Shown in pieces: positions 1 through 64,000 of a DNA stretch of 64,000 nucleotides; within the stretch, counting starts at the first letter, position 1, and the number at the start of each line of letters is the position of its first letter. The DNA is taken from assembly GCA_964503465.1 (NCBI GenBank), contig CAZCYZ010000004.1:16235-80234 (forward strand), written 5' to 3'. The translations under genes and the position numbers were made by a program. The notes under the pieces were generated by a model. The model was given only the letters and a program-made list of their open reading frames with translations. It did not search any database and was not told the DNA's origin. This stretch comes from an uncultured Gammaproteobacteria bacterium. GTDB lineage: Bacteria; Patescibacteriota; Microgenomatia; UBA12405.

Positions 1-72
1 TAAACAAGTACAAGAATTTGTGGGTAATAGTCAGTAGTTACCACGACGTAAATAGTGTTGTTAGAATATCCC

Positions 73-687
73 ATGTGTGGTCGCTATGCCCTTACCCCCG
101 GTGAAGATTTTTTTGATCGATTTTGCCTCGATCCTGATTATGAACGAGGTGGGGATTTTGACCCAAACTTCAATATCGCTCCCGGGTCACTCACTCCTGT
201 TATTACCCAAGACAATCACAACAATCATCTTAGTCTAATGCACTGGGGTTTTATTCCTGCCTGGGCCAAAGACTATAAAGTCCATCACGGGATGATCAAT
301 GCCCGAGCCGACTCAATTGCTATCAAACCATCTTTCAAAAAATCTTTTCAACAACGTCGTTGTCTTGTTCCTGCTAATGGATTTTATGAATGGAAAAAAG
401 ATCATCAAACCAGTACCCCTTTTTATTTTACCCTCAAAGATCAATCCCTGTTTGCTTTCGCCGGATTGTGGGACGAGTGGTTGGACTCCAGTGGCAAAAA
501 ATTTCAATCCTACGCTATTATTACCACCGATCCTAATTCATTGGTTGAACCTATCCATAATCGTATGCCCGTCATTCTCAAACCGGAGGATGAAGCCGTT
601 TGGTTAAATGACGCTACCCCTCAAAGTTCCCTCACTTCACTTCTGACTCCTTATCCTCCGGAGCTAATGACTTTGTCTTCTATCTAG
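73..687 (+). CDS. SOS response-associated peptidase (SRAP/YedK/HMCES family, abasic-site crosslinking)
   Basis: Translation begins MCGRYAL... The N-terminal Met-Cys-Gly-Arg with catalytic Cys2 is the hallmark of the SRAP/DUF159 family, and the length (about 205 aa) fits. The start was trimmed from the ORF-track 55 to the ATG at 73. Confidence 0.8.
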   Translation: MCGRYALTPGEDFFDRFCLDPDYERGGDFDPNFNIAPGSLTPVITQDNHNNHLSLMHWGFIPAWAKDYKVHHGMINARADSIAIKPSFKKSFQQRRCLVPANGFYEWKKDHQTSTPFYFTLKDQSLFAFAGLWDEWLDSSGKKFQSYAIITTDPNSLVEPIHNRMPVILKPEDEAVWLNDATPQSSLTSLLTPYPPELMTLSSI

Positions 688-732
688 TTTGTCCTCATTG
701 ATCTTCGTGTTTTGTTCGGGTAGACTGTCGTT

Positions 733-993
733 ATGCATCTTAAGGTTGATGTCCCCGTTGCCGTTACTTTTGTTTATGATCCCAACGGGGCCAAACTAAC
801 TCCTCAAAAGGTTCGTTGGGATGGTCGGGAATATGACATCACTCGGGTAGGTCTTCATCATCATTTTCGAATTGGTCGTACTCTTCACCACATCTTTTCT
901 GTTGTCTCCCGGGACACTTTTTTCCGTCTCAATCTCAATACCGACAACTTATCCTGGCGGCTCGAGGAGGTCTCTGATGGACTACCCGACTGA
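733..993 (+). CDS. hypothetical small protein (86 aa) upstream of a Y-family polymerase
   Basis: Complete ORF between the SRAP gene and the dinB-like gene, in a cassette-like arrangement. No recognisable motif. Confidence 0.3.
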   Translation: MHLKVDVPVAVTFVYDPNGAKLTPQKVRWDGREYDITRVGLHHHFRIGRTLHHIFSVVSRDTFFRLNLNTDNLSWRLEEVSDGLPD

Positions 994-1024
994 TTTGCCT
1001 TTCAATCCAAAGCCATCGACCATC

Positions 1025-2236
1025 ATGCACATCGATCTTAATTCCTGTTTTGCCACTATCGAGCAACAGGCCAACCCTTTGCTTCGTGGACGTCCCATTG
1101 CTGTTGCCGCCTACACTACTCCCAATGGTTGTATTCTTGCTCCCTCTGTTGAAGCCAAAAAACTTGGTGTCAAAGTTGGCATGCGGGTCAAAGAAGGTAA
1201 GCTCCTTTGTCCTAACCTTCAAATTCTTTCCCCCGACCCATGGAAGTATCGCAACATTCATGTTCAACTTCGCGATTTAATTTCCCGTTACACTGCCAGT
1301 TTCGCTCCCAAATCTATCGACGAGTTTGTTCTAAGTTTTGAAGGTTATCCGGCTTTCAAAATGGGTCTTCATCAAGCCGGTCAAGAAATCAAAACCAAAA
1401 TTAAGCAAGAAATCGGGGATTGGTTAACTGTTTCTATCGGTATTGGTCCAAATCGATTTTTAGCCAAATTGGCTGCAGGTATCAAAAAACCCGATGGTCT
1501 TGAAGAAATCAATCTTGATAATTATCAACAAGTCTACTCTCGACTTACCCTGGTTGATCTAAACGGTATCAAACATGCCAATGCTGTTCGTCTCAATAAC
1601 GTTGGTATCCATACTCTCAAAGATTTTTATCAAGCCCCAGTTGATCAGCTTCACTCTGCCTTCAAGTCGGTTTTGGGTTATTACTGGTATCTTCGTCTTC
1701 GTGGTTGGGAAATTGATGATGTCGAATTTGGTCGTAAGAGTTATGGCAACATGTATTCACTCTCTACCACCCTCTCCGAGCCCGAAGAACTGTCCCCCCT
1801 ACTCCACAAGTTGGTCGAGAAATGTAGTTTCCGTATGCGTCGGGCTGGTTATTCCGCCAAGGGAGTCCATGTCGCCCTTCTCTATCGTGACCATTCTTTC
1901 TGGCACCACGGCTCTGTTCGTCCTCTGCCCCTGTTTAACGCCAACGACATTTATAAATACGCCTATCGCATCATGGTTTATTCTCCTTACCGAAAACCAG
2001 TGGCCAACATCTCCGTCTCTCTGTTTAATTTACAGAAATCTGACTTTTCCCAACTCGATTTATTCAACGAACTGACCCGAAAGATTAAGCTCACCCAAGC
2101 CATTGATGGTATCAACGAAAAGTGGGGTGACTTTGTTATCACTCCGGCCATTATGCTTGGAACCGAAGACAAAGTCCCCGACCGGGTAGCCTTTGGTAAC
2201 ATCAAAGAACTCGAACAGTTTGTTTGTACTGATTGA
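1025..2236 (+). CDS. dinB: Y-family DNA polymerase (DinB/Pol IV-like translesion polymerase)
   Basis: N-terminus MHIDLNSCFATIEQQANPLLRGRPIAV matches the Y-family HVDMDCFFAAVE block, and SIDEFVLSF corresponds to the catalytic SIDEAYLD Asp-Glu pair. The start could alternatively be the ATG at 977. Confidence 0.8.
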   Translation: MHIDLNSCFATIEQQANPLLRGRPIAVAAYTTPNGCILAPSVEAKKLGVKVGMRVKEGKLLCPNLQILSPDPWKYRNIHVQLRDLISRYTASFAPKSIDEFVLSFEGYPAFKMGLHQAGQEIKTKIKQEIGDWLTVSIGIGPNRFLAKLAAGIKKPDGLEEINLDNYQQVYSRLTLVDLNGIKHANAVRLNNVGIHTLKDFYQAPVDQLHSAFKSVLGYYWYLRLRGWEIDDVEFGRKSYGNMYSLSTTLSEPEELSPLLHKLVEKCSFRMRRAGYSAKGVHVALLYRDHSFWHHGSVRPLPLFNANDIYKYAYRIMVYSPYRKPVANISVSLFNLQKSDFSQLDLFNELTRKIKLTQAIDGINEKWGDFVITPAIMLGTEDKVPDRVAFGNIKELEQFVCTD

Positions 2237-2532
2237 GACCTCTGATAAAATCAGTCGTGGAGATTGAAGATCTGGACAAAAGAATCAAAGAGATTGAAAA
2301 ACGCAATCAACGCGTAGAAATAGATAAAGCTTGGGAAACAAGTTTGACCAGAAGATTACTACTTATTATCTTTACCTATCTTAGTATCGGTTTATACATG
2401 AACGCCATTGGTGTCCAGAACCCTTGGCTTAACGCTGTTATTCCCTCACTTGGTTTCCTGCTCTCAACTCTTACCTTGCCATTCTTTAAGAACCTCTGGT
2501 TAACCAAAATTTATAAATATGTCCGAAATTGA
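2233..2532 (+). CDS. small membrane protein (2 TM), stop/start-overlapped with the dinB-like gene
   Basis: Charged N-terminus followed by two hydrophobic helices. The start overlaps the stop of the upstream gene by 4 nt. Confidence 0.4.
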   Translation: MRPLIKSVVEIEDLDKRIKEIEKRNQRVEIDKAWETSLTRRLLLIIFTYLSIGLYMNAIGVQNPWLNAVIPSLGFLLSTLTLPFFKNLWLTKIYKYVRN

Positions 2533-2579
2533 ACGAAAGTTCATCCAACACATTGTCTCAGTGATAATGAAATAACTTT

Positions 2580-3365
2580 ATGGAACAATATCTAGAGTTT
2601 GCAAAAAAATTAGCAAAAAAGGCTGAAGAAATAGCCCTAAAGTATTTCAGTTTTGAAATTGAAAATACCTGGAAAAAAGATAATACCCCATTAACTCAAG
2701 CTGATACAGAAATAAATGATTTGGTTATTAAAAGAATTAATGAAGAATACCCAGAACATAGTATTTATGGAGAGGAAAAAAGCGAGAGGAAAGAAAATTC
2801 AAAATATATTTGGGTTTGTGATCCGATAGATGGAACAATGGCTTTTTCTTGTGGCTTACCTATATTTGTTTTTTCCATAGCCCTAGTTGATCAATCAAAT
2901 GGTTTGCCTGTTCTAGGACTAATAAACGATCCAATAATGAAAAATATGTATTGGGCTTATAAAAACAGTGGAGCATATAGAAATGGCCAAAAAATATCGG
3001 TGTCGACAAGTAGCGATCTAACGAATACGTATTTAAGCACTGGGGCATCGGGAAGAGCAGTAGGTTTTTCAAACTTACCACTAATGAAAACTTTGAGTGA
3101 CAGGAAGTGTGCGGTAATGAGGTACCCTTCTTTTATTTACGGAGGCATCCAGGTAGCTAATGGAAAATATATTGGGGCAGTGTTTTACTCTAAATCTGGT
3201 CATGATGTGGCGGCATTAAAAATTATTACTGAAGAGGCCGGGGGAAAAGTTACGGATTTGAACGGGGAAGAGAGAAGGTATGACGAAGATGGTCTGGGTT
3301 GTGTTGTGTCGAATGGGATATTGCACAATGAATTACTGAAAATTGTTAAGTCTGGAAAAGTATAG
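2580..3365 (+). CDS. inositol monophosphatase family protein (IMPase/SuhB/CysQ-like)
   Basis: WVCDPIDGT motif (the DPIDGT metal-binding signature) and overall IMPase-like length. The gene lies in an AT-rich island. Confidence 0.8.
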   Translation: MEQYLEFAKKLAKKAEEIALKYFSFEIENTWKKDNTPLTQADTEINDLVIKRINEEYPEHSIYGEEKSERKENSKYIWVCDPIDGTMAFSCGLPIFVFSIALVDQSNGLPVLGLINDPIMKNMYWAYKNSGAYRNGQKISVSTSSDLTNTYLSTGASGRAVGFSNLPLMKTLSDRKCAVMRYPSFIYGGIQVANGKYIGAVFYSKSGHDVAALKIITEEAGGKVTDLNGEERRYDEDGLGCVVSNGILHNELLKIVKSGKV

Positions 3366-3403
3366 ATTTGGCAAGTATGGTAGTTTTAAAGGTATAATTT
3401 GGT

Positions 3404-3904
3404 ATGGAACTTAGTGTAAGAAAAATAGCTAAGTATGTTGTGGCTTGTGTTCTTTTTGTTCCAATTTTTTACGTAGTAATTCCTCTTTGGTTAATCCATA
3501 TTGGTAATAATTTTGGTATTCCCATCCTTTCTTTCCCTGGTCAAAAAGTTATTGGGGCCATGATTACTTTAATTGGACTAGCATTATTCCCTTACTGCTC
3601 GTTGATATTTTTTAAGTATGGAAAAAGAACGCCACTATTCACCGAAACTAAAGGTAGTTTCTTTAAGAAAGGTCTTTATCAGTACACCCGAAATCCGATG
3701 TATGTAGGCCATGTTTTAGTAGCCTTGGGAATTTTTGTGTGGAATGGAAGCCTACTTCTTCTTTTGTACACCCTTGCCGGTTGGTTAGTTTTACACTTGT
3801 ATCTAATTCTTGTCGAAGAACCTCAACTAAAGAACAGATATGGTAAGACTTACGAAGAATACAAATATTCAGTCCCTCGCTGGATTGGACTGATTATAAA
3901 ATAG
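3404..3904 (+). CDS. ICMT/PEMT-family membrane methyltransferase (isoprenylcysteine carboxyl methyltransferase-like)
   Basis: Polytopic protein whose C-terminal region reads YQYTRNPMYVGHVLVALG, matching the ICMT/PEMT xRHPxY...G block. Confidence 0.6.
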   Translation: MELSVRKIAKYVVACVLFVPIFYVVIPLWLIHIGNNFGIPILSFPGQKVIGAMITLIGLALFPYCSLIFFKYGKRTPLFTETKGSFFKKGLYQYTRNPMYVGHVLVALGIFVWNGSLLLLLYTLAGWLVLHLYLILVEEPQLKNRYGKTYEEYKYSVPRWIGLIIK

Positions 3905-4083
3905 GCCTTAACGGTTCACTGCCTTCGATATTTCACCAGTGAGAAATAATGGTTAGAACCATTAGGAAAGATGATCGTCCAAATCTCACTTTGACCAGTT
4001 GGTCAAGGGAAATTCCGAAATAGGCACAAATAAATACCACCTTGTTGGCAACAAATGAGAGTATGAAAGGTATAGTAACAGTA

Positions 4084-4653
4084 TCAAGTGACAACCCTTC
4101 TCCGGATGACCAGTAAAATACAAAAACACAGAGTCGCAATTAGGGAATAGGTGGGGAACATTGCTGTTACCAAATTCATTTCTTGCAAAGACAGCAAGAT
4201 GAATCCTTGACGGACCATACCTAGTACCCAAGTAAAGAGAGTTTCTTGTCTCGGTTTGGCCCACGACTTGACGAAAGTGGGCGCAAAGGAAAGGGCATCA
4301 ATGAAAACCACCAGTACCATTGACCAAATTGGCTGGTCAACAATTAACCATAAGGTAATTGCCAATATAGCCATAATTAACGAGGCAATGTCGACCTTTT
4401 TAATTTCCCTAGTACCGTTCTTGAGACTAAACACAAATAAAACCAAACAAATTAAACCCATAGCGAAGTTTGCGTATGATCCTGCCCCAGCACCTTTACT
4501 CCATTGCAATCCAAAGGCGATAAATGATACCAGTGTCCACAGAAACCAACTGATTACGTGTGGTTGGGTTTTCCCTGATATGGTATCTTTAAGGTAGGGA
4601 ACATATCCAATAAATGCCATCACTATCGTCAATATTCCCAACACTTGCTTCAT
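4084..4653 (-). CDS. polytopic membrane protein, function unknown
   Basis: 189-aa protein with 5-6 predicted TM helices. Another ORF (3933-4139) overlaps its 3' end in a different frame, so a frameshift is possible. Confidence 0.35.
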   Translation of the reverse strand: MKQVLGILTIVMAFIGYVPYLKDTISGKTQPHVISWFLWTLVSFIAFGLQWSKGAGAGSYANFAMGLICLVLFVFSLKNGTREIKKVDIASLIMAILAITLWLIVDQPIWSMVLVVFIDALSFAPTFVKSWAKPRQETLFTWVLGMVRQGFILLSLQEMNLVTAMFPTYSLIATLCFCILLVIRRRVVT

Positions 4654-4764
4654 CCAGGAATTATAACAAATACACTTTGTGGTGATCGGCCCCGAGGACG
4701 ATGTATGACCATACCAGAATTTCTTCTGTGATTTGGGACACCAACCAAGCCTTATACTAAAGAT

Positions 4765-5328
4765 ATGTTAGACGCACTCATCCAAAAAATAATCCGAAAG
4801 CGATCTGAAACTGTTGTTGGTCGTGTTTTACCATATCTTGATAATTCTAAAAAAGTTATTGATATTGGTTCCGGTACCGGTGACGTTGCTTATCTTCTTA
4901 AACAACAAGGAATAGATGTCACCCCAGTTGATGTTGCTGATTTCCATGGCCCAAGGTTGGTGAAACCGGTTATTTACGATGGTAGTAAACTTCCGTTTCC
5001 TGACAAGTCCTTTGACATTGCGTTATTACTGATGGTTCTTCACCATACCTCTAACCCGAATGTGGTTTTTTCCGAAGCCGCCAGAGTAGCTAAAGAAATT
5101 ATTGTTATTGAAACCTCTTATACCACCCCAATAAACCGATGGTTTACTATCGTTTCCGATGCCATCGACAACCTCCAAAATATCCATTGGTCATCTTATA
5201 AAACCGACCAAGAGTGGCAGAAGTTTTTTAGGGACAAGGGATTTCAGATTGTTGAAACGCATCGCTATCACGACCACAACTTTGGTCTACCGTTCCTCCA
5301 CATTGCTTACCATCTTAGGAGAAAGTAA
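4765..5328 (+). CDS. class I SAM-dependent methyltransferase
   Basis: VIDIGSGTGDVAYLL glycine-rich motif I, followed by an acidic motif II. Confidence 0.65.
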   Translation: MLDALIQKIIRKRSETVVGRVLPYLDNSKKVIDIGSGTGDVAYLLKQQGIDVTPVDVADFHGPRLVKPVIYDGSKLPFPDKSFDIALLLMVLHHTSNPNVVFSEAARVAKEIIVIETSYTTPINRWFTIVSDAIDNLQNIHWSSYKTDQEWQKFFRDKGFQIVETHRYHDHNFGLPFLHIAYHLRRK

Positions 5329-5329
5329 T

Positions 5330-5965
5330 TTATTTCTTTCTCTTTCTAAATTTCACCCAGACAACATATACCGTCAAAGAAATATAAGCAATTACCCAAC
5401 TTACGACAGTAAATGTCACCGCATTTCTTATTCTCAAAGAGATTAAATACCAGATAACTGTTGCCGGTATCATCCCCAATGTTGATACTACAAAATAGGG
5501 GATAAAGCCCAACTTGGTTAACCCGAAGGCATAAGAGATCACATCGTGAAACTCTTTTAGAAAAAGTCTAAAGACAAATAAAGTTTGTAAACCGTAGTTA
5601 CTTGCCAGTTCATCAATCTTTTCTAAACCGTCTTCACCTGCTAATTTTTTTACTACTCTTCGTCCCCAAATCTTAGCAATCCAAAAATTAGTTATAGATG
5701 CCAACACCGCCGCTGTAAATGCATAAACTACCGACATCTGGCCATAGACATAAAAACCGGCAAACAAAAATGGTGATCCGCTTAGCGGAGCGGCCACATT
5801 GGTAACCCACAAAAAGAAAATCAATAGCATCACCCCCAACGGTCCGGCGTCCTCAATAATTCTTCTAATAGTTTCTTCCGGCACTCTAGCACCAATGATA
5901 ATCATCACTAAAAACACCACCGCAATAAAAACCAGTGGCAAATAACTTTTCTTGATGGCCTTCAT
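5330..5965 (-). CDS. DedA/TVP38-TMEM64-like membrane protein
   Basis: About 210-aa polytopic protein containing the NVAAPLSGSPFLFAGFYVYG glycine/proline segment typical of the DedA family. Confidence 0.4.
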   Translation of the reverse strand: MKAIKKSYLPLVFIAVVFLVMIIIGARVPEETIRRIIEDAGPLGVMLLIFFLWVTNVAAPLSGSPFLFAGFYVYGQMSVVYAFTAAVLASITNFWIAKIWGRRVVKKLAGEDGLEKIDELASNYGLQTLFVFRLFLKEFHDVISYAFGLTKLGFIPYFVVSTLGMIPATVIWYLISLRIRNAVTFTVVSWVIAYISLTVYVVWVKFRKRKK

Positions 5966-6903
5966 AACATTAACTTCCTAATTTCTTCTTCGATATCCGC
6001 CAGTTTCCTTAATTTTTCACTTAATCCCAAGTTGTCTTTTTTCATCAACAAGGTCTGGGCTTCGCCCAACATATCCGCCTGACTGAATTTCAATTTACTT
6101 AGGTTTTCATTATATCTTTTGAAGAAGTTACCATAATCCAATGCTCTTTTAACTCCAAGCGGTAAGGCAAAACCGTTGAGAAAACCGATTTGATAATCTT
6201 TTAGCTCGTTTTTACTAACCAAATCAGCTAAGTGTTTGATCGCTTTACCGTTAATTAAAGCACCGTTGTCTTGTTCTTCCTTATTAGCTTTTTGGTAAAG
6301 CTCCCTAAACCAAACCATCGCTCGCTGGTAGATCTCTTCATCTGTTGGAGAACTGACTCTCGCTGGTTTTGCCCAGTAACGATAGTAACCTCTTTTGTAG
6401 CTGATATCATCTGCTTTCCAAGCTTTAGCTAGTTGATCTTTATTGATAAATACACGAGCAAACCCGGCTGGATCATTAACGTAAACTTTCTCACCCTCAA
6501 TTTTATAAGCCAAAACAAAGTGATCAACTCCAGGTGACTTTGGTCTATCCGGGTTGTAGTCCAAAAAACTCATGTCTAAAGGTCCAATCACCGCCGTTCC
6601 CTCTTTTACCATTTCTCCCAACTCTTCAAATGGAGCCTCACCCGATTCTTTGTTCTTTTCTTCAAATTGAAACCCAAGTATCTCCAGGGCCTTTGATATC
6701 CCCACGTCCGGCTCGCCAGCAACCCCACTAAAAAATGGCAACCCCGATCTTGAGGATACATGGCTACCCAAGCCGACACCGGTTAAGGGTTCAATTAGAT
6801 GTGGTGAAACGTCTTCTCCAATAGACCCCAACATCATCGCTGTTGAGTTGGCATAACAATACCAATAGCCATCAAAGAAGGGAATTTGGTTTGTACAAAA
6901 CAT
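5962..6903 (-). CDS. papain/C39-like peptidase-fold protein (BtrH_N/DUF4872-like)
   Basis: N-terminal YCYANSTAMMLG resembles the C39 dCGpAALAMIL Cys box, and the downstream VDHFVLAY resembles the His box. Confidence 0.35.
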   Translation of the reverse strand: MFCTNQIPFFDGYWYCYANSTAMMLGSIGEDVSPHLIEPLTGVGLGSHVSSRSGLPFFSGVAGEPDVGISKALEILGFQFEEKNKESGEAPFEELGEMVKEGTAVIGPLDMSFLDYNPDRPKSPGVDHFVLAYKIEGEKVYVNDPAGFARVFINKDQLAKAWKADDISYKRGYYRYWAKPARVSSPTDEEIYQRAMVWFRELYQKANKEEQDNGALINGKAIKHLADLVSKNELKDYQIGFLNGFALPLGVKRALDYGNFFKRYNENLSKLKFSQADMLGEAQTLLMKKDNLGLSEKLRKLADIEEEIRKLML

Positions 6904-6924
6904 TACTTATTGTATAACTAATCC

Positions 6925-7362
6925 ATGCCACCTATTTTTTCCAAAAAACTTTCCTGGTTTCTGTTAATTTCTCTTTTTACCTTTGATGCTGTTTTCTCTT
7001 ATTGGGCAGTTGTTTATCGGAACGCCCACGAAGCCAACCCGGCTATTAAAAATATTGTTGAGACCTACCCACTGCTTTATTTTGTTACAGTGCCCGGTCT
7101 TATCCTGATTATGTATCCAGTTTACAAAGGACTATCTCTACTTGCCGGTAAGTTATTCAAGACAGTTGATAAAGAAATAAGAGAAAAAGTTGTTTTAACC
7201 GCTCTAGTAATCTATTGGGTTCTTGGTAACTCATCTGTCAATTTCTCGTTTCTAGCTGGCCACAGACAACCAGCCTACGTTTGGTATTTGACTGCTATTC
7301 TGGCGATTGTCCCAGCTACAATTTATTCTCTTGTTTCCCTTAACCGTAATAATGAGCCATGA
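6925..7362 (+). CDS. membrane protein (4 TM), unknown function
   Basis: Hydrophobic 145-aa ORF; no motif recognised. Confidence 0.4.
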   Translation: MPPIFSKKLSWFLLISLFTFDAVFSYWAVVYRNAHEANPAIKNIVETYPLLYFVTVPGLILIMYPVYKGLSLLAGKLFKTVDKEIREKVVLTALVIYWVLGNSSVNFSFLAGHRQPAYVWYLTAILAIVPATIYSLVSLNRNNEP

Positions 7363-7713
7363 TGAAACACACCGTCTCCACTGGTGGGATAGTCACCAAA
7401 ACAGAAGCTGGTCAAGTAGAACTAGTTCAAACTACATCACTACTTTGAGACACTCCTTTTTTATACTGTCTCATTTGTCTCATTTAGGTACAAAGGGAGA
7501 GTAGAATGAGACAGGGTGTTATAGGGACAGAAAGGTTCCAGACCCACCTGCTCCGCCAAAGTTCGAATGTTCGCGATAGTTCCATGTGATATAGGTAATG
7601 CTATTCCCCTAACCAATAACTCGTTTGTTCCTGCTTAGCTTCAATTTCGTTCCAGACCCATGTCCTCGAGGGGGTGCGACTGATTGTCATACGCGATAGC
7701 AGTATAATTACCC
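7362..7713. promoter_or_regulatory. 352-bp noncoding spacer with TGTCTCATTT x2 / GAGACA inverted repeats and GTTCCAGACCCA x2, at a strand-composition switch point (origin-like)
   Basis: No ORF. Direct repeat tgtctcatttgtctcattt with an inverted partner aatgagaca; the 12-mer gttccagaccca recurs about 105 bp apart. On the + strand C>G to the left and G>>C to the right of this spacer. Confidence 0.35.
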
Positions 7714-8562
7714 ATGACTTGGTATGTATATGCCCTGATTCCCATGGTTTTGTATACGGTTTTCAATATATTGACCAGGGTAGTATTGAGGGACACTGAA
7801 GATACAAAAGCGTTTGCGGTGTTGTTTTATGGCTTAACGGCAATATTTAACTTAGGAATAGGAGTTTTTGAAACCATAGAAGTGGGATCAATTACTCCGT
7901 GGATTGTAATTTTAACCCTGATAGTCTTTGTAAACTGGGGGGTGTTTGGTTTCTTGGAAACAAATGCTAAAAAGTTTACTGAAATATCAACGTTTATGGT
8001 GTTGGTAAAAATTGGGACGGTATTATCGTTCGTATTATCGGTGATTTTTTTGAAAGAGACAATTACGGCAAGAAAGGTGGTGGCACTGGTGATTATGGTG
8101 GGAACAATGGTGGCGCTAATATTGAGAATTTATGGGTCAAGATTGAAGATAGATAGAGGTTTTGCATACTCGGCATTGTTGGGAGTAATACTAGGAATTG
8201 GTTGGACAATTGATAAGGTGGTGGCGGTGGCCTGGGGAGCAGTGCTGTACTCGGCAATTTCGAGTTTTAGCTCAAGTGCATTTGCCATGGCAGTGCCACC
8301 GATTAAGATTGGGTCGCTGAAGAGACAGCTTCGACTGGTAACTCCAATGTTTGTATTTTTGGCAGTGATTAACGCAGTGGCATACTATTTTTTTATGAAA
8401 GCGATGACAGTGGGTGAGGTATCGAAAGTAGTATTAGTGGTGACGTTAAATGAAATATTAACCATAGTTGGGGGAATATGGTTCTTGGGGGAAAAATCGT
8501 TTTGGCTGGAAAAAGTTGTGGCTGGGATAATAATAATCTCGGCATCGTTTCTGCTTTTATAG
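7714..8562 (+). CDS. EamA/DMT-superfamily transporter (10 TM)
   Basis: 282-aa protein with two 5-TM halves, one of four paralogs in the window. Confidence 0.6.
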   Translation: MTWYVYALIPMVLYTVFNILTRVVLRDTEDTKAFAVLFYGLTAIFNLGIGVFETIEVGSITPWIVILTLIVFVNWGVFGFLETNAKKFTEISTFMVLVKIGTVLSFVLSVIFLKETITARKVVALVIMVGTMVALILRIYGSRLKIDRGFAYSALLGVILGIGWTIDKVVAVAWGAVLYSAISSFSSSAFAMAVPPIKIGSLKRQLRLVTPMFVFLAVINAVAYYFFMKAMTVGEVSKVVLVVTLNEILTIVGGIWFLGEKSFWLEKVVAGIIIISASFLLL

Positions 8563-8872
8563 GGGCAAAAAGATTTTTGGGGCACCTGCTTTGCCAATGT
8601 TAGTTATCCTTGTTAGTTAAGGTAATCAACGAAATCGGAACAAAATAAGTTTTGTTAATATTGATGTGATGAATAAAGTAGTTTGGGGAAGCGTGATAAT
8701 GAATGTAACTTTAATGGGGATTGACATAGTGCTGACTGACCGAGCGTTAAGCAATGGTTTCGAGGAAACCATGGTGGCGTTGGCATTAATTGGGGGTTTG
8801 ACGACAGTGGTGGCAAATGCATTTTTGATGGCTAGATTGTATAAAAGACAATAAGCAGATTTATACTAAAGA

Positions 8873-9343
8873 ATGAAAATTTTGGTGGCTTATTATTCAA
8901 AAACTGGTAACACCCGGCGAGTAGCCAAGGAAGTAGCTAAAAGATTAGGGGCTGATATTGATGAAATTAAGGATTTAAAAAACAGAGACGGGATTGGGGG
9001 GTGGATAGGTAGTGGAGTGGATGCATTGAAAGAGAATCTAACAAAAATTGAGGTCAAAAAAGATCCAGGAGAATATGATCTAGTAATAGTAGGGACACCG
9101 GTGTGGGCGGGAAAAACTACTCCAGCAACAAGAACTTATGTAGTCGAAAATAAGAGTAAAATTAGAAAATTAGGAGTGCTGATAACTTCGAGTAACAGCC
9201 AGGCCGAGGAAACAGTGGCCGTGTTTGAAAAACTTTGGAGAGGAAAAATTAATAATTATCAGGGATGGACGAGGGAGGAGCTGAAGAGTGAGAAAATATA
9301 TGAAAGAAAAATGACGGAGTTGGTTAGTGGATTATCTAAATAG
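8873..9343 (+). CDS. flavodoxin-like fold protein (FMN-binding)
   Basis: MKILVAYYSKTGNTRRVAKEVA is the flavodoxin phosphate-binding T/SxTGNT loop. Confidence 0.7.
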   Translation: MKILVAYYSKTGNTRRVAKEVAKRLGADIDEIKDLKNRDGIGGWIGSGVDALKENLTKIEVKKDPGEYDLVIVGTPVWAGKTTPATRTYVVENKSKIRKLGVLITSSNSQAEETVAVFEKLWRGKINNYQGWTREELKSEKIYERKMTELVSGLSK

Positions 9344-9346
9344 GAA

Positions 9347-10192
9347 ATGATCTGGTTACTATCAGCGTTGATAGGGGTGGTAGCGATTTCGGTGGCTAAT
9401 ATCTTCCAAAGAAAATTGATGAAGGATGATAATGGGGACCCAGTGGCGTTGGCAGTAATTTTTCAACTTGGAATAACGGGTTTCACGGCTGTATTTGCGG
9501 TGATCAAGGGGTTTGTGCCGCCGCCGGTGGTTCGATATTGGCCATTTTTCGTGATTAGCGCAATACTTTATGGCCTGGGAACGGTTTTTTATTTTCGAGC
9601 CGCAAAAAAGGTAGAAGCGTCGCAGATAGTAATTTTGTCGACAGTGGGAACTATAGTAGCAATAGTTGCTTCGATAATATTTTTAGGGGAATCATTTTCC
9701 TGGCACCAACTGATTGGAACGGTATTAATTATTGGGGCAATATTAACGGTACAAAAAAGAATCTCACTAACTACTAGCGATGGGGTGTTGGATGCCATTG
9801 TGGGGACATCTTTGTATGGATTGGCAGTAGTAAGTGATACCTACATACTTCACCATTACGACGCAGTGTCGTTTACGCCGATTATGTCGTTATTACCGGG
9901 ACTGGTGTTGATAATACTGAAACCATCAGCGGTAACTAAATTTCCGGGATTGATGTCGATTAAGTACTTAAAAAATATGTTCTGGTATACCTTTTTTTAT
10001 TCTTGTCAGGCGGTAGCTTATTATATGGCCATTGAATTGGGAGCTAATGTATCCCAGATTTCTCCGATATTTCGATCCGAAGTAGTATTAACAATAATTC
10101 TGGCAGCAGTATTCTTAGACGAAAGAGATAACTTGCCAAAAAAGATATTGGCGGCAGGGCTGGCGATTGGTGGTGTGTTATTGATTAAGTAG
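9347..10192 (+). CDS. EamA/DMT-superfamily transporter
   Basis: 10-TM duplicated topology; paralog of the gene at 7714. Confidence 0.6.
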   Translation: MIWLLSALIGVVAISVANIFQRKLMKDDNGDPVALAVIFQLGITGFTAVFAVIKGFVPPPVVRYWPFFVISAILYGLGTVFYFRAAKKVEASQIVILSTVGTIVAIVASIIFLGESFSWHQLIGTVLIIGAILTVQKRISLTTSDGVLDAIVGTSLYGLAVVSDTYILHHYDAVSFTPIMSLLPGLVLIILKPSAVTKFPGLMSIKYLKNMFWYTFFYSCQAVAYYMAIELGANVSQISPIFRSEVVLTIILAAVFLDERDNLPKKILAAGLAIGGVLLIK

Positions 10193-10211
10193 TTAGGCTC
10201 GGCGGTATAAT

Positions 10212-11111
10212 TTGGGAATGGTGAGACCAAAAATGGGTTTAGCGGCGTTGTTCTCGGCGGGAGCGATGTATGGAATGTATGGTATTTACTCCCGAATGAT
10301 TGGAGGTGCTTTTGGAAACTTTAACCAAAACTGGCTGCGGAATATTGCAGTGGCCCTGGTGGCTTTGTTGATAATTTCTATTGGTAAAATAAAGCTTAAA
10401 CCAGTTTACAAAAAGGATATTAAGTGGATTACCCTTTGGTTTTTGTCCAGCTCTTGGGCTACGGTTTTGACATTTATTGCCTTCAACCACTTGAAGGTCG
10501 GCACAGTATATCTTCTGGTTTATTCGGCAATGATTACTTCCGGCTATTTGTCGGGTAAGATATTTTTCGAAGAGAAGATTAATGTAATAAAAATCGTTTC
10601 CCTTTTCCTTGCTTTGGGCGGACTATTGGTGATTTACCGTTTTAGTATCACCAAAGAAGAAGTGCCATATATGATGATGTGCTTGGTTTCAGGTTTAATG
10701 ACTGGTGTCTGGAATACTATTTCCAAAAAGTTTTCTGGTAATTACTCAAATATGCAGCTGGTCTTGATGGATGCCACAGCCATAATTGTTACATCCTTAA
10801 TTGGAGCTATTATTTCCCAAGAGATTTTACCCCAAGTTATTAGCCCTACTAGTTGGGGGTGGCTAGTGGTTTATGCTCTAGCCCAACTTACCAATGTTGG
10901 CCTAGTGGTGTATGGTTTTAAAAATGTAGAAGCACAGATTGGCAGTCTGATCCTGCCGGTTGAGATAATCTTTGCAACACTGTTTGCTTGGTTATTTTTC
11001 GGGGAAAACCCAACAGTGTCCATTGGAGTGGGGGGTATAATGATACTAGGAGCAGCGGCGTGGCCAAGTATGTATTTGATGGCGGAAAAAACAAAAAGGC
11101 CAGTCGGTTAA
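10212..11111 (+). CDS. EamA/DMT-superfamily transporter
   Basis: 10-TM membrane protein in tandem with the previous paralog. Confidence 0.55.
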   Translation: MGMVRPKMGLAALFSAGAMYGMYGIYSRMIGGAFGNFNQNWLRNIAVALVALLIISIGKIKLKPVYKKDIKWITLWFLSSSWATVLTFIAFNHLKVGTVYLLVYSAMITSGYLSGKIFFEEKINVIKIVSLFLALGGLLVIYRFSITKEEVPYMMMCLVSGLMTGVWNTISKKFSGNYSNMQLVLMDATAIIVTSLIGAIISQEILPQVISPTSWGWLVVYALAQLTNVGLVVYGFKNVEAQIGSLILPVEIIFATLFAWLFFGENPTVSIGVGGIMILGAAAWPSMYLMAEKTKRPVG

Positions 11112-11146
11112 CATAGGGGTAAAAGTGTGGTACAAATGCTTACAAA

Positions 11147-12112
11147 ATGAATAATCAGGCATTGGTAGTAGGGTCGGTAGCTTTTGATGTGATCTTTGGG
11201 ATTCATGGTGATATTCGAAAGGAAATTATTGTAAAAAGGGGAAAAATAGATAAAGTAAACATGATGTTTACTGCCAAGGGGAAACAGAGATATTTTGGCG
11301 GGACAGGGGGGAATATTGCTTATGGACTGGGGCTGCTGGGAGAGAAACCATTACTGTTCTCGGTGGCAGGAAAAGATTTTGAACTGGAGTACGGTCCACA
11401 CTTAAAACATAAGCAGGTTGAATTGAGAGTGGTGATTAAAGGTAACGGATACACGGCGTCATACTACGGAATATCAGATGAGAAATATCAACAAATCGGG
11501 ATTTGGCAGCCGGATGTTTATGGGGATAATGTGGAAGAAGTGGGTTTGGCTGACGGTTTGGCTGACGGTGATTTTGAAAAAGTTAAGGTGGCAATTTTTT
11601 CACCCGGAACAGGAATTAGTACCCGAAACCAGATGATGGAACTTAGAAAAAAACAGAGTAAAGCAATAGTGATATTCGACCCGAGCCAGGTGTTGTCAAT
11701 TTTTTATGATAAAACTTTGCTAAAAGAATGTTTGGGAATGACTGATATATTTATTGGCAACGAAACGGAGGTAGCTCAATTGAAAACAGTATTTGGATTG
11801 ACGATTGAAGAAACGTTAGGATTGGGGCTTAGAGCAGTAATTGAAACTAGAGGTGAAGAAGGAAGTGTGATTTATGAAAGATCGGGGGTAACTAAAATAG
11901 GAGCGATTAAGCCAAAAAGATTGGTGGAAACAACCGGAGCAGGAGATGCTTTTCGAGCGGGGTTGATGTATGGTTTGCTAAAAGATAAAACTTTACCTCA
12001 AGCCTGTAAAATCGGGTCTTTTATGGGAGCGAAAAATGTGGAAGAATATGGCGGACAAATGTATCAAACCAACATCAAGGAATTAAATTCGATATTATCT
12101 ATTAAAATTTAA
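11147..12112 (+). CDS. PfkB-family carbohydrate/nucleoside kinase (adenosine kinase-like)
   Basis: GGTGGNIAYGLGLLG (PfkB motif 1) and TTGAGDAFRAGLMYGLL (DTxGAGD motif 2). It lies immediately upstream of ahcY. Confidence 0.75.
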   Translation: MNNQALVVGSVAFDVIFGIHGDIRKEIIVKRGKIDKVNMMFTAKGKQRYFGGTGGNIAYGLGLLGEKPLLFSVAGKDFELEYGPHLKHKQVELRVVIKGNGYTASYYGISDEKYQQIGIWQPDVYGDNVEEVGLADGLADGDFEKVKVAIFSPGTGISTRNQMMELRKKQSKAIVIFDPSQVLSIFYDKTLLKECLGMTDIFIGNETEVAQLKTVFGLTIEETLGLGLRAVIETRGEEGSVIYERSGVTKIGAIKPKRLVETTGAGDAFRAGLMYGLLKDKTLPQACKIGSFMGAKNVEEYGGQMYQTNIKELNSILSIKI

Positions 12113-12118
12113 TCAATA

Positions 12119-13510
12119 ATGAAAGACTACGTTGTTAAAGATATAAAGTTAGCTGATTGGGGAAGAAAAGAAATGATGTTGGCCGAATTAGAGATGCCGG
12201 GGCTGATGGCTTTGAGAAAAAAGTATGGGACCAAAAAACCATTAAAGGGAGCCAGAATTGTAGGGTCACTTCACATGACAATTCAAACAGCGGTATTAAT
12301 TGAGACATTGGTAGAGCTGGGAGCTAAAGTTAGATGGGCAAGTTGTAACATTTTTTCAACCCAAGACCATGCGGCAGCGGCGATCGCCAAAGCGGGAATA
12401 CCGGTGTTTGCGGTTAAAGGGGAAACTTTGGAGGAATATTGGCAATATGTGGATTATATTTTGGACTGGGGGAAGGAAAGTCCCAACATGATCCTGGATG
12501 ATGGCGGGGATCCGACACTATATTTACACTGGGGTTATAGGGCCGAGGAGGAACCGGAGTGGATTGAGAGAAAAGCTGATAATGCCGAAGAGGCCATAAT
12601 TTTAAAACACTTAAAAGAATCGATTAAAAAAGATCCAAAAAGATTCCACGGGTTGATGAAGGAGATTAGGGGGGTGAGTGAGGAAACGACCACGGGGGTA
12701 CATCGGTTGTACCAAATGCAGAAAAAAGGAGAGCTGAAAATACCAGCGATTAATGTGAATGACTCGGTGACTAAGTCAAAATTTGACAACATCTATGGTT
12801 GCCGGCATTCGGCGGTGGATGGGGTAATGAGGGCAACTGATGTAATGATTGCCGGTAAAATTGTAGTGGTGGCGGGATATGGAGACGTGGGGAAAGGAGT
12901 AGCGCAATCGTTTAAAGGGCAGGGGGCGAGAATTGTGGTGACAGAAGTTGACCCGATTTGTGCCCTGCAGGCGGCAATGGAGGGGTACCAAGTGATGAAA
13001 ATGGATGAAGCCTGTAAAATTGGCGATATTTTTATAACGGCGACGGGATGTCAAAAGGTAATAACGGAGCAGCATATGCTACAAATGAAGGACCAAGCGA
13101 TTGTGGGGAATATTGGTCATTTTGATGCGGAAATAGAGGTGGAGGCAATGAGGAAATATAAGTGGGAAAATGTGAAACCACAGGTAGATATAATCCATTT
13201 ACCAAGTAAAAGAAAAATAATTATATTATCCGAGGGGAGGCTGCTGAACTTGGGAAATGCAACTGGCCACCCCAGCTTTGTGATGTCTAATAGTTTTACC
13301 AACCAAGTGTTGGCCCAAATAGAGTTGTTTACTAAAACCAAAAACTATCCGGTGGGAGTGTACACTTTGCCAAAGTTACTTGATGAAGAAGTGGCCAGAT
13401 TACATTTGGCCAAAGTGGGGGCCGAAGTTGATAGACTAACCCAAGAACAAGCTGACTACTTGGGAGTACCGGTATCGGGTCCATTTAAATCGGAAAATTA
13501 TAGATATTAA
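12119..13510 (+). CDS. ahcY: adenosylhomocysteinase (S-adenosyl-L-homocysteine hydrolase)
   Basis: 463 aa with a [11 protein letters not shown]-binding loop and collinear similarity to the AhcY family throughout. Confidence 0.95.
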
Positions 13511-13514
13511 AATA

Positions 13515-14003
13515 ATGACTAATCAACAAAAAGAAACTGAATGCTGTCCAAAGTTTGACCCAAAACCATGGGATGAAAAAATGCTGGAATGGAAGGAGAA
13601 GAAATTTATTAAAGGAAGTGTATGGTGTTTTTGCCATATTCCACTTAACTTTGGCCAAGTGATATCGGGATTGATGAAGAAGGTTGAGACGGCCGGAGCC
13701 AGGGCCGAGGATTGGATGTGCCTGTCGGATCATACTTCAAAATGGAAAATGAATATTTACGTGGCGGTTGATAAAGAAGTGGAGGGAGCGGAAAATGTAG
13801 AATTGTCAGGACAGTTTCTAACCAAAGCTTACGAGGGAGATTTTAAGGACACAGGTAAGTGGTGTGCTGATTTTGAGGAATTTGCCAAAACGAAAAAAGT
13901 AAAAATCGAGAAATTCTATATGTGGTATACCACTTGCCCCAAATGTGCCAAAAAATGGGGCAAGAATTATGTGGTGGTGGTAGGACTAGTCCATGGATTA
14001 TAA
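13515..14003 (+). CDS. Cys-rich hypothetical protein (CCPKFDP...CPKCAKK)
   Basis: 162 aa with an N-terminal CCP and a C-terminal CPKC. No family assigned. Confidence 0.4.
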   Translation: MTNQQKETECCPKFDPKPWDEKMLEWKEKKFIKGSVWCFCHIPLNFGQVISGLMKKVETAGARAEDWMCLSDHTSKWKMNIYVAVDKEVEGAENVELSGQFLTKAYEGDFKDTGKWCADFEEFAKTKKVKIEKFYMWYTTCPKCAKKWGKNYVVVVGLVHGL

Positions 14004-15129
14004 AAAACTATCGTTGCTGAAGCACAAAAAGTGCGCGGGAAAAATTGAAATAAAGAGTAAGTTTGGAAGAGTTAAAAGTAGAAAGGATTTGAGTATTGCC
14101 TATACTCCGGGGGTGGCGGCGGTGTCTGAATTGTTGGCCAAGAACCCAAGAGAGGCAAAGAGGTATTCGATTAAGGGAAATACAATTGCAGTAGTGTCGG
14201 ATGGTTCGGCAGTGTTGGGATTGGGAAATATTGGACCGTTGGGGGCGTTACCAGTAATGGAAGGGAAGGCATTGTTGTTTAAGGAATTTGGCGGGGTGGA
14301 TGCTTACCCGATTGTGCTGGCAACCCAGGAAACAGAGGAAATAATAAAGACAGTTAAAATGATTGCCCCAACTTTCGGAGGGATAAATTTGGAGGATATT
14401 TCGGCACCAAGATGTTTTGAGGTGGAAGAAAGGTTAAAGGCAGAATTGGATATCCCGGTGATGCATGATGATCAACACGGAACGGCAGTGGTGGTGTTGG
14501 CGGCAATAATAAATAGTCTAAAACTGGTAGAAAAAGATAAGGAAATGGTCAGAGTGGTGATTAGCGGAACGGGGGCGGCGGGAGTAGCAGTGGCAAAATT
14601 GTTGTTGAAATATGGGGTCAAAAAAATAGTAATGGTGGATTCAAAAGGAATAATTGGGAAAAAGAGAACTGATCTGAATGAATCAAAACTAGAAATGGTA
14701 AGGTTGACAAATAAAGAAAATTCAAGTGGTGATTTGGCGACGGCATTGGTGGGAGCAGATGTGTTTATTGGGGTGAGTGCTCCGGGAATTGTGACGGCAG
14801 AGATGGTGGCAACAATGGCGGATAAATCAATTGTTTTGGCCATGGCTAACCCAATCCCGGAAATCATGCCTGACAAGGCAAGGAAGGGCGGGGCGTTTAT
14901 TATTGGGACCGGACGAAGCGATTTTCCCAATCAAATAAATAACGTGCTAGCTTTCCCGGGAATTTTTAGGGGGGCGCTGGATCATGGAGTTAAGAAAATT
15001 ACGGATGAGATGAAGTTAGCGGCGGCAGGGGCAATTGCCGGTTATGTAAAGGATATTTCGGTTGACAAGGTTATCCCCTCCCCGCTTGATAAAGGAGTGG
15101 CTAGAGCAGTGGCCAGGGTGATTCGGTGA
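13993..15129 (+). CDS. NAD(P)-dependent malic enzyme (short prokaryotic form)
   Basis: SIAYTPGVAAVSELLAKNP, VVSDGSAVLGLGNIGPLGALPVMEGKALLFKEFGGVD and ISGTGAAGVAVAKLL Rossmann motifs are collinear with short malic enzymes. Confidence 0.9.
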   Translation: MDYKKLSLLKHKKCAGKIEIKSKFGRVKSRKDLSIAYTPGVAAVSELLAKNPREAKRYSIKGNTIAVVSDGSAVLGLGNIGPLGALPVMEGKALLFKEFGGVDAYPIVLATQETEEIIKTVKMIAPTFGGINLEDISAPRCFEVEERLKAELDIPVMHDDQHGTAVVVLAAIINSLKLVEKDKEMVRVVISGTGAAGVAVAKLLLKYGVKKIVMVDSKGIIGKKRTDLNESKLEMVRLTNKENSSGDLATALVGADVFIGVSAPGIVTAEMVATMADKSIVLAMANPIPEIMPDKARKGGAFIIGTGRSDFPNQINNVLAFPGIFRGALDHGVKKITDEMKLAAAGAIAGYVKDISVDKVIPSPLDKGVARAVARVIR

Positions 15130-15656
15130 TAGAATTTTTTATGACTAAAAAACTATTTTTAGTATTAGTGGGCGGGTTGGTGTTAGCTAGCTGTACACAG
15201 GAATCAAAAAAGGAAGAGGCCATGGTGACGCCGACGGCGGTAGAAGAGAAGCAAAAAGAACAACTGGTGGGCGGTGATAGGGACGAACATGGTTGTATCG
15301 GCTCAGCGGGATATAGTTGGTGTGAAGTTAAACAAAAATGTTTGCGGGTGTGGGAAGAAAAGTGTGAGGAAGAAAAAATAGAGGAAACTGTCAAAGAGGC
15401 GGTAACAAAAGCTTTGGTCAAGAAGTATAACTGGGAGGCCAATAAAGTGTCGACACAAGTGAACAAAGAAGTGGGAGATTTTGCCAGCGGATCGATGGGA
15501 TTTGGGGAGGAAATGGGTGGAGGTGGATGGTTGGCCAGGAAGGTGGATGACAAATGGGAAGTGGTTTGGGACGGTAACGGAGCGGTGGATTGCAAACAAT
15601 TACGGAATGAGTTTAAATTCCCGGATGAAATCCTGAAACCGGGGTTTTGTAACTAA
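15126..15656 (+). CDS. lipoprotein (signal peptide plus lipobox LASC)
   Basis: MTKKLFLVLVGGLVLASCTQ; charged Cys-containing mature region. Confidence 0.5.
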   Translation: MIEFFMTKKLFLVLVGGLVLASCTQESKKEEAMVTPTAVEEKQKEQLVGGDRDEHGCIGSAGYSWCEVKQKCLRVWEEKCEEEKIEETVKEAVTKALVKKYNWEANKVSTQVNKEVGDFASGSMGFGEEMGGGGWLARKVDDKWEVVWDGNGAVDCKQLRNEFKFPDEILKPGFCN

Positions 15657-15698
15657 GTTATTGAGAGGTTGATAACTGAGAGAAGATATAATAATCGT

Positions 15699-16097
15699 AT
15701 GAACTTGAAACTTTATCTGATCGCGGTTGGAGTGTTTTTAGTAGTTGATATGGTGTGGCTTCTGGTAATCGCCAAGGGTCTGTATGCCAAACATCTGGGA
15801 TATTTGATGACTAAAACACCAAATTTGGCGGTGGCGGGAATATTTTACTTACTCTATGTGGTTGGATTGGTGATTTTTGTACTGGAGCCGGCGATGGAAA
15901 AGAGTTCGATAATTGAAGCTTTGTGGCGGGGGGCATTATTTGGATTGATTGCCTATGCAACTTATGACCTGACCAATTTGGCAACAATTAGGGATTGGCC
16001 ATTTCTGATAACCATAATCGATTTGATTTGGGGGACAGTACTGTCGGGAAGTGTGGCTTCTATAACTTATTGGATTTCAAAGAAAATTGGACTGTGA
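15699..16097 (+). CDS. DUF2177-like small membrane protein
   Basis: 4-TM protein of about 130 aa with a conserved ...RGALFGL..YATYDLTN... segment. The start was trimmed to the internal ATG. Confidence 0.4.
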   Translation: MNLKLYLIAVGVFLVVDMVWLLVIAKGLYAKHLGYLMTKTPNLAVAGIFYLLYVVGLVIFVLEPAMEKSSIIEALWRGALFGLIAYATYDLTNLATIRDWPFLITIIDLIWGTVLSGSVASITYWISKKIGL

Positions 16098-16135
16098 GTA
16101 GTCTTTTGATATTGGCAATTGATGTTTGGCTTTAT

Positions 16136-16843
16136 ATGAGCCTGTGGTTTGGAATGGCGTGGCTTAAGAAAAGAAATGATTTGGCCGATGTCGCCTGGGG
16201 ATTGGGATTTGTAATAGTGACCTGGATGGCTTGGGTATTGGGGGGACAGAGAACAGAAGTAATAATAATTAACTTGTTGGTAACTATCTGGGGTGGACGG
16301 TTGTCCTGGCATATATATAAGAGAAATGAAGGAAAAACAGAAGATTATCGCTATGCTAATTGGCGGAATGAATGGGGTAAAAACTTTTTACTAAGATCGT
16401 ATTCTCAGGTATTTTTGTTGCAGGGGGTGTTGTTGTATTTAATATCATTGCCAGTGATAGCGATGAATCAGTATGGGATTGGTGAAATAGCGGGAGCGGG
16501 GGTAATGGTATGGTTGGTGGGTTTTTATTTTGAAGTGATAGGAGATTGGCAATTAAAAAAGTTTGTGAATGACCCAAAGAACAAAGGTAAAATTATGCAA
16601 GAAGGCTGGTGGCGTTATAGCCGACATCCAAATTATTTTGGGGAAATGACAATGTGGTGGGGGTTATGGCTGGCGGGATGGTGGAGTAATTGGTGGACAA
16701 TAATTGGCCCACTGACAATCACAATATTGCTAAGGTATGTGTCGGGAGTACCACTGTTGGAAAAAAAGTTTGAAGGAAGAAAGGATTGGGAGGAATACAA
16801 GCGGAAAACGAGCATGCTGATTCCCCTACCACCAAAAAGATGA
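16136..16843 (+). CDS. DUF1295/steroid-5-alpha-reductase-like membrane protein
   Basis: WWRYSRHPNYFGEMTMWWGLW signature of the DUF1295/ICMT-like superfamily. Start is uncertain. Confidence 0.6.
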   Translation: MSLWFGMAWLKKRNDLADVAWGLGFVIVTWMAWVLGGQRTEVIIINLLVTIWGGRLSWHIYKRNEGKTEDYRYANWRNEWGKNFLLRSYSQVFLLQGVLLYLISLPVIAMNQYGIGEIAGAGVMVWLVGFYFEVIGDWQLKKFVNDPKNKGKIMQEGWWRYSRHPNYFGEMTMWWGLWLAGWWSNWWTIIGPLTITILLRYVSGVPLLEKKFEGRKDWEEYKRKTSMLIPLPPKR

Positions 16844-16847
16844 CGAG

Positions 16848-17720
16848 TTGATACAATTGGAAATGAGTTGGTTGGTGTTTACGGCAATGTCGGTTTTGAC
16901 AAGAGCAGTGTATGGGACGATGACGAAGATAATGTCAAACAGAGTTAGAACTTCAAGCTATACACAGGCGGTTTTGTTACCGTTTTCAGCGGCGATATTG
17001 TCTATCTGTTTAACTCCGTTGATTGGAGGAATTAATTTAGACTTTGATGGGACGACTTTGATAATGATGCTACTGGTGATATTTGGTCAAGGATCAGGGA
17101 ATGTAGTTTTTTTTGCAGCGGTAAGACACTTGACAAGCGGTACGGCCCAAATTGCTTTTTCATCAATATTGGTATTCAACGTATTATTGTCCGTGATGCT
17201 TCTGGGACTAAAGTTGAGTCTAATGAACGTGTTGGGGATTGTTTTGTTAATGGCGGGAATTATGCTGGTAGTAAGTGGTAAAGTAGAGTTCAATAAGAAA
17301 GGAGTCGGACTGATGATGGTGTCGGCTTTTTTATTCTCAATTTTTCAATTAGCAACGTCTCAAGTGTCTTCAAGAATAAGCGGTGGAACATATTTGGTAT
17401 TAACTTATACCGGAGCGGCTGGAGTGGTATTGGCAGTCAGGGGTAGAAAAGTGTTAGGTGAAATTATTCAATCGAAGAATAAATCAGAATTGGTGTTTGT
17501 TCCCTTTTTGACGGCTGTCCCAAGTTTGTTAAATTTTATCTTTGCCTATTATGCCTATAGATTGGCACCGGAACCGACCAAGGTGGCAATGATTTTGACC
17601 TCACAAGTGGTGTTTGCGGTGTTGCTGGGTCATGTGTTTTTGGGAGAAAAAAGTGGTTTGTATAGAAAATTGTTAGCGGCAGTAATGGTAATAGTGGCAA
17701 CAGTTATGATCAAAGGGTGA
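16848..17720 (+). CDS. EamA/DMT-superfamily transporter
   Basis: 290 aa, 10 TM; the fourth paralog. Confidence 0.55.
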   Translation: MIQLEMSWLVFTAMSVLTRAVYGTMTKIMSNRVRTSSYTQAVLLPFSAAILSICLTPLIGGINLDFDGTTLIMMLLVIFGQGSGNVVFFAAVRHLTSGTAQIAFSSILVFNVLLSVMLLGLKLSLMNVLGIVLLMAGIMLVVSGKVEFNKKGVGLMMVSAFLFSIFQLATSQVSSRISGGTYLVLTYTGAAGVVLAVRGRKVLGEIIQSKNKSELVFVPFLTAVPSLLNFIFAYYAYRLAPEPTKVAMILTSQVVFAVLLGHVFLGEKSGLYRKLLAAVMVIVATVMIKG

Positions 17721-18232
17721 GAATGAAGAAGATTGTAGTCAATGACAAAATGCAAAAGGGATACGTTTACGAATTGACTGAACCGACAGGAAAGAACTTT
17801 GATACAAAATTTAAACCGGAGCTGACACCAAAGGAAATGCTATCAATGGGAGTATTTGGCGGGAGATATATGAGAGATTGCCAGCAGGAATTTCCAAAAG
17901 ACTGGTTTGGGGGAGTAAAACTTCATCCAGATGGGATACCGGGACATAGTAATCATTTAAATTACTTTGGAGTGGGAGCATCGCTACCACTAAAAGAATG
18001 GCAGAAGAGAGGTTGGATACACATGGACGACCCGAGGGGGTGGTTTCAGTGGTATTGTCGATATTTTATGGGAAGAAGGCATGAGGATGATAGTCGACAA
18101 ATAAAAAGATGGAAAGCAATGAGGCGGCACATGGTTCAGATCAGAAAATACTGCCAACTAGGTGACATGAATTGCCGACGAAGACAGCGTCAGGCATTGT
18201 TGCACTGGGCTTATGATAGCCGGAGGATTTAG
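17717..18232 (+). CDS. hypothetical basic Trp/Cys-containing protein
   Basis: 171-aa soluble ORF (GVFGGRYMRDC...WFQWYCRYF); family not recognised. Confidence 0.4.
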   Translation: MRMKKIVVNDKMQKGYVYELTEPTGKNFDTKFKPELTPKEMLSMGVFGGRYMRDCQQEFPKDWFGGVKLHPDGIPGHSNHLNYFGVGASLPLKEWQKRGWIHMDDPRGWFQWYCRYFMGRRHEDDSRQIKRWKAMRRHMVQIRKYCQLGDMNCRRRQRQALLHWAYDSRRI

Positions 18233-18334
18233 TTGTATAATGTTAATGATGAACAATAAAAAAGTTAGATTAATTGTAATTGGGGTATTAATTTTAGTGG
18301 CCGCTTATATGTTGTATTCAATTTGGTAACAAAT

Positions 18335-18715
18335 ATGGCAATACCAAAAATTCCAAAATTTAAACCATTGGCTGAAGCAAGTACCGGGACAAAGAAGGTG
18401 GCTAAGCCGGTGTTGATGGTGGTGATAGCAATTTTACTGGGGGCTTTCGGACTGGAAGCAAGCAATAATGATTGGGACTTGGGGAAATTAATGTCCGGGT
18501 CATCATTGGAAGAAGCAAAGGTAATGAGAGATAAAGAAGGAAATGTGGTGACTAGTGGAGGAAAGTATACAGATGAGTACAACTGTGATGATTTTGCGAC
18601 CCAAGAGGAAGCGCAAAAATTCTTCAAGAATGCTGGCGGGCCAAGTAAAGATGTGAATAGGCTAGACGGCAACAATGACGGAGTGGCTTGTCAGGACTTG
18701 CCGAAGCAAAAATGA
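18335..18715 (+). CDS. Excalibur calcium-binding domain protein with N-terminal TM anchor
   Basis: C-terminal [41 protein letters not shown] matches the Excalibur DxDxDGxxCE motif. Confidence 0.7.
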
Positions 18716-19167
18716 AAACTGACTGGCTAAGATTAATGTCGGCGGTGGTGGTGACTCAAGGAGTGGGGTTGCTGGGAGCAGTGGCAACTGCACCAAAAAT
18801 TGGGAGTTGGTATGCGGGCTTGGATAAGCCGATTTTTAGTCCACCGAGTTGGTTATTTGGACCGGTGTGGACGGTGCTTTATGTGATGATGGGAGTAGCA
18901 TTGTATTTGGGATGGCAGAAAAAAAGTGATTTAAAATGGTTTTGGATTCAGTTGGGACTAAATACTTTGTGGTCATTTTTGTTCTTCGGACTAGAATCAC
19001 CAGGATTGGCAGTAATAGAAATAATTGTTTTGTGGTTGGCAATTGTGTTGACAATCAAAAGTTTCTGGGTAAAAAATAGAATTGGAGGTTATCTGCTGAT
19101 CCCCTATTTACTGTGGGTAAGTTTTGCCAGTATCCTAAACGGAGCAGTGTGGTGGTTGAATCGATGA
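18688..19167 (+). CDS. tspO: TspO/MBR tryptophan-rich sensory protein
   Basis: [36 protein letters not shown] is the TspO signature; 5 TM, 159 aa. Confidence 0.85.
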
Positions 19168-19180
19168 GTTGTGAGATAAT

Positions 19181-20542
19181 TTGACTGTGAAAAAATGGTG
19201 GCTGTTGGTAATAGGATTAGGGGTGGCTTTGCGGGTGGTGGGGTTGAGTCAAATGCCGGCGGGAGTGATACCAGAGGAAGCGCTGTTGGAATATCGAGCA
19301 GGTTTGCTTAGAACTGAAGGTCGAGATGAAACCGGGCGAAAATGGCCAATAGTGTTTTCATCGTTTGGAGGATATCAGGGACCAGCAACATCGTATTTGG
19401 CAATGCTTGGAGGGACAAGGTGGCCGATGGCATTGGTATCAATAGGCGGATTGATAGCGTTTGGAGTAATTTCAAAAAATGTGGTAGCAGTGGCAGTGTT
19501 GGCCTTATCACCAACAATGATAATGTTGTCCAGATCGGTGTCGGAGTGGAACGCGATGCTAAACATTGGATTAATAGTAGCGACGATAATAATTTGGAGA
19601 GTAAAAAAACAAAGAAGAAAATTTTACTTTGGGATAATGGGACTGTTGGTGATTGCTTGGCTGTGGCTGATGAGGTCACAATTTAACTTTGCTGATGATA
19701 TTTCAATAATTAATGGGATTAATAGGTTTAGGCAAACAGGATCGAGACTGTTTTATAACAAGAGTTACTACGGATTAAGGTTGGTAGAAAATTATTTTGA
19801 CAATATAAAACCCCAATATTGGTTTGTTGGGGGTGATAAAAACTCAATTTATGGTCAGACGAATTATGGAATATTGCTGGCGGGGTTTTTACCGGCATTT
19901 TTGCTAGGCTTACAAAAAATTCTGAAAGAAAAGAAGTGGTGGTTGGTGGGATTGATGTTGATAGGAGTATTGCCATCGGTGGTAAGTTATCCATCACCAA
20001 ACCAGGAAAGGGTGGTAATAGCAACATTGGCGGTAGCAATGATATGTGCGTTGGGGTGGCGACGGTGGATGGCGGTGTTGGTAGCAATTAATTTGGCCTG
20101 GGTGGTGGGGGATGGAATAAAAAATGAAGCGAGGAGAATTGGAGCCCAAAGAAAAACCGAAATAGTGGAATTGGCGAAGTTGGTTGAAAGAGAAATTGAC
20201 AATTATGAAACGATTTATGTGTCGGATGGATATTGTCCGGACGTGGGAGTGGTGTTGGCGGCGAAATTGGGATGGAAAACAAACTTGTGGGGAGAAGGAC
20301 TTAAGAGTAAACAATGGATAAACCAGATAGATAAAATAATAATTGGACAAAAAGATAGCTGGGAACGCGGTGAAGGAAGAATACTGATGATAACTTCGAA
20401 CAATGATGAAATGGAAATGCTAGAAAAATATGAAGTAGTTGACAAAAAGGCGGCCGGAGGATGTTGGCGATCGATGGATAAACTAACTAATTATAAATTG
20501 TGGCAGAAGACAACAACTGAGTGCCGGCCGAGAAAAAAGTGA
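19181..20542 (+). CDS. GT-C fold membrane glycosyltransferase-like protein (ArnT/PMT-like)
   Basis: Polytopic N-terminus with an acidic loop (IPEEALLEYRAGLLRTEGRDETGRKWP), as in the first periplasmic loop of GT39/GT83 enzymes. Confidence 0.5.
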   Translation: MTVKKWWLLVIGLGVALRVVGLSQMPAGVIPEEALLEYRAGLLRTEGRDETGRKWPIVFSSFGGYQGPATSYLAMLGGTRWPMALVSIGGLIAFGVISKNVVAVAVLALSPTMIMLSRSVSEWNAMLNIGLIVATIIIWRVKKQRRKFYFGIMGLLVIAWLWLMRSQFNFADDISIINGINRFRQTGSRLFYNKSYYGLRLVENYFDNIKPQYWFVGGDKNSIYGQTNYGILLAGFLPAFLLGLQKILKEKKWWLVGLMLIGVLPSVVSYPSPNQERVVIATLAVAMICALGWRRWMAVLVAINLAWVVGDGIKNEARRIGAQRKTEIVELAKLVEREIDNYETIYVSDGYCPDVGVVLAAKLGWKTNLWGEGLKSKQWINQIDKIIIGQKDSWERGEGRILMITSNNDEMEMLEKYEVVDKKAAGGCWRSMDKLTNYKLWQKTTTECRPRKK

Positions 20543-22149
20543 AAAATATAATAATTATTAGTTTGGGACTAATCACACTGCTGGCGGGGTGGTTGAGGAT
20601 TTGGAAATTGGGAGAATATCCGGTGTCGTTGAGTTTGGATGAAGTGGTAATCGGTTATGATGCATACTCAATTTTAAAAACAGGGAGGGATCAGCACGGG
20701 AACTGGTTGCCAATAGCTTTTCGCTCGATAGGAGACTATAAAGCACCAACACTGATTTACCTGATGATACCGGCAATTGCAACATTCGGATTGACTGAAT
20801 TTGGAACCAGAATTACGATCGCCGTAATTGGGATGTTGACTCCCCTACTGGCGTATTTGCTGGTAGAGGAAATATTGAAAGGAGTAAAGGAGAGAAAATT
20901 GATTGGGGTGATAACGGCCTTATCGGTGGCAATTAGCCCTTGGCATATTAAGTTTTCCCGATCAACTTTTGAGGCAATACTGGCATTGTTTTTGATGATG
21001 GCGGGAATGTGGTTGTTTTTGAGACTATCGCGATTAAAATCTAGATGGTTTTGGGTGTCGGCAGTGGTACTAGTGGCTTCGGCTTATACTTATCATGCAG
21101 AAAGGGTGTTGGTACCACTGTTGGGATTGGGATTGATAACAATTTGTCGAAAAAGAATTAATGGGAGGTGGTTGGTGGCAGGAGTGATAGCGGCATTACC
21201 ATTATTGTATTTGATGCTTAACCCGCAGGGGAAAACGAGGGCAGTTAACGGTTTTATAGCCAGGGATGTAGAAATCAATAGAGAATACCTGGCAGCGGGA
21301 TGGGATAAGCCGCTAGTGCTGGGAAATTTCTGGTTGAAAAGATATTTGGACTATTGGGATTTGTCGTATCTATTTATCAACGGAGCAGAATTAACAGCAG
21401 TAAAAAGTCCAGGAATAGGACTGTTTTACTTAGTAGAAATAATCCCATTTGTGATGGGGATGTGGATAATATTTATCAGAGGGGTGGTGGGCTGGGATAA
21501 GGAGATGAAGAGCTTGTGGAAATGGTGGCTATTGGTGGGACCAATGGCGGCATCGGTGGCAAATAATGCCCAACACCCATTAAGAAGCCTAACTTGGATA
21601 CCAATGTTGCAAATAGTGGTAGGAATGGGGGTAATTGAGCTGTGGAAGAAGTGGGGGAAGAAAATGCTGGTGGCGGGTGGGCTAGTAGGAATAATATCAC
21701 TTGCCTATTGGAATGATATTTACTTTAGACAGTTTCCGATAAATCAGTCAGAGTTTTGGCAATATGGAATGAAGGAGACGGCCCAATGGGCCTGGGAAAA
21801 CAAAGATAAATATGGGGAAATAGTGTTTGATCCGGTGTTTGGATCAGAAGGACCACATAATTTTGGAATTCCCTATGCTTATGTGTTGTTTTATGGTCAG
21901 TATGATCCGGCAAAATTCCAAACGGCAGAAAGAAGGCGGGTAAAAACTGAAGATTCGGTGGATTTTGAGAACTTTACCTTTAGGTCAACCTATTGGCCGG
22001 ATGATAGAAAAACGAAGAACAGACTGTTTGTGGCCAGTCCGTGGTCGATACCCCAACAGGATATTGCCAATCCAAATCAAATTAAGAAAAAGATATACTT
22101 TAAAAATGGAAGGTTAGCTTTTCTAGCTGTTGAATCGGAAAAACAATGA
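20521..22149 (+). CDS. GT39/GT83-family glycosyltransferase (PMT_2/ArnT-like)
   Basis: SLSLDEVVIGYDAYSILKTGRDQHGNWLPIAF is the DE-motif loop of ArnT/PMT enzymes; 12+ TM. Confidence 0.65.
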   Translation: MPAEKKVKNIIIISLGLITLLAGWLRIWKLGEYPVSLSLDEVVIGYDAYSILKTGRDQHGNWLPIAFRSIGDYKAPTLIYLMIPAIATFGLTEFGTRITIAVIGMLTPLLAYLLVEEILKGVKERKLIGVITALSVAISPWHIKFSRSTFEAILALFLMMAGMWLFLRLSRLKSRWFWVSAVVLVASAYTYHAERVLVPLLGLGLITICRKRINGRWLVAGVIAALPLLYLMLNPQGKTRAVNGFIARDVEINREYLAAGWDKPLVLGNFWLKRYLDYWDLSYLFINGAELTAVKSPGIGLFYLVEIIPFVMGMWIIFIRGVVGWDKEMKSLWKWWLLVGPMAASVANNAQHPLRSLTWIPMLQIVVGMGVIELWKKWGKKMLVAGGLVGIISLAYWNDIYFRQFPINQSEFWQYGMKETAQWAWENKDKYGEIVFDPVFGSEGPHNFGIPYAYVLFYGQYDPAKFQTAERRRVKTEDSVDFENFTFRSTYWPDDRKTKNRLFVASPWSIPQQDIANPNQIKKKIYFKNGRLAFLAVESEKQ

Positions 22150-23993
22150 AAAAAAGAATTTTGCTGATGGGGGTAATGATTTGGTTGGGGACGGTGGGAC
22201 AAGTAGGGGCAAAATCGTACCAGATTGATAAGGTGATAATAGAGGCAACGGTAACAACTGACGGGTCGATGAAAATAGAGGAAGAGAGAAGTTACAACTT
22301 TGATGGGGCATTTAGTTTTGCTTACCAAACGATTGAACGACAAGGTGATCGAGGGGAAAAATATAATTTAAGTAACTGGGCGATATGTGATGAAGACGGA
22401 TGCTATACAAAAACTGAAAGTACGGAGAATGTTCCAGGGAGATTCTATGTGCTGGAAAATGAGAACGAATACTACGTTAAGTGGTTTTATCAGGCGGCAA
22501 ATGAAGTTAAAAAATTTAGATTAAAATATAAGGTTGATAATGCCATAACCCTAAAGGATGACGTGGCGGAACTTTATTGGCAGTTAGTAGGAGACAAATG
22601 GGAGATTAGTCAGAATAATATTGAGGCGACAATTAACTGGCCGGAAGGAATAGGAGGTGAGGAAATTAAGGCTTGGGCGCATGGGCCAACCAGTGGGCAG
22701 GTAAGTATTCCGACTAATAAAATAGTGGAATATAAGTTGGAGAGTTTGACGGCTGGAAAATTCTTTGAGGCGAGAGTGATAGTACCAAAAGGATTATTTA
22801 GCAAAGGAGTGATGGAAACAGGAACACTGGCGGGGATAGAGGCGGAGGAAAAAAGTTTTATAACCAAAAGCGAGATAAAGCAAAAAGGGTTGGGGATGTT
22901 AGCAAACGGGCTGTTGATAGTGTCGATGATAGTAAATTTTTTGATGCTGCGAGTGCTGTGGCGAAGAACAAAAAAATTTTGGCAATACGGGAAGGACGAA
23001 GCGTTACCACGGATAAACTTGTCGGGGAGAGTGTGGGAACCAGTGAGTGATATTGATCCAGCCCAAGTGGAACAGTTATTAACAGCAACAAAGACCTTGA
23101 CACCGAAAGCTTTCACGGCGACAGTGTTACGATTAATTCAAAAAAGATTCTATAAACTGGAACGGAGTGAAGAAAAGGTAGGATTTATTTTTAAAGACTA
23201 TGAATACTTTTTGGGTGAAACTGGAGAGAAGGTGGAACTGTCAGAAATTGAGGAGAAGGTAGTAGATTTTTTGCGGCGAATTGGAACAACAAGAATTAAC
23301 CTGAAAGAAATTGTGAGATGGTGTCGGACTAATAGAACTAGTAGCTATAGTTTTTTTAAAAAATTACCCGAAGTAGTACTGAAAGAAAACCTAAAGGAAG
23401 GGTTTTTTGAAACAGAGGCTCACGAAGTGGTAGAAAAGGACATAAGCGTGTTGTGGCTAGTATTGGGATTGTTTGGTCAGGGAGGGCTAGGAATGTTTTT
23501 TGGACCAATTAGTTTGAACCCGTGGTTAATTTTAAGCGGGATAACAGGGATGATGATGGCCGGAGGAGCAATAGTATTGGTGGCAATAATGGGGGCATTG
23601 GGAGAAAAGCGAACTGAAAAAGGGAAGATGGAGGCGGCGGGATGGATAGCATTTAAAAAACACCTGGAAGAATACCGACAGACCAAAAACGATCCAATTG
23701 GTTCGATTGTGATTTGGGAAAAATATTTGGTTTACGGAACAGTACTGGGGGTGTCGATGAAAACTTTGTCACAACTACCAGTGAAGTTTTTGCCCGAAGA
23801 TGAACAAGTGGCGATGGCTTATTGGGGGGGGAGAGGAAATTTGGGTAGTAGCTTGTCAAATATATCAACAGCAATAGGAAGTATAAGTAGCGCGGCAAGT
23901 AGTAGTTATGGAGCATCGGGGGTAGGATCATCGGGAGGGGCATCGGGCGGCGGTGGTGGCGGTGGTGGCGGAGGCGGAGGCGGAGCCGGGTGA
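22146..23993 (+). CDS. DUF2207-like membrane protein with C-terminal poly-Gly/Ser tail
   Basis: Signal peptide, beta-rich N-domain, central TM helices and a (GGN)n-encoded GGGGGGGGGGGGG tail. Confidence 0.5.
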   Translation: MKKRILLMGVMIWLGTVGQVGAKSYQIDKVIIEATVTTDGSMKIEEERSYNFDGAFSFAYQTIERQGDRGEKYNLSNWAICDEDGCYTKTESTENVPGRFYVLENENEYYVKWFYQAANEVKKFRLKYKVDNAITLKDDVAELYWQLVGDKWEISQNNIEATINWPEGIGGEEIKAWAHGPTSGQVSIPTNKIVEYKLESLTAGKFFEARVIVPKGLFSKGVMETGTLAGIEAEEKSFITKSEIKQKGLGMLANGLLIVSMIVNFLMLRVLWRRTKKFWQYGKDEALPRINLSGRVWEPVSDIDPAQVEQLLTATKTLTPKAFTATVLRLIQKRFYKLERSEEKVGFIFKDYEYFLGETGEKVELSEIEEKVVDFLRRIGTTRINLKEIVRWCRTNRTSSYSFFKKLPEVVLKENLKEGFFETEAHEVVEKDISVLWLVLGLFGQGGLGMFFGPISLNPWLILSGITGMMMAGGAIVLVAIMGALGEKRTEKGKMEAAGWIAFKKHLEEYRQTKNDPIGSIVIWEKYLVYGTVLGVSMKTLSQLPVKFLPEDEQVAMAYWGGRGNLGSSLSNISTAIGSISSAASSSYGASGVGSSGGASGGGGGGGGGGGGGAG

Positions 23994-24487
23994 AAATGCT
24001 ACTGCACGTTTGTTGTGCAGATTGTGGACTGAAAATGCTGGCGTCTGTTGGGGGCGGTGTTGAAGTGACGGTGTATTACTATAACCCCAATATTCACCCC
24101 CGATCAGAATATTTATCACGTTTAGCGGCAGTGCAGAAAATGGTGAAGACAAGAGTGATAGTACCTGATTGGCGACCAGAGGAATATTTTAAGAATGTTA
24201 AGAGCAAAAGTAGGTGTGTTGATTGCTGGAAATTGCGATTAGAAAAGACAGTGGCTTTCGCGCAAAAAAATAATTTTGAACAATTTTCATCGACGTTATT
24301 GACAAGCAAATATCAAGATAAAGAGAAGATAGCAGAAATAGGTAAACAGCTGTCAGTTAAATACGGAGTGAATTTTTGGGTACCAGAAAAGATTAACTAT
24401 GACTTGAAAACTTCTGGCTTTTATAAACAGTTCTTTTGCGGCTGCGTGTACTCACTTCGAGAAAGATTTGAGGAAAAATATGTTTAA
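23990..24487 (+). CDS. queH: epoxyqueuosine reductase QueH (DUF208)
   Basis: LLHVCCADCG...YYYNPNIHP...SRCVDCWKLRLEKTVAFA matches the QueH LLHxCCAPCS/YNPNIHP/RCxxC...LRLEKTA blocks. Confidence 0.8.
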   Translation: MKMLLHVCCADCGLKMLASVGGGVEVTVYYYNPNIHPRSEYLSRLAAVQKMVKTRVIVPDWRPEEYFKNVKSKSRCVDCWKLRLEKTVAFAQKNNFEQFSSTLLTSKYQDKEKIAEIGKQLSVKYGVNFWVPEKINYDLKTSGFYKQFFCGCVYSLRERFEEKYV

Positions 24488-25671
24488 TTCAGGATTGTGT
24501 CAACAAGTTTGTGAGTCAAGGCAGAGGGATCAAAGATCTGTCGTGACTCAAGAGCAATGCTAGCTAATTGACCCCGAATTTGCGGTTGGTCAGCGTAGGC
24601 GGCGACAAAACTCCTGGCTTGTTCAAGACAATCGCTGGGTTTTGGTCCAACAATAATACCTGGATATTGAGTAAATTTATTAAAAATTTCTGTCGAGGCT
24701 GGACAACGACGAGCAATAACTGGAAGACCAAACATGAGTGCTTCGACAGTAGTAAGGCCAAAACCTTCTTGCGGGGACATAGTGACAAAAAGATCATTGG
24801 ATAAATAGGCGTGGCAAAGGTTTGATCCATAAAGTGGGCCTTGGAGACATACTCCAGTTGATTGGGCAAGTTCTTGACAGGCTTGATAATACTTTGAATT
24901 ATGGGCTGGACCAACAAGATTAAATCTAGCGAAGTTGATTGCTTTGGCTAAACTAAAAAATAAATCGGTCCCTTTTTCGGGTGAAAGACGGGAAACAGAG
25001 ATAATACGAGGAGGGGGGGAGAAATTATCAACCAGTCGGGTACCAGTGCAGGTCAAAGAGGTGGGTGGATGACAAACAATGGCTGGCTTTCTTAATCCCT
25101 TGGATTCTAACTGACTGACGATATAATGAGCTACGGCGACTGGCTGGATACGGGTGGTATTCCAAAGTTCAATAGTAGATAGTTGACCAAAGGCACGATA
25201 AAGGTAGCGAGGGAGTTGGCCTGGGCTAAATGAAACTCCGGAGGGACAATAATCAAGATCTCCGTGAACGATTTGAGTAACCTTGGCACTAGACCTAGAA
25301 GCAATGGGGAGTAACGGTAAAAAATATGGATTTAACCCATTAAAAACAATGGATCTGGGTTGGAGATCTTGAATTAATCTGCGAAACTCCATTAATCTTT
25401 GAGGCGATGGTAAACGCTGTCTCAACAGATCCGAATTCGTTAGCTTGTGCTGAACAACTTGTGCTGGCAAAGGATCAGGGTTACTGGTGTCAATTCGATC
25501 ACTCCAAAGAGCAAGATTTAGCCAATCTGTTTCGATCTCTCGATTACATAATTCTGCCGCCACAGCACGACAGACTGTTTCGACACCGCCGGTGTTCCCC
25601 GGCCCACAACCGTTGACCAATAGAACTCTTTCTTGACTAGACATAACAATATCGGCCCAATTGTACGACAT
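24484..25671 (-). CDS. glycosyltransferase family 4 (GT-B, glycos_transf_1)
   Basis: EGFGLTTVEALMFGLPVIA is the EX7E motif of retaining GT4 enzymes. Confidence 0.8.
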   Translation of the reverse strand: MSYNWADIVMSSQERVLLVNGCGPGNTGGVETVCRAVAAELCNREIETDWLNLALWSDRIDTSNPDPLPAQVVQHKLTNSDLLRQRLPSPQRLMEFRRLIQDLQPRSIVFNGLNPYFLPLLPIASRSSAKVTQIVHGDLDYCPSGVSFSPGQLPRYLYRAFGQLSTIELWNTTRIQPVAVAHYIVSQLESKGLRKPAIVCHPPTSLTCTGTRLVDNFSPPPRIISVSRLSPEKGTDLFFSLAKAINFARFNLVGPAHNSKYYQACQELAQSTGVCLQGPLYGSNLCHAYLSNDLFVTMSPQEGFGLTTVEALMFGLPVIARRCPASTEIFNKFTQYPGIIVGPKPSDCLEQARSFVAAYADQPQIRGQLASIALESRQIFDPSALTHKLVDTILN

Positions 25672-25720
25672 ATTAGATACATATGCAAGTTAAATGACGG
25701 ATGATAAAATGGGTTACCAA

Positions 25721-25860
25721 TCCCGGGTGTCCTGGTGTTCCGACGCAAGTTGGGAAGGTTGGTGTTTCGCCAGCCGGGCACGGATGAGTGTCCGTTGAAA
25801 TTAGAACCAATTATTAATAAATCTGCGATTTATCAATAATTGAGGCAGGACACCCGGTAG
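25721..25860 (+). ncRNA. candidate retron msr/msd non-coding RNA
   Basis: Perfect 12-bp inverted repeat CCGGGTGTCCTG (25723-25734) and CAGGACACCCGG (25846-25857), the a1/a2 arrangement, with internal stem-loops, ending 10 nt before the RT ATG. Confidence 0.5.
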
Positions 25861-25866
25861 GTTTTT

Positions 25867-26691
25867 ATGAAATGGTTGATTAATCTATTTGAGGGAGGTA
25901 GGAACCTAGAGAGGTTAAACCAGTGGTTAGGGAAAATTGAGTGGCCAGAGAGTTGGGATTATAGGAGTTTTGAGATTAGAAAGAGGAATGGTGGCAAGAG
26001 ATTGATAGAGGCACCAAATGAAAAATTGAAAGCATTGCAGGTAAGAACTTATGAATTGCTTCTTAAATACCTTAAACCCCATCCGAGCTGTGTGGGATTT
26101 GTACCGAGGCTGTCAATCGTCGAGGCGGCTAAAATACATGTAGACAAAGAGGTAATAATTAACTTGGACTTGAAGGATTTTTTTCACTCGATAACAGAAA
26201 AAAGAGTGTACCGATATTTTCGGGGAATTGGCTGGGGAAGAACAGCGGCAAAAATGCTAACCAAGATCTGTTGTCACAGAGGACGGTTACCGATGGGGGC
26301 ACCGACCAGCCCGATGTTGAGCAATGTAATTAATTATCAAATGGATGAAAGAATTAATAAGTTGGCAGGAAAATTGGGAGGGCAATATACCAGATATGCG
26401 GATGATATAACTTTGTCGTTTGATGAGTTTGGAAGCAAGCAGAAAATAGTTTTAAAAGTATTACCAGGAATATTGAATGATTATGGTTTTGTGATTCAGA
26501 AGAAAAAGAAGGTAAGAATTCAGAGACGACACCAACGACAAACAGTGGTGGGATTGGTGGTTAATAAAAAAGTAAATTTGCCTAGATGGTGGAGAAAGAA
26601 ACTGCGAGCAATGAAACATCAAGGAAAAATTGATAAAAACAAGATGCGGGGGTATGAGGGATTGATGAAAATGGTGGAAATGAGAAGATAA
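25867..26691 (+). CDS. retron-type reverse transcriptase
   Basis: RNGGKRLIEAP, DLKDFFHSI, RLPMGAPTSPMLSN (QGxxxSP-type, not the DGR SQ variant), YTRYADDITLSF (YxDD) and the retron-specific RQTVVGLVVN (VTG region). Confidence 0.8.
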   Translation: MKWLINLFEGGRNLERLNQWLGKIEWPESWDYRSFEIRKRNGGKRLIEAPNEKLKALQVRTYELLLKYLKPHPSCVGFVPRLSIVEAAKIHVDKEVIINLDLKDFFHSITEKRVYRYFRGIGWGRTAAKMLTKICCHRGRLPMGAPTSPMLSNVINYQMDERINKLAGKLGGQYTRYADDITLSFDEFGSKQKIVLKVLPGILNDYGFVIQKKKKVRIQRRHQRQTVVGLVVNKKVNLPRWWRKKLRAMKHQGKIDKNKMRGYEGLMKMVEMRR

Positions 26692-26694
26692 GTG

Positions 26695-27237
26695 CTATTC
26701 CTCCTCGAGGACGTTTTCGTCGGCGGCGGGTTGGGTTTGAATTTTGGTTTGTTTACCGACGGTAGGAGTGGGATAGAAGAATTCAAAAGAAGAGACGATT
26801 TGGTTGAAGAGTTTTTCCTGCGAGAGAGGAGCTTCGATAGTGACCAAAACATCGTTGTCAATAACACCAAGAGTAATTTTGTCAGTGGTTTGAACTTTAA
26901 GAGCTTCCTTATCGCCAAGAACTGTTTCGGTGGCTTTGGAGTTGTTAGCCCAGGCGGTTAGACTTTTGTATTTGTTATCCTGCATTAAAACTTTGACAGA
27001 GTCAAACTCGAGATTGGCGTAATTAACTGAATCCTCGGGGTGGTTGTTGATAGTTAATCCATCGGGATACTGGAAGGTAAAGCCAGCAGGATCGGTCCAG
27101 GTAAGGAGTTTGGCGGCAGGAGAAGAGGTTGGTGGAACCGAAGTAGGAGGAATGGAAGTGGTAGATGGGGAAGTACAAGCGGTAAGAAAAGCAAGGGAAA
27201 AGACAGCGACTAGAAAGGCTTTGTTTTTGAGCATAGA
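26695..27237 (-). CDS. lipoprotein (Pro/Thr-rich linker), convergent on the RT gene
   Basis: Start trimmed to MLKNKAFLVAVFSLAFLTAC (lipobox), followed by a PT-rich linker and a beta-rich domain. Confidence 0.45.
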   Translation of the reverse strand, partial: SMLKNKAFLVAVFSLAFLTACTSPSTTSIPPTSVPPTSSPAAKLLTWTDPAGFTFQYPDGLTINNHPEDSVNYANLEFDSVKVLMQDNKYKSLTAWANNSKATETVLGDKEALKVQTTDKITLGVIDNDVLVTIEAPLSQEKLFNQIVSSFEFFYPTPTVGKQTKIQTQPAADENVLEEE

Positions 27238-27256
27238 TAAGCTATTATACATTGAT

Positions 27257-27673
27257 ATGCGATGGATGTGGATTTGGTTACTTTTGGGATTTTTGATGAT
27301 GCCCGACAAAATAGAGGCGGCAAAACCTCGAAATTGGGCGGGGACGAGGGTAGCGGTAACAGCAACCAGTGGAGGGACACCATGGGTGAGAGCGAAACTA
27401 ACAAAATGGAAACAGTATGTGTTTTTGAGCTTGGGAGGGCTGGGAAATGTTGAGAGTGTCGACTACGAACTGACTTATAGTGGAAATGGAATGGAACAGG
27501 GAGTGTGGGGAACGATAAAGGGAGGGGCTAATGTTAGTCGAGAACTATTTATGGGGACGTGTTCGCATGGTGTGTGTGTGGCCCACAAAAACATTAGTGG
27601 AATTAAATTAGGGCTAACTTATAAAATGAAGGACGGAAAAACAACAGTCAAGAGATATAAGGTTAGATATTAA
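27257..27673 (+). CDS. small secreted protein (signal peptide)
   Basis: MRWMWIWLLLGFLMMP signal sequence; 138 aa. Confidence 0.4.
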   Translation: MRWMWIWLLLGFLMMPDKIEAAKPRNWAGTRVAVTATSGGTPWVRAKLTKWKQYVFLSLGGLGNVESVDYELTYSGNGMEQGVWGTIKGGANVSRELFMGTCSHGVCVAHKNISGIKLGLTYKMKDGKTTVKRYKVRY

Positions 27674-27680
27674 AATATTA

Positions 27681-28283
27681 ATGAATCAGAAAATAATAAT
27701 TGGGGTGTTGGCGGTTAGTTTAATGATAGGGGGATGTACCGGGACAAAAACAGGAAATGGGGTAGTTGGTGATAGACAAGAAGGTGGTGAAAATGGTTTG
27801 CAGAAGTCATTGAAAGAAATAATGGCTGGTGGACAAGCGCAAAAATGCACGGTAAAAATGCAGAGTGAGGAAGAGGGAGGACTGGAAAGCGAGATATGGA
27901 TTAAGGGTAAAAAAATGAAACAAATAACTAAATCGGAAGCGCTGGGAGGAGGGGGTGAGGAGATGACAATATATGTAATCAGCGATGGAGAGTGGATATA
28001 TAACTGGAATAATAAAACGAACCAAGGAATAAAAATGAAAGTTGGAGAATCAGAAAAACAGGATCAAGAAGCGAAAGAAAACTTTAAGGGATCGGCAGTG
28101 GACTGGGATAAAAAGATTGACTATGATTGCAAGGTGACCAGTGTGGCTGATAGTGAGTTTGCGCCGCCGGCATCGATAAAATTTGTTGATTGGGCAGCCG
28201 AGGCGGCAGGAATGCAGGAGAAAATAGAAGAACAGTTGAAAAAGCTGGAGATAACGGGTGTGCCGGAGAGTGAAGAAGAGTAA
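27681..28283 (+). CDS. lipoprotein, acidic
   Basis: MNQKIIIGVLAVSLMIGGCTG lipobox followed by a Glu-rich mature domain. Confidence 0.5.
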   Translation: MNQKIIIGVLAVSLMIGGCTGTKTGNGVVGDRQEGGENGLQKSLKEIMAGGQAQKCTVKMQSEEEGGLESEIWIKGKKMKQITKSEALGGGGEEMTIYVISDGEWIYNWNNKTNQGIKMKVGESEKQDQEAKENFKGSAVDWDKKIDYDCKVTSVADSEFAPPASIKFVDWAAEAAGMQEKIEEQLKKLEITGVPESEEE

Positions 28284-29481
28284 CAGGGAAAAAATTGTTT
28301 GGTTACTACTAGGACTGGTTGGAGTGACGGGATATTTTGGGCTGAGATGGCAAAATTTTGAGGAAAGAATGATTTTTGGAGCTGATGGGGGGGAGCATAT
28401 GCTTGAAAGCTACCAAATGTGGCAGAAAAAAGAATTAAGACTGGTTGGCCCGAAAGTTGGATCACGACAATACCTGGGGCGAGAAGTATTTATAGGACCA
28501 CAATATTATTATTTACTGGCAGGTCTGGGGGTGGTTTTTAACTGGGAGGCGGTGGGGATAACAAAATTTTTTAGCCTGGTGGAGCTGATGGTATTTGGGT
28601 GGTTTGTGATTTGGATAATAAGGAAATATGGCCCAGTAGAGGGAGCGATGGTGGGAACTGGCCTGGTGTTGTCACCATACCTAATTGCTCATAACCGTTT
28701 TATATGGAACCCACATCCGGTGTTGTGGCTGGGATTGATTTTGGTGGCAGTGTTGGAAAAAAAGAGATGGTTTTGGGTGGGGATAGTGTGGGGATTGGCA
28801 ATGTCATTTCACTTTAGTGCTATGTTGTGGGTGGTACCAATAATAGTACTAGTAGCAAAAAATATCAAAGAAAAATGGTGGTTAGTAGGGGCGGGATGGG
28901 TGTTGGCTGAACTACCATATGTGGTTTTTGAACTGAGACACAATTTCTATAACTTAAAAACATTAATAATGATAATGTTGGCTGGAGAAAATAAAGGAAC
29001 AATAGAGTGGCATCATGTCATTAGTCCCCTGCTGGGACTGGGGTTGTGGCTAGTGGCGGCAAAAATAAACAAAATTAAAAAGGTGAGAGTAAAGGTGGTG
29101 GTCGGAATAGTAGTAGTGGGGATAAGCTGTTGGGGACAGAGGGGAATGTTAATTGACCAACCGCGGGGCTGGAATTACCCCGAAAAAACTAAAGCGGTAA
29201 AAATGATTTTGAACAAAGGCTGTCCAACAAATTACAACGTGGCATCAACAGTGGATGGAAATACCAGAGCAAACGATTTGAGATATTTATTGACAACCAA
29301 AAACTGCCCACCAATGGGGCCAGCTGAATACCCAAAAATGAAAAAAATGTTCTTGGTGGCAGCAAATAGTAGGCCAATAGAAAATGAAACGGTTTGGGAA
29401 GTAGCCAGTGGAGGAAAGTTTGAGATACTAAGAAAAGAGAAACTAAACGATGATATTAATTTGTATGAATTAGATTATTAA
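28258..29481 (+). CDS. polytopic membrane protein, GT-C-like
   Basis: About 10 TM with a Trp-rich membrane core. It is paired with the next gene; 1-nt gap. Confidence 0.4.
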   Translation: MCRRVKKSNREKIVWLLLGLVGVTGYFGLRWQNFEERMIFGADGGEHMLESYQMWQKKELRLVGPKVGSRQYLGREVFIGPQYYYLLAGLGVVFNWEAVGITKFFSLVELMVFGWFVIWIIRKYGPVEGAMVGTGLVLSPYLIAHNRFIWNPHPVLWLGLILVAVLEKKRWFWVGIVWGLAMSFHFSAMLWVVPIIVLVAKNIKEKWWLVGAGWVLAELPYVVFELRHNFYNLKTLIMIMLAGENKGTIEWHHVISPLLGLGLWLVAAKINKIKKVRVKVVVGIVVVGISCWGQRGMLIDQPRGWNYPEKTKAVKMILNKGCPTNYNVASTVDGNTRANDLRYLLTTKNCPPMGPAEYPKMKKMFLVAANSRPIENETVWEVASGGKFEILRKEKLNDDINLYELDY

Positions 29482-29482
29482 G

Positions 29483-30895
29483 ATGAAAAAGGCAATAGTG
29501 ATCGGGATAGTGTTGATGGCAGTTTTTTGGAGATTTTACAAGTTTGGTGATAGGTGGGTGCTAAATCAAGACCAGGCAAGAGATGCCATAATCGGACTGT
29601 ACGCGATAAGAAATGGGCAAGTACCAGAGATTGGATCGCCATCATCAGCGGGACCGTTTAATTTTGGACCATGGTATGACTTTGCGATTATGGGTTGGCA
29701 GAAAGTGCTACCAAATGTTGATGGGCCATGGATTGGTTTTGGGGTATTTTCGGTGTTGATAGTGATGGGGATGATGAAAATTGGCCAAATAACGGAAGGA
29801 GGAAGATTAGCGGTGATATTGGGATTAATTACAGCATTTAGTGTGGGTCAGGTGGAAAACGGCGGAGAAATGCTTAACACGGTGCTGGTGGCGACAACCT
29901 CGACAATCGCCCTGGTAGCGATGGCAAAATTGGTAAAAGGAAAAAAGATTTGGTGGGGATTAATGTTGGGGGCGGGAGTGGGATGGTCAATTAATTGTCA
30001 TTTTCAGTCGTGGGGACTCTTGAGCTTGATGTTAACGGCTGGTTTGATTAATGATTTTGACTGGAGAGGAAAAATCAAAAGTAGTATATTAATGGGGGTT
30101 GGTTTCTTGGCAACATTTGTACCAATAATAATGTTTGACATTCGAAACGGAGGGGTGTGGACACAAAGTGTGTTTGAGTACTATACAGTAGGAGTAAAAA
30201 AATTCTATGTACCAGTAAGGTGGTTAACGGAAATTAGGGATTTTTGGCCGAGATTGTTTGGGGTGGTAACAACGGGAGTGCCGGAGATGGGTTATGTAAT
30301 TTTAGGGTTGGGGGTGATAGTGGGAGTGGGACTGACAATTAGAAAAAAGAAAATTGAAAAGTTTTGGTTGGCTTTGGTGGTGTCGTTGCTGATTCAGGTA
30401 TTGCTGATGAGGTTTTATCGCGGAGTACGGTCAAGAGAATACTTGATAGTGTTTCAGGGATACATAATCTTGATGACAGGATGGGTGATGAGCGAAATTT
30501 ATGATAGGCAAAAACTGATAGGAGTAGGGTTGTTGGGGATGTTGTTACTAATATCTGGGAGAAACAACTGGGTGGTGGTGAACAGGAAAAGCCAGATAGA
30601 GGAAATAGTAGCAATTAAAAAAGAAATTGATGAAGAAGCGGGAGATAAAAAGGTAATTTTTTACAACTATGAGCAATCAGACATGGCTTCTTTACCACTG
30701 ATGTATTTGTATTATTGGGAAAACAAAATTGACGAGGAAGGAGTAGCGGTGGGTGTGTGTGACGGAAATAGATACAAATGTCCACCAAGTGATTTTAAAA
30801 GTGGAAGAAACTACAACATTTACTATGATTTGAAAACCGAATGGACCAAACTAACTCCAGAGAATGTTTACCAAAGGTTGAGGGTGAATTACTAA
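29483..30895 (+). CDS. polytopic membrane protein, GT-C-like
   Basis: 470 aa, more than 10 TM, with a C-terminal soluble domain. Confidence 0.4.
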   Translation: MKKAIVIGIVLMAVFWRFYKFGDRWVLNQDQARDAIIGLYAIRNGQVPEIGSPSSAGPFNFGPWYDFAIMGWQKVLPNVDGPWIGFGVFSVLIVMGMMKIGQITEGGRLAVILGLITAFSVGQVENGGEMLNTVLVATTSTIALVAMAKLVKGKKIWWGLMLGAGVGWSINCHFQSWGLLSLMLTAGLINDFDWRGKIKSSILMGVGFLATFVPIIMFDIRNGGVWTQSVFEYYTVGVKKFYVPVRWLTEIRDFWPRLFGVVTTGVPEMGYVILGLGVIVGVGLTIRKKKIEKFWLALVVSLLIQVLLMRFYRGVRSREYLIVFQGYIILMTGWVMSEIYDRQKLIGVGLLGMLLLISGRNNWVVVNRKSQIEEIVAIKKEIDEEAGDKKVIFYNYEQSDMASLPLMYLYYWENKIDEEGVAVGVCDGNRYKCPPSDFKSGRNYNIYYDLKTEWTKLTPENVYQRLRVNY

Positions 30896-31410
30896 TGGAA
30901 ACAAGAGAAGAAAAAATCAAACGGGTAATGAGCCAAAGACATAGTGGAGTGATAGTGCTTGAGGACATACATGATCCGCACAACGCGGCGGCAGTGTGGC
31001 GAAGTTGTGATGCCTTTGGATTTGGAAAAGTGAACTTAATTTTTGAACAGGAAGAAAAGTTTAATCCGAAGCAGGTGGGAAAAGCAAGTTCGTCATCAGC
31101 CAACAAATGGCTTGAATTTGAAACATTTAACTCAACTGAAAAGTGCTTTAACAAACTGAAAAGTGAGGGGTATACAATCTATGCGACAGTGTTGGACCAG
31201 GAGGCCAAAGACCTAAAAGAAATAAACTTTGAGAAAGGTAAAATTGCGATTTGTTTTGGAAATGAACATCGAGGATTATCGGAAACGGCAATCAGGTTGG
31301 CAGACAAAAAAATTTATATTCCAATGCAGGGAATGGTGCAGAGTTTGAACTTATCAGTAACGGCGGGAATTGTGATGTGGGAAGTCGGTCGACAGTGGTC
31401 TAAACGATAA
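30895..31410 (+). CDS. SpoU/TrmH-family RNA 2'-O-methyltransferase
   Basis: VLEDIHDPHNAAAVWRSCDAFG...ICFGNEHRGLS...IPMQGMVQSLNLSV are SPOUT motifs. ATG overlaps the upstream stop (taATGg). Confidence 0.75.
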   Translation: METREEKIKRVMSQRHSGVIVLEDIHDPHNAAAVWRSCDAFGFGKVNLIFEQEEKFNPKQVGKASSSSANKWLEFETFNSTEKCFNKLKSEGYTIYATVLDQEAKDLKEINFEKGKIAICFGNEHRGLSETAIRLADKKIYIPMQGMVQSLNLSVTAGIVMWEVGRQWSKR

Positions 31411-32010
31411 ACGATGGATGGGGCAAGGACCATGGAGTTTTAAGGCAGAAAGGTGTTGTTTGGTGCCATAGCCTTTGTGGTGCTTAAAGCCGTATTGGGG
31501 ATACTGGGAATCAAAACCATCCATAATACAGTCACGAGTAACCTTGGCAACGATGGAAGCGGCGGCGATAGAAAAACATTTTTGATCGCCCTTGACAATG
31601 GACAAACCCCTCCGTCCTACGGACACCTCCCCTTGACAGGGGAGGAATCCGTCCAGAAGATAAAAATCAAACTGGCCTTGGAACGCACGTAATGCTTGAA
31701 TAACGAGTAGATTAATTGTTCGACCTATCCCCTGCTGATCGATATCGACAGAGGCGGCGGAAAATGTTTGGGGACGAAAAGATTGGAGATAGTAAAAAAT
31801 TTTTTGACGTTGACGGGAACTTAGCAATTTGGAATCACGAACAGAGAGATTGATAAACTCTTGGGGATTAAAAGTACCAAGGTCAAGAAGAAAAGCACCG
31901 ATGGTAACCGGACCGGCTAGTGGCCCACGACCAACTTCATCGATACCGAGAAGAAAACGACAACTAGGAGGGAGAAGGGATTTTTCGAAATCAAAATTGG
32001 GACTAATCAT
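31354..32010 (-). CDS. rnhB: ribonuclease HII
   Basis: LGIDEVGRGPLAGPV catalytic motif. The start was trimmed to MISPNF..., and the gene carries an in-frame palindromic element. Confidence 0.85.
   Translation of the reverse strand: MISPNFDFEKSLLPPSCRFLLGIDEVGRGPLAGPVTIGAFLLDLGTFNPQEFINLSVRDSKLLSSRQRQKIFYYLQSFRPQTFSAASVDIDQQGIGRTINLLVIQALRAFQGQFDFYLLDGFLPCQGEVSVGRRGLSIVKGDQKCFSIAAASIVAKVTRDCIMDGFDSQYPQYGFKHHKGYGTKQHLSALKLHGPCPIHRLSFRPLSTDFPHHNSRRY
31603..31653. repeat. palindromic element copy A (double hairpin), in frame within rnhB
   Basis: AAACCCCTCCGTCCTACGGACACCTCCCCTTGACAGGGGAGG; encodes LPCQGEVSVGRRGL in RNase HII. Confidence 0.7.
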
Positions 32011-32025
32011 GTGATAATGAATTAT

Positions 32026-32148
32026 ATGGCAGTAAAAAAAATTGGAGAGAAATACTGTTGCGCGATTTGTGGCAATGAGGTAACGGTAACTAGAGTGGGA
32101 GGGGGAACTTTGATATGTTGCGGACAGGCAATGAAAATTGTAGAGTAG
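32026..32148 (+). CDS. desulforedoxin-like mini-protein (40 aa), not in the ORF track
   Basis: MAVKKIGEKYCCAICGNEVTVTRVGGGTLICCGQAMKIVE versus D. gigas desulforedoxin [37 protein letters not shown]; shared Y.C..CG..V.V...GGGTL.CCG..M. Confidence 0.6.
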   Translation: MAVKKIGEKYCCAICGNEVTVTRVGGGTLICCGQAMKIVE

Positions 32149-32367
32149 ATTGATTGCCAAGAAGCTATTTGGAACGATTGCAGGATGTGTATAAACCTCA
32201 GGAGGGACAACCATTGGTGACTCATAGGCCGTTTGGATTGGGAGCAATATTAAAAGATAGACCATTTGAAAAATTGTCGCCGCGGGAAAAACTAACATTA
32301 GTTAACCATCCGGATCCAGAGATAAGAGAGTGGGCAAGAAATCATAGGTTGGGGTAAAATAAGCGAG

Positions 32368-34134
32368 ATGAAAAAAGATGAACTACGATGGAGACTGGAT
32401 GATTTGTGGCCGATGGACAGTTGGGAGAAGAAGATTGAGAACCTGGAAAATGAATTGAAGGTAATGGAGAAGTGGTTGGGACAACTGGAGCCGGAAATGG
32501 CGGTGGCGGAATTTAAAAAAATAATGCTAGATGATGAGAAGTTGGGGGATATTGTTAGCCGAGTAGGAATGTTGCCAGGGTTGATGGAGGCGGTAAATCA
32601 AAAAGATACCAAGGCCAAACTGTGGCGGCGAAAGATAAGCGATCTGATGCTTAAATTTAATCTGCTGTCGATTCGAATTGGTAGATGGCTGAAGGGTTTG
32701 GAGGTACGGGACAGGAAGCAACTGGATGAGAAAAACGCTAAGAGACTGTTTGCTGGAGTGCCGGAATTGGAAGACAGCTTAAATTTTGGTTGGATGGTGG
32801 GGAAATATAGCTTGGAAGAAAGAGAGGAAGATATTGTGGATAACAAGGATATAAATGGACTGGGAGTGCTGACTGATTTGAGGTCGTTGATGGAGTCGGA
32901 GTATCAATATCAATGGGGTAAAAAAAATATTACCCAATCAGAGTTGATGAAGTTTGTGTATGACAGAAGCGGCGACAAAAGAGAAAGAGCTTATAGACTA
33001 ATGTTAACGAAACACAGAGAGGAAATTGACAAATCGTTTTTGATGTACCAAGCAGTAGTGAAAGACTGGATTTATGAGGCAAAAATTAGGGGCTACAAAT
33101 CGGCAATATCAATGAGGAATATGGGCAACAGAGTAGATGATAAGGTAATTGAGGTATTGCTGGAAGTATGTAAAAGAAAAAGAGGGGTATTTTGGAAGTT
33201 CTTTGACTGGAAGGCAAAATATTTGGGAGTAAAAAAGCTTAATAGGTTTGATTTATATGCATCTTTGGCGGACAAAAAAGGCAGAAGAGTGGTGGATTTT
33301 GAAGAAGCGAAATCGATGGTGTTAGAAACCTTTGATGGTTTTAGTACTGGTTTTGGAATGAGAGCAAGAAAAATATTTGAGGACCAACACATAGATTCCC
33401 ATCCAAGAAGGTTTAAGGAATCGGGAGCGTTTTGTGCGACCGCCAGTCCAGCGGTAACACCTTATATTATGATGAACTACACCGGAACGGTGAGAGATAT
33501 GGCGACGTTGGCCCACGAATTGGGACACGGAATCCACAGTCTGTATGCCAATACAAAATTACCGTCGGTACAACAGGCTGGCTTGCCACTGGCGGAGACT
33601 GCCTCAACACTGGGAGAAATGATAATGTTTGAAAAAATGTTGACGAAAGAAAAGGATGAGAGGCAGAAATCGCTAATGCTGGCGGACAAATTAACTGATG
33701 CTTATGCGACTATTTTGCGTCAAAACTATGTTGTGATGTTTGAGCTGGAAGCATTTAAGAGAATGGAGGGGGCAATAACAGAAAAGGAATTATCTGACTT
33801 GTGGCTTGGACTATTAAAAGAACAGCTTGGGCCAAGAGTAGAAGTTAATCCCCTGTTTCGATATGAATGGGCTTATATATCACATATATTTAACTCACCA
33901 TTCTATTGTTATGCTTATAATTTTGGGGAGCTGTTAAGCTTGGCGCTGTATAAGAGGTACAAGGATGAGGGAAAAAGTTTTGTGGCTAAAATTGAAAAAA
34001 TACTAGCGACGGGGGGATCAAGGGATCCGATGTTGGTGCTGAAAGAAGTGGGAGTGGAAATTGAAAAGGAAAAGTTTTGGGAGGGAGGCTTTGAAATACT
34101 GGAGGAGTGGGTAAGTAGGTTGTGGAAGTTGTAA
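32368..34134 (+). CDS. pepF: oligoendopeptidase F (M3B metallopeptidase)
   Basis: HELGHGIHS HExxH motif plus a downstream Glu, with M3B-typical length (588 aa). Confidence 0.85.
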   Translation: MKKDELRWRLDDLWPMDSWEKKIENLENELKVMEKWLGQLEPEMAVAEFKKIMLDDEKLGDIVSRVGMLPGLMEAVNQKDTKAKLWRRKISDLMLKFNLLSIRIGRWLKGLEVRDRKQLDEKNAKRLFAGVPELEDSLNFGWMVGKYSLEEREEDIVDNKDINGLGVLTDLRSLMESEYQYQWGKKNITQSELMKFVYDRSGDKRERAYRLMLTKHREEIDKSFLMYQAVVKDWIYEAKIRGYKSAISMRNMGNRVDDKVIEVLLEVCKRKRGVFWKFFDWKAKYLGVKKLNRFDLYASLADKKGRRVVDFEEAKSMVLETFDGFSTGFGMRARKIFEDQHIDSHPRRFKESGAFCATASPAVTPYIMMNYTGTVRDMATLAHELGHGIHSLYANTKLPSVQQAGLPLAETASTLGEMIMFEKMLTKEKDERQKSLMLADKLTDAYATILRQNYVVMFELEAFKRMEGAITEKELSDLWLGLLKEQLGPRVEVNPLFRYEWAYISHIFNSPFYCYAYNFGELLSLALYKRYKDEGKSFVAKIEKILATGGSRDPMLVLKEVGVEIEKEKFWEGGFEILEEWVSRLWKL

Positions 34135-34145
34135 AATATGAGACT

Positions 34146-34685
34146 ATGAGAGAGAAACTTTATCGATCAGGAAAAGATAATATAATTACTGGGGTTTGCG
34201 GAGGTTTGGGGGATTATTTTGGAATTGATTCGATATTAATTCGACTAGGATTTGTATTGCTTACCGTGTGGGGTGGAAGCGGGGTAGTGTTGTACATAGT
34301 GATGTCGATACTGATACCCAAGGAAAAAGGTGGATCGGTGACGATGGATAAGGAAAATAAAGTAGAAGAGCTGGTGGAAGACGTAGGAGGCAGGGTAAAA
34401 GATTTGGTGGAAGAAATAAGGGAATCACCAAAAAACACAGGCGGAGGAAAAATAATAATGGGAATTTTGCTGATAATTTGGGGAGGGGTGGAGTTGATTA
34501 AAAAAATGGGATGGCTTGAGGTGGATGTGTGGGAGCTAGTGTGGCGATGGTGGCCAGCAGGAATAATGCTGGCAGGACTGTCGATAATTTTTGGGAAGAG
34601 ATGGTGGGCGGGAGTGATAGGTTTTGTAATAATCGGAGTAGCGGCTTATTTTATTCTCGGCAACAATCTAGGATTTTTCCGATAA
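34146..34685 (+). CDS. PspC-domain membrane protein
   Basis: LYRSGKDNIITGVCGGLGDYFGIDSILIRLGFVL is the PspC domain signature, and a second TM pair is present. Confidence 0.7.
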   Translation: MREKLYRSGKDNIITGVCGGLGDYFGIDSILIRLGFVLLTVWGGSGVVLYIVMSILIPKEKGGSVTMDKENKVEELVEDVGGRVKDLVEEIRESPKNTGGGKIIMGILLIIWGGVELIKKMGWLEVDVWELVWRWWPAGIMLAGLSIIFGKRWWAGVIGFVIIGVAAYFILGNNLGFFR

Positions 34686-35208
34686 CGCCAGACACTTTAC
34701 CCAAGAAATCAGATTTTTTGTAGGGAATAGGGTTTTCTTTGGATTTTGGTTGGGCGTTAAACCCCTCTTGGTCTCCCCTTGACAGGGGAGATTTTTTATC
34801 TGAGTCCATACCGAGATTGATAGCCCAAAAGAGATTATAGAGATCGTAGGATTTTTGAAAAAGATCATAAGCTGTTTTAGTGTCGCCTTTGGTTTGATAT
34901 TTGGTACCAACTTCCATGACCCGCATTGAGGCGGCCAAAAGATGTTTTGAGGTGCACCAAACTTCACCCTCATAATCGGGAATCAACATTTTCATAAGGA
35001 CTTTGCGCATCTCCCGGGCTTCATTTAAAAGTTCGAAATACTTAGTTTTACCAGTTTTGTTGGCATTGAAAAACATATGTTCTTCGATAGCAATCAAGTT
35101 CATAACAGCCATGGAGAGGTCTTCGCCGGAGGCAAGGTCAAACTGATGACCGGACTCGGTTTTTTTAACCTTGTCCATAAATTTCTGGAGGTCAAGAGGA
35201 TTAGTCAT
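34651..35208 (-). CDS. hypothetical protein (C-terminus built partly from a palindromic element)
   Basis: 185-aa ORF; the SPLSRGDQEG segment is encoded by the repeat element at 34759-34790. Confidence 0.35.
   Translation of the reverse strand: MTNPLDLQKFMDKVKKTESGHQFDLASGEDLSMAVMNLIAIEEHMFFNANKTGKTKYFELLNEAREMRKVLMKMLIPDYEGEVWCTSKHLLAASMRVMEVGTKYQTKGDTKTAYDLFQKSYDLYNLFWAINLGMDSDKKSPLSRGDQEGFNAQPKSKENPIPYKKSDFLGKVSGVIGKILDCCRE
34759..34790. repeat. palindromic element copy B
   Basis: AAACCCCTCTTGGTCTCCCCTTGACAGGGGAG; encodes SPLSRGDQEG on the reverse strand. Confidence 0.7.
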
Positions 35209-35246
35209 AGGGTTATTTTATCAATTAAATTTGTTATGCTGGTAAG

Positions 35247-36182
35247 ATGAGCTGGATGTACGTAGTGGGAGTGATTGGAGCGTCAATGATGCTAGCGCTG
35301 GCGACGGAAAAAACTATTAAGTTGTTGGAGCATTTTTGTCAAATAACCGGACTAAAACAGTATGCCGTAACAGCAGTAGTGATTGCTCTGGCGACAAGTT
35401 TGCCGGAACTGGGCGTGTCGGTAATTTCGGCAATGAAGGGTGCTCCGGAAATTGCTTTTGGGAATGGAGTGGGATCTAATATTGTTAACCTAGCTTTGGT
35501 GGCGGGGATGACAGCTGTTTGGAGCCGAGTAATCATGTTTGAACATGATATTGCGGAAAAAAAAATAATTTGGCCAGTTGCCGCGTCGTTTTTGCCTTTT
35601 GTGTTGTTAATAGATGGAAGGATTGGGAGAGGAGATGGAATGTTGCTGCTGTTGACTTACGGAGTTTATGTGTGGAACTTGATAAAGACTAGCAAGACTC
35701 AAAAAACAAATGGAGTGGACTTGAAAAATGGGAAAATGGCAGAGGTACTATTGAGGTTGGGGTGGTGGGTGACGGTGTTATTAATATCGGCTGGTTTGGC
35801 GGTTGATTGGGCAAGGATTTTGGCTGAAGCAGTTAGACTGCCACTGATATTTGTGGGGTTGTTTGTAGTGGCGGTGGGGACCTCCTTGCCAGAGCTGATA
35901 TTTAATCTGGCGGCAGTTAACCACCACCGCAAGAGCCTGGCAATGGGAAATATTATTGGGTCAAACATTACCAATGCCACACTAATAATTGGACTAGCGG
36001 CGATGATGTCACCAATAAATTTGAGCCCAAAGCTGGTGTGGACGACAGGACTGCAGTATCTGTTTGTGGTATTGGCCTTTGTATTGTTCACAATGACAAA
36101 AAAGAAACTGGAAAGATGGGAGGGAGTGGCGTTAATAGGATTGTTTGTCTATTATACGATGGTGGAATTGATTATTAGATAG
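35247..36182 (+). CDS. Ca2+/cation antiporter (CaCA family, YrbG-like)
   Basis: Two alpha-repeats: AVTAVVIALATSLPELGVSV and VGTSLPELIFNLAA (GTSLPE signature). Confidence 0.8.
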   Translation: MSWMYVVGVIGASMMLALATEKTIKLLEHFCQITGLKQYAVTAVVIALATSLPELGVSVISAMKGAPEIAFGNGVGSNIVNLALVAGMTAVWSRVIMFEHDIAEKKIIWPVAASFLPFVLLIDGRIGRGDGMLLLLTYGVYVWNLIKTSKTQKTNGVDLKNGKMAEVLLRLGWWVTVLLISAGLAVDWARILAEAVRLPLIFVGLFVVAVGTSLPELIFNLAAVNHHRKSLAMGNIIGSNITNATLIIGLAAMMSPINLSPKLVWTTGLQYLFVVLAFVLFTMTKKKLERWEGVALIGLFVYYTMVELIIR

Positions 36183-36652
36183 AAGACAAGGGTAATAGTA
36201 AGCACGGAGGTAACTGGAAAAACAACTTTGGCATAGGGAAAGGGGGTGTGACCGAGGCGTTTTTTGATAAACAAATAGAAGTGATTGCCCGTAGCCATGG
36301 CGATGAGACCAAGAATCTGGCCAAGAACTATTTTGTCAACACCAAAAAGAGTGGCGCCGCCAGTTTGATCGGTGAAGTAAAAATAGGCCAAGGTGGTAAC
36401 CAAAAGAATGGCGGCTAAAATATGACCATTGTTAAGAAATTTGGTCTTGAGTTTAGGCGCCAGCCAAAAGGAGATGGCGGTGTTGAGAGCAGAAATCCAG
36501 ATCGAAACCAGTAAATCATCGATGCCAAGCTTTTTGGCAATCAGCATTCCCCCGCCGACAGTAACAATACAGACGGGACACTGGGCAAGTGCAGGACGGG
36601 CAAAAGATAAAAAGTTGAAAGTCAAAAATAAAAAAGAAAATAAAAAAGACAT
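36152..36652 (-). CDS. membrane protein with signal peptide and CPVC motif (possible A24 prepilin-peptidase-like)
   Basis: MSFLFSFLFLTFNFLSFARPALAQCPVC...; G.DD and GVDK segments loosely recall A24 Asp motifs. Weak call. Confidence 0.25.
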   Translation of the reverse strand: MSFLFSFLFLTFNFLSFARPALAQCPVCIVTVGGGMLIAKKLGIDDLLVSIWISALNTAISFWLAPKLKTKFLNNGHILAAILLVTTLAYFYFTDQTGGATLFGVDKIVLGQILGLIAMATGNHFYLFIKKRLGHTPFPYAKVVFPVTSVLTITLVFYLIINSTIV

Positions 36653-36738
36653 AGGATTATGGTAACAGAAAAAAGGTCGGGGCCAAAGTCAAAGTCCCCC
36701 CGCAGTGGCGGGAAGAACCTTGACTTCGAGGAAATAAA

Positions 36739-36828
36739 TTATTTTTTGTGGCAACCGCAAGTACATTCTGGGCCACAATTACATTTGGGACCGCAACCGC
36801 AGGCACAACATTGTTTTTGATTGTCCAT
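36739..36828 (-). CDS. metallothionein-like Cys-rich peptide (29 aa, 9 Cys), not in the ORF track
   Basis: Reverse-strand translation MDNQKQCCACGCGPKCNCGPECTCGCHKK with an ATG start and TAA stop. The listed ORF 36657-36842 is in a different frame. Confidence 0.4.
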   Translation of the reverse strand: MDNQKQCCACGCGPKCNCGPECTCGCHKK

Positions 36829-36928
36829 GTTTGGTTAAACAATAATTACTACAATTGTAGTAGGATGATGGGATGATGTCAAGAGGGTGATTATGAAGAC
36901 TTGATATGTCAAGTGATAGAATACACCG

Positions 36929-37636
36929 ATGATTAGGTATTTTGAAGCACAAAAGTGCCAGTTTCAATTTGAAGTTGAGACAGGCTTCCCGGTTCTTAAA
37001 AACGAAGACAAGACAGAAGTGGTGAAGGCATGGCGAGAATTGATAGCCAAAAAACCAGGAATATTTAATGGTGGAGTGTGGAGTTGTCATCGAATAGCCG
37101 AGAATGATACCGGCATAACGATGGGAGTCAATACCACCGACTATGCAACATATTTGTGGGCCAGAAGTGGGAGGCGAATAGTACCGGGAGCCTGGACTAT
37201 AGGGACAGGAGCTTTGATTTTTGACGAGGATGACAATTTAATACTCGTGCAAAGAACGATGAAAGTAGCAACTGATCCAGGAAAAATATCGGTTATCGGG
37301 GGAGTAGTTGATATAGAAACTGGAATTATGGAGGGTGATTTTGTGGGAATGATTAGAAGACAGATTCAAAAGGAAATAAATGAAGAAATAGATTTAGAAG
37401 AGATAAAAGAAACTGAATTTCTTGGAGTGGCGATAGACGCAGAGACTTTGAAGGTCGAATTTGGATTTAGAGTGGATGCAGGCGGAAGAATAAATATTAA
37501 GGACAAAGATGAGAGTAGAGAATTGGTGAGGGTTAAGGGTGAGGAGATTGGTAGATTCATTAGAAAACATCGAAACGAGTTGGAGTTATCGACAAGATGG
37601 CACTTGGAACACTGGTTTGAAGGGAATAACAGCTAG
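36929..37636 (+). CDS. hypothetical protein, possible divergent Nudix-like
   Basis: GGVVDIETGIMEGDFVGMIRRQIQKEINEEI loosely fits GX5EX7REUXEEXGU. Confidence 0.3.
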   Translation: MIRYFEAQKCQFQFEVETGFPVLKNEDKTEVVKAWRELIAKKPGIFNGGVWSCHRIAENDTGITMGVNTTDYATYLWARSGRRIVPGAWTIGTGALIFDEDDNLILVQRTMKVATDPGKISVIGGVVDIETGIMEGDFVGMIRRQIQKEINEEIDLEEIKETEFLGVAIDAETLKVEFGFRVDAGGRINIKDKDESRELVRVKGEEIGRFIRKHRNELELSTRWHLEHWFEGNNS

Positions 37637-38203
37637 CTAAATACTACCAAGTGAATGAAGGTATTGAAGGAGAACAGCAACGGAACGACCTTCTTGCATT
37701 TTACCTGAAAGACAAATATCGACAACCTCGGGAATTGGTGTCCAAGTGGGAGTGATTTTTTCGTCTTCAGTTAACTGTTGATGGCCTGAATCAGAAAAAT
37801 CGGTGGCGACGAAATAATACATATCGAAATTAATGGTAGGCGCACCACTAGTGGCGATAGTAAACAAACGAGGGTTGGTGGATACATATCCAGTTTCTTC
37901 GCGCATTTCGCGAATGGCGGCTTGGGTGATAAGTTGGTCAACAGCAGAGTTGTTCTTCATTGCATCCCACTCGGTATTAGTTTCGCAAACTTTACCCCCC
38001 GGAAGACGAATATCGTCACCAACATCAAGACGGACCTCACGGTTTAGGAGAATGTGGTCATCAGCTAAACGGTGAATAATAATTCGAGTACCGGGTGGAC
38101 GAACGGCAGTTTCGTGAATACGACCATCGGGCTGGTGTTTCTCGACAACTCGAATAATGTGACCATCGTAGGTGGTAACACTTTGAGAATAAGAACCAGA
38201 CAT
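37637..38203 (-). CDS. NUDIX hydrolase
   Basis: LPGGKVCETNTEWDAMKNNSAVDQLITQAAIREMREETGY is a canonical Nudix box. Confidence 0.8.
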   Translation of the reverse strand: MSGSYSQSVTTYDGHIIRVVEKHQPDGRIHETAVRPPGTRIIIHRLADDHILLNREVRLDVGDDIRLPGGKVCETNTEWDAMKNNSAVDQLITQAAIREMREETGYVSTNPRLFTIATSGAPTINFDMYYFVATDFSDSGHQQLTEDEKITPTWTPIPEVVDICLSGKMQEGRSVAVLLQYLHSLGSI

Positions 38204-38217
38204 GGGTGCATTATACC

Positions 38218-39270
38218 CTAGTTAACAACTTCGATAGTGCCAGTAATCATACCCATCCAACAGGAAAAACGATAAGTACCGGGAGTGGCGGGAGCGGTGA
38301 ATTCCTTGATTGAAGTGGTACCGGGGACCAAATTGATGGCACCAGTAAATAACTTGCGGGCAATGATGGCATTGGTACAACCGCTGGTGCCGCGGTCGGT
38401 AATCTCCCAACGAACTGGCTGACCAGCTTTGACGGTAAAATAGTTTGGGGAATAACCGGCACTGGTGGCATCCATACGAAGAATTGTTTGTGGTGCAACG
38501 GTAGTGTGGTTGACGATGGCAAAAGAAGGTGCTAGACCAAGAACGACCGACTGTGAATAAAAGTGATAAAGGGAGAAAAGAAGAAGAAGAAGACCAGTGA
38601 TTTGGGAAAAATAACTGGAGAAAGTGGGGTTTTGAAGTGATTTGGCCTGAAGGAAAGAAATTAGAAGAAGAGGAATGAAAGTGCCGAGAGCAAAAGAGAT
38701 CATAATTAATCCGCCAGTAATGGCATGACCAGAGGCAAGAGCGAGACTTTGGGCAGTAAGAGTGAAACCACAGGGAATAAAAAAAGTGGCAAGTCCAAGA
38801 ATAAATGAGGATTTGGGAAGAGTGGAGAGTGAGAGAAAACTGAGACGTGGGAGAACGGAGGGAAGGAGCATGGTGATGGCAAGATAAAGAAGAAATAGCG
38901 AGACAAAGATGTTGATTAGAGCACTAATGTCGGGAGAAAGTTGAAATAAGTTGCCAAACTGTCCAAGAAGGGCACCAAAGGTAGCAAAGGAAAGGAAACG
39001 TCCAAGATGAAATTGAGAGAGCTTGCTAGTCCCCTGCTGAGTGAGAGCAATAACCAAACCACCAAGGGTGGCAGAACAGGTAGAAAAACCGGCCAGGAGG
39101 CCAAAAAGAATAAAAATTGGAAATGAGGAATTGGAGCTGACCGAGACAAAACTAAAAACACCTGAACGTTGAAACAAGTAAATAGCAAGAAAGACGATGA
39201 CAACGGCAACGAGGGAGATAACCAGATTGGGACGAGGGGCATTGGGGTGACAAGAACAAGAAGAGGACAT
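38218..39270 (-). CDS. polytopic membrane protein with N-terminal Cys cluster, intramembrane Cys pairs and C-terminal cupredoxin-like domain (putative metal/redox handling)
   Basis: MSSSCSCHPN N-terminus; TM Cys motifs FSTCSATLGG and FIPCGFT (CcdA/DsbD_2-like); C-terminal beta-domain ...GTYRFSCWMGM. Confidence 0.35.
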   Translation of the reverse strand: MSSSCSCHPNAPRPNLVISLVAVVIVFLAIYLFQRSGVFSFVSVSSNSSFPIFILFGLLAGFSTCSATLGGLVIALTQQGTSKLSQFHLGRFLSFATFGALLGQFGNLFQLSPDISALINIFVSLFLLYLAITMLLPSVLPRLSFLSLSTLPKSSFILGLATFFIPCGFTLTAQSLALASGHAITGGLIMISFALGTFIPLLLISFLQAKSLQNPTFSSYFSQITGLLLLLFSLYHFYSQSVVLGLAPSFAIVNHTTVAPQTILRMDATSAGYSPNYFTVKAGQPVRWEITDRGTSGCTNAIIARKLFTGAINLVPGTTSIKEFTAPATPGTYRFSCWMGMITGTIEVVN

Positions 39271-39297
39271 ACTACGAGTGTAGTATAGAATAGCGAA

Positions 39298-40005
39298 TTG
39301 TCAATGATAAAATTGGGGGTGTTGGAAATAGTAGAGAAAAAATTAAGGGACGAGGGGAGGTTTTGGGTTGCATTTGTGGGCGATTCACTAACAAGTTGCG
39401 AATGGGTGCATCCAAATTGGCGAGAGATAGTGGAATATGTATTGAAAGATAGATTACAAAGGACTTTTAAAGACTGGAAGGTCCCCTCTTGGGGAATTAG
39501 ATGTTTTAATTGTGGTTATGATGGAGCGACAACACGAGATATAGTGGACAAAACGGAGGAGATCTTGACACTAAAACCAGACATAATAATAACAATGATC
39601 GGGTCAAATGATGCAATTCTGGGGGTGTCAGTGGGGGAACATGGACAAAACGTGGAGGAAATTGCAAAAAAGCTAGGTGGAGTGGTGGTCAACGAGTTTA
39701 GTCCATTAAACGAAACAGCGACTAATAGATATAAGCCTTACGTTGAAAAAGACAGACAATTAGGATTAAGCAACTTCGTTGATATGGAGAAAGAATTCAA
39801 GCCAGAGTGGAGATTTTTTACTTTTAAATCGGAAGAGAATCCGGAAGAAGGGATAAAGGAAGGAGAACCAGATTATTGGCATCCCAACCAGCTGGGAAAT
39901 GCCTATTTAGCGAAAATAATTTTGGAGAAGGTGTTTAGAATTAGTTTTGACCCAGAAAAATTTTGGCGAGAGACGTTAGAAGGTAAAAAATATCCGGGGT
40001 ATTAA
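39298..40005 (+). CDS. SGNH/GDSL hydrolase
   Basis: Block I FVGDSLT, block III GSND, block V DYWHPN. Confidence 0.7.
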   Translation: MSMIKLGVLEIVEKKLRDEGRFWVAFVGDSLTSCEWVHPNWREIVEYVLKDRLQRTFKDWKVPSWGIRCFNCGYDGATTRDIVDKTEEILTLKPDIIITMIGSNDAILGVSVGEHGQNVEEIAKKLGGVVVNEFSPLNETATNRYKPYVEKDRQLGLSNFVDMEKEFKPEWRFFTFKSEENPEEGIKEGEPDYWHPNQLGNAYLAKIILEKVFRISFDPEKFWRETLEGKKYPGY

Positions 40006-40006
40006 G

Positions 40007-40351
40007 ATGAACAAGCAAGAATTGATTAGGCAACTCGAAAACAGACTTAAACAGGTCAGGTTGAAAGTAGAAAAAAGACGGTTGGACATGGTTAACCAGG
40101 ACGGACCAAATGAATCGAGATACATTACAGCCACGAGGTGGTTGGTGGAGCAAGAAATTGAAAGTTTGGATAGGGAGGTTGCAAGACTGACTAATGGACT
40201 AAAAGAAGTGTCGCGATTGGTCGAGGATCAAACAAGATTTTCTGACAAATATTTCGTAAGTGACAGTTTCGAGTGTGTTGACCTGGGTATAATCTCAAAG
40301 AAGACTGAAATCGGCAAGAAAATTGTTGAGTCAAACACGGCTAAGACTTGA
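40007..40351 (+). CDS. hypothetical coiled-coil protein
   Basis: 114-aa charged ORF whose 3' end overlaps the convergent repressor gene. Confidence 0.3.
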   Translation: MNKQELIRQLENRLKQVRLKVEKRRLDMVNQDGPNESRYITATRWLVEQEIESLDREVARLTNGLKEVSRLVEDQTRFSDKYFVSDSFECVDLGIISKKTEIGKKIVESNTAKT

Positions 40352-40691
40352 GAGATTTGGAGACACGACGAAAGGAGTCGAGAGCATATTGGCCATAAGA
40401 AGAGAGAACGCGGGAAAAGAGATCGTCAAGGCACTGGCAAGCAAATTTATCCTTAGTCTGGACAGGAGAATAAAGATAAGCATTGCCGGAAAGATGGCGT
40501 TTGACGATTTTTTTGTCGGACATGCGCTTGAGAACAGTCATAATGGTGGTGTAGGCGTGCCTACCTTTGAGTTTGGTCAAAACTTCGGCTGGTTTGAGGG
40601 GTGAAGATGAGGCCCAGAGAACTTCCATGATTTGTTGTTCTAGACCGCCCAAAAGACCACATTTGCCGTTACAATGACAGTTACAGTTCAT
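40341..40691 (-). CDS. BlaI/MecI/CopY-family transcriptional repressor with N-terminal Cys cluster
   Basis: EQQIMEVLWASSSPLKPAEVLTKL...AYTTIMTVLKRMSDKKIVKR winged-helix region, preceded by MNCNCHCNGKCG. Confidence 0.65.
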   Translation of the reverse strand: MNCNCHCNGKCGLLGGLEQQIMEVLWASSSPLKPAEVLTKLKGRHAYTTIMTVLKRMSDKKIVKRHLSGNAYLYSPVQTKDKFACQCLDDLFSRVLSSYGQYALDSFRRVSKSLKS

Positions 40692-40709
40692 GCTACGACA
40701 AGTGTAGCA

Positions 40710-41012
40710 TTAAGGCTTCTTTTTGTCGATTTTGTCAAGCTTGAGGCCCTTGACACCAAAGTAGACGACAGTGGCAACAACGAGAAAATCGATAAGAGTA
40801 GAGAGAAAATTACCATAGAGAACTTTGGCTGGACCAATTTGGAGAAAGGCATCTTTGAGGTTGCCAGTGAGACCAAGAAAAATACCCAAAATTGGATTAA
40901 TAATATCGGTAATGAGGGAACTGACTAGTTGTTTGACAGCACCGCCGAGAATAAAACCAACAGCTAGACCGACAATCCCCTGCTCGCGAACAAAATTAAG
41001 AAAGTCTTTCAT
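40710..41012 (-). CDS. mscL: large-conductance mechanosensitive channel MscL
   Basis: MKDFLNFVREQGIVGLAVGFILGGAVKQLVSSLITDIINP matches the MscL N-terminus and TM1; 100 aa. Confidence 0.85.
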   Translation of the reverse strand: MKDFLNFVREQGIVGLAVGFILGGAVKQLVSSLITDIINPILGIFLGLTGNLKDAFLQIGPAKVLYGNFLSTLIDFLVVATVVYFGVKGLKLDKIDKKKP

Positions 41013-41107
41013 AAACTAGTTTATCAAGTAAAATAAGATATGAATCAAATCCCGATGCTCCACTTCGTTTCGATCGGGATGTCGGATTATTAATTATATA
41101 AAAAATA

Positions 41108-41668
41108 ATGACCTCCACTCAACAAAATCTCTTAAAGGCTTTTGCGGGCGAGAGCCAGGCGAGAAATAAATATCAGACCTTTGCCAAAATAGCCAGGAAA
41201 GAGAACCTGGAGTGGGTGGCAAGAGTGTTTGAGGAGACGGCAGACAATGAGCGAGCCCATGCAGAGGAGTTGTTTGAATTGATTACCGAGCCAGTGCAAA
41301 CAGAAGGGAACTTGGGAATTATCCCATTTTATAAAACAACAGTGGAAAATTTGGAAGTAGCGGCAGAAGGAGAAAGATATGAATGGACAAAGATGTATCC
41401 TGATTTTGAGCAAATCGCCAAACAGGATGGGGACACAGAGGCGACGAGACTTTTTGGAGAATTAAAAGAAGTGGAGGAGAAACACGAAGAAAGGTATATT
41501 ATATTGGCCAAGAAACTGGACAGTAAAACACTTTATAGTTCCGACGTTGAGCTGGAGTGGAAGTGTGTAAATTGTGGATATATCCATAAGGGAAAAACAC
41601 CACCGGTGACATGTCCAGTGTGCAAAAAGCCAATGACTTGGTATATGCCGATAGGGCTAGTAAGATAA
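41108..41668 (+). CDS. rbr: rubrerythrin (ferritin-like diiron domain plus C-terminal rubredoxin-like CxxC...CxxC)
   Basis: LKAFAGESQARNKY...ERAHAEE diiron motifs and CVNCGYIH...CPVCKKP. Confidence 0.9.
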   Translation: MTSTQQNLLKAFAGESQARNKYQTFAKIARKENLEWVARVFEETADNERAHAEELFELITEPVQTEGNLGIIPFYKTTVENLEVAAEGERYEWTKMYPDFEQIAKQDGDTEATRLFGELKEVEEKHEERYIILAKKLDSKTLYSSDVELEWKCVNCGYIHKGKTPPVTCPVCKKPMTWYMPIGLVR

Positions 41669-41671
41669 AAT

Positions 41672-41709
41672 CCACCCCCTACCCCCTCCCTTGAAGAATG
41701 GAGGGGGAG
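41672..41709. repeat. palindromic element copy G (variant), between convergent rbr and the HAD gene
   Basis: CCACCCCCTACCCCCTCCCTTGAAGAATGGAGGGGGAG; supplies the last codons of the HAD ORF and is terminator-like. Confidence 0.55.
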
Positions 41710-42296
41710 ATTGATTCTAGGTCGAGAATTAGCTTGTTGTAATTCTCAAAGATGATGCCGTGAATGCCAAGGGCTTGGGCGCCGTGAATATTGGCAGGTC
41801 TATCGTCAATAAAAATTGTTTCCGAGGCGGCCAGAGAATGGCGAGAAAGTAACTGCTGGTAAATAGCCGGATCGGGCTTACGAAGACCAAGCTGCCAACT
41901 ACAGTAACCAAAACTAAAAATACCGATAATTTTTTGTTGAATATAGGGATAGAGATAGTTTTCGGCATTACTTAAATAAGCGACAGTGAAGTGACGACGA
42001 AGCCGAGCAACAAGGTCGACAACTTCGGGATTGTAGAATGATTCGAATTCGGGAGTGTGATAAACGGAATCAAGAATGCGAAGGTACGGCGCAACATCTT
42101 TGACCGGCAAGAGTTTGACAAACTGCTCCAGGGTAAGGTGGTTGTCTTCGAGAGATTTATAGTGCTGGTCGTAAATAGAACAAAAATGAACGAAGGTGTA
42201 GTGGTTGAGCTGGGCGGCTTGTTGCTTGAAACGATCGAGAAGTAACTGGTAGCGCCAAACGACATTGCCGATGTCGAAAATGAAATTTTTGATCAT
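41679..42296 (-). CDS. HAD-IA hydrolase, YihX-like (DxGNV variant)
   Basis: MIKNFIFDIGNVVW matches the FDLGNV motif I of YihX-type phosphatases. The C-terminal residues are encoded by palindromic element G. Confidence 0.65.
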   Translation of the reverse strand: MIKNFIFDIGNVVWRYQLLLDRFKQQAAQLNHYTFVHFCSIYDQHYKSLEDNHLTLEQFVKLLPVKDVAPYLRILDSVYHTPEFESFYNPEVVDLVARLRRHFTVAYLSNAENYLYPYIQQKIIGIFSFGYCSWQLGLRKPDPAIYQQLLSRHSLAASETIFIDDRPANIHGAQALGIHGIIFENYNKLILDLESISPSILQGRG

Positions 42297-42316
42297 TGAG
42301 GTAGAATACAGGAGAA

Positions 42317-42841
42317 ATGACAGACGAGGAAGTGATTAGGCGGGTACAGGAGGGGGACAAAGAGATGTTTGGAGAGATAGTGGAGAGATATTGGGGTAAA
42401 CTGGCGAGTTATATTAGACGGATGACAAATCAGCCAGAGGAAGAAGTAGAGGATCTGTTGGAAAACGTGTTAGTAAGCGCATATGTCAACATACAGGGAT
42501 TTGATACGGGTAAAAAATTTAGTAGTTGGATTTATAGAATTGCCCACAATAAGTCAGTTGATTATTTTAAAAAAAATAAACCAAAAAGACTGGAGGATGA
42601 CGAAATGCTGGCAGACAGCAAAAAACTAATGGAAGAGATGGAGATAGATAAAGAAGAGCGGAACAGGATAAGAAAGGCGGTGGAAAGATTGGAGGTAAAA
42701 TATAGGGAAGTAATATTACTTTATTATTTTGAGGACAAAAACTACGAAGAAATAAGTGATATTTTACATGTGCCCGTTGACAACGTGGGGGTGATGCTGT
42801 TTAGAGCGAAAAATAAACTGAGACAGATTTATGAAGTATGA
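42317..42841 (+). CDS. ECF-subfamily RNA polymerase sigma-70 factor
   Basis: Region 2 (VQEGDKEMFGEIVERYWGKL...YRIAHNKSVDYFKK) and region 4 HTH. Confidence 0.8.
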   Translation: MTDEEVIRRVQEGDKEMFGEIVERYWGKLASYIRRMTNQPEEEVEDLLENVLVSAYVNIQGFDTGKKFSSWIYRIAHNKSVDYFKKNKPKRLEDDEMLADSKKLMEEMEIDKEERNRIRKAVERLEVKYREVILLYYFEDKNYEEISDILHVPVDNVGVMLFRAKNKLRQIYEV

Positions 42842-42851
42842 ATCATGAAAT

Positions 42852-43277
42852 ATGAATAAAACCAAAAAAGAGATATTGGAAAAAATTAGGAAAAACGAAA
42901 TAAAGATGAAGCCGAAATGGTGGTTTGTGGCTAAAACGATGGGGCTAAGAAGCGGGGTGGGGTTAATTTGGCTGTTGGGAGCACTGGCGGCATCGGGATT
43001 ATGGTATTGGTGGGACATTAACAACCCAATAGAGTTGGCGGGGGTGGGAGACGTTGGGTGGGAAGTGATAAAAGATAAACTTCCTTACTGGCTGGTGGTA
43101 GGACTAGGGTTACTGCTGGGAGGAGGAGGGATGCTTTATTTGAAAACCGGGGAAAATTATAAGAAAACAACAAGAACGATAGTGTTAATTGTGGCCGGGG
43201 CGATGATTGGGTTGACAATACTAATGACCTGGTGGCGGTATCAAAACGAACTGGAATTATTACTAAAATTTAGTTGA
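42852..43277 (+). CDS. membrane protein, putative anti-sigma factor partner
   Basis: Immediately downstream of the ECF sigma gene, with 3-4 TM. Confidence 0.35.
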   Translation: MNKTKKEILEKIRKNEIKMKPKWWFVAKTMGLRSGVGLIWLLGALAASGLWYWWDINNPIELAGVGDVGWEVIKDKLPYWLVVGLGLLLGGGGMLYLKTGENYKKTTRTIVLIVAGAMIGLTILMTWWRYQNELELLLKFS

Positions 43278-43554
43278 GTTCGTTTTCGAGGTTCTTGAGT
43301 TCTGATTCGGAGCCGTCGTCGCTGTTGAGTTCGTCTAATAATTGTTGGTCAGTGGGGTCATCGGCTTTAACTTGGTCTTCCTGACGTTCTTCGTCGATCT
43401 TGTCATTAATCTTGTCGCCGGTTTCGATAACTTTTTCTTCGACTTGATCAACTTTTTGCTCAACTTCGTCAAGAACTTTATTTTTGAGATCCTGTTTGGC
43501 TTGACAGCCGGTGAGAATAAAAACACTAAGGAGAATGAGGACGAATGTTTTCAT
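43270..43554 (-). CDS. acidic lipoprotein
   Basis: MKTFVLILLSVFILTGC lipobox. Confidence 0.45.
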   Translation of the reverse strand: MKTFVLILLSVFILTGCQAKQDLKNKVLDEVEQKVDQVEEKVIETGDKINDKIDEERQEDQVKADDPTDQQLLDELNSDDGSESELKNLENELN

Positions 43555-43567
43555 GGAATAAGGGTAC

Positions 43568-43601
43568 CAAAAACCCGTCCCGATGCCAAGACCGGGACGG
43601 G
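43568..43601 (-). terminator. rho-independent terminator hairpin for gene 43623-44162
   Basis: 9-bp GC stem CCCGTCCCG/CGGGACGGG with a 10-nt loop. The minus-strand RNA then runs into a U-tract (+ strand aaaaa at 43569-43573). Confidence 0.5.
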
Positions 43602-43622
43602 AGGGATTAGTGTCTACCTAAA

Positions 43623-44162
43623 TTACATTTTCCAAAACTGACGAAGAACTTCAACCTCAACCTGACGGATTTGAGTGTTGACTTCGGTAACCGCCTTGCG
43701 AGCATCAAAAAGTTTTTGAATACTGGCCAGTGGTTGGTCGAGAGCTAAAAGTTCCTGATAGGCTTTATCGAGGTCGGCCATTTTGGCGGTAAAATCATCG
43801 GCAAAGTCAGAAATGCTATTGAGTTTGGTTTTGAGAGCAGTGAGGTCGACCATTTTAGCTTTTTCCTTGGCCTCGATACGAGCCATAATTTTATTCTTGG
43901 CGGTGGTGGTTAACCAATCGTAGCGTTTTTGAAGTTTAGCCTTAGCACGATTGTAAATATTGCCAACAACTTTCTTTTTGGCCTCGGTCCAAAAAGACTT
44001 ACGTTCTTGGGCGATAGTGCCACGCAACTCACCGCGTTCTTCACGAGCTTGCTGACGAAGAGCGGCATTGGTGGGATTGGGGCTAACAATAGCTAGAGAT
44101 GGGGCGGCGGTAGCCAAAAAAGTAGCGCCGACAAAAACAAAAGCGAGTTTGGTTGATTTCAT
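43623..44162 (-). CDS. secreted coiled-coil protein
   Basis: Signal peptide MKSTKLAFVFVGATFLATAAPSLA followed by an alpha-helical region. Confidence 0.45.
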   Translation of the reverse strand: MKSTKLAFVFVGATFLATAAPSLAIVSPNPTNAALRQQAREERGELRGTIAQERKSFWTEAKKKVVGNIYNRAKAKLQKRYDWLTTTAKNKIMARIEAKEKAKMVDLTALKTKLNSISDFADDFTAKMADLDKAYQELLALDQPLASIQKLFDARKAVTEVNTQIRQVEVEVLRQFWKM

Positions 44163-44213
44163 GGATTTAATAATTAGTAATTCACTTAGTAATACGAAGA
44201 AGGGAGGAGAATA

Positions 44214-45062
44214 TTACAGTTTTTGACACTGGGGGCAGAAAAAGGTACCGCGACCGCCGATAACGATGCGTTTAATGGGGATGTGGCAGATGGGGCAGGG
44301 CTCCCCCATTCGCTGGTAGACCTTAAAAAAATACTGATGGGAACCTTTGGTGCCGTCGGGAAGGATGTATTGGTCGTCGGCAGCGGTGGAACCTTGGTGG
44401 AAGATAGCCTCGGAAATAACGCTGATAACAGCTTGATGAAGTGTTTTGATTTGAGACGGTTGAAGTTGGTTGGCTTTGGAGGAAGGATGAATGCCGGCCA
44501 GAAAAAGGGAATCGTTGGCATAGATATTGCCAATACCGGCAAAACGGTTTTGATCAAGAAGGACGAATTTGATGGGGCGGGAGGAGTGGAGCTGGGAGGA
44601 AAAGTAGTCAATAGAAAAGGATGGATCGAGAATGTCGCGGCCAAGATGTAGTTGGAATTGATGAAGTTCGTCGGGAGAAAAAAGTTTAATCCAACCAAAC
44701 TTACGTTGGTCGTTGAAGTATAAAATCTCCCCCCGATCCCCTCTTTGACAAGAGGGGGAGAGATAAAAAATTACTCTAGTTGATTTGGAGTTAATGGTTG
44801 AGGTTGGATGACCCAGCTGCTGACCTTGGTAAACGATTTGACCGGTCATTTTGAGGTGGAAATGAAGGATTAAATCGTTTTGAAGATGAAGGGAAAGCTG
44901 TTTACCAAGACGGGTCAATTTGACAATTTTTTGCCCCTCGACGAGCTTGGGATCACCAACGAAAGATTTGGGGGTGAGAATGTCAACTTTTTGAATAGTT
45001 AGACCAACGAGACAAGGTTCAAGAAAGCGTCGGATAGTTTCGACTTCAGGAAGTTCGGGCAC
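44214..45062 (-). CDS. mutM: formamidopyrimidine-DNA glycosylase (Fpg/MutM; Nei not excluded)
   Basis: MPELPEVETIRR N-terminus (catalytic Pro2, Glu3) and a C-terminal zinc finger CPICHIPIKRIVIGGRGTFFCPQCQ. It contains a palindromic-element insertion. Confidence 0.85.
   Translation of the reverse strand: MPELPEVETIRRFLEPCLVGLTIQKVDILTPKSFVGDPKLVEGQKIVKLTRLGKQLSLHLQNDLILHFHLKMTGQIVYQGQQLGHPTSTINSKSTRVIFYLSPSCQRGDRGEILYFNDQRKFGWIKLFSPDELHQFQLHLGRDILDPSFSIDYFSSQLHSSRPIKFVLLDQNRFAGIGNIYANDSLFLAGIHPSSKANQLQPSQIKTLHQAVISVISEAIFHQGSTAADDQYILPDGTKGSHQYFFKVYQRMGEPCPICHIPIKRIVIGGRGTFFCPQCQKL
44726..44763. repeat. palindromic element copy C (variant), in frame within mutM
   Basis: ATCTCCCCCCGATCCCCTCTTTGACAAGAGGGGGAGAG; encodes SPSCQRGDRGE. 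Confidence 0.6.
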
Positions 45063-45076
45063 GATAGTATTTTAGC

Positions 45077-46012
45077 TCAAATCAAATCATCAAGATCTAG
45101 GACAGAGACTGAATTATTGGCGGCAAGACGACGAAGACCGATCATCATGTCGGTAAGACTGTCCTTGATTTGGGAAAAGGAATTTAGATGGGTTTGAACT
45201 TGAGAAACGTAGCCAGTGATGAGAACTAGTTCGGAGATATCCATTCGACCAGCGGTGACCCGGTAGCCAAGATAAAGAAGAATAATGGAGTAAAAGAAAA
45301 CAGCACTGTTTTGAAGATAGGCCCACTCGGTATAACCCCAATGACAAAGACGGTTGTAGTGACGGCTCCAAGAATGCTGTTCTAAATCGAAATCATTACT
45401 GTCTTGAAGTTTGCCATAATAACGTTCGGTTTTGGTATAGAGATGATCCTTGAGAAGAGCATAACGCTGGGTGGTGTAGATATCGATGAAATAATAAATA
45501 AGAATATAAGCAGTGGTGAGAATAAAAGCACTCCAATCACGAGTGAGAAGGATAACCGGGATAGTAATGAGAGAAACGAGACTGTCGATACCAGGCTGCT
45601 TAAAAAGGGATAGGGTAAGAACAGAGGCATCGGAAAAATTTCGAACCGCCTGGACGGTAGCATGGCGCTCTTCTTTGGAATCAGTTTTCAAGTCAGAGAG
45701 AAAATAGTTTTGGATATCAAAACCGATATTACTAATGGCATTGTCGAGCCGAGTGGTGGACTTGAGGCGAAGATAATTGTCAAGTAGACGGATAACAAAG
45801 AGAGCGACAATGGTGGTAAGTAGAGTGGGTAGGGATGATTGAAGTTCCAGATGGCGAATAACCAGCGAAAACTGATAAACGGTAATCAGGGGGAGAATGG
45901 CTGAGATAAACCTGATTAAGAGCCAAAAAAAGAAGGCGGATTTGTCGGTTATGATTTTGAGAATAAAAAAAAGAACTCGATGAGCTTCGGTGGTCACAGG
46001 ATTAATTATCAA
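45077..46012 (-). CDS. ABC-exporter-type transmembrane domain protein with no NBD (possibly degenerate)
   Basis: 6-TM protein of 311 aa resembling an ABC_membrane domain. It has no Walker motifs. Confidence 0.35.
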   Translation of the reverse strand: MIINPVTTEAHRVLFFILKIITDKSAFFFWLLIRFISAILPLITVYQFSLVIRHLELQSSLPTLLTTIVALFVIRLLDNYLRLKSTTRLDNAISNIGFDIQNYFLSDLKTDSKEERHATVQAVRNFSDASVLTLSLFKQPGIDSLVSLITIPVILLTRDWSAFILTTAYILIYYFIDIYTTQRYALLKDHLYTKTERYYGKLQDSNDFDLEQHSWSRHYNRLCHWGYTEWAYLQNSAVFFYSIILLYLGYRVTAGRMDISELVLITGYVSQVQTHLNSFSQIKDSLTDMMIGLRRLAANNSVSVLDLDDLI

Positions 46013-46055
46013 TTATCAATTACGAATTAGCAATTGGATTGAGGTAAAATTGGCT

Positions 46056-47051
46056 ATGAATAATGAGATATATGACACGGTAATTATCGGTTCGGGGCCG
46101 GCAGGGTTGACGGCAGCGATTTACAACATTAGGGCAAACCTAAAAACAGTGGTGGTGGCTGGGAATCAACCGGGAGGGCAACTAACGATTACAACCTTGG
46201 TGGATAACTATCCTGGATTTCCAAACGGAATTGGAGGAGTGAAGTTGATGATGGACATGATGGAACAGGTGAAGAATTTAGGAGGAGAGATAAAAAATGG
46301 AGTTGTTTTGAAAATAAACCCCTCTAAATCTCCCCTTGACAGAGGAGACTTTGAAATTACGCTGGAAAATGACGAGATAATAAAAACTAAGGCAGTAATA
46401 ATAGCGACGGGGGCAAAACACAGATGGTTGGGGCTACCAAAGGAACAGGATTTAATTGGCAAAGGGGTGTCGGGGTGTGCAACTTGTGATGGAATGTTTT
46501 TTAGGGACAAAGTGGTGGCAATTGTGGGTGGAGGTGATTCGGCTTGTACCGAGGCAGATTTTTTGACCAGGTTTGCATCGAAAGTGTATATGATTCACAG
46601 GAGGGATAGTTTGAGGGCAACAGTAGCGGAACAAAGACCAGTGTTGGAGAATCCCAAAATTGAAATGGTGTGGAACACGGAAGTGATTGAATTAAACCCC
46701 TTAAACCCCTCTCCCGCGGTAGCGGGATCTCCCCTTGATGAAGGGGAGACTTTAAAACAGATTAAAATAAGAAACAATAAAACTGGGGAGGAGAAAATAT
46801 CAGAAGTAGAAGGATTGTTTGTGGCAATAGGAGGAGATCCGGTGACTGAATTTGTAACAGACCTAGTAGAAAGGAAAGAAGGAGGACAAATTGTGGTGGG
46901 GAAGAATACAGAATATTTGACTATGAGTTCGATGCCGGGAATTTTTGCGGCGGGAGATTGCGTCAACGATAAATACATGCAGGCGATAATAGCGGCCGGT
47001 GACGGAGCTAGAGCGGCGTTGGACGCAGAGAAATGGCTAAAACAAAGATAA
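46056..47051 (+). CDS. trxB: thioredoxin-disulfide reductase
   Basis: IIGSGPAGLTAAIY (FAD), GCATCDGMFF (redox CxxC) and GGGDSA (NADPH). The start was trimmed to MNNEIYD. The gene carries two in-frame palindromic elements. Confidence 0.9.
   Translation: MNNEIYDTVIIGSGPAGLTAAIYNIRANLKTVVVAGNQPGGQLTITTLVDNYPGFPNGIGGVKLMMDMMEQVKNLGGEIKNGVVLKINPSKSPLDRGDFEITLENDEIIKTKAVIIATGAKHRWLGLPKEQDLIGKGVSGCATCDGMFFRDKVVAIVGGGDSACTEADFLTRFASKVYMIHRRDSLRATVAEQRPVLENPKIEMVWNTEVIELNPLNPSPAVAGSPLDEGETLKQIKIRNNKTGEEKISEVEGLFVAIGGDPVTEFVTDLVERKEGGQIVVGKNTEYLTMSSMPGIFAAGDCVNDKYMQAIIAAGDGARAALDAEKWLKQR
46316..46349. repeat. palindromic element copy D, in frame within trxB
   Basis: AAACCCCTCTAAATCTCCCCTTGACAGAGGAGAC; encodes NPSKSPLDRGD. 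Confidence 0.7.
46693..46750. repeat. palindromic element copy E (double hairpin), in frame within trxB
   Basis: AAACCCCTTAAACCCCTCTCCCGCGGTAGCGGGATCTCCCCTTGATGAAGGGGAGAC; encodes NPLNPSPAVAGSPLDEGE. Confidence 0.7.
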
Positions 47052-47350
47052 GTTACTTTCCTTGCGACCAACGTCGGTGACGAGAATTTTTGGGTATTTC
47101 CGAACTACGGCCATCAAAGGCCTGAGCAGGAACCAAAAAGGGACAATGTTGCCTGTCACGACAATAACAACCAGCCTTGGTGGGGGTAAAGTGTTTTTGA
47201 TCTCTTTTTCCGTGAGTACAAATAAGTTCTTCAGGAGGAATTTCATTCAAATATTTTTCTAACATTTCTGGGAACACGAACGGATGATACCAGAAAGGAA
47301 AGAAATATATTGTAGCAAGATGATGATGGATTTATAATTTCCCATACTTT

Positions 47351-49159
47351 ATGAAGAAAAAATTAGCGGTGATGCAAAATTTGGCGGTCAACCTGGGACG
47401 GATGTTAAAACTGGCCTGGGAGACTGACAGGTGGTTGACAGTTGGCTATTATTTGGCGGCAATTATTGGATCATTGATGCCAATAGGAGCAGGAATAGCT
47501 TCAAAATTTTTGATTGATTATTTAATTAAAAACCAGGGACGGATTGGGGAGATATTTGGATTAGCAATGGCGTTGGTAGTAATGCGGCTGTTGTTGCCAT
47601 TGGGAGAAACTTTAAGTTATTGGGTACTTAATGTGTCGTATTTGGACTATCTGTTTAGGTCGAAGTTGCAGAATGAAATTAACTATCGTTTTTATGCCAA
47701 AATGGCCAGTTTAGATGCGGCCTATTTTGAGGATCCAAAAACGCAGAACTTAATCACCAAGACTAAAGACACCAAAACCTGGAGGCTTCCGGATGTAATT
47801 AGAGGCCTATCATATACCACTCGATCAGTGACAATAGCAATTGGAGCAACGGGGGTGTTGATGGGATACGGCTGGTGGGTGCCGGTGGTGGTAATAGCGG
47901 CCTGTATACCAAGATTAATTAGTCAAGCAAAACAGGGTGATGTGCAGTGGTCGATATATGGATCGGGAGCACCGAAGGCGAGAAGGCTGTGGTATTTTGA
48001 GTGGTTGTTGTCGGAACCAGTAGTGCTGAAGGAAGTCAAAATATTTCAGTCGGGGGGATATTTACTTGGAAAGTTGAAACAGACCCAAAGCGACTTATTT
48101 AAAATCTATCGTAAGTCGCTTGATGATTTTGTGGGATTGTGGTTGGTACTACCGTTTATTGAGACAGCGGTGTTGATAATAGTGGCTTATTTAAAGATGG
48201 GCGAGGTGGTGACAGGGGCAATGACGGTGGGCGGATTGGCATTGTTTTTGGAAATGCTATTGTACCTTAAGGGTAATATTGTCGAAATGGCGGCCAACTT
48301 GGGATGGTTGTATGGTAACAACTTGTATGTCAATGATTTTTACAAGGTGATGAAGTTGCCGGATTTAATTAAAGAAAGAGCAAAACCAAAAAAAATCGAA
48401 ACTGACAAACCGCCAAAGATTGAATTCAAAAATGTGGGATTTGGATATCCAGGAAGCAAAAGAAGAGTGCTGGAAAAAATTAACATGGTGATTGAGCCGG
48501 GAAAAAATGTAGCAATGGTGGGAATAAATGGAGCAGGGAAAACAACAATCATTAAACTAATGTGTAGATTTTATGATGTAACCGAGGGGGAAATTTTGAT
48601 TAACGGGATAAATATAAAAGAAATTCGAAAAAGTGATTTGTATAGACTAATGGGAACCCTGTTTCAGGAATTTGCCCATTACCACTTCACAGTAGAAGAG
48701 AATATTGCCATGGGGAATCCAGGAAAGAAAAATAGTCAGAAGATGATAGTGGCGGCGAAACAAGCCGGAGCGGATAAGTTTATTGAGGGCTTGCCAAACA
48801 AATACAAGCAATTGCTGGGGCGAGAATTTGATGACGGTGAGGACATTTCGGGGGGACAGTGGCAAAAACTGGCAATTGCCAGGGCGTTTTATGAGCAGGC
48901 GCCACTGTTGATACTGGACGAGCCAACAAGTGCAATTGACGCTGAAGCAGAATTTGAAATATTTACTAACTTACAGAAGGTGTACAGGGATAAAACATTA
49001 ATACTGGTATCACATCGATTCTCGACGGTAAGGAATGCGGATATGATTTATGTGATTGAAGAAGGAAAGGTTAGCGAGGAAGGAAGTCATTGGGAACTAC
49101 TGGAGAAAAATGGTAAATATGCGTCGATGTTTAAAGCCCAAGCGAAGGGATATGAGTAA
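47351..49159 (+). CDS. ABC transporter, fused permease/ATP-binding protein (exporter type)
   Basis: 6-TM N-domain; Walker A GINGAGKTT; signature ISGGQWQKLAIARA; Walker B LILDEPTSAID. Confidence 0.85.
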   Translation: MKKKLAVMQNLAVNLGRMLKLAWETDRWLTVGYYLAAIIGSLMPIGAGIASKFLIDYLIKNQGRIGEIFGLAMALVVMRLLLPLGETLSYWVLNVSYLDYLFRSKLQNEINYRFYAKMASLDAAYFEDPKTQNLITKTKDTKTWRLPDVIRGLSYTTRSVTIAIGATGVLMGYGWWVPVVVIAACIPRLISQAKQGDVQWSIYGSGAPKARRLWYFEWLLSEPVVLKEVKIFQSGGYLLGKLKQTQSDLFKIYRKSLDDFVGLWLVLPFIETAVLIIVAYLKMGEVVTGAMTVGGLALFLEMLLYLKGNIVEMAANLGWLYGNNLYVNDFYKVMKLPDLIKERAKPKKIETDKPPKIEFKNVGFGYPGSKRRVLEKINMVIEPGKNVAMVGINGAGKTTIIKLMCRFYDVTEGEILINGINIKEIRKSDLYRLMGTLFQEFAHYHFTVEENIAMGNPGKKNSQKMIVAAKQAGADKFIEGLPNKYKQLLGREFDDGEDISGGQWQKLAIARAFYEQAPLLILDEPTSAIDAEAEFEIFTNLQKVYRDKTLILVSHRFSTVRNADMIYVIEEGKVSEEGSHWELLEKNGKYASMFKAQAKGYE

Positions 49160-49445
49160 TCAGTAAGTAACAGTATGCTATACTACAAGATAATATGACC
49201 GAAGCAAAAGTAACCGTAATTATGCCCGGTGGAAACGAGCGGGCGGTGGTGGTGAGTGGAGTATATGGGCTAAAATTAGTTCCGGGAGTCAAAGGTTTTG
49301 GGGTCGTGGGCGTAACCCATGTTCAAGACGGGGATGGATTAGATGAAGTAATAGTGACAGCAGGGATAGGGGCAAGACACGAAGTAAGACGGAGATTTGG
49401 ATGTCCTACAAAGGAAATGGTTGACATTGGGAAAGGAGTTGCGGT

Positions 49446-50585
49446 TCAAGTAGAACACTTAAAATAGGTTCTTACCTTTTTGATGAAATTTTTGGTGGAG
49501 AATTGTTGGGCGTGTTGGATGCAGACAGCGGGATTGATTTTAAGTTTTTGAAGTTTTTGGATAGCAGCGGCACAGGACTCGGGAGTAAGCTCGTTAAATA
49601 GAATTCCGGTTTGACCATCAATAACAGTTTCAGCAATGCCACCGGAGTTGTAACCAACCACCGGACAACCGTAACTTTGGGCTTCGACAGAAACAATACC
49701 AAAATCTTCTTGATCAGAACAAAAGATGTAACTTCTGGCCTGGGAAAAAAGTTGGGTTTTTTGTTCTTGGGTGACTTCACCAACAAATTCAATGGTGGGA
49801 CCGGCGATAGATTTGAGATAAGCAAGAGTACCGGCAAAATCGCGACCAAAAACCTTAAGAGGGAGTTTGAGTTGGTTGCAGGCTTCAATGGCGATATCGT
49901 AGCGTTTGGCGGCAGCAAGACGACCACCGGTGAGGAAAAACCCCTCCGTCCTACGGACAACTCCCCTTGACAGGGAAGGAGTTAATTTAGGAATATCGAC
50001 TGGGGGGTTAATGACAATTGAATCACGATCGTAGAATTTTTTGACACGGGAGGCAGTAGTAGAGGAATTGGCAAGGTATTGATCGACGTTTTGGGAAAAC
50101 TTTTTATCAAGAGGACGGAAGGTGTGATTGAGGATCCAGGAAACAAGAGAAATGACGGGGAAGCGTGATAGGTCACGAGCAGTGGGAAGTCCATAAAGAT
50201 AACGAGGTGGAGTGTGACAGTAACAGATTAGTTTGGCGGTTTGTTTGTTGAGAGCGTTGGGGAAATAGGCACCGGTGGCACTGGAAATTAAAAGATCAAA
50301 ATTGGAAAAATCAAAAAGTTGAAAGGCTAAGGGCGACAGAAGACGAAGAGGAGAAATTAGTTTGTGGGCATAAGGAATAAATCGGAAAAAACTTTGATGA
50401 ACGCGATGGGACCATTTTTTTTCAAGACGTTGTCGATGGGGACCAAAAAACTCTGGGGTATAAAGAGTAGTGTAGATAGGGGCATTGGGAAAAATGTCGG
50501 ACAGAACTTCGAGAACCGATTCGGCGCCACCATATTCTTTGAGATAGTCGTGGATGAGGGCTACTTTGGGTGAATTTGTAGTCAA
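49446..50585 (-). CDS. glycosyltransferase family 4
   Basis: EDFGIVSVEAQSYGCPVVG (EX7E). It contains palindromic element F in frame. Confidence 0.75.
   Translation of the reverse strand: MTTNSPKVALIHDYLKEYGGAESVLEVLSDIFPNAPIYTTLYTPEFFGPHRQRLEKKWSHRVHQSFFRFIPYAHKLISPLRLLSPLAFQLFDFSNFDLLISSATGAYFPNALNKQTAKLICYCHTPPRYLYGLPTARDLSRFPVISLVSWILNHTFRPLDKKFSQNVDQYLANSSTTASRVKKFYDRDSIVINPPVDIPKLTPSLSRGVVRRTEGFFLTGGRLAAAKRYDIAIEACNQLKLPLKVFGRDFAGTLAYLKSIAGPTIEFVGEVTQEQKTQLFSQARSYIFCSDQEDFGIVSVEAQSYGCPVVGYNSGGIAETVIDGQTGILFNELTPESCAAAIQKLQKLKINPAVCIQHAQQFSTKNFIKKVRTYFKCST
49938..49981. repeat. palindromic element copy F (double hairpin, near-identical to A), in frame within the GT4 gene
   Basis: AAACCCCTCCGTCCTACGGACAACTCCCCTTGACAGGGAAGGAG; encodes SLSRGVVRRTEGF on the reverse strand. 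Confidence 0.7.
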
Positions 50586-50603
50586 TTTCGAATGAATTAA
50601 TTC

Positions 50604-51524
50604 TTAAAACAAAGAACCTTGGTTGGTGTCAACTTCTGGTTTGGTTATTAATTTTAAACCGTATTGCTTGTTAAGACGGGAAGAAAGCGATTTAAAGTGA
50701 TATTGGTCAAAAAGAGTAAGTAGACCTTGAACTTGAACATCAGACCAGAGGGAAGACTTTAGGGAAAACTTAAGAGGAATGTTATCGATGAGGGTGGCAA
50801 GTTTTTGGCTAAGATAGGCATTGTCACGATCGCGGGTCAATTTTTCAGCGATGGCAGGTTTGATATCGGCAAGATGAGAATAAATGTTGTCGAGATGGTG
50901 ATACTGGGTAAGAAGATCGGTGGCAACGACTGGACCGATACCGGTGACACCAGGATAATTGTCGGACATGTCCCCCATCAGAGCTTTAAGATCGATAACC
51001 TGGTCGGGGGTAACACCTAGTTTTTCTTTGACTTCGATGGAGCCAAAAGTTTTGGTTTCGGAAAGGCCACGAAGGGGCATAAAAAGTTTGACCCTATCCC
51101 CCACCAACTGCATTAGGTCTTTGTCGCCAGTAATGATGGTGACAGTTAAGTTTTTGTTTTTCTTGAGGCTACGGCGAACCACAGTGGCAATAAGATCATC
51201 GGCCTCGTAACCACCGATGGCAAAACTAGTAATGTTGGCAATTTCGAGGGTTTGAGGAAGGAGAGGAAGTTGGGAAATAAGATTATACTCCGGGGCTTTA
51301 CGTTTGGCGCGGTAACCGATAAATTCGGTTTGACGAAAGGTTGGACCGGGAGAATCAAGACAAACAATAAGGTATTTGGGTTGAAGTTGGTCGAGAGCTG
51401 AAAGGAGCATAGAATAGAAACCGTAAATAGCATTGACCGGTTGACCATTGGTGGTTAGGGGCGGAATAGAGTGATAGGCCCGGTGAAGAACGGCGTGGGC
51501 ATCGATGATAAGCAGATTATTCAT
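50604..51524 (-). CDS. 5'-3' exonuclease (FEN-like, Pol I N-terminal-domain family)
   Basis: MNNLLIIDAHAVLHRAYHSIPPLTTNGQPVNAIYGF matches the 5'-3' exonuclease N-terminus, and H3TH motifs follow. Confidence 0.85.
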   Translation of the reverse strand: MNNLLIIDAHAVLHRAYHSIPPLTTNGQPVNAIYGFYSMLLSALDQLQPKYLIVCLDSPGPTFRQTEFIGYRAKRKAPEYNLISQLPLLPQTLEIANITSFAIGGYEADDLIATVVRRSLKKNKNLTVTIITGDKDLMQLVGDRVKLFMPLRGLSETKTFGSIEVKEKLGVTPDQVIDLKALMGDMSDNYPGVTGIGPVVATDLLTQYHHLDNIYSHLADIKPAIAEKLTRDRDNAYLSQKLATLIDNIPLKFSLKSSLWSDVQVQGLLTLFDQYHFKSLSSRLNKQYGLKLITKPEVDTNQGSLF

Positions 51525-51602
51525 GATTTAAGAAGTATGAAGTATGATTTATGAATAAGAGATTATAACTTAAGTAACTCTATTTACTGGTAAAATTTAA
51601 TA

Positions 51603-52520
51603 ATGGAACAGCATCCGATACCCCAACAGATAAGCTCGTATGAGTTCAAGCTGGTGGGAGAGATGACACTGAAGCAATTCTTGAAAGCGGCAGGAGGAAT
51701 AATACTGGCCTTATTAATTAACTCAACAAAATTAGTATTCTTTGTTAAGTGGCCGTTAATGTTGACTTTTGGAGCGGGTGGGTTGGCGCTGGCTTTTGTC
51801 CCATTTCAGGATAGGCCGCTGGAAACATGGGTAAAAGCTTTTATTAAATCAATATATTCACCAACGATATTTATCTATCATAAAGTGGCACCAAAGAACT
51901 GGTTGGATTTGGATCCGTCAAAAGTGATAGCTTTACCAAAGGAAGAAGAGGAAGAAGAAAAAACGTTACCAATAAAGGAAAAATCGAAGGTAAAGGAATT
52001 TATCGGATCACTACCATCGGTTAAAAGAGAAATACAAAAGGAAGAGATCAATGAACAGCCAACAGTGAACAGTAAGATAAAACCAGAAGAAATGGTCAAC
52101 AAAGACCAAATTGCGGTTGAAACAGTCAAGTCAACAGCAGGGATAGTGGTCGAAGATGAACAAAAAATAGAAAAGGCTGGTTTGGGGTTAAAAACACAAA
52201 AATTGGAGGCAACAGGTGAGGTGAAGTTTGGAAGTATTCCGATGCCCGATATACCGGAAATCCCAAACATCATTGTGGGGATGGTGATGAATACTCAGGG
52301 GAAAATCATTGAAGGAGCAATAATTGAAGTTCAAGATGAAAAAGGAAATCCAACCAGAGTGTTTAAAACAAATTCATTGGGTCAATTTAAAACATCGACA
52401 CCGCTAGCGAGTGGAAGATATTTGGTGGTAGTAGAAAAAGAGGGATTAAGTTTTGACCGAGTGAATATTGACCTTAAGGGAGAAATTGTTCAGCCAATTA
52501 AGGTGACAGCGACAGGATAG
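51603..52520 (+). CDS. PrgI/VirB3-like T4SS membrane protein with C-terminal transthyretin/CarboxypepD_reg-like domain
   Basis: IPQQISSYEFKLVGEMTLKQF followed by two TM helices matches the PrgI family. The C-terminus reads GKIIEGAIIEVQDEKGNPTRVFKTNSLGQFKT...GRYLVVVEKEG. Confidence 0.5.
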   Translation: MEQHPIPQQISSYEFKLVGEMTLKQFLKAAGGIILALLINSTKLVFFVKWPLMLTFGAGGLALAFVPFQDRPLETWVKAFIKSIYSPTIFIYHKVAPKNWLDLDPSKVIALPKEEEEEEKTLPIKEKSKVKEFIGSLPSVKREIQKEEINEQPTVNSKIKPEEMVNKDQIAVETVKSTAGIVVEDEQKIEKAGLGLKTQKLEATGEVKFGSIPMPDIPEIPNIIVGMVMNTQGKIIEGAIIEVQDEKGNPTRVFKTNSLGQFKTSTPLASGRYLVVVEKEGLSFDRVNIDLKGEIVQPIKVTATG

Positions 52521-52539
52521 AATGGGTTATTATTAATCT

Positions 52540-53229
52540 ATGGCGGTTGATCCACTGAAAGTAGCGATTAAGGGAACGACACAAGAACATCTTCCGATTG
52601 AGGATGTGGTGGAAGGGATAGTGATTCTAAAAGATGGATCGTGTGCAATGGTGGTGGCAATTTCGTCGGTAAACTTTGATTTACTGTCAGAGAGGGAACA
52701 ATCGGCTTTAATTTTTGCTTATGGAGGAATTCTTAACTCACTTAACTTCCCGGTTGAGATAGTAATCCGATCGGAGACCAAAGACGTAAGCTCTTACTTG
52801 AAAAGATTGTCTGAAGCCCAAGAAAAACAGACTAATCCCCTACTACGAGACAAAATTGCGTCTTATCGAAAATTTATTGAAGAGGTAGTTAAGAAAAACG
52901 ACGTCTTGGCAAAGAACTTTTACCTGGTAGTACCGTTTTCGATTCTTGAACTGGGAATCAAGAGTGCAACTAAAATGTTGCCAATAGGGAAAAGTGGTGG
53001 AGGGTTGCCGTATTCAAAAGAATATATTTTGGAAAAAGCGAGAGCTAGCCTTGAGCCTAAAAGAGATCATTTGATGAGATTGTTTGCCAGATTGGGACTG
53101 GAAGTGAAACCGTTAACAACAAAAGAGCTAATTGAGTTGTTCTACAAAATTTACAACGAAGAAACAGCAATGAACCAGAAGGTTCAATCACTTAATTATT
53201 CGGCACCAACGGTGACAACCAAGGCGTGA
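52540..53229 (+). CDS. VirB4/TrsE-family ATPase, N-terminal domain fragment (separated from the ATPase body by an in-frame TGA)
   Basis: LPIEDVVEGIVILKDGSCAMVVAISSVNFDLLSEREQSALIFAYGGILNSLNFPVEIVI matches Gram-positive VirB4 N-termini. The downstream ORF is in the same frame. Confidence 0.6.
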   Translation: MAVDPLKVAIKGTTQEHLPIEDVVEGIVILKDGSCAMVVAISSVNFDLLSEREQSALIFAYGGILNSLNFPVEIVIRSETKDVSSYLKRLSEAQEKQTNPLLRDKIASYRKFIEEVVKKNDVLAKNFYLVVPFSILELGIKSATKMLPIGKSGGGLPYSKEYILEKARASLEPKRDHLMRLFARLGLEVKPLTTKELIELFYKIYNEETAMNQKVQSLNYSAPTVTTKA

Positions 53230-53232
53230 TTT

Positions 53233-55845
53233 ATGAACATATTGAGTAAACTAATAAAGAAAAAAGAGGGAAAGGCGGAAGTGAAGCCCGTTGATAACCA
53301 GAGCAGTCAGACAAGCAAACCGTTTGTGGAGGGATTGGTGTCAACCAAAGATATTATTGCACCATCGGCTTTGGAGGTGGATTTTAATCATATTAGAGTA
53401 AACGAAAGATACTACCGAACTATCTTTGTGGCTGGATATCCAAGATTTGTGGGAATAAATTGGTTATCAAACTTAATCAATTTTGACGCCTCGTTGACAA
53501 CAGCGATGTACATTTACCCAACCGACGGCAAAGAAATATTGGATGATTTGCGAAGAAAGATTGCCGAAATGGAGGCAGAAATTAGTACTGATATGCAACG
53601 TGGAAGAGTAGTTAATCCGGCAACATCAGCCAAACTTGAAGACGCATTGAATTTACAGGCTGATTTGGTAAAAGGGGAAGAAAGATTTTTTCAGTTTGGA
53701 CTGTACGTAACCATTGGAACGGACTCAAAAGAGGAAGTAGAAAGGATAACAAAGAACTTGGAGGCGGGGTTGGGGGCGCTAATGATTATTAGCAAAAAAG
53801 CAACATTGCAGATGGAAGAGGGGTTTGTAACAACCCTACCGATATGCAGTGACAGGCTGCAAATAACTAGAAACATGGACACAACCTCGCTGGCAACCAC
53901 TTTTCCCTTTGTATCATCTGATTTATCGGATGATAAGGGAATAATGTATGGAATTAATGAGCATAACGGAAGTCTAGTGATCTTTGACCGATTTTCAATG
54001 CCAAATTACAATTCAGTGGTTTTTGCAACAGCCGGGGCAGGGAAATCGTATTTAATTAAACTTGAAGTATTGCGATCACTAATGCTAGGGACAGAGATAA
54101 TAGTAATTGATCCGGAAAATGAGTATAAGGATCTGTGTGAGGCGGTTGGGGGGCAATATATCGCGTTTGGTTATGGAGAGGCGTCAAAAATTAACCCGTT
54201 TGACTTGTCGCTGGTGGAAGAAGAGGGAGAAAACGCTTTAAACTCAAAAATTTTATCATTGCACAAGTTGTTTAAAATCATGCTGGGAGAAATGGATCCG
54301 ATTGAAGAATCGATACTCGATAAGGCGATAATGGATGCCTACAAGATGAAAGGGATAACTCCGGATCCGGAAAGTCAGAAAAAAGAGCCACCACTAATTG
54401 AGGATTTGTATAAGTCGTTGGTGGGGATGGAAGAGGAAAAGTCAAAAGGATTGGCGGCAAGACTGGAAAAATATATCAAGGGGTCGTTTGCGGGAATTTT
54501 TAACCAAAAAACAACAGTGAATTTGAACAACAAATTTGTGGTTTTTGGAATTAGAAACCTGGAGGATAGTTTGCGGCCGGTAGCAATGCATATAGTACTT
54601 GATCATATTTGGACAGTGGTTAAGAAAGATCTAAAAAGGAGAATTATGGTAGTGGATGAGGCTTGGTACTTGATGCAATATCCTGATTCAGCATCTTTCT
54701 TGAGGGGGATTGTGAAACGAGGGCGAAAATATTATTTGGGAGTGACGACAATTACTCAGGATGTGGATGATTTTCTGGAAACTCCGTTTGGAAAGGAAAT
54801 TGTAACGAATAGTGCGATTCAAATACTACTAAAGCAACACAGCGCAGCAATTGAACAGGTGGGAGAGGTGTTCTATTTGTCGGAAGGTGAGAAGCAATTA
54901 TTGCTGGCGGCCGACAAAGGAGAAGGAATATTCTTTGCTGGCCAGAACCATGTGGCTTTACGAGTGATTGCCTCGGAGGAAGAGCACAAACTGATAACTT
55001 CAAATCCAGAGGAGGTAATGAAGTGGAAAGCTCAAAAGTCGAGCCTGAAAACAGAAGAGTCAACTGTTAAGACTAAAGTGGAAATAAAACAGGCAGAACC
55101 AACAATAAATATTGTTGGTGATCAATCGACTAAACCGATAACAGGGACACAAGCACAGACAAACTTGCCGACAACGACATCAGTACCACCAACGACGGTG
55201 GTATCTCCACCAACGGGATTAATACCGACAACAAAACCGACACTGGAAGAACCGAAGGTGTTGTTTAAAGCGGAAGTAGTTGAAAACGAAACAGAAAAAG
55301 CATTGGGGGAAAAGATTAAACAAATGGAAGAAGAAGAGAAAAAAGAAATTGAGGCACATCAAAAAAAAGTCGAAGAGGAAAAAAAGAAGAAAGAGGAAGA
55401 AGAAAAGAAAAAATTATCAGGAACATTTAATGGATTTGGTGGTTCACCAATGGGAGGATTGCCGAAATACGGCGAGTTGTTTAAATCATCAAGTGCAGGA
55501 AAACTTCCACCGTTGCCACCATTACCACCGTTACCAAAGGTTCCAGCAAACCAGAACTCGCCACTGCCAAAATTTGAACCACCTAAAGCGATGGTGGCTG
55601 ACCCAATTTTAAGTAAACCGGCAATAGGTAAACCAATTTTTGTAAACCAGCCAGAACCAAAAATTCCTCAACCGCCACAATTTGCCAAAATCAAAAATCA
55701 AAATTCAAATACCCGCCTGTCGGACGGGCAGGTCAAAAATGAACAACAGGGAAGTCAAACCCAAAGTGATCAAAATAAAAAAAACTTAAGTTATGAGGAG
55801 CTGTTTGGTCCACCGGCTGGCGGAGGAGATAAGGGACAAAAATAG
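53233..55845 (+). CDS. VirB4/TrsE/CagE-family T4SS ATPase body with long Pro/Lys/Glu-rich C-terminal extension
   Basis: Walker A FATAGAGKSYLIK and the Walker B/VirB4 motif IMVVDEAWYLM. The C-terminal approximately 300 aa are low complexity (PPLPPLPPLP). Confidence 0.8.
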   Translation: MNILSKLIKKKEGKAEVKPVDNQSSQTSKPFVEGLVSTKDIIAPSALEVDFNHIRVNERYYRTIFVAGYPRFVGINWLSNLINFDASLTTAMYIYPTDGKEILDDLRRKIAEMEAEISTDMQRGRVVNPATSAKLEDALNLQADLVKGEERFFQFGLYVTIGTDSKEEVERITKNLEAGLGALMIISKKATLQMEEGFVTTLPICSDRLQITRNMDTTSLATTFPFVSSDLSDDKGIMYGINEHNGSLVIFDRFSMPNYNSVVFATAGAGKSYLIKLEVLRSLMLGTEIIVIDPENEYKDLCEAVGGQYIAFGYGEASKINPFDLSLVEEEGENALNSKILSLHKLFKIMLGEMDPIEESILDKAIMDAYKMKGITPDPESQKKEPPLIEDLYKSLVGMEEEKSKGLAARLEKYIKGSFAGIFNQKTTVNLNNKFVVFGIRNLEDSLRPVAMHIVLDHIWTVVKKDLKRRIMVVDEAWYLMQYPDSASFLRGIVKRGRKYYLGVTTITQDVDDFLETPFGKEIVTNSAIQILLKQHSAAIEQVGEVFYLSEGEKQLLLAADKGEGIFFAGQNHVALRVIASEEEHKLITSNPEEVMKWKAQKSSLKTEESTVKTKVEIKQAEPTINIVGDQSTKPITGTQAQTNLPTTTSVPPTTVVSPPTGLIPTTKPTLEEPKVLFKAEVVENETEKALGEKIKQMEEEEKKEIEAHQKKVEEEKKKKEEEEKKKLSGTFNGFGGSPMGGLPKYGELFKSSSAGKLPPLPPLPPLPKVPANQNSPLPKFEPPKAMVADPILSKPAIGKPIFVNQPEPKIPQPPQFAKIKNQNSNTRLSDGQVKNEQQGSQTQSDQNKKNLSYEELFGPPAGGGDKGQK

Positions 55846-55869
55846 AAACAGAATTGAGTATAATCAGAT

Positions 55870-58800
55870 GTGGTTGGCGTAAAAGAAAAAAAAAGGACAA
55901 ATTTGTTTGCCTTTGGTGATAATACTCCGGTAGCTTATGCAACAATTGGAGATCTAATTTCGGCACTCGAGGAATTAAGAGATATACGGGCTAGAGGAGA
56001 ATATGTGTATGATGCCCAATACGAAGATCTACGAAGAATGGTGGGGCGGGTGTTGGGAAGAGGCGATGTAAAACTTTTTGGGGAAATAAAAAAAGTTGAT
56101 GAATATATTTGGGACTTAAAAGCACTAGGAAATCCTGAAACACCAATTGCAGAAGAACCAGTGGTAGTGGAGACAGAGAAAGAGTTAGGGTCGAAAGCAG
56201 TAGACCCATATGTATTAAGACAATTACTGAGGGACTTGGATGAACACGAAGCAAAACTTGATTTGGAAGCGGAATCGGAAAGGTTGGGGAGAAGATATGG
56301 GGTACCAAAGCAAACAGTAAAGGATTTGATTGCTGAAAAACTGAAAATACAAGCTCGACTGAAAGAGGAATTGCTAAGAGAAAATCCAACAATGGAGCCA
56401 GAAATGGCAGAGATTGTAGCCGACGAACAGAGCGAAATGGAGATGGCGGTGAGGGCAGAGTTGGAAGAAGCAATGGTGGCGGGAGGACAAGTAGAGGAAG
56501 TAATAAGAGTCACAGAAGAGACGGTGGCAAAACTGGTGGAAGAGCCAGAGGCGGAATGGATACAGATAGAAAAGGAGGGTCTGAGGAAATTAAAATTAAC
56601 CGAAGCACAGCGGGAACAGATTAGGGAATTAATAGAAGAAGTAGCAATAGAAACCGTGGTGGCCCAGAAAACCGAAAAAACGGTTGAAGGGCTGTTAAAT
56701 AGAGTGGGGGAAGGAGAGTTATTACCAGGGGTGGTAATAAGTCCAACTTTGAAAGACGACTTGACGGAGATTGTGGAAACAGCAATAAACAATGACCCAA
56801 CAGCGGCGGAAATGGAGATGGTTCAGATGTTGGAAACGCAGGCTGGAAAAGTAATACCTGAGGCGGTGAAAGTGGAAGTAAGGGTGGCGGTAGCTGAAAT
56901 GAGACGATTTGGAGAGGAACACCCAAGAATAGCCGAAGAGCACGAGTTGATAGAGACAAGAAAAGAGGTGATAGCGGATTTTGTAGCGGTAAATGGAGAG
57001 TTGGACGAAGAACAAAGATCATTGGTGGAAGAATATGTGGATGGTTATGTCGGGTGGTGTAGAGCGATTGAGCCAATACGAATAAAAACAGAAGAGGTTG
57101 AGACAACAGATAAAGAAACGGAAGAATCAGAGGGGGGAGGGAGATTAACGAAGACGCAAATAGAACAAGGAATACCAAGAGTGGAAACACTAATGCGAGT
57201 AATAAGGACACCCCAAAATATTTATCAAAAATTGATAAATATCAGAACAAGATTGGAACGGGCCGGGGTGAAAGTTCCGGCGGTTTTTAACAAAAATATC
57301 CGATTCGAAACGTTTGAACGAATAAACAAGATGGTAATGGAAAACCCGGCGGTGGAGAAATTACTTTACTTTGCTCAAAAAAGAGAGGCCTTGGGGCTAG
57401 CAATACGGACTGGAGTAAGAGTGGCAGCGGTTAATACGCTATTAAAAATAGGGGCACCGGCGATGGCAGGAAAGGTGTTGGGCTGGGTTGGGGTTGAAAC
57501 TATTGGAAAATGGACCGTGGAGGGGTTTGTCAAGTTGTCATTGCGAGCAATAAGAAGATATGGAGTGGAGCAAGGGGTTGGTTTGATGATAAAAGCAGTG
57601 GCAACAAGGACAGCGGCAAAAATGGCGGCAGGGACGGTGGGAAAGGTGGCATTGGAAGCAGTAATAGTGGCCTTGGGAGGAGCAACGGGGCCTCCGGGAT
57701 GGGTAATAACACTAATACTAATAGGATTGGATATTGCCTGGCAGGCGGTGAAATTTGTTTTCAAAAGAGTAAAAGCATTTTTTGATAAAATTTCGGAAGG
57801 ATTGGGTCTTGACACTCCATGGCTTGACAGTTTGCTGAGAGACAATTTTGGAAAATTTGGAGGATCAATAGTAAAGAATGTGGGAACAATGGCAGCGATG
57901 GCAGTTGGCCTACTGGTGGCAATTCCAACAGCGTTAATGGCAATACCATCGACAATAATAGGATTAATAGTAGTACTAGTAATAGTGGTGCCATTGGTGG
58001 CTACCCAATTGTTGACAGCGCCGCAAGTAGCGATGCTGGTGCCACCACCAATGGGTGGAGGGTGTGTAAGAGTAATTGATGGCGCGGCAGAAAACGGAGA
58101 AGCAAACTGCCCAAGGGGGCTACCAGAACAGACGGCAGAGGGGGTAGACAGAGAAAACTATTTTAGATTGGCAGATCAGTGGAAGAGTGGTAAAAATCAT
58201 GCCAGAGAGTGCTTCGATGCAGTGGTGTGCAAGTCGAAAGCAGCAGGAATTCTGCCGGCTTGGTCGTTATGGGCCTGGTTGCATGAATCGGATGCAAGTA
58301 ATTATTCGCACGGGGAAGTAGAAGATTTTGGAATACACACTGGAGGGGTACCAAACAATGATTTCAATGCTCAACTAGAAAAGTTTTTGGAAATGGATCA
58401 TGGAGCATCGTGTGGTGGGGATTATTGGCTGGGGTTTGCGTCGATGTATTTGAATGGGACATGTGACCCAGACCAACCACATGTAACAAGTGGTCAAACA
58501 GGAAGACAATATTATGAGGAACTACAACAAACATGGGCCTGGGTAACAAACGGAGCACCACTACCAAACTCGATTCATGTATCACCAAGTGGAGGAAGTT
58601 GTGAGGGTGACACAAACCTAGCCAGAGGTGGAGTGCGAATAACGGATGAAAATGGACAAGAATGGTTGTGTGCTGATGAAGAAACGGCAGGAGGAATGAG
58701 TAATAGTATCGTAGCACCACCATGGGTACCAATGGGAGAGATCCCCGAAGGGTGTCCAAATAGGCTGCCGGCCAATAGCGGATACTTTACCCAAGGACCA

Positions 58801-59214
58801 TTTGCGCCTAACTGTAGTCATGAACACATGAGTTCGGCGGCGATCGATATTGGAATTGGAGGCGGATCGGAAATCGTAGCCACACATCCAGGAATAGTTA
58901 AGTTTGGTGAGAGTTATGATGCGATTTATGGTTATTATGTTGACGTGTTGGGTAAATGTGAGGGGAAAGAGTTCTTTACTAGATATGCTCACATGCCAAG
59001 TTTTCCGAATATTCAAAATGGAGCGCAAGTAAATGCAGGAGATTACATTGGGCAGGTTGACACTACGGGCTCATCAACAGGGAACCATATTCACTATCAC
59101 ATTAACGGGCTGGACAAATCTTATTTTGGACAATATTTGGGGTTGGATGAGGCGACAACGGCACAATTGTGGGGATGTTGTGGAGTGGAATGGAATGGAA
59201 AAGCCTGTCCCTGA
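55870..59214 (+). CDS. giant T4SS-associated protein: acidic coiled-coil N-region, polytopic TM block, C-terminal M23 (LytM-like) peptidoglycan peptidase
   Basis: C-terminus FTRYAHMPS...GDYIGQVDTTGSSTGNHIHYHI matches the M23 YAHL...G.TG.STGPHLHFE block. An upstream WLHESDASNYSHG may be lysozyme/SLT-like. About 6 TM between aa 480 and 720. Confidence 0.65.
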   Translation: MVGVKEKKRTNLFAFGDNTPVAYATIGDLISALEELRDIRARGEYVYDAQYEDLRRMVGRVLGRGDVKLFGEIKKVDEYIWDLKALGNPETPIAEEPVVVETEKELGSKAVDPYVLRQLLRDLDEHEAKLDLEAESERLGRRYGVPKQTVKDLIAEKLKIQARLKEELLRENPTMEPEMAEIVADEQSEMEMAVRAELEEAMVAGGQVEEVIRVTEETVAKLVEEPEAEWIQIEKEGLRKLKLTEAQREQIRELIEEVAIETVVAQKTEKTVEGLLNRVGEGELLPGVVISPTLKDDLTEIVETAINNDPTAAEMEMVQMLETQAGKVIPEAVKVEVRVAVAEMRRFGEEHPRIAEEHELIETRKEVIADFVAVNGELDEEQRSLVEEYVDGYVGWCRAIEPIRIKTEEVETTDKETEESEGGGRLTKTQIEQGIPRVETLMRVIRTPQNIYQKLINIRTRLERAGVKVPAVFNKNIRFETFERINKMVMENPAVEKLLYFAQKREALGLAIRTGVRVAAVNTLLKIGAPAMAGKVLGWVGVETIGKWTVEGFVKLSLRAIRRYGVEQGVGLMIKAVATRTAAKMAAGTVGKVALEAVIVALGGATGPPGWVITLILIGLDIAWQAVKFVFKRVKAFFDKISEGLGLDTPWLDSLLRDNFGKFGGSIVKNVGTMAAMAVGLLVAIPTALMAIPSTIIGLIVVLVIVVPLVATQLLTAPQVAMLVPPPMGGGCVRVIDGAAENGEANCPRGLPEQTAEGVDRENYFRLADQWKSGKNHARECFDAVVCKSKAAGILPAWSLWAWLHESDASNYSHGEVEDFGIHTGGVPNNDFNAQLEKFLEMDHGASCGGDYWLGFASMYLNGTCDPDQPHVTSGQTGRQYYEELQQTWAWVTNGAPLPNSIHVSPSGGSCEGDTNLARGGVRITDENGQEWLCADEETAGGMSNSIVAPPWVPMGEIPEGCPNRLPANSGYFTQGPFAPNCSHEHMSSAAIDIGIGGGSEIVATHPGIVKFGESYDAIYGYYVDVLGKCEGKEFFTRYAHMPSFPNIQNGAQVNAGDYIGQVDTTGSSTGNHIHYHINGLDKSYFGQYLGLDEATTAQLWGCCGVEWNGKACP

Positions 59215-59232
59215 TAGCGTAAACTAGAGAAG

Positions 59233-60186
59233 ATGAGGAACAAAAAAGTGGTGGTCATAACAATGCTAGCGGTAGTGGTGGTGTTGGCGATAATTAGTTT
59301 GATGGCGAGGAAGAAAAACGGAGGACAAAAAGAAACACCAGTGGCGATGCCAACAGTAATCAGAAAAAGATTACCAACAAAGTTTGACTTTTCACAACCA
59401 AAAAGTATTGGCTGGAACTTTAAAGAACCAAACAGAGTGGAAAAAATAGACAAGTTGGCGATAGAGAAAGCTGCAATTAACCTTCAAATAATAAAAAAAA
59501 TGTTGGCAATAGTGGGCTTAAATGAGGGTCAGAAAACTTTGGAAAAAAATGGATTAATAAACTTTGGTGACGGAAAAAATAAAAGCGCTTATTTTGACGT
59601 ATATAACAATAAGTTTAGCTATAGCGAGATAATTAGTAGTCGTGATCAGATAAAAGACAAGGGCGAACCGATGGCGGGTGATTGGGAAAACAAAATTAGA
59701 AAGACAATGGGATTGGAAGGGGTAGAAATCAGGGTGGTGTCAAGAGAATATAAGAAGATTGTTAACCCAAGGTGGGTAACAACAACCGAGAGCGAAGCGG
59801 AGGCAACGGAAATCAGGGCTAATTACTATTGGGGTGATTATCCCCTACTGGGTTTTGCGGGCGAACCGATGACAGTATTAGTGTCAAAGACTGGAAGAAT
59901 ATTGAAGATGGAGGTAGAGATACTTGGTAAAGTGACGATGAATGAAGAGACAGAATTGATAACAGGTGAAGATCTAAAAAAAATTGGGGCAAGTGGAGCG
60001 TGGCTGTGGAAGGTTGATGGAGATACGGAAAACGAAGACGTGGGGGCGGTGACAATAACTGGGGTGAGTTTGGGGTATATTTACAACCCAGAGGGAGTGG
60101 TGGGAGCATATTGGATAGGAGAAGGAAATGGAATATTGGGATCAAAACCAGTAAAAGTTAAAGTGATCGTACCAGCAGAAAAATGA
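59233..60186 (+). CDS. bitopic membrane protein (N-terminal TM plus extracytoplasmic domain), possible VirB8-like
   Basis: MRNKKVVVITMLAVVVVLAIISL anchor; operonic with the T4SS genes. Confidence 0.3.
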   Translation: MRNKKVVVITMLAVVVVLAIISLMARKKNGGQKETPVAMPTVIRKRLPTKFDFSQPKSIGWNFKEPNRVEKIDKLAIEKAAINLQIIKKMLAIVGLNEGQKTLEKNGLINFGDGKNKSAYFDVYNNKFSYSEIISSRDQIKDKGEPMAGDWENKIRKTMGLEGVEIRVVSREYKKIVNPRWVTTTESEAEATEIRANYYWGDYPLLGFAGEPMTVLVSKTGRILKMEVEILGKVTMNEETELITGEDLKKIGASGAWLWKVDGDTENEDVGAVTITGVSLGYIYNPEGVVGAYWIGEGNGILGSKPVKVKVIVPAEK

Positions 60187-60530
60187 AAAAATATGGATTG
60201 GTAATATGGCTGATGATGGTAGTAGTAACAATGGCGGTGGTTAAGTGGCGTTATGGGTCGTCGAGAGGTGAAGAGGTGGTTCAAATAACACCAACACCGA
60301 CACCAATAATGGAGCCAACGACATCAATTAAAGAAGAGGATTACCCATTGTGGAAACTGCTCCCCTACTCGGGAGTGGGTTTTACGGTCGACAGATATAT
60401 AGAGCCATTGACATTGGTGGTGCTAATTAAAGGATTGGATAAACAAATTGTGACTGAAGAGATTGGAAAATGGATGGAGGAAAACGGGGTGAATCCAGAA
60501 ACACATAAGATAGTAATTAGTAATCAGTGA
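60183..60530 (+). CDS. small bitopic membrane protein
   Basis: N-terminal TM; overlaps the upstream stop. Confidence 0.35.
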   Translation: MKKYGLVIWLMMVVVTMAVVKWRYGSSRGEEVVQITPTPTPIMEPTTSIKEEDYPLWKLLPYSGVGFTVDRYIEPLTLVVLIKGLDKQIVTEEIGKWMEENGVNPETHKIVISNQ

Positions 60531-60554
60531 TCAATTAACAGTTAAAATAAAATA

Positions 60555-60839
60555 ATGAAAAAAATAATGCTAGCAGCAATAATAATTAGTGGTTTAATGT
60601 TTGGTGGGTGTGGAACAACGACCGAGAACAGTCAACAGAGGATAGAACAAAATGTAGTAACAAAAGAAGGAGTGGTACAGACAAAAATTGGGGACGAATA
60701 CGTACTAAAGACGGATTCGGAATTAGTTAATATGACGAGTAACAAAGTAAACCTTGACGACTATATGAAGAAACAGGTAAAGGTAACAGGGATGTTTTCT
60801 GGATCGACGCTGTATGTGGACAGGGTAGAAGAAAACTAG
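60555..60839 (+). CDS. small lipoprotein
   Basis: MKKIMLAAIIISGLMFGGCG lipobox. Confidence 0.45.
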   Translation: MKKIMLAAIIISGLMFGGCGTTTENSQQRIEQNVVTKEGVVQTKIGDEYVLKTDSELVNMTSNKVNLDDYMKKQVKVTGMFSGSTLYVDRVEEN

Positions 60840-61435
60840 AGAGGAACTTCTGTTGGAGCAGAAGAGGGATTGAGTATCCGCTGAAGTTCTGCGAGGAGAA
60901 TATCAGCTTTTTCGCCGGAGAGAGGCAGTCCGTTATTTTGCCCGAGAGCAGTGATATTCATAGCCTGAGTTGACGAATCAAGAAGATCAATCCTAAAAGC
61001 ACTCTTTGAAAGCGAGGTGTCGACACCTTCAAGTTTAATAGTTGTGACACCAGGACTGGAGGTTGGATTTCTACCAATAACTACACTTAACTCCGAGGTG
61101 GTGGGGCAATAATGTTGCTGGACCGCAAGAGTGTTAGGATGGTCCTGGTTGCCTGGAAAGATTGATAGAATGGAAAGTCCGGGAGCGGATGAATCTGGTA
61201 AAAATACAGGCTGAAGAATCAGTAGACCTTTTTGGTCAGCGAGTGGAACCGAGATGGCGGTGGTTTTGAGGGGGAGCAACTTAGGCTGATGATCGATACC
61301 AGATATCCATGAGCCCGCCTCTTCTTCATAAGAGAATATCCCGGTAATGGCTCTGGTAATACCTATCCAGGCTGAAACATCAATGCCCGCAACTGTATCA
61401 CCCGAGATGAAGCGCTGTTCGGAATATGTCAACAT
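60836..61435 (-). CDS. hypothetical protein downstream of dnaN
   Basis: Start trimmed to MLTYSEQRF so that it does not overlap dnaN. No family assigned and no RecF Walker A. Confidence 0.35.
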   Translation of the reverse strand: MLTYSEQRFISGDTVAGIDVSAWIGITRAITGIFSYEEEAGSWISGIDHQPKLLPLKTTAISVPLADQKGLLILQPVFLPDSSAPGLSILSIFPGNQDHPNTLAVQQHYCPTTSELSVVIGRNPTSSPGVTTIKLEGVDTSLSKSAFRIDLLDSSTQAMNITALGQNNGLPLSGEKADILLAELQRILNPSSAPTEVPL

Positions 61436-61442
61436 AGAATTA

Positions 61443-62570
61443 TTAATCTTGTAACCTAACAGGCATGATGATGTGGGTGAAAGAGGGGTCGGAGGTGTCG
61501 TGAAAAAAACCTGGAGTGAGGGCTTGATTGAGCTCGATGACAACATCCTTGCCTTGATTGATGGCTAAGAAGTCGGTAATAAATTTGTAATTAAAAGCAA
61601 TTTCGAGTGGTTCACCTTCAAGTTTTGATTCAAGAGTAACTTGGTTTTGGCCAACCTGAGGAGCATTAGCAGATAACTCAAGAGAAGATTTTTTGATTTT
61701 AAAGCGAACAACATTGGCCGACTGACGAGCAAAAACAGATGCAATTTTAATTGATTGAGAAAATTCTTCACGGTCAAGGGTAATTTTGGTAGTGTAACTG
61801 TCGGGGATAATACGTTGATAATCGGGAAACTCACCTTCGATAAGACGAGAAACTAATTCAACGTCATTAAGAACAAAAACAATTTGATGTTCATCGGTGG
61901 TAGGTCCGAGAGTAATTTTTTGGGTGCCTTTGCTTAACTTGGTGACTTCAGAGAGACTGCGGGCTGGAATAAGATACGAAACACCATTGGTGGCTCCATC
62001 TTTTAATTTGAGAGGGTTGGTGAGGTGGATGGTTTTGAGAGAAAGACGAAAACCATCAGTGGCAACTAAAGTAAGACTGTCGGCCGTAAAATGACAAAGG
62101 ACAGCAGTGAGAACTGGACGAGAGTCGTCAGTGGCGGCAGCAAAAACGACTTGGGATATAGCCCTGTCAATAAGAGAAAGATCAAGATCAAAACTAGTTT
62201 TGGGGTTGATAGAAGGAATGAGAGGAAAATCAGCAGGAGGAGTAGTAGTAAAAGAGGATTGTGATTTGGAAGACGAAAGATGGAGGAGATGATGATCGTC
62301 TAGTTCAAGGTCGACACGACCGGTAGGAAGATAGGAAACATACTCGGCAATTTCGTGAGAAGGAAGAGTGAATTGGCCTTCGGAGTCTATTTTGGCACCA
62401 ATCCAGTAATTAATACCAAGTTCAAGGTTGGTGGCAGATAGTTTGAGACGGCCAGAATCAGTAGAGAGAAGAATGTTGCCCAAGATTGGAAGTTGGGGTC
62501 GAGAAGCAGTAAAACGAGAAACATTTTGAAGAGCAAGATTGAAATTTTCTTGAAGAAGGGAAAGTTTCAT
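61443..62570 (-). CDS. dnaN: DNA polymerase III beta sliding clamp
   Basis: 375 aa; MKLSLLQENFNLALQNVSRF N-terminus with a three-domain beta-clamp architecture. Confidence 0.9.
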   Translation of the reverse strand: MKLSLLQENFNLALQNVSRFTASRPQLPILGNILLSTDSGRLKLSATNLELGINYWIGAKIDSEGQFTLPSHEIAEYVSYLPTGRVDLELDDHHLLHLSSSKSQSSFTTTPPADFPLIPSINPKTSFDLDLSLIDRAISQVVFAAATDDSRPVLTAVLCHFTADSLTLVATDGFRLSLKTIHLTNPLKLKDGATNGVSYLIPARSLSEVTKLSKGTQKITLGPTTDEHQIVFVLNDVELVSRLIEGEFPDYQRIIPDSYTTKITLDREEFSQSIKIASVFARQSANVVRFKIKKSSLELSANAPQVGQNQVTLESKLEGEPLEIAFNYKFITDFLAINQGKDVVIELNQALTPGFFHDTSDPSFTHIIMPVRLQD

Positions 62571-62852
62571 GCTGGTTAATTCTAATTAATAAGTAATATA
62601 AAGAACAGTAGTGGTATTAGTAGGTGGAGTGGATATGTGAGAGAGTGGAGGCATTAGGTCTTAAGTTTTGGATGAATTAATGAAAACGAATGTTGATAAT
62701 GAACAAAAGGCGGTAAGTTTGTTTTGGAGAAGTAGGTATTGGCTTATAAGTAGTGATGGGTTTTGGGAAAACTTCGGGGGAAAAGATGGAGGGCAATGGT
62801 GGAAAAATCGGTGGATAAGTAAGTTTATTGGTGGAAAAGTGGAGAGAATCAT
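62571..62852. promoter_or_regulatory. dnaA-dnaN intergenic region with DnaA-box-like sites and an AT-rich tract
   Basis: GGTGGATAAG (about 62809-62818; TTATCCACC on the dnaA strand, 8/9 to TTATCCACA) and AGTGGATAT; AT-rich ctaattaataagtaatataaag. Confidence 0.4.
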
Positions 62853-64000
62853 TTAGAGAAGTTGTTTGAGACGGTGGATAAGTTGTTGAGTTTGGGGATT
62901 AGTGGAAAGTTCGGATTGGATTTTGTCACGAGCGTGCATAATGCTGGTGTGGTCGCGACCGCCGAGAAGGTGGCCAACTTCGTCCAAGGGTAGTTTGAGT
63001 TCGGTAAGAAGAAGGTAGGCAGTGAAGTGACGGGCGGTAACCAAGTCTTTTTGACGGATTTTCCCACAAAGATCCCCTGTTTTTAGATTGAAAAACTTGG
63101 CACAAACGGAGATAAGGTGACGAGGGGTGAGGGAAACTGATTGTCGAATATCGATTGTTGATGATGGGTGCAGAAATGATTGAATAAATTCGAGGGAGAC
63201 AGGATTGATTTTCCGAGATTGGGCCTGGAGAAACAATTGTTGAAGTTGGCCTTCAAGTTCGCGAATATTGGAATTGGTGTTTTGGGCCAAGGTTTCGGTG
63301 GCTTCGGGTGAAATATTAACATGAAGTTCGTCAGCCTTTTGGCGAATAATGGCAATTCTGGTTTCGAGATCAGGAGGTTGAATGTCGACGGTTAGACCGC
63401 CAGTGAAACGGGAGACAAGTCGATCTTGAAGATCCTTGATGTCTTGGGGCTTGCGATCGGAGGTAAGAATGATTTGGCGACCGGAGAGATAAAGGGCGTT
63501 GAAAGTGTGAAAAAACTCTTCTTGGATATACTCTTTGCCAGCAATGAACTGAACGTCGTCGACAAGAATACAGTCAGCAGAACGATATTTGTCTTTGAAT
63601 TGGTTGATATTTTTTGAGCGAAGAGCGGAAACAAGTTCATTACCGAAAGTTTCGGCAGGAAAGTACTTGATTTTGAATTGGGGATTACTTTTGAGAAGTT
63701 CCCAACCAATGGCTTGCATGAGGTGGGTTTTGCCGACACCAACGCCGCCCCAAACAAAGAAGGGGTTGTAACTGTTGCCAGGATTTTTGACGATACCTTG
63801 TGCAGCGGCAAAAGCGAAATTGTTGCTGTTGCCAACAATGAAGTTGTCGAAGGTGTAGTGGGGATGAAGGCCAGTTTTGATTCCAGCGTTGGCGGGAGCA
63901 GGACTGAGGTGAGGGGCTTGGGTTTGAGAAAATAAAGGGACAGATGAGAGAGAGTTGTTTTTGATGGGTTCTTGAATAATAAACTCGATAGTGGTGTTGA
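62853..64000 (-). CDS. dnaA: chromosomal replication initiator DnaA (5'-truncated by the window edge)
   Basis: Reverse-frame translation gives ...HPHYTFDNFIVGNSNNFAFAAAQGIVKNPGNSYNPFFVWGGVGVGKTHLMQAIG (Walker A), a sensor region and a C-terminal DNA-binding domain. The frame is open to position 64000. Confidence 0.9.
   Translation of the reverse strand, partial: NTTIEFIIQEPIKNNSLSSVPLFSQTQAPHLSPAPANAGIKTGLHPHYTFDNFIVGNSNNFAFAAAQGIVKNPGNSYNPFFVWGGVGVGKTHLMQAIGWELLKSNPQFKIKYFPAETFGNELVSALRSKNINQFKDKYRSADCILVDDVQFIAGKEYIQEEFFHTFNALYLSGRQIILTSDRKPQDIKDLQDRLVSRFTGGLTVDIQPPDLETRIAIIRQKADELHVNISPEATETLAQNTNSNIRELEGQLQQLFLQAQSRKINPVSLEFIQSFLHPSSTIDIRQSVSLTPRHLISVCAKFFNLKTGDLCGKIRQKDLVTARHFTAYLLLTELKLPLDEVGHLLGGRDHTSIMHARDKIQSELSTNPQTQQLIHRLKQLL

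What the first reader, a model, noticed from the sequence alone, without database searches (positions are those of the whole stretch)
46316..46750. Thioredoxin reductase carries two independent element insertions 380 bp apart
In trxB, copy D adds ~NPSKSPLDRGD between the FAD domain and the redox-active CATC region. Copy E adds ~NPLNPSPAVAGSPLDEGE in the NADPH domain. Two insertions in one essential redox enzyme imply strong tolerance, or even exaptation, of the encoded loops.
Basis: seen in the sequence. Interest (0 to 1): 0.55.

Follow-up and report, generated by a model that had tools for sequence, protein, structure and literature searches.

The report
Triplex-type DNA repeats inside thioredoxin reductase
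The thioredoxin reductase gene of this Shapirobacteria-like (candidate phyla radiation) bacterium really does carry two separate in-frame copies of a short repeated DNA element, whose three-part design matches known bacterial "intrastrand triplex" repeats; it seeds protein loops throughout these tiny genomes, apparently without harming the enzymes.

Summary
Confirmed. trxB (46056-47051, +) holds two copies of a dispersed repeat: D (46316-46351) and E (46694-46752). They are different sub-forms. Both are missing or different in the closest relative, so they are independent, recent events.

The element has three parts: a 5' box (AAACCCCTCT), a linker, and a hairpin (TCTCCCC-TTGACA-GGGGAGA). The box is the mirror image of the hairpin's 5' arm in at least eight sub-families. 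The linker is either 2-5 nt or a closed hairpin. This is the architecture of BoxC/PIT/TM-ECO intrastrand triplex motifs.

It differs from those motifs in three ways:
- It sits in-frame inside genes.
- Its orientation follows the G-rich strand (119 versus 12 copies), not the gene strand.
- It occurs in CPR bacteria, Geobacteraceae and Cloacimonadales.

In TrxB both copies lengthen beta-hairpin tips, which are predicted as low-confidence loops. The fold and catalytic motifs are intact. Among 120 orthologues both loops are hypervariable: 60 have both extended to at least 9 residues, 6 neither. Two TrxBs that are 96% identical differ only by one 21-nt indel at site 1.

This supports tolerance, not exaptation. 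The mobilising mechanism is unknown. I rate it a new variant of a known kind.

The parts
46056..47051 (+). trxB, low-molecular-weight thioredoxin reductase, 331 aa, intact reading frame
   Evidence: PDB TrxR hits at E = 4e-74. Pfam Pyr_redox_2. GSGPAG 12-17, CATC 141-144, GGGDSA 158-163 and HRRD 181-184 lie in conserved columns. AF2 model has TM 0.83 to M. smegmatis TrxR and 0.80 to E. coli 1TDE.
46316..46351 (+). Copy D, short form: AAAC + box CCCCTCT (46319-46325) + linker AAA (46326-46328) + hairpin TCTCCCCT/TGAC/AGAGGAGA (46329-46348) + CTT. It extends the beta-hairpin tip between strands 84-89 and 99-103.
   Evidence: (D13). Outside the one stem mismatch, it is the same short form as in Geobacteraceae and other Shapirobacteria loci.
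46694..46752 (+). Copy E, long form: duplicated half box AAACCCCTT (46694-46702), AAAC + box CCCCTCT (46703-46712), inner hairpin CCCGC-GGTA-GCGGG (46713-46726), hairpin TCTCCCCTT/GATG/AAGGGGAGA (46728-46749), CTT. It extends the hairpin tip between strands 208-213 and 235-240.
   Evidence: dG -16.4 kcal/mol, z -5.1; pLDDT below 50 at residues 219-229. The site is empty in L174.
31604..31646 (+). Copy A, long form, sub-family CCCCTCC / CCTCCCC / GGGGAGG. It is antisense inside the RNase HII gene (31354-32298, - strand).
   Evidence: (D8)
34759..34791 (+). Copy B, short form (linker TGG). It is antisense inside ORF 34651-35208 (- strand). An identical copy is present in relative L174.
   Evidence: (D13)
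41667..41710 (+). Copy of another sub-family (AAAATCCACCCCC-TA-CCCCCTCCC-TTGAAGAAT-GGAGGGGG). It lies between the convergent rubrerythrin and HAD hydrolase genes.
44722..44763 (+). Variant copy with the symmetry swapped as a unit (box TCTCCCC, arm CCCCTCTT, purine arm AAGAGGGG). It is antisense inside fpg (44214-45062, - strand) and adds 8 residues compared with PDB 1ee8.
49938..49980 (+). Copy F, long form, decayed stem. It is antisense in the inter-domain linker of a GT4 glycosyltransferase (49446-50585, - strand). An orthologous copy is present in L174.
   Evidence: (D8)

Best explanation
The two trxB segments are independent, recent insertions of a short (32-60 nt) dispersed DNA repeat.

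Anatomy (shown). The element is a 5' box, a linker and a hairpin. The box is the mirror image of the hairpin's 5' arm. Read on the G-rich strand of the element it is 5'-TCTCCCCT-GTCA-AGGGGAGA-TTT-AGAGGGGT-3': a pyrimidine arm, a purine arm and a purine third strand. That is the layout of class II intrastrand triplex motifs (BoxC / PIT / TM-ECO).

Behaviour (shown). It acts as a DNA element, not an RNA. Its orientation follows the G-rich strand of the genome, conventionally the leading strand, and not the direction of the host gene.

Inferred steps:
- Copies spread within the genome, or survive there, in a way linked to single-stranded DNA at the replication fork.
- Either insertion is strand-specific, or copies that would fold into a stable purine triplex on the lagging-strand template are removed by selection.

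Why it is tolerated (shown and inferred). Four of the six frames of the short form are open, and the frames used encode Pro/Gly/Ser/Asp-rich peptides (NPS..SPLDKGD, or SPLSRGD..EGF in reverse). Copies therefore persist in-frame at permissive surface turns. In TrxB these are two beta-hairpin tips, one in each dinucleotide-binding domain. The loops are tolerated passengers, not adapted parts of the enzyme.

The enzyme or process that moves the element is not identified.
For: Insertion and independence.

Repeat family above chance.

Mirror-box rule, tested in trxB-anchored loci not chosen for the box:
- The mirror of the arm lies upstream of 116 of 232 pyrimidine-arm hairpins, against 9 of 232 with shuffled flanks and 5 of 232 downstream.
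- For strongly asymmetric arms, 19 show the mirror and 4 a direct copy.
- It holds across at least eight arm types, including the swapped fpg variant.

Purine-motif rule: the box base facing an A-T pair is T 150, A 54, C 10, G 6. On the G-rich strand these read as A or T, the two bases the purine motif allows.

Linker: bimodal, 2-5 nt or a closed hairpin. 42 of 49 long linkers close, against 17% of shuffles.

Orientation: 7 of 7 on the + strand in the window. In 579 kb of trxB-anchored loci, 119 copies have local skew above 0.1 and 12 below -0.1. Host-gene strand is mixed: 43 sense, 44 antisense. In the window, RNase HII, Fpg and GT4 are Pfam-verified antisense hosts.

Known architecture: Holder et al. 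2015, PMC4666352.

Structure. Encoded peptides are 15% Pro, 15% Gly, 13% Ser. No Rfam family matches.
Against: - No triplex was demonstrated. ViennaRNA cannot model one, and TM-ECO itself shows no stable triplex in double-stranded DNA or in vivo.
- One sub-family (box CCCACCC) fits only the purine-motif reading. Another carries a conserved stem mismatch (CCTTCCC / GGGCAGG).
- The triplex idea does not explain the conserved TTGACA loop or the AAA...CTT flanks. These point to recognition by a protein.
- 'G-rich strand = leading strand' is assumed from convention and from about 69% of window genes lying on the + strand. No origin was identified.
- No transposase was found, but only 1.39 Mb was searched, with one query sequence recalled from memory.
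- About 5-9% of copies lie in the opposite orientation.
Confidence: 0.7

Rival explanations
1. It is a REP/REPIN-like or IS200/IS605-derived miniature element moved in trans by a HUH (Y1) transposase on single-stranded DNA. Under this view the 5' box is the protein's recognition tag, and the mirror symmetry is incidental or serves the protein. This is compatible with the insertion story. It differs on what the box is for and on the mechanism of spread.
For: - The design of a hairpin plus a conserved 5' tag resembles REPs.
- Geobacteraceae copies are inverted doublets, as in REPINs.
- A replication-strand orientation bias is typical of single-stranded DNA transposition (abstract of PMC6006769).
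- The loop TTGACA and the flanks are conserved across phyla, which suggests sequence-specific recognition.
- Intragenic REPs, including double insertions in one gene, are documented.
Against: - There is no GTAG or CGTC tag.
- No Y1 transposase was detected in the DNA held (a weak test).
- No copies were found in 2.9 million viral contigs or in plasmids.
- Three-way covariation of box and both arms, plus the A/T ambiguity at A-T pairs, is not expected for a simple protein tag.
- Holder et al. never found transposases next to TM-ECO.
Confidence: 0.3
2. No transposase is involved. New copies arise by templated insertion or gene conversion from existing copies. Short homology at native homopurine tracts (Gly-Glu/Asp codons) and at A-runs guides the event, possibly helped by triplex pairing of the box with the target duplex.
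For: - The empty site 1 allele L176 already has AAAGGGAGACTTT, where the filled allele L099 has its 3' arm. The net indel is 21 nt.
- Copy D is +24 nt relative to L143 (...ACTGGAGACTTT).
- Empty fpg alleles have AAACTCCCCT where filled ones have the box. The Fpg gain is 8 residues.
- Different sub-families occupy the same site in different lineages.
- Copy E carries a duplicated half box.
Against: - Several filled/empty pairs have no such tract in the empty allele (L121:3473, L126:8395, L166:4600).
- The pattern could come from selection for re-creating the Gly-Asp/Glu turn, or from alignment ambiguity.
- 'Empty' alleles could be partial deletions.
- It does not explain how identical copies come to be in different phyla.
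Confidence: 0.15
3. It is a DNA uptake signal for natural competence. It is over-represented because alleles that carry it are taken up and recombined preferentially.
For: - Density is high: one copy per 4.4 kb.
- It occurs in coding DNA in tolerated frames.
- It is shared among community members.
- Two hosts in the window are DNA-repair genes, RNase HII and Fpg. From my own knowledge, Neisseria uptake sequences are biased towards genome-maintenance genes.
Against: - Uptake sequences are about 10-12 nt and arise by point mutation. These are 24-60 nt indels with three-part structure and sub-families.
- The strict strand orientation is not expected for an uptake signal.
- It does not explain the mirror box or the closed-hairpin linkers.
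Confidence: 0.05
4. It works as a structured RNA (ribozyme, riboswitch, terminator or sRNA) embedded in mRNAs.
For: - The inner hairpin covaries and often has UUCG-like loops.
- Some intergenic copies are followed by A/T-rich runs.
Against: - Orientation is independent of the host gene's strand (43 sense, 44 antisense). Three Pfam-verified hosts in the window carry it antisense.
- No Rfam match, even at E = 1.
- The 'UUCG' loops are mostly 3-nt TTC loops on 4-bp stems.
Confidence: 0.03
5. The segments are ancient, lineage-specific TrxB loops kept for protein function, not mobile DNA.
For: Most Shapirobacteria TrxBs have extended loops at these two positions: 75 and 99 of 120.
Against: - The same nucleotide element occurs in unrelated genes, in both coding orientations, and between genes.
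- Loop content changes sub-family and length between close relatives.
- The loops are predicted to be disordered.
Confidence: 0.02

Closest known systems
BoxC / PIT elements / TM-ECO intrastrand triplex motif (Hoyne & Maher 2000, as cited in Holder et al.; Holder et al. 2015, PMC4666352)
   Same: - Three consecutive blocks on one strand: C-rich arm, loop of 3-6 nt, G-rich arm, loop of about 3 nt, and a G-rich third block that mirrors the second.
- G/C-rich, highly conserved and multi-copy.
- Associated with local indel instability.
- No transposase nearby.
   Different: - Different sequence and shorter arms: 7-9 nt (TCTCCCCT) against 9 nt (CCCTCNCCC).
- TM-ECO is always intergenic with no strand bias. 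This element is about 65% intragenic, in-frame, and oriented with GC skew.
- The second loop may be replaced by a closed hairpin.
- The loop TTGACA is conserved.
- It is found in CPR bacteria, Geobacteraceae and Cloacimonadales rather than in Proteobacteria such as E. coli.
REP / REPIN elements and intragenic REPs (Bertels & Rainey 2011; Di Nocera et al. 2013, PMC3733652)
   Same: - A short palindromic repeat with a conserved 5' tag, in high copy number.
- Sometimes inserted in-frame in genes, including two insertions in one gene (uvrA of Opitutus terrae).
- Inverted doublets occur in the Geobacteraceae loci.
   Different: - No GTAG or CGTC tag.
- In CPR genomes the copies are singlets in one orientation.
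- No RAYT gene was seen.
- The tag covaries as the mirror of the stem.
Rickettsia palindromic elements (RPE; Ogata et al. 2000, from my own knowledge; mentioned in PMC3733652)
   Same: Palindromic repeats inserted in-frame into many protein genes of a reduced genome. They are tolerated as extra surface peptides and are compatible with protein function.
   Different: RPEs are 100-150 bp, differ in sequence and are restricted to Rickettsia. No mirror or triplex architecture, or strand-locked orientation, is known for them.
IS200/IS605-derived miniature elements (single-stranded DNA transposition coupled to replication)
   Same: Hairpin-based elements whose orientation is linked to the replication strand.
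   Different: Those elements need left and right subterminal hairpins and a TnpA enzyme. Here there is a single unit and no TnpA was detected.

Membership tests
Low-molecular-weight thioredoxin reductase (TrxB) | FAD-binding GxGxxG motif, redox-active CxxC (CATC), NADPH-binding GGGDSA and HRRD motifs | tested here: met
   GSGPAG 12-17, CATC 141-144, GGGDSA 158-163 and HRRD 181-184 are present in the ORF and lie in invariant or near-invariant columns.
Low-molecular-weight thioredoxin reductase (TrxB) | Two-domain TrxR fold and sequence similarity to solved TrxRs | tested here: met
   phmmer E = 3.8e-74 to 5uth. AF2 pLDDT 86.7. Foldseek TM 0.83 to 5uth and 0.80 to E. coli 1tde.
Intrastrand triplex motif, class II (BoxC / PIT / TM-ECO type) | Three consecutive blocks: pyrimidine arm, complementary purine arm, and a third purine block that mirrors the second | tested here: met
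   Mirror box at 116 of 232 hairpins against 9 of 232 in shuffles, always on one side. At least eight arm types covary. Both trxB copies fit.
Intrastrand triplex motif, class II (BoxC / PIT / TM-ECO type) | Short loops (first 3-6 nt, second about 3 nt) so that the three blocks can stack | tested here: met
   The first loop is 4-8 nt. The second is 2-5 nt, or a closed hairpin in 42 of 49 long linkers. The hairpin linker is a variant not described for TM-ECO.
Intrastrand triplex motif, class II (BoxC / PIT / TM-ECO type) | The TM-ECO sequence pattern CCCTCNCCC-N3-6-GGGNGAGGG-N3-GGGNGAGGG | tested here: not met
   The arms are TCTCCCCT / AGGGGAGA and related sequences. The sequences differ. It has the same architecture but is not the same family.
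Intrastrand triplex motif, class II (BoxC / PIT / TM-ECO type) | Intergenic location with no strand bias (as reported for E. coli) | tested here: not met
   65% of copies lie inside long ORFs. 119 against 12 are oriented with GC skew. Compare.
Intrastrand triplex motif, class II (BoxC / PIT / TM-ECO type) | Forms a triplex in vitro (CD, NMR, melting) | not testable with these tools
   ViennaRNA models hairpins only.
REP / REPIN (RAYT-associated) | Conserved GTAG or CGTC tetranucleotide at one end of the palindrome | tested here: not met
   The consensus AAACCCCTCT...GGGGAGA(CTT) has neither tag.
REP / REPIN (RAYT-associated) | Inverted doublets (REPINs) | tested here: inconclusive
   Doublets occur in Geobacteraceae loci. 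In the window and the Shapirobacteria loci the copies are single units in one orientation.
REP / REPIN (RAYT-associated) | A cognate Y1 (RAYT) transposase gene in the genome, flanked by the repeats | tested here: inconclusive
   tblastn with an IS608 TnpA sequence recalled from memory found nothing in 1.39 Mb of held DNA. Whole genomes were not available.
Rickettsia palindromic elements (RPE) | In-frame insertion into protein genes with the function retained | tested here: met
   The ORFs and Pfam domains of TrxB, RNase HII, Fpg and GT4 are intact around the copies. Protein activity was not tested.
Rickettsia palindromic elements (RPE) | 100-150 bp RPE-1 to RPE-8 consensus sequences, genus Rickettsia | tested here: not met
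   The element is 32-60 nt. The host is Shapirobacteria-like by source names of the closest TrxB homologues.

The most novel reading that the evidence does not exclude
These are a previously undescribed class of mobile DNA. They are triplex-architecture repeats that colonise coding sequence in CPR bacteria and occur in near-identical form in other phyla. They keep a fixed orientation relative to replication. They spread without a dedicated transposase by choosing native homopurine tracts as targets, through triplex pairing or microhomology-templated insertion. The result is continual remodelling of surface loops in core enzymes.
Probability: 0.2. Interest if true: 0.85.

Novelty: new variant of a known kind. 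Interest (0 to 1): 0.6.

Why it matters
Short palindromic repeats inside genes (RPEs, intragenic REPs) and intrastrand triplex motifs (BoxC/PIT/TM-ECO) have been described separately. The function and means of spread of the triplex motifs remain unknown.

Here the two come together:
- A triplex-type repeat occurs about once per 4-9 kb in roughly 1-Mb CPR genomes.
- It sits mostly inside genes.
- Its orientation follows the replication-associated strand asymmetry.
- Covariation across sub-families argues that the three-strand geometry itself is under selection.

This gives a natural system for asking three questions:
- Do intrastrand triplexes form in vivo?
- How do such repeats move?
- How much does insertion of this kind drive loop evolution in the proteins of reduced genomes?

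For annotation, it explains the many odd Pro/Gly/Ser-rich inserts (NPS..SPLDKGD, SPLSRGD..EGF) in CPR proteins.

Tried and rejected
- **Rfam.** The whole window at gathering threshold and the trxB region at E up to 1 gave no family. Together with the mixed gene-strand orientation, this set the RNA reading aside.
- **Pyrimidine-motif triplex on the C-rich strand (my first idea).** It fits most sub-families, but not the box CCCACCC or the 25% of A at T positions. The purine-motif reading on the G-rich strand fits both.
- **UUCG tetraloops as a sign of RNA.** The inner loops are mostly 3-nt TTC/TGC loops on 4-bp stems.
- **Literature.** Searches for the sequence itself and for CPR or Shapirobacteria repeats found nothing.
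- **Carriers.** The pattern has no match in 2.9 million viral contigs. The 36-nt short form has no match in plasmids.
- **Transposase.** tblastn with a recalled IS608 TnpA against all held DNA gave nothing. This is a weak test.
- **Origin of replication at the skew switch near 7.5 kb.** No dnaA or other origin marker lies in ORFs 55-8562.
- **'Native purine tract as target'.** It is seen at trxB site 1 and in fpg but not at three other filled/empty sites. I kept it only as a minor rival.
- **Cross-phylum spread.** The 'uncultured Gammaproteobacteria' labels are unreliable: L011 has a trxB flank 76% identical in nucleotides to the Shapirobacteria-like L097. The claim therefore rests on the Geobacteraceae/Desulfuromonadaceae and Cloacimonadales loci.
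Full report
**1. The observation**

The ORF 46056-47051 (+) encodes a 331-residue low-molecular-weight thioredoxin reductase.
- PDB TrxRs match at E = 4e-74, and Pfam gives Pyr_redox_2.
- The segments are at the reported coordinates:
  - Copy D: AAACCCCTCTAAATCTCCCCTTGACAGAGGAGACTT (46316-46351).
  - Copy E: AAACCCCTTAAACCCCTCTCCCGCGGTAGCGGGATCTCCCCTTGATGAAGGGGAGACTT (46694-46752).
- They belong to a dispersed family. The core pattern hits 8 times against 0.35 expected.
- A scan for the full three-part architecture finds 7 copies, all on the + strand, against 0.02 expected per shuffle. The starts are 31604, 34759, 41667, 44722, 46316, 46694 and 49938.
- Of the few G+C-rich perfect hairpins in the window, four of five belong to this family.

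**2. They are insertions, and they are independent**

- Alignment to solved TrxRs shows gaps at exactly these two places.
- Source names of the closest homologues place the organism in Candidatus Shapirobacteria, within the CPR/Microgenomates.
- Among 120 homologues at 60-80% identity, both positions vary greatly in length and content:
  - Site 1 is extended (9 residues or more) in 75 and site 2 in 99.
  - Both are extended in 60 and neither in 6.
  - On a neighbour-joining tree this needs at least 28 and 17 state changes.
- DNA of about 70 orthologues shows that occupied sites carry nucleotide-level copies of several sub-families of the same kind of element. Many other orthologues are empty at these sites.
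- The closest relative (L174, 78% identical) has an empty site 2 and a different, degenerate element at site 1. It keeps orthologous copies B and F in neighbouring genes.
- D is a short form and E a long form with another loop. They are separate events, both younger than copies B and F.
- The clearest case of recent turnover: TrxBs P0015 and P0044 are 96% identical and differ by one 7-residue indel at site 1. This is 21 nt at the DNA level in genes that are otherwise about 95% identical.

**3. Anatomy of the element**

Alignment of 59 copies gives three parts:
- AAACCCCTCT.
- A linker, or a variable inner hairpin.
- ATCTCCCC-TTGA(C/T)(A/GAA/AAA)-GGGGAGA.

*The box is the mirror of the hairpin's 5' arm, not its complement.* Examples of box / arm / purine arm:
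- CCCCTCT / TCTCCCC / GGGGAGA
- CCCCTCC / CCTCCCC / GGGGAGG (copy A)
- CCCCCCT / TCCCCCC / GGGGGGA (Geobacteraceae)
- TCCCTCT / TCTCCCT
- TCTCCCT / TCCCTCT
- The swapped fpg variant, TCTCCCC / CCCCTCT / AGAGGGG

*Unbiased test.* I repeated this in trxB-anchored loci that were not chosen for the box:
- The mirror lies upstream of 116 of 232 pyrimidine-arm hairpins.
- With shuffled flanks it appears at 9 of 232, and downstream of the hairpin at 5 of 232.
- For strongly asymmetric arms, 19 show the mirror and 4 a direct copy.

*Base rule.* Opposite an A-T pair the box has T (150) or A (54), rarely C or G. On the element's G-rich strand these read as A or T in the third strand. Those are the two bases a purine-motif triplex allows (A.A-T or T.A-T). 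This follows established triplex rules, as summarised in PMC4666352.

*Linker.* It is bimodal: 2-5 nt, or a longer sequence that closes on itself. 42 of 49 long linkers do so, against 17% of shuffles. Either way the box stays next to the stem.

**4. What this architecture is**

Read on the G-rich strand, the element is 5'-TCTCCCCT-GTCA-AGGGGAGA-TTT-AGAGGGGT-3'. This is the block order of the class II intrastrand triplex motif known as BoxC, PIT or TM-ECO: CCCTCNCCC-N3-6-GGGNGAGGG-N3-GGGNGAGGG (Holder et al. 2015, PMC4666352).

From that paper:
- TM-ECO forms a stable triplex as an isolated strand in vitro.
- No stable triplex was seen in double-stranded DNA or in vivo.
- It is always intergenic, without strand bias.
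- It is associated with local instability.
- No transposase was ever found next to it.

**5. It behaves as DNA, not RNA**

- In the window, all seven copies are on the + strand. RNase HII, Fpg and GT4 are on the - strand, verified by Pfam, and carry their copies antisense.
- In 579 kb of non-redundant trxB-anchored loci there are 133 copies, one per 4.4 kb:
  - 119 have local GC skew above +0.1 in the element's orientation, and 12 below -0.1. Several of the 12 are mirror-image artefacts of the palindrome.
  - Orientation relative to the longest covering ORF is 43 sense and 44 antisense.
  - 65% lie within long ORFs, against 76% of random positions.
- The pattern-based genome set shows the same bias.
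- Rfam has no match.
- The window's skew is +0.2 to +0.44 across genes of both orientations. The skew, and the element's orientation with it, therefore follows the replication strand rather than transcription. That the G-rich strand is the leading strand is an inference from convention and from about 69% of window genes being on the + strand.

**6. Distribution**

An exact-pattern scan of one genome per species found 93 loci.
- *CPR.* Shapirobacteria, Collierbacteria and other Patescibacteria.
- *Other phyla.* Five Geobacteraceae/Desulfuromonadaceae MAGs (GC 0.50-0.58), where the element forms inverted doublets of two sub-families, and one Cloacimonadales MAG with nine loci.
- *Homology beyond the pattern.* The short form agrees between Geobacteraceae and Shapirobacteria at positions the search pattern did not fix (linker AAA, 3' CTT).
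- *Suspect labels.* The 'uncultured Gammaproteobacteria' labels are doubtful. L011 has a trxB flank 76% identical in nucleotides to a Shapirobacteria-like locus.
- *No carriers found.* There were no matches in viral contigs or plasmids.

**7. Effect on TrxB**

- The AlphaFold2 model (105-sequence alignment, mean pLDDT 86.7, pTM 0.84) has the normal TrxR fold. Foldseek TM is 0.83 to M. smegmatis TrxR and 0.80 to E. coli 1TDE.
- Copy D lengthens the turn between strands 84-89 and 99-103 of the FAD domain. The 10-residue block there has pLDDT 73.
- Copy E lengthens the turn between strands 208-213 and 235-240 of the NADPH domain. Residues 219-229 have pLDDT below 50.
- Catalytic and cofactor motifs are intact.
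- Intragenic copies encode peptides that are 15% Pro, 15% Gly and 13% Ser. The sense frame gives NPS..SPLDKGD. Because the stem is palindromic, the antisense frame gives SPLSRGD..EGF.
- In other orthologues the same two turns also accept unrelated low-complexity inserts, so they are generally permissive.
- This supports tolerance. Nothing supports exaptation.

**8. Mechanism: shown and inferred**

*Shown:*
- The segments are insertions.
- The two insertions in trxB are independent.
- Box, arm and purine arm covary as a mirror plus a palindrome.
- The linker is either short or closed.
- Orientation follows the skew, not the gene.
- Copies persist in-frame.

*Inferred:*
- The three-strand fold matters on single-stranded DNA at the fork.
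- The orientation bias comes either from strand-specific insertion or from selection against the stable purine-motif fold on the lagging-strand template.

*Unknown:*
- What moves the element.
- Why the TTGACA loop and the AAA/CTT flanks are conserved.

*An unexplained lead.* At trxB site 1 and in fpg, the empty alleles already hold a homopurine or homopyrimidine tract where one element strand sits, and the net insertion is the element minus that strand. Three other filled/empty sites lack this.

**9. Comparison and novelty**

- It works like a BoxC/PIT/TM-ECO triplex motif and is distributed like RPEs or intragenic REPs.
- It is not a member of the TM-ECO sequence family, not a GTAG/CGTC REP, and not an RPE.
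- I found no description of it in the searched literature.
- I rate it a new variant of a known kind.
- The trxB double insertion itself is typical for this lineage. The element behind it is the more interesting result.

Noticed in passing
window 1-64000 (switch near 7500): GC skew is very strong, +0.2 to +0.44, from about 7.6 kb to the end, across genes of both orientations. It is negative before about 7.5 kb, where the cumulative skew has its minimum. No dnaA or other origin marker lies in ORFs 55-8562. Those ORFs encode an SRAP peptidase, a Y-family polymerase, an inositol monophosphatase, a PEMT-like protein, a methyltransferase, a VTT-domain protein and an EamA transporter.
   Followed up: partly
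window 1-31000 versus 31600-50000: All seven element copies lie within 31.6-50 kb. None lies in the first 31 kb or the last 14 kb.
   Followed up: no
window 41667-41710: An element copy of another sub-family sits between the convergent rubrerythrin (41108-41668, +) and HAD hydrolase (41679-42296, -) genes. It overlaps the 3' end of the HAD gene.
   Followed up: partly
window 46694-46712; L098 about 6660-6690: Copy E begins with a duplicated half box (AAACCCCTT before AAACCCCTCT). L098 site 2 shows the same kind of duplication (AAACCCAGAG AAACCCACCC). This may be the trace of an earlier element at the same site.
   Followed up: no
L135, L152, L117, L122 (trxB sites 1 and 2): In some orthologues the same two TrxB loops carry unrelated low-complexity inserts made of tandem heptamers (ATTACGA..., CAGATGT..., GTCAGCC...). 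These turns therefore accept other kinds of insertion too.
   Followed up: no
L006, L009, L010, L035, L047, L053, L070, L092 and other Geobacteraceae loci: Here the element occurs as an inverted doublet: a forward AAACCCCTCT-type unit, a spacer of about 10 nt, and a reversed AACCCCCCT-type unit. This resembles a REPIN. It is unlike the single, one-orientation copies in CPR genomes.
   Followed up: partly
L099:6260-6300 versus L176:3260-3285: Two trxB alleles about 95% identical in nucleotides differ by a 21-nt indel at site 1. The empty allele retains AAAGGGAGACTTT, the sequence of the element's 3' arm. The 15 nt upstream carry a cluster of substitutions.
   Followed up: partly
L011 (CAYPBP010000007.1) and similar low-GC, high-skew loci: MAGs labelled 'uncultured Gammaproteobacteria' have 31-39% GC and GC skew of 0.2-0.36. 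L011 also has a trxB flank 76% identical in nucleotides to a Shapirobacteria-like contig. The taxonomic labels are probably wrong.
   Followed up: partly
L109, L120, L124, L154, L155 (e.g. L124:3555): One sub-family (AAACCCTTCC ... CCTTCCC-TTGACA-GGGCAGG) carries the same T-C stem mismatch in many independent copies. It encodes the recurrent ..LDRAG.. peptide seen in several TrxBs.
   Followed up: no
window hosts: 31354-32298 (RNase HII), 44214-45062 (Fpg): Two of the six host genes in the window are DNA-repair or replication genes. Intragenic REPs have been reported to favour such genes (PMC3733652). The sample here is too small to judge.
   Followed up: no

Follow-up and report, generated by a model that had tools for sequence, protein, structure and literature searches.

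The locus described here is very probably a T4SS-like module of monoderm type that resides in the chromosome, is inherited vertically and belongs to the Patescibacteria VirB4 clade, in the form found in Shapirobacteria (Microgenomatia). Seven tightly spaced genes on the plus strand (A to G) span positions 51603-60839 of a 64-kb stretch of DNA from a Shapirobacteria genome (Patescibacteria), hereafter the window. The cluster is an ordinary example of the relaxase-free chromosomal T4SS already described in 2025 for Patescibacteria and does not represent a new type of system. The new detail lies in the large protein D, where a conserved membrane core is combined with swappable hydrolase heads, each with a partner gene of its own; such dedicated partners were found for the M23 and C39-like heads only.

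A fixed chromosomal locus beside dnaN and dnaA

The T4SS-type module of the original prediction is borne out, with all its ORFs recovered at their coordinates on the plus strand. The intergenic gaps from A to G measure 19, 3, 24, 18 and 24 nt, next to one 4-nt overlap, and these short distances make a single operon likely. To the left, the module is bounded by a gene for a 5'-3' exonuclease (50604..51524, minus strand), which is divergent from A and whose homologues carry PF02739 and PF01367. To the right lie dnaN (61443-62570) and dnaA (62853 to the window end at 64000), both on the minus strand, convergent with the module and recognized from their translations and the Pfam domains of their homologues. 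Both boundaries are context and stand outside the machine. The module had been placed in direct contact with dnaN-dnaA; the neighbourhood is correct but the contact is not, as dnaN starts 603 nt after G and an ORF on the minus strand, specific to this lineage, occupies the interval. Only 3 nt separate G from dnaN in the closest relative (L086). Three DnaA-box-like 9-mers occur at 62691, 62810 and 62873, although their count over the whole window is not above chance. Promoter and terminator scans stayed at or below chance level, and Rfam and tRNA scans of the 64-kb window were empty. A 53-kb Logan contig, reached by a look-up with D, terminates within dnaA and adds no sequence beyond the window; an exact look-up of the window VirB4 matched no contig.

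About 80 Shapirobacteria loci at species level share this gene order: trxB, GT4 and the 5'-3' exonuclease, then PrgI, TrsD, VirB4, the large hydrolase protein and small bitopic proteins, and finally dnaN and dnaA. Of 60 loci, 52 have the exonuclease gene upstream of PrgI, and 41 of the 44 loci whose flank is long enough have dnaN downstream of the module. Where the downstream flank suffices, VirB4 is almost always followed by a D-family gene, in nearly all cases directly. The core set of the Shapirobacteria is small and comprises PrgI, TrsD, VirB4, D and F. The identity of TrsD and PrgI tracks that of dnaN and dnaA (r 0.77-0.85).

Conservation of this kind bears on the possibility that an integrated conjugative element, or its decayed remnant, has landed beside dnaN. 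The order of VirB4, TrsD, PrgI and hydrolase genes is indeed colinear with that of the pGO1/pIP501-type MPF-FATA conjugative systems (PMC12102498). Yet the module occupies the same site in all related loci, lacking the variable presence of an ICE, and its core genes co-diverge with housekeeping genes. As had been predicted, no relaxase, T4CP (VirD4) or integrase was present among the translated ORFs of the 64-kb window, neither in the 51 kb upstream nor downstream, where only dnaN and dnaA follow up to the window end; the other Walker-A ORFs of at least 150 codons consist of an ABC transporter, DnaA and one chance match only. The flanking relaxase or integrase by which the original prediction would have recognized an ordinary conjugative element was thus not found within the window. 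In addition, every module gene is intact, and both the GC content of the module (0.40-0.46) and its strong skew resemble those of the remaining window, in agreement with the host-like composition noted before. Given the fixed site, the co-divergence and the lack of mobility genes in the window, the ICE reading is largely refuted and we consider it extremely improbable. The idea of a domesticated system gains support accordingly, but it has been put forward before, as the central argument of Quinonero-Coronel et al. (2025; PMC12102498), who described a Patescibacteria VirB4 clade with TrsD and PrgI neighbours, no relaxase and a position near dnaA.

Putative motor genes and channel components

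The first gene, A (51603..52520, plus strand, 305 aa), encodes a PrgI/VirB3-like membrane protein with matches to PF12666 (29.7 bits, cutoff 27) and PF13620 (32.5 bits, cutoff 32.3), a pair also recorded in the loci L085 and L087. The PrgI domain (aa 5-88, nt 51615-51866) includes a two-helix hydrophobic hairpin at aa ~30-67 and is joined by an E/K-rich linker to a C-terminal CarboxypepD_reg beta-sandwich (aa 224-283, nt 52272-52451). A homologue of A (41-61% identity) adjoins TrsD in 75 of 81 loci.

Gene B (52540..53229, plus strand, 229 aa) was not named in the original prediction. It is TrsD-like (NCBIfam TrsD/TraD, 3.4e-10, with a score far under the curated TrsD cutoff at 40 vs 200 bits) and corresponds to the N-terminal domain of VirB4 as a separate gene. 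Its product aligns with positions 2-114 of CD1110-type VirB4 and with positions 104-233 of the Mbov_0397 family, and its relatives belong to PF26593 (TraC-like). Gene C (53233..55845, plus strand, 870 aa) encodes the VirB4 ATPase (NCBIfam conju_CD1110, 380 bits, cutoff 325, positions 184-733; PF19044, 1.1e-30). Walker A (ATAGAGKS) and Walker B (VVDEAW) are both intact in its P-loop domain (aa 256-564, nt 53998-54924), and a low-complexity tail rich in Pro, Lys and Glu begins at aa ~600 (nt 55030-55842). According to the family alignments, B and C jointly cover full-length VirB4. The split is ancestral, since relatives show an ATGA overlap or a 34-nt gap between the two genes, in other frames. 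A fusion of B and C by TGA recoding or read-through was rejected because TGA stops 17 of 60 genes and the B-C frames differ in relatives. Homologues of C number in the thousands (61-85% identical in the best local alignment); the named ones are mostly Shapirobacteria, and almost all belong to Shapirobacteria/Patescibacteria. Judged by its sequence, C groups with the Patescibacteria VirB4 homologues, and the TrsD-like and PrgI/VirB3-like genes adjoin VirB4 as in the T4SS of that clade.

The ATPase also raises the question whether the machine imports, as a Ced-like apparatus through which a cell unable to make nucleotides would take up nucleic acids or other macromolecules from the host. At the family level C matches CedB, the archaeal DNA-import ATPase (2.3e-16), the Ced system of the Sulfolobales likewise relies on a relaxase-free VirB4/HerA-type ATPase, and both relaxase and T4CP are absent nearby. 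Moreover, the cultivated parasite OT8 (Patescibacteria/Minisyncoccota) feeds on host RNA, with tubules at the interface that are possibly T4SS pili, and VirB4 is listed there as presumably associated with macromolecule transfer (10.64898/2026.06.21.733656, a 2026 preprint). However, the CedB match is weak next to that with CD1110-type VirB4, C being bacterial and MPF-FATA-like, and the module encodes no CedA-like polytopic protein. The essentiality of the Southlakia T4SS is not due to ComEC uptake (PMC12857230), and transport direction cannot be read off sequence. We therefore regard import as a somewhat unlikely function.

The channel side of the module is sparse. No ORF between VirB4 and dnaN in the window encodes a VirB6-like polytopic protein (at least 5 TM), and the related loci are likewise devoid of one at this place, save one or two (multi-TM ORFs in L079 and L082). 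A VirB6/TrbL Pfam match is absent from 79 D-family proteins. Tandem small two-TM ORFs, as in a VirB2-like pilin array, do not occur in the window. No VirB6-like protein or VirB2 array occurs in the module or the window and no VirB8-like fold was recognized there; a full channel cannot be built on paper from these genes.

The hydrolase protein D and its downstream partners

The largest gene, D (55870..59214, plus strand), encodes a 1114-aa membrane scaffold with a peptidoglycan-hydrolase head (Peptidase_M23, PF01551, 53.3 bits). The coiled-coil, transmembrane and M23 architecture foreseen for this protein is recovered: an acidic coiled-coil (aa 1-480, nt 55870-57309), presumably cytoplasmic, is followed by a conserved membrane core (aa ~520-730, nt 57427-58059) with 3-4 hydrophobic segments at aa 585-707 and a terminal LVPP motif, by a conserved Cys-rich domain (aa ~745-945, nt 58102-58704) lacking any match in Pfam or PDB-profile searches, and by the M23 peptidase (aa 990-1079, nt 58837-59106), which aligns to solved M23 peptidases. 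In the M23 motif the first zinc-ligand His is off the canonical HxxxD spacing, with a conserved His 9 residues before the Asp, so that catalytic competence of the head is assumed. An SLT-like domain, suspected from the motif 'AGI(N/L)P..(A/S)LW.W(L/V)HES', was supported by neither Pfam nor PDB profile searches; no VirB1-type lytic transglycosylase domain is confirmed in D, whose Cys-rich domain holds the 'HES' motif only. Proposed as a VirB1 analog, D thus qualifies as a functional analogue but not as a VirB1 homologue, because the M23 peptidase is its only confirmed enzyme domain.

The core of D is conserved over 49 homologues, while their heads differ (M23, NlpC/P60, C39-like, CHAP, VanY or amidase), all of them peptidoglycan-hydrolase families. 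A single-sequence HMMER search of the membrane core against 1.84 billion representatives returned only 31 matches of one and the same architecture, among which no VirB6 domain occurs. Word-indexed homologue searches gave 3 matches for D and 5 for E, and the AF2 alignments were therefore shallow; the model of D (aa 480-960, pLDDT 33.5) was discarded.

Gene E (59233..60186, plus strand) encodes a bitopic protein of 317 aa with a TM segment at aa 6-24. It is present in all 14 loci with an M23-headed D and in none of 42 others, a pattern for which the TrsD+VirB4 tree requires about 10 changes of state. The gene is an accessory linked to this head type and stands outside the core set. No match was obtained for E among Pfam families or PDB sequences, and 12 E-family members yielded no PepSY, YycH or YycI Pfam match at E-values up to 1. 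Its AF2 model (mean pLDDT 58.8) has YycI (2o3o), YycH (9a5d) and YpeB (5boi) as best Foldseek matches (E about 1e-4, TM 0.3-0.4). With low confidence, E is likely composed of tandem PepSY/YycI-like ectodomains. The VirB8-like fold considered for this ORF is not supported, as the low-confidence model resembles these proteins and not VirB8, TraM or TcpC. Similarly, C39-like heads pair with a 129-145-aa partner, S3, in 8 of 8 cases (about 5 switches on the tree); NlpC/P60, CHAP and VanY heads have no dedicated partner gene.

The exact matching of heads and partners invites the view that D, together with its partner, acts as a polymorphic cassette of the effector-immunity kind directed against the host wall. 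The head, fitted to the wall chemotype of the host, would cut host peptidoglycan where the cells touch, and E or the C39-like partner would protect the producer. This view is in line with the combination of at least 6 alternative C-terminal hydrolase heads with a conserved N-terminal and membrane part, and with the repeated independent switches that both pairs require on the tree. Inhibitory partners with a PepSY/BLIP-type fold are known: PepSY/YpeB proteins control hydrolases, and PepSY/BLIP-type folds work by binding a partner domain (PMC4282423). On the other hand, D is anchored in the membrane and shows no evident release site, three head types lack a dedicated partner, and various hydrolases are likewise encoded by monoderm conjugative T4SSs, which use them on their own wall (PMC12102498). 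In a mirror-tree test, head, E and core distances all correlate (r 0.68, 0.58 and 0.65), so that vertical descent with replacements accounts for much of the head-partner pattern; as a discriminator, these distances could not tell cassette transfer and vertical descent apart. We consider the cassette unlikely, and hold equally doubtful the related proposal that D head and following gene are a co-varying, repeatedly exchanged pair constituting a host-tuned polymorphic wall-cutter with E-type cognate inhibitors. If true, the host range of uncultivated Microgenomatia could be read from the head type in their genomes.

Genes F and G complete the module, and the bitopic membrane proteins and lipoprotein expected here are recognizable by the N-terminal TM anchors of E and F and a lipobox-like sequence in G. 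The bitopic 115-aa protein F (60183..60530, plus strand, TM at aa 4-22) belongs to a family of 47 members across loci with a conserved N-terminal KKYQLI-type motif and TM segment. The family follows D in nearly all related loci, which makes F a core small component; profile searches gave no family match for F or E. G (60555..60839, plus strand, 94 aa) is a putative accessory lipoprotein with a signal peptide and a Cys after the lipobox-like sequence FGGC (LGGC, LSGC or LSSC in 13 homologues), and it had no family match above cutoff.

It is also conceivable that D to G constitute a wall-remodelling or division unit beside VirB4, unrelated to secretion. Enzymes of the M23, NlpC/P60, CHAP and VanY families are common in growth and division, and the locus adjoins replication genes. 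Nevertheless, the constant succession of VirB4 and D-family genes, the operon-like gaps in the window and the fact that membrane-anchored multi-domain hydrolases at this place are typical of monoderm T4SSs (PMC12102498) render such a unit very unlikely.

Proposed working and relation to known systems

For the preferred reading, a T4SS-like module, we propose the following organization. The motor would be the VirB4 that is split into the TrsD-like B and the ATPase C, docked at the membrane by the two-helix PrgI/VirB3-like A. D would cross the membrane via its conserved core, with the coiled-coil arm in the cytoplasm and the M23 head, behind the Cys-rich domain, outside, where it may locally open the peptidoglycan. 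E, as the head-specific partner, would probably restrain or position the M23 head, like PepSY-type proteins do with other hydrolases, while F may serve as a universal small extracytoplasmic component and G as an accessory lipoprotein. With neither a relaxase nor a coupling protein nearby, conjugation is not the task of this machine, which would most likely exchange macromolecules with a host cell upon contact.

The proposed role of E has parallels in YpeB-SleB and YycH/YycI: E is bitopic, its low-confidence model is similar and its gene is tied to a hydrolase head. Unlike these proteins, E has no sequence similarity to the PepSY, YycH or YycI families. The module further recalls plasmid systems. 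The order in pGO1 and pIP501, which we take to be VirB3-like, TrsD, VirB4 and then a membrane-anchored hydrolase, is colinear with the one reported here (TrsC-TrsD-TrsE-TrsF-TrsG in the pGO1/pSK41/pIP501 group). However, these systems are plasmid-borne and include a relaxase, a T4CP, a VirB6-like TraL and a VirB8-like TraH/TraM, and their hydrolase, unlike D, combines SLT and CHAP. In pCF10, PrgK, a multi-domain LytM/SLT/CHAP hydrolase, is accompanied by PrgI and PrgJ. The PrgI-family protein, the VirB4 and the large membrane-anchored hydrolase with an M23/LytM domain of that plasmid resemble the present set, yet D differs from PrgK by its ~480-aa coiled-coil arm, its multi-helix membrane core and a head that is exchanged between species, and no SLT domain is confirmed in D by Pfam or PDB profiles. 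Within MPF-FATA, a separate TrsD is confined to the pGO1/pSK41/pIP501 subclass (PMC12102498).

The closest counterparts are the Patescibacteria-clade T4SSs (PMC12102498), including that of Southlakia epibionticum (SEML1_0006-0019; PMC10633639). They share with our locus the CPR-clade VirB4 with TrsD-like and PrgI-like neighbours, the chromosomal location, the lack of a nearby relaxase or T4CP and the hydrolase genes downstream of virB4, and the Microgenomatia systems also lie beside dnaN and dnaA (PMC12102498). In contrast to Southlakia, neither a VirB2-like pilin array nor a VirB6 homologue is found in or near this module within the window. Wang et al. (2023) found the Saccharibacteria T4SS essential for epibiotic growth (PMC10633639; also PMC12857230); the present cluster is a typical member of a system that is apparently near-universal in Patescibacteria and essential in the one species tested. 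The D family with its membrane core and swappable heads, and the head-specific partner genes, are not described in PMC12102498. The exchangeable head, with two head types having their own partner genes, provides concrete, testable pairs, for example the M23 head with E, and head exchange together with a small core may explain why VirB1, VirB6 and VirB8 are scarce or unassociated in profile searches of Microgenomatia.

Gene content and chromosomal position of the module

The module comprises seven ORFs (51603-60839, here called A to G) on the plus strand, separated by spacers of 3-24 nt or joined by a 4-nt overlap. The gene set of the original prediction is confirmed: a PrgI/VirB3-like protein, VirB4, a 1114-aa M23 protein, bitopic proteins and a lipoprotein, all on the same strand. 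The product of ORF A (51603-52520) belongs to the PrgI family (VirB3-like) and carries CarboxypepD_reg at its C-terminus; both matches lie barely over the Pfam cutoffs. This beta-sandwich (aa 224-283; 52272-52451) follows an E/K-rich linker and, given the two-helix hairpin of the protein, would face the cytoplasm, an unusual location for such a fold. The size of about 300 aa is kept across Shapirobacteria, and CarboxypepD_reg was recorded in two related loci (L085 and L087).

ORF B (52540-53229; 229 aa), which had not been named before, matches the TrsD/TraD family and covers the first ~115 positions of the CD1110-type VirB4 model, while ORF C (53233-55845; 870 aa) covers positions 184-733 with 380 bits against a curated cutoff of 325. 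Both align to successive parts of the same model, and B and C together thus make up a split VirB4. ORF C retains the Walker A (ATAGAGKS) and Walker B motifs and ends in a long Pro/Lys/Glu-rich low-complexity tail (aa ~600-870; 55030-55842); intact VirB4 homologues span 617-1073 aa, with size differences mainly in the C-terminal tail. B and C share a reading frame, split solely by TGA-TTT-ATG (53227-53235). We consider this shared frame a coincidence; TGA is an ordinary stop in 17 of the 60 window genes. In relatives, B and C overlap by ATGA or are separated by a 34-nt gap, and their frames differ, so that conservation of a read-through fusion is improbable.

In ORF D (55870-59214; 1114 aa) the N-terminal half is an acidic coiled coil; three to four hydrophobic segments lie at aa 585-707 and an M23 peptidase domain at aa 990-1079. 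D is followed by two proteins with an N-terminal membrane anchor, E (59233-60186; 317 aa) and F (60183-60530; 115 aa), and by G (60555-60839; 94 aa) with a lipoprotein-type signal. Family searches returned no match for any of these three.

Homologues of the VirB4 number in the thousands (61-85% identity over the best local alignment), and the named ones are mostly from Candidatus Shapirobacteria. With one genome taken per GTDB species, our survey covered 80 loci, drawn from at least 436 matching stretches, in which ORFs were called and compared with the window proteins. One order recurs: trxB-like (+), GT4 glycosyltransferase (-), 5'-3' exonuclease (-), PrgI, TrsD, VirB4, a 640-1240-aa membrane protein, one to three small anchored proteins, dnaN (-) and dnaA (-). 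The exonuclease lies upstream in 52/60 loci and dnaN downstream in 41/44 loci with a flank of at least 7 kb, the median distance to the VirB4 end being 3.65 kb. In addition, loci whose dnaN and dnaA are more similar to those of the window also have more similar TrsD and PrgI (Pearson 0.77-0.85 between identities). Such fixed order and position together with co-varying identity form the pattern of a vertically inherited chromosomal locus rather than of an ICE. Many contigs bearing this Shapirobacteria-type locus (L013, L016-L018, L027, L079, L084 and others) have records under the title 'uncultured Gammaproteobacteria', 'Candidatus Methanoperedens', 'Bathyarchaeia archaeon' or 'Clostridia bacterium', which are probably placeholder names or mis-binned contigs.

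Inspection of all window ORFs revealed no relaxase, integrase or FtsK/VirD4-like protein, with housekeeping and envelope genes found instead. Among ORFs of 150 codons or more, the only ones with a Walker A in the 64 kb other than VirB4 are an ABC transporter, DnaA and one chance match, and the GC content and unusual strand skew of the module equal those of the remainder of the window. The proposal of a domesticated system with host-like composition is thus supported. The description as directly abutting dnaN is slightly loose: dnaN (61443-62570, minus strand) begins 603 nt past G in the window, and 3 nt past it in the closest relative (L086), which lacks this 603-nt insertion. A minus-strand ORF (60836-61546; called as 199 aa, 60836-61435, in L087) occupies the insertion; neither DNA nor protein comparison finds a homologue of it in any of the more than 80 related loci, and it matches no family. 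Elsewhere, 25867-26691 (+) encodes a stand-alone 274-aa retron-type reverse transcriptase with a YADD motif (PADLOC retron RT models up to 3.4e-77; Pfam RVT_1 1e-20); it has no fused effector domain, no neighbours with a defence-family match and no ncRNA by Rfam.

Hydrolase heads and their partner genes

An alignment of 49 proteins at the D position shows that the conserved part is a membrane core (window aa ~520-730) terminating in 'SSLVPP' ('MLVPP' in the window), with a variable N-terminal arm and C-terminal region. The C-terminal heads matched in Pfam are M23 (14), NlpC/P60 (8), Peptidase_C39_2 (7), CHAP (5), VanY (3) and Amidase_2 (1). Independently, the core by itself served as query for a HMMER scan of 1.84 billion representatives, which retrieved 31 proteins of identical architecture; the 30 that were Pfam-scanned carry the same head mixture and no VirB6/TrbL domain. 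The combination of a conserved core and varied heads indicates that D is a membrane scaffold with exchangeable peptidoglycan-hydrolase heads.

Judged from its sequence, D is best described as a VirB1 analogue in function, as predicted, and not as a VirB1 homologue. An SLT-like motif suspected in the Cys-rich domain of D (aa 745-945; 58102-58704) was rejected since Pfam and PDB give it no support. This domain, which likewise has no Pfam or PDB match as a whole, is common to 17 D proteins, bears an invariant 'W.W.HE(S/T)..SNY' motif and in every case follows the membrane core and precedes a head of the M23 or C39-like type. It may represent a so far undescribed domain for wall binding or with glycosidase function. 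The M23 domain of D aligns with solved M23 peptidases, yet its first zinc-ligand His departs from the usual HxxxD spacing, a conserved His lying 9 residues ahead of the Asp, and its activity is thus only assumed. Far from the module, a 313-aa protein (5962-6903, minus strand) with weak BtrH_N and Peptidase_C39_2 matches belongs to the same papain-like family as one D head type.

Clustering of the last 170 aa of every D and of the ectodomains of the small downstream proteins links heads to specific partners. All 14 loci with an M23-headed D have an E-family gene (0/42 others), and S3, a distinct bitopic family of 129-145 aa, is present in all 8 loci with C39-like heads and in no others. Almost every locus has an F-family protein (47 members), whereas 13 have G. 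Head types intermingle on a neighbour-joining tree built from TrsD and the VirB4 ATPase region, with parsimony requiring ~10 changes for M23/E (8-12 across 100 bootstrap trees) and ~5 for C39-like/S3, so that the linkage is not one inherited accident. Head, E and core-gene distances inter-correlate to a similar degree (0.58-0.68), which is compatible with lateral cassette exchange as well as with vertical descent and repeated replacement. D and its partner could possibly form an effector-immunity pair, a reading weakened by the membrane anchoring of D and by head types that occur without a partner.

We regard E, with low to moderate confidence, as a partner of the M23 head, probably a restraint. 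The VirB8-like fold considered for E in the original prediction finds no support in its AF2 model, which is weak (5-sequence alignment, mean pLDDT 58.8, above 80 only at residues ~80-130). The ten best Foldseek PDB matches (E about 1e-4 to 8e-4, TM 0.3-0.4) comprise eight YycI chains (all from 2o3o), YycH and the C-terminal domain of YpeB, and no chain of VirB8, TraM, TcpC or PrgL is among the 50 matches listed. The modeled repetition of a helix plus four strands would be compatible with tandem PepSY-like units. For PepSY/BLIP-type folds, binding of a partner domain is the presumed mode of action, and the cortex hydrolase SleB is under the control of YpeB (PMC4282423); this pattern and this known role underlie the partner reading.

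Strand skew and the dnaA locus

The most unusual feature of the window is unrelated to the secretion module. Between 7700 and 64000 the plus strand contains 15843 G and 7972 C, about twice as many G as C (skew 0.33; 0.36 in unannotated DNA). At third codon positions the coding strand has a skew of +0.54 in plus-strand genes but -0.51 in minus-strand genes, hence the skew is independent of transcription direction; amino-acid usage also differs with gene strand. In the closest relative (L086, 1-12534) it amounts to 0.2-0.47 over the locus and 0.29-0.47 from dnaN onwards, running unbroken through dnaN, the dnaA region, rnpA and yidC, and a more distant relative (L001) shows only a weak skew.

The cumulative GC-skew minimum and sole sign change lie near 7.5 kb (~7300-7750), beside the gene for the 313-aa papain-like protein and about 55 kb from dnaN/dnaA, where no switch occurs (62571-64000). 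Three DnaA-box-like 9-mers (62691, 62810 and 62873) cluster in or near the dnaN-dnaA spacer, with none near 7.5 kb, although the number of such 9-mers over the whole window does not exceed chance. The skew-implied origin and the dnaA locus (62853 to the window end, minus strand) consequently disagree, which has a bearing on the gene-dosage hypothesis published for this lineage, in which the locus is 'near the origin'.

Proposed mechanism and relation to known systems

Established here are a split intact VirB4 beside a VirB3-like gene, a membrane-anchored hydrolase in the operon, a fixed chromosomal position, the absence of conjugation genes in 64 kb and the head-partner linkage. We propose that A would hold B and C at the membrane, and that D would span it by its core, with the coiled-coil arm in the cytoplasm and the head outside, cutting peptidoglycan. 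E would moderate the head and F would serve as a small structural subunit. The machine may move macromolecules between the Shapirobacteria cell and a host; uptake of nucleic acid from the host is a credible alternative.

Modules of this kind have been described before. Quinonero-Coronel et al. (2025; PMC12102498) placed 2,425 of 2,474 Patescibacteria VirB4 in one clade inside the monoderm MPF-FATA class, with TrsD as the most abundant associated component, PrgI-type VirB3 common, relaxases nearly absent and T4CP genes distant from virB4. The commonest virB4 neighbours in Microgenomatia and Paceibacteria are dnaN, dnaA, rnpA and rpmH; for Microgenomatia the same paper notes few VirB6, essentially no VirB8 and a poor association of VirB1 homologues with virB4 (PMC12102498). 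The Saccharibacteria system, without recognisable coupling or relaxase proteins, is essential for epibiotic growth (Wang et al., 2023, PMC10633639; 2025 review, PMC12857230). Since clade, neighbours and essentiality have already been published, the original interpretation is right but not new: the locus is a typical example of a known system, with the observation confirmed and the interpretation supported. The polymorphic head with its co-varying partners is the sole part that goes beyond the literature examined.

What the first reader, a model, noticed from the sequence alone, without database searches (positions are those of the whole stretch)
53221..53238. VirB4 ATPase interrupted by a single in-frame TGA
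ORF 52540-53229 (Gram-positive VirB4 N-domain) and ORF 53233-55845 (Walker A/B, DEAW) are in the same frame, separated only by TGA-TTT-ATG. TGA is a genuine stop elsewhere in the window (for example dinB and the VirB4 N-fragment), so code 25 is excluded. Possibilities are programmed readthrough, a sequencing or assembly error, a recent nonsense mutation (incipient pseudogene), or a deliberate two-piece VirB4.
Basis: seen in the sequence. Interest (0 to 1): 0.55.

Follow-up and report, generated by a model that had tools for sequence, protein, structure and literature searches.

The report
Ordinary two-gene trsD–virB4 pair
The "interrupted" secretion ATPase is two normal neighbouring genes (trsD and virB4) that are separate in almost all relatives, so the in-frame stop codon between them is a coincidence and nothing is broken or recoded.

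Summary
ORF 52540-53229 ends in TGA, TTT follows, and ATG at 53233 opens an 870-aa ORF in the same frame. The "interrupted VirB4" reading is not supported.

- **ORF1 is a free-standing TrsD/TraD-type protein** (Pfam PF26593, TraC-like). This small protein is homologous to the first ~200 residues of single-chain VirB4.
- **ORF2 is the rest of VirB4.** Profile matches to the two ORFs are colinear and do not overlap: CD1110 VirB4 model positions 2-114 and 184-733.
- **About 900 homologues of ORF1 were found.** The best 120 are all 223-250 aa.
- **78 distinct orthologous junctions all have a stop and a separate virB4 start.** Stops are TAA 41, TGA 31 and TAG 6. virB4 is in frame in only 8 of 78. 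ATGA overlap is the commonest layout.
- **The closest comparable relatives differ at the junction.** They show TAA + 79 nt, TAG + 34 nt, or an ATGA overlap.
- **No RNA structure follows the TGA.**
- **The same split at the same point occurs in staphylococcal pSK41/pGO1-type plasmids** (traD-traE).
- **The trsD-virB4 pairing is already published** as the most widespread type IV secretion (T4SS) feature of Patescibacteria (PMC12102498).

A sister clade carries naturally fused versions. Low interest; already known.

The parts
51603..52520 (+). First gene of the T4SS block: PrgI/VirB3-like membrane protein with a C-terminal CarboxypepD_reg domain (305 aa)
   Evidence: Pfam PrgI 9.5e-07 (29.7 bits, cut-off 27) and CarboxypepD_reg 1.1e-07. 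One hydrophobic segment at aa 29-47. The same gene precedes trsD in orthologous loci L002, L085 and L086.
52540..53229 (+). trsD/traD-type gene (229 aa). A free-standing homologue of the N-terminal ~200 residues of single-chain VirB4.
   Evidence: NCBIfam TrsD/TraD 3.4e-10; N-terminal positions 2-114/752 of the CD1110 VirB4 model. Precomputed Pfam PF26593 TraC-like. About 900 homologues, the best 120 all 223-250 aa. hhalign to S. aureus plasmid TraD: 95.5% probability, E 1.6e-8, 176 columns. For the AlphaFold model, the 14 best PDB matches are all R388 TrwK/VirB4.
53227..53229 (+). TGA stop codon of trsD
   Evidence: Read directly. Orthologues have TAA (41), TGA (31) or TAG (6) at the end of trsD. 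The following base is U.
53230..53232 (+). 3-nt spacer TTT between the two genes
   Evidence: Spacer length varies from a 4-nt overlap to more than 100 nt among orthologues.
53233..55845 (+). virB4 (870 aa). It holds the remainder of the VirB4 N-terminal domain, the ATPase domain (Walker A at 54034-54048, Walker B at 54649-54666) and a ~280-aa K/P/E-rich C-terminal tail.
   Evidence: NCBIfam conju_CD1110 1.8e-113, 380 bits (cut-off 325), model positions 184-733/752. Pfam P-loop_TraG, AAA_10, DUF87. PDB 4ag5 VirB4 3.9e-52. The N-terminus MNILSKLIKKK matches the orthologue start MNLLGKLKKK. It aligns with the S. aureus plasmid VirB4 from residue 53 to 47.
55870..59214 (+). 1114-aa protein with a central cluster of hydrophobic segments and a C-terminal M23 peptidase domain. 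Probable cell-wall hydrolase of the system (VirB1-like role).
   Evidence: Pfam Peptidase_M23 3.3e-14. Hydrophobic segments at aa 585-723. An M23 peptidase follows virB4 in L002, L085 and the Pontibacillus plasmid.
59233..60530 (+). Two further genes of the block (317 aa and 115 aa), each with an N-terminal hydrophobic segment and no family match
   Evidence: Their membership of the system is inferred only from position and strand.

Best explanation
These are two separate, normally terminated and normally initiated genes of a chromosomal type IV secretion locus in a Patescibacteria bacterium (Microgenomates, close to Ca. Shapirobacteria). The upstream gene is trsD/traD and the downstream gene is virB4. 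TrsD corresponds to the first ~200 residues of the N-terminal domain of single-chain VirB4 ATPases. The virB4 gene encodes the rest of that domain plus the ATPase domain.

The two are made as separate polypeptides. Translation of trsD ends at UGA, and virB4 starts 3 nt later at its own AUG. This is probably translational coupling on one operon mRNA, which would give matched amounts (inferred). The two proteins presumably assemble non-covalently into a VirB4-like unit that docks on the VirB3/PrgI-like membrane protein encoded just upstream. That step is inferred by analogy with R388, where the VirB4 N-terminal domain contacts VirB3.

The shared reading frame is a coincidence of spacer length.
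For: - **Complementary pieces.** ORF1 hits positions 2-114 and ORF2 positions 184-733 of the 752-position CD1110 VirB4 model. On the mycoplasma VirB4 model the hits are 104-233 and 268-893.
- **ORF1 is a family of its own.** It hits TrsD/TraD and PF26593. About 900 homologues were found and the best 120 are all 223-250 aa. The exhaustive search found 2130 hits.
- **Orthologous junctions are split.** All 78 distinct junctions have a stop and a separate start: TAA 41, TGA 31, TAG 6. Relative frames are +2 in 43, +1 in 27 and 0 in 8. ATGA overlap occurs in 21 and TAAnATG in 10.
- **The closest comparable relatives differ at the junction.** 83% identity: TAA + 79 nt. 83% identity: TAG + 34 nt. 80% identity: ATGA overlap.
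- **Same split point in Firmicutes.** An S. aureus pSK41-type plasmid has traD (223 aa) directly upstream of a 670-aa VirB4. hhalign gives 95.5% probability. The two VirB4 pieces align from residue 53 to 47. A Pontibacillus plasmid has the same TrsD-like / VirB4 / M23 order.
- **Fold.** For the TrsD model, the 14 best PDB matches are all TrwK/VirB4. A naturally fused relative aligns with full-length TrwK over 700-800 columns.
- **Literature.** TrsD is the most abundant T4SS component in Patescibacteria. 1,664 of 2,272 homologues lie next to virB4, and it is described as a remote homologue of the VirB4 N-terminus (PMC12102498).
Against: - Nothing in the data contradicts two separate genes.
- The physical TrsD-VirB4 interaction and the translational coupling are inferred, not shown. 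The Shine-Dalgarno-like signal before the ATG is weak (AAGG, 8 nt upstream).
- The NCBIfam TrsD hit (40 bits) is far below that model's curated cut-off (200), so the relation to the staphylococcal subfamily is remote.
- The AlphaFold models have only moderate confidence (pLDDT 66 and 60), and the TM-scores to TrwK are low (0.3-0.4).
- The closest relative (90% identity, L084) shares TGA-TTT-ATG at the stop. Its contig ends 28 nt later, so its virB4 start and frame cannot be read.
Confidence: 0.95

Rival explanations
1. Programmed readthrough or recoding of the UGA (including selenocysteine) yields a single ~1100-aa VirB4.
For: The two ORFs are in frame with one stop between them. Naturally fused TrsD-VirB4 proteins exist in related lineages, so a fusion would probably fold.
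Against: - In-frame arrangement is not conserved: 8 of 78 orthologues, fewer than chance.
- The stop is TAA or TAG in the 83%-identical relatives.
- No stable structure lies downstream: MFE -7.7 kcal/mol against a shuffle mean of -9.65, z = +0.79.
- No tRNA-Sec, and indeed no tRNA at all, is in the window.
- ORF2 has its own conserved ATG and N-terminus.
- From general knowledge, UGA followed by U is an efficient termination context in bacteria.
Confidence: 0.02
2. A recent nonsense mutation has split a formerly intact VirB4 (an incipient pseudogene).
For: Fused forms exist in a sister clade of Microgenomates. Fused and split states interleave on a rough tree.
Against: - Every Shapirobacteria-type relative from 90% down to about 45% identity has a free-standing TrsD of about 230 aa.
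- The C-terminal tail ...NYSAPTVTTK* is conserved as a protein end.
- Both genes are intact and conserved, and virB4 has its own conserved start.
- The same split point occurs in Firmicutes plasmids.
Confidence: 0.01
3. A sequencing or assembly error created a false stop.
For: The window comes from a metagenome assembly. Reads could not be inspected.
Against: The identical 229-aa product is on record from two assemblies, an NCBI contig and a Logan assembly of SRR8925802. They may derive from the same reads. The stop falls exactly where all orthologues stop, so no error needs to be invoked.
Confidence: 0.01
4. TGA is a sense codon (genetic code 25 or 4) in this organism.
For: Some Patescibacteria (Gracilibacteria, Absconditabacteria) use code 25 (general knowledge).
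Against: With TGA as a stop, the window is densely filled with long ORFs, and 22 of the 78 ORFs of at least 150 aa end in TGA. Orthologues replace this TGA with TAA or TAG. Relatives are Shapirobacteria/Microgenomates, not code-25 lineages.
Confidence: 0.005

Closest known systems
TrsD-VirB4 gene pair of Patescibacteria T4SS loci (Quinonero-Coronel et al. 2025, PMC12102498)
   Same: Same phylum and same gene order: PrgI/VirB3-like, TrsD, VirB4. TrsD is described there as a remote homologue of the VirB4 N-terminus, with 1,664 of 2,272 homologues lying next to virB4. The window's locus is one more instance.
   Different: Nothing substantive. That paper does not mention TrsD-VirB4 fusion proteins, which I found in a sister clade. 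It reports that VirB3 homologues are less often adjacent to virB4 in Microgenomatia, whereas here one is adjacent.
TrsD/TrsE of pGO1 and TraD/TraE of pSK41-type staphylococcal conjugative plasmids (NCBIfam NF041427)
   Same: A free-standing ~220-aa protein is encoded immediately upstream of a ~670-aa VirB4. Homology runs over almost the full length (hhalign 95.5% probability, E 1.6e-8). The VirB4 pieces begin at the equivalent residue.
   Different: Only about 24-28% identity. The NCBIfam score of 40 bits is far below the subfamily cut-off of 200. The setting is plasmid conjugation in Firmicutes rather than a chromosomal, probably non-conjugative system in an epibiont. The window's VirB4 has an extra 280-aa low-complexity tail.
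Single-chain VirB4 ATPases (CD1110 family of Firmicutes ICEs; TrwK of R388; F-plasmid TraC)
   Same: ORF1 plus ORF2 are colinear with the whole protein. The folds match TrwK. ORF2 has Walker A and B motifs and exceeds the CD1110 cut-off (380 against 325 bits).
   Different: Here the first ~200 residues are a separate polypeptide.
Naturally fused TrsD-VirB4 of other Microgenomates (for example Ca. Amesbacteria P0314; L078 1877-4381)
   Same: 48-51% identity in the TrsD part and the same domain order.
   Different: One ORF of 780-900 aa. The TrsD C-terminal tail and the VirB4 N-terminal leader (about 38 residues in the window) are replaced by a shorter linker.

Membership tests
TrsD/TraD family (PF26593 TraC-like; NCBIfam NF041427) | Significant match to the family profile | tested here: met
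   PF26593 is the precomputed Pfam hit for the exact protein and for all 120 best homologues. hhalign of the family alignment against S. aureus TraD gives 95.5% probability and E 1.6e-8 over 176 columns.
TrsD/TraD family (PF26593 TraC-like; NCBIfam NF041427) | Score above NCBIfam's curated cut-off for the staphylococcal/enterococcal subfamily | tested here: not met
   40.1 bits against a cut-off of 200. It is a remote relative of that subfamily, not a member of it in NCBI's narrow sense.
TrsD/TraD family (PF26593 TraC-like; NCBIfam NF041427) | Free-standing protein of about 200-250 aa encoded directly upstream of virB4 on the same strand | tested here: met
   229 aa, with virB4 starting 3 nt after the stop. 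The layout is the same in 78 orthologous loci and in the S. aureus plasmid.
TrsD/TraD family (PF26593 TraC-like; NCBIfam NF041427) | Homology to the N-terminal part of single-chain VirB4 | tested here: met
   CD1110 model positions 2-114; VirB4_plasma positions 104-233. P0091 hits TraC_F_IV positions 14-189. The 14 best Foldseek matches are all TrwK/VirB4.
VirB4 ATPase (ORF2) | Match above the curated cut-off; Walker A and Walker B motifs | tested here: met
   conju_CD1110 380.3 bits against a cut-off of 325. GAGKS at aa 268-272 and VVDEAW at aa 473-478. PDB 4ag5 E 3.9e-52.
VirB4 ATPase (ORF2) | Complete N-terminal domain within one polypeptide | tested here: not met
   ORF2 starts at model position 184 of 752. 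Positions 2-114 are supplied by ORF1.
Programmed stop-codon readthrough / selenocysteine recoding | In-frame UGA conserved in orthologues | tested here: not met
   8 of 78 junctions are in frame. Stops are TAA 41, TGA 31, TAG 6.
Programmed stop-codon readthrough / selenocysteine recoding | Stable stem-loop (SECIS or readthrough stimulator) just downstream of the stop | tested here: not met
   z-score +0.79; 159 of 200 shuffles fold at least as well.
Programmed stop-codon readthrough / selenocysteine recoding | Presence of tRNA-Sec, SelA and SelB in the genome | not testable with these tools
   Only the 64-kb window is available, and no tRNA gene was found in it.
Pseudogene by nonsense mutation | Close relatives carry an uninterrupted gene, and the downstream piece lacks its own conserved start | tested here: not met
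   Relatives at 80-90% identity all have a free-standing TrsD. The virB4 N-terminus MN(I/L)L..K is conserved.

The most novel reading that the evidence does not exclude
The in-frame, single-stop, 3-nt junction may be a transitional state in a recurring fusion/fission cycle between trsD and virB4 in Microgenomates. Low-level leaky readthrough of this UGA would then yield a minor fused isoform with the architecture that a sister clade (Amesbacteria-like, at least 50 protein clusters) encodes outright. One point mutation would complete the fusion.
Probability: 0.04. Interest if true: 0.35.

Novelty: already known. Interest (0 to 1): 0.1.

Why it matters
It matters mainly as a negative result. The locus should be annotated as two genes (trsD and virB4), not as a pseudogene, a recoding site or an assembly error.

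For T4SS biology it is one more example that the first ~200 residues of VirB4 are a separable module. The module is split at the same point in staphylococcal plasmids and in most Patescibacteria, and is fused in others. That supports treating TrsD as part of the VirB4 motor when modelling monoderm T4SS, which is reported to be essential for the epibiotic life of the one Patescibacterium tested (PMC12102498, citing Wang et al. 2023).

Tried and rejected
- **Local Pfam scan of ORF1** found nothing at E <= 0.01. At E <= 10 it gave only a weak TraC_F_IV hit. The local copy appears to lack PF26593, which the precomputed annotations report.
- **phmmer of ORF1 against PDB sequences** gave only a spurious designed-repeat hit. 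The relation to VirB4 is visible only by profile or fold.
- **SECIS or readthrough stem-loop** was rejected.
- **Genetic code 25** was rejected.
- **The main text of Guglielmini et al. 2014 (PMC4027160)** does not mention TrsD by name. The statement on TrsD-VirB4 homology is therefore cited from PMC12102498 and from my own tests.
- **A whole-word literature search for 'TrsD'** returned almost only unrelated acronyms.
- **The AlphaFold model of the fused relative** was poor in the ATPase domain (pLDDT 60). I use only the identity and extent of its PDB matches, not its geometry.
- **The NJ tree of fused against split VirB4** (9 state changes) has no support values. It is only a hint of repeated fusion/fission.
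Full report
**Observation.** The window reads ...ACC AAG GCG TGA TTT ATG AAC ATA... around 53227. The ORF finder lists 52540-53229 (229 aa) and 53233-55845 (870 aa, ATG start). They share a frame, and continuous translation of 52540-55845 has a single internal stop, at codon 230. ORF2 has Walker A (GAGKS, aa 268-272) and Walker B (VVDEAW, aa 473-478).

**What the two ORFs are.** ORF2 exceeds the curated cut-off of the NCBIfam model 'VirB4-like conjugal transfer ATPase, CD1110 family' (380 bits against 325). The match covers only model positions 184-733 of 752. ORF1 matches 'TrsD/TraD family conjugative transfer protein' (E 3.4e-10). It also matches the missing N-terminal positions of two single-chain VirB4 models: CD1110 positions 2-114, and mycoplasma VirB4 positions 104-233 where ORF2 takes 268-893. 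The two ORFs are thus complementary, colinear pieces of what is one protein elsewhere.

The exact ORF1 protein and all its close homologues carry the precomputed Pfam domain PF26593 'TraC-like'. My local Pfam copy lacks that model.

An AlphaFold model of ORF1 has pLDDT 66, with a core of 70-90. Its 14 best PDB matches are all TrwK/VirB4 chains of the R388 T4SS (Foldseek probability 0.99-1.0); the next hit has E 0.2.

**Is the split real and old?**
- A word-indexed search found about 900 homologues of ORF1. The best 120 (67-100% identity) are all 223-250 aa and come mostly from Ca. Shapirobacteria and Microgenomates MAGs.
- An exhaustive search of 1.8 billion cluster representatives found 2130 hits. 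Among the 150 listed, nearly all carry the domain at their N-terminus. Many have long Q/P/S/N-rich disordered C-terminal tails, which is incompatible with their being mere fragments of VirB4.
- I fetched 80 related loci from species-representative genomes and several closer ones by exact-protein look-up. I then tabulated the trsD-virB4 junction by tblastn.
- Among 78 distinct junctions other than the window, every one has a stop and a separate virB4 ORF.
  - Stop codons are TAA 41, TGA 31 and TAG 6.
  - The frame of virB4 relative to trsD is +2 in 43, +1 in 27 and 0 in 8.
  - The commonest layouts are a 4-nt ATGA overlap (21) and TAAnATG (10).
- In-frame junctions are rarer than the 1/3 expected by chance, so there is no selection for a shared frame.
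- The nearest comparable relatives already differ. At 83% identity, L085 has TAA plus a 79-nt spacer and L086 has TAG plus 34 nt. At 80% identity, L002 has an ATGA overlap.
- The 90%-identical relative L084 also reads TGA-TTT-ATG, but its contig ends 28 nt later inside a TTTATGA repeat, so its virB4 start is unknown.
- The virB4 N-terminus (MNILSKLIKKK) is conserved as a start in relatives.

**Recoding and error.**
- The 86 nt around and after the stop fold no better than shuffles (z = +0.79).
- The window holds no tRNA gene.
- TGA ends 22 of the 78 ORFs of at least 150 aa in the window.
- The identical 229-aa protein is on record from an NCBI contig and from an independent Logan assembly of SRR8925802.
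- From general knowledge, UGA followed by U is a good termination context in bacteria.

**Relation to known systems.** The 2025 survey of Patescibacteria T4SS reports TrsD as the most abundant T4SS component of the phylum. It counts 2,272 homologues, 1,664 of them next to virB4. It describes TrsD as a remote homologue of the VirB4 N-terminal portion, otherwise known only from the pGO1 subclass of Firmicutes systems. It also notes that the TrsD homologue of Ca. S. epibionticum is listed as essential (PMC12102498).

I checked the Firmicutes parallel directly.
- tblastn of ORF1 against plasmids finds an S. aureus plasmid whose annotated traD (223 aa) lies directly upstream of a 670-aa DUF87/VirB4 gene.
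- hhalign of the TrsD alignment against that TraD gives 95.5% probability over 176 columns.
- The two VirB4 pieces align from residue 53 to 47 onward, so the break point is equivalent.
- A Pontibacillus plasmid shows the same order of TrsD-like, VirB4 (CD1110 family) and M23 peptidase, as in the window.

**Fused relatives.** One of the 80 loci (L078) and one representative (P0169) encode a single ORF with TrsD and VirB4 joined. A search with the L078 protein shows a whole clade of such fusions: 52 of 119 sampled sequences, 723-897 aa, including a Ca. Amesbacteria protein. In them the poorly conserved TrsD tail and VirB4 leader (about 38 residues in the window) are replaced by a shorter linker. 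The model of the fused protein aligns with full-length TrwK over 700-800 columns. On a rough NJ tree of the ATPase core, fused and split states interleave, with 9 parsimony changes. This hints at repeated fusion or fission, but the tree is unsupported.

**Mechanism.**
- Shown: two genes, each conserved as a unit, colinear with one VirB4.
- Inferred: they are co-transcribed in an operon running 51603-60530. That operon comprises the PrgI/VirB3-like gene, trsD, virB4, the M23 hydrolase gene and two small genes for membrane-anchored proteins. No plus-strand terminator-like site lies in trsD or at the trsD-virB4 junction.
- Inferred: they are translationally coupled, given the 3-nt spacer here and the ATGA or TAAnATG layouts in relatives.
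- Inferred: they assemble non-covalently into a VirB4-like motor on the membrane through the VirB3-like protein, by analogy with R388.

**Verdict.** This is an ordinary, already described two-gene arrangement. The in-frame TGA is a coincidence. Interest is low.

Noticed in passing
window 55000-55845 (VirB4 aa ~590-870): VirB4 carries a ~280-aa low-complexity K/P/E-rich C-terminal tail that includes a PPLPPLPPLP run. This is unusual for a cytoplasmic T4SS ATPase. In other Patescibacteria the TrsD homologue carries Q/P/S/N-rich tails of 100-490 aa instead.
   Followed up: partly
L084 4194-4221; also the trsD-virB4 spacers of L011, L021, L023, L026, L029, L054, L085 and L086: The trsD-virB4 spacer in many orthologues is filled with short AT-rich tandem repeats. 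Examples are TTTATGA about 4 times at the contig end of the 90% relative, AATCTTC 5 times in L026, and TTAGACA/TTAGAAA in L054. The window has a single TTTATGA copy spanning spacer and start. Their function, if any, is unknown.
   Followed up: partly
L078 1877-4381; proteins P0271-P0322, P0169, P0314: A clade of Microgenomates (including Ca. Amesbacteria) encodes TrsD and VirB4 as one fused 780-900-aa protein. The 2025 Patescibacteria T4SS survey does not mention such fusions. Fused and split forms interleave on a rough tree.
   Followed up: partly
protein P0290 (1429 aa): A fused TrsD-VirB4 relative contains intein and homing-endonuclease domains (PF14890, PF14528), so it is an intein-bearing VirB4.
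   Followed up: no
window 1-64000: ARAGORN finds no tRNA or tmRNA gene anywhere in the 64-kb window.
   Followed up: no
plasmid hits H8, H10-H12, H21, H22: TrsD-like proteins (22-25% identity over 86-95% of the query) are encoded on haloarchaeal plasmids (Halobellus, Haloplanus, Halorientalis, Haloglomus, Halarchaeum, Halobaculum). The free-standing module therefore also occurs in Archaea.
   Followed up: no
L002 4696-7313 (GCA_964512535.1): In the 80%-identical orthologous locus, virB4 is called as three pieces (477 + 32 + 344 aa). This suggests frameshifts or assembly errors in that genome's virB4.
   Followed up: no
L061, L064, L081: Three trsD homologues (45-49% identity) have no recognisable virB4 within about 3.9 kb downstream. 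This fits the published observation that about a quarter of TrsD genes are not adjacent to virB4.
   Followed up: no
record titles of L006, L010, L012, L018 and others; L071; L047: Many MAGs that carry this Patescibacteria-type trsD-virB4 locus are labelled 'uncultured Gammaproteobacteria'. One is labelled 'Bathyarchaeia archaeon' and one 'Nevskiaceae'. These are probably taxonomic mislabels or bin contamination in the public records.
   Followed up: no
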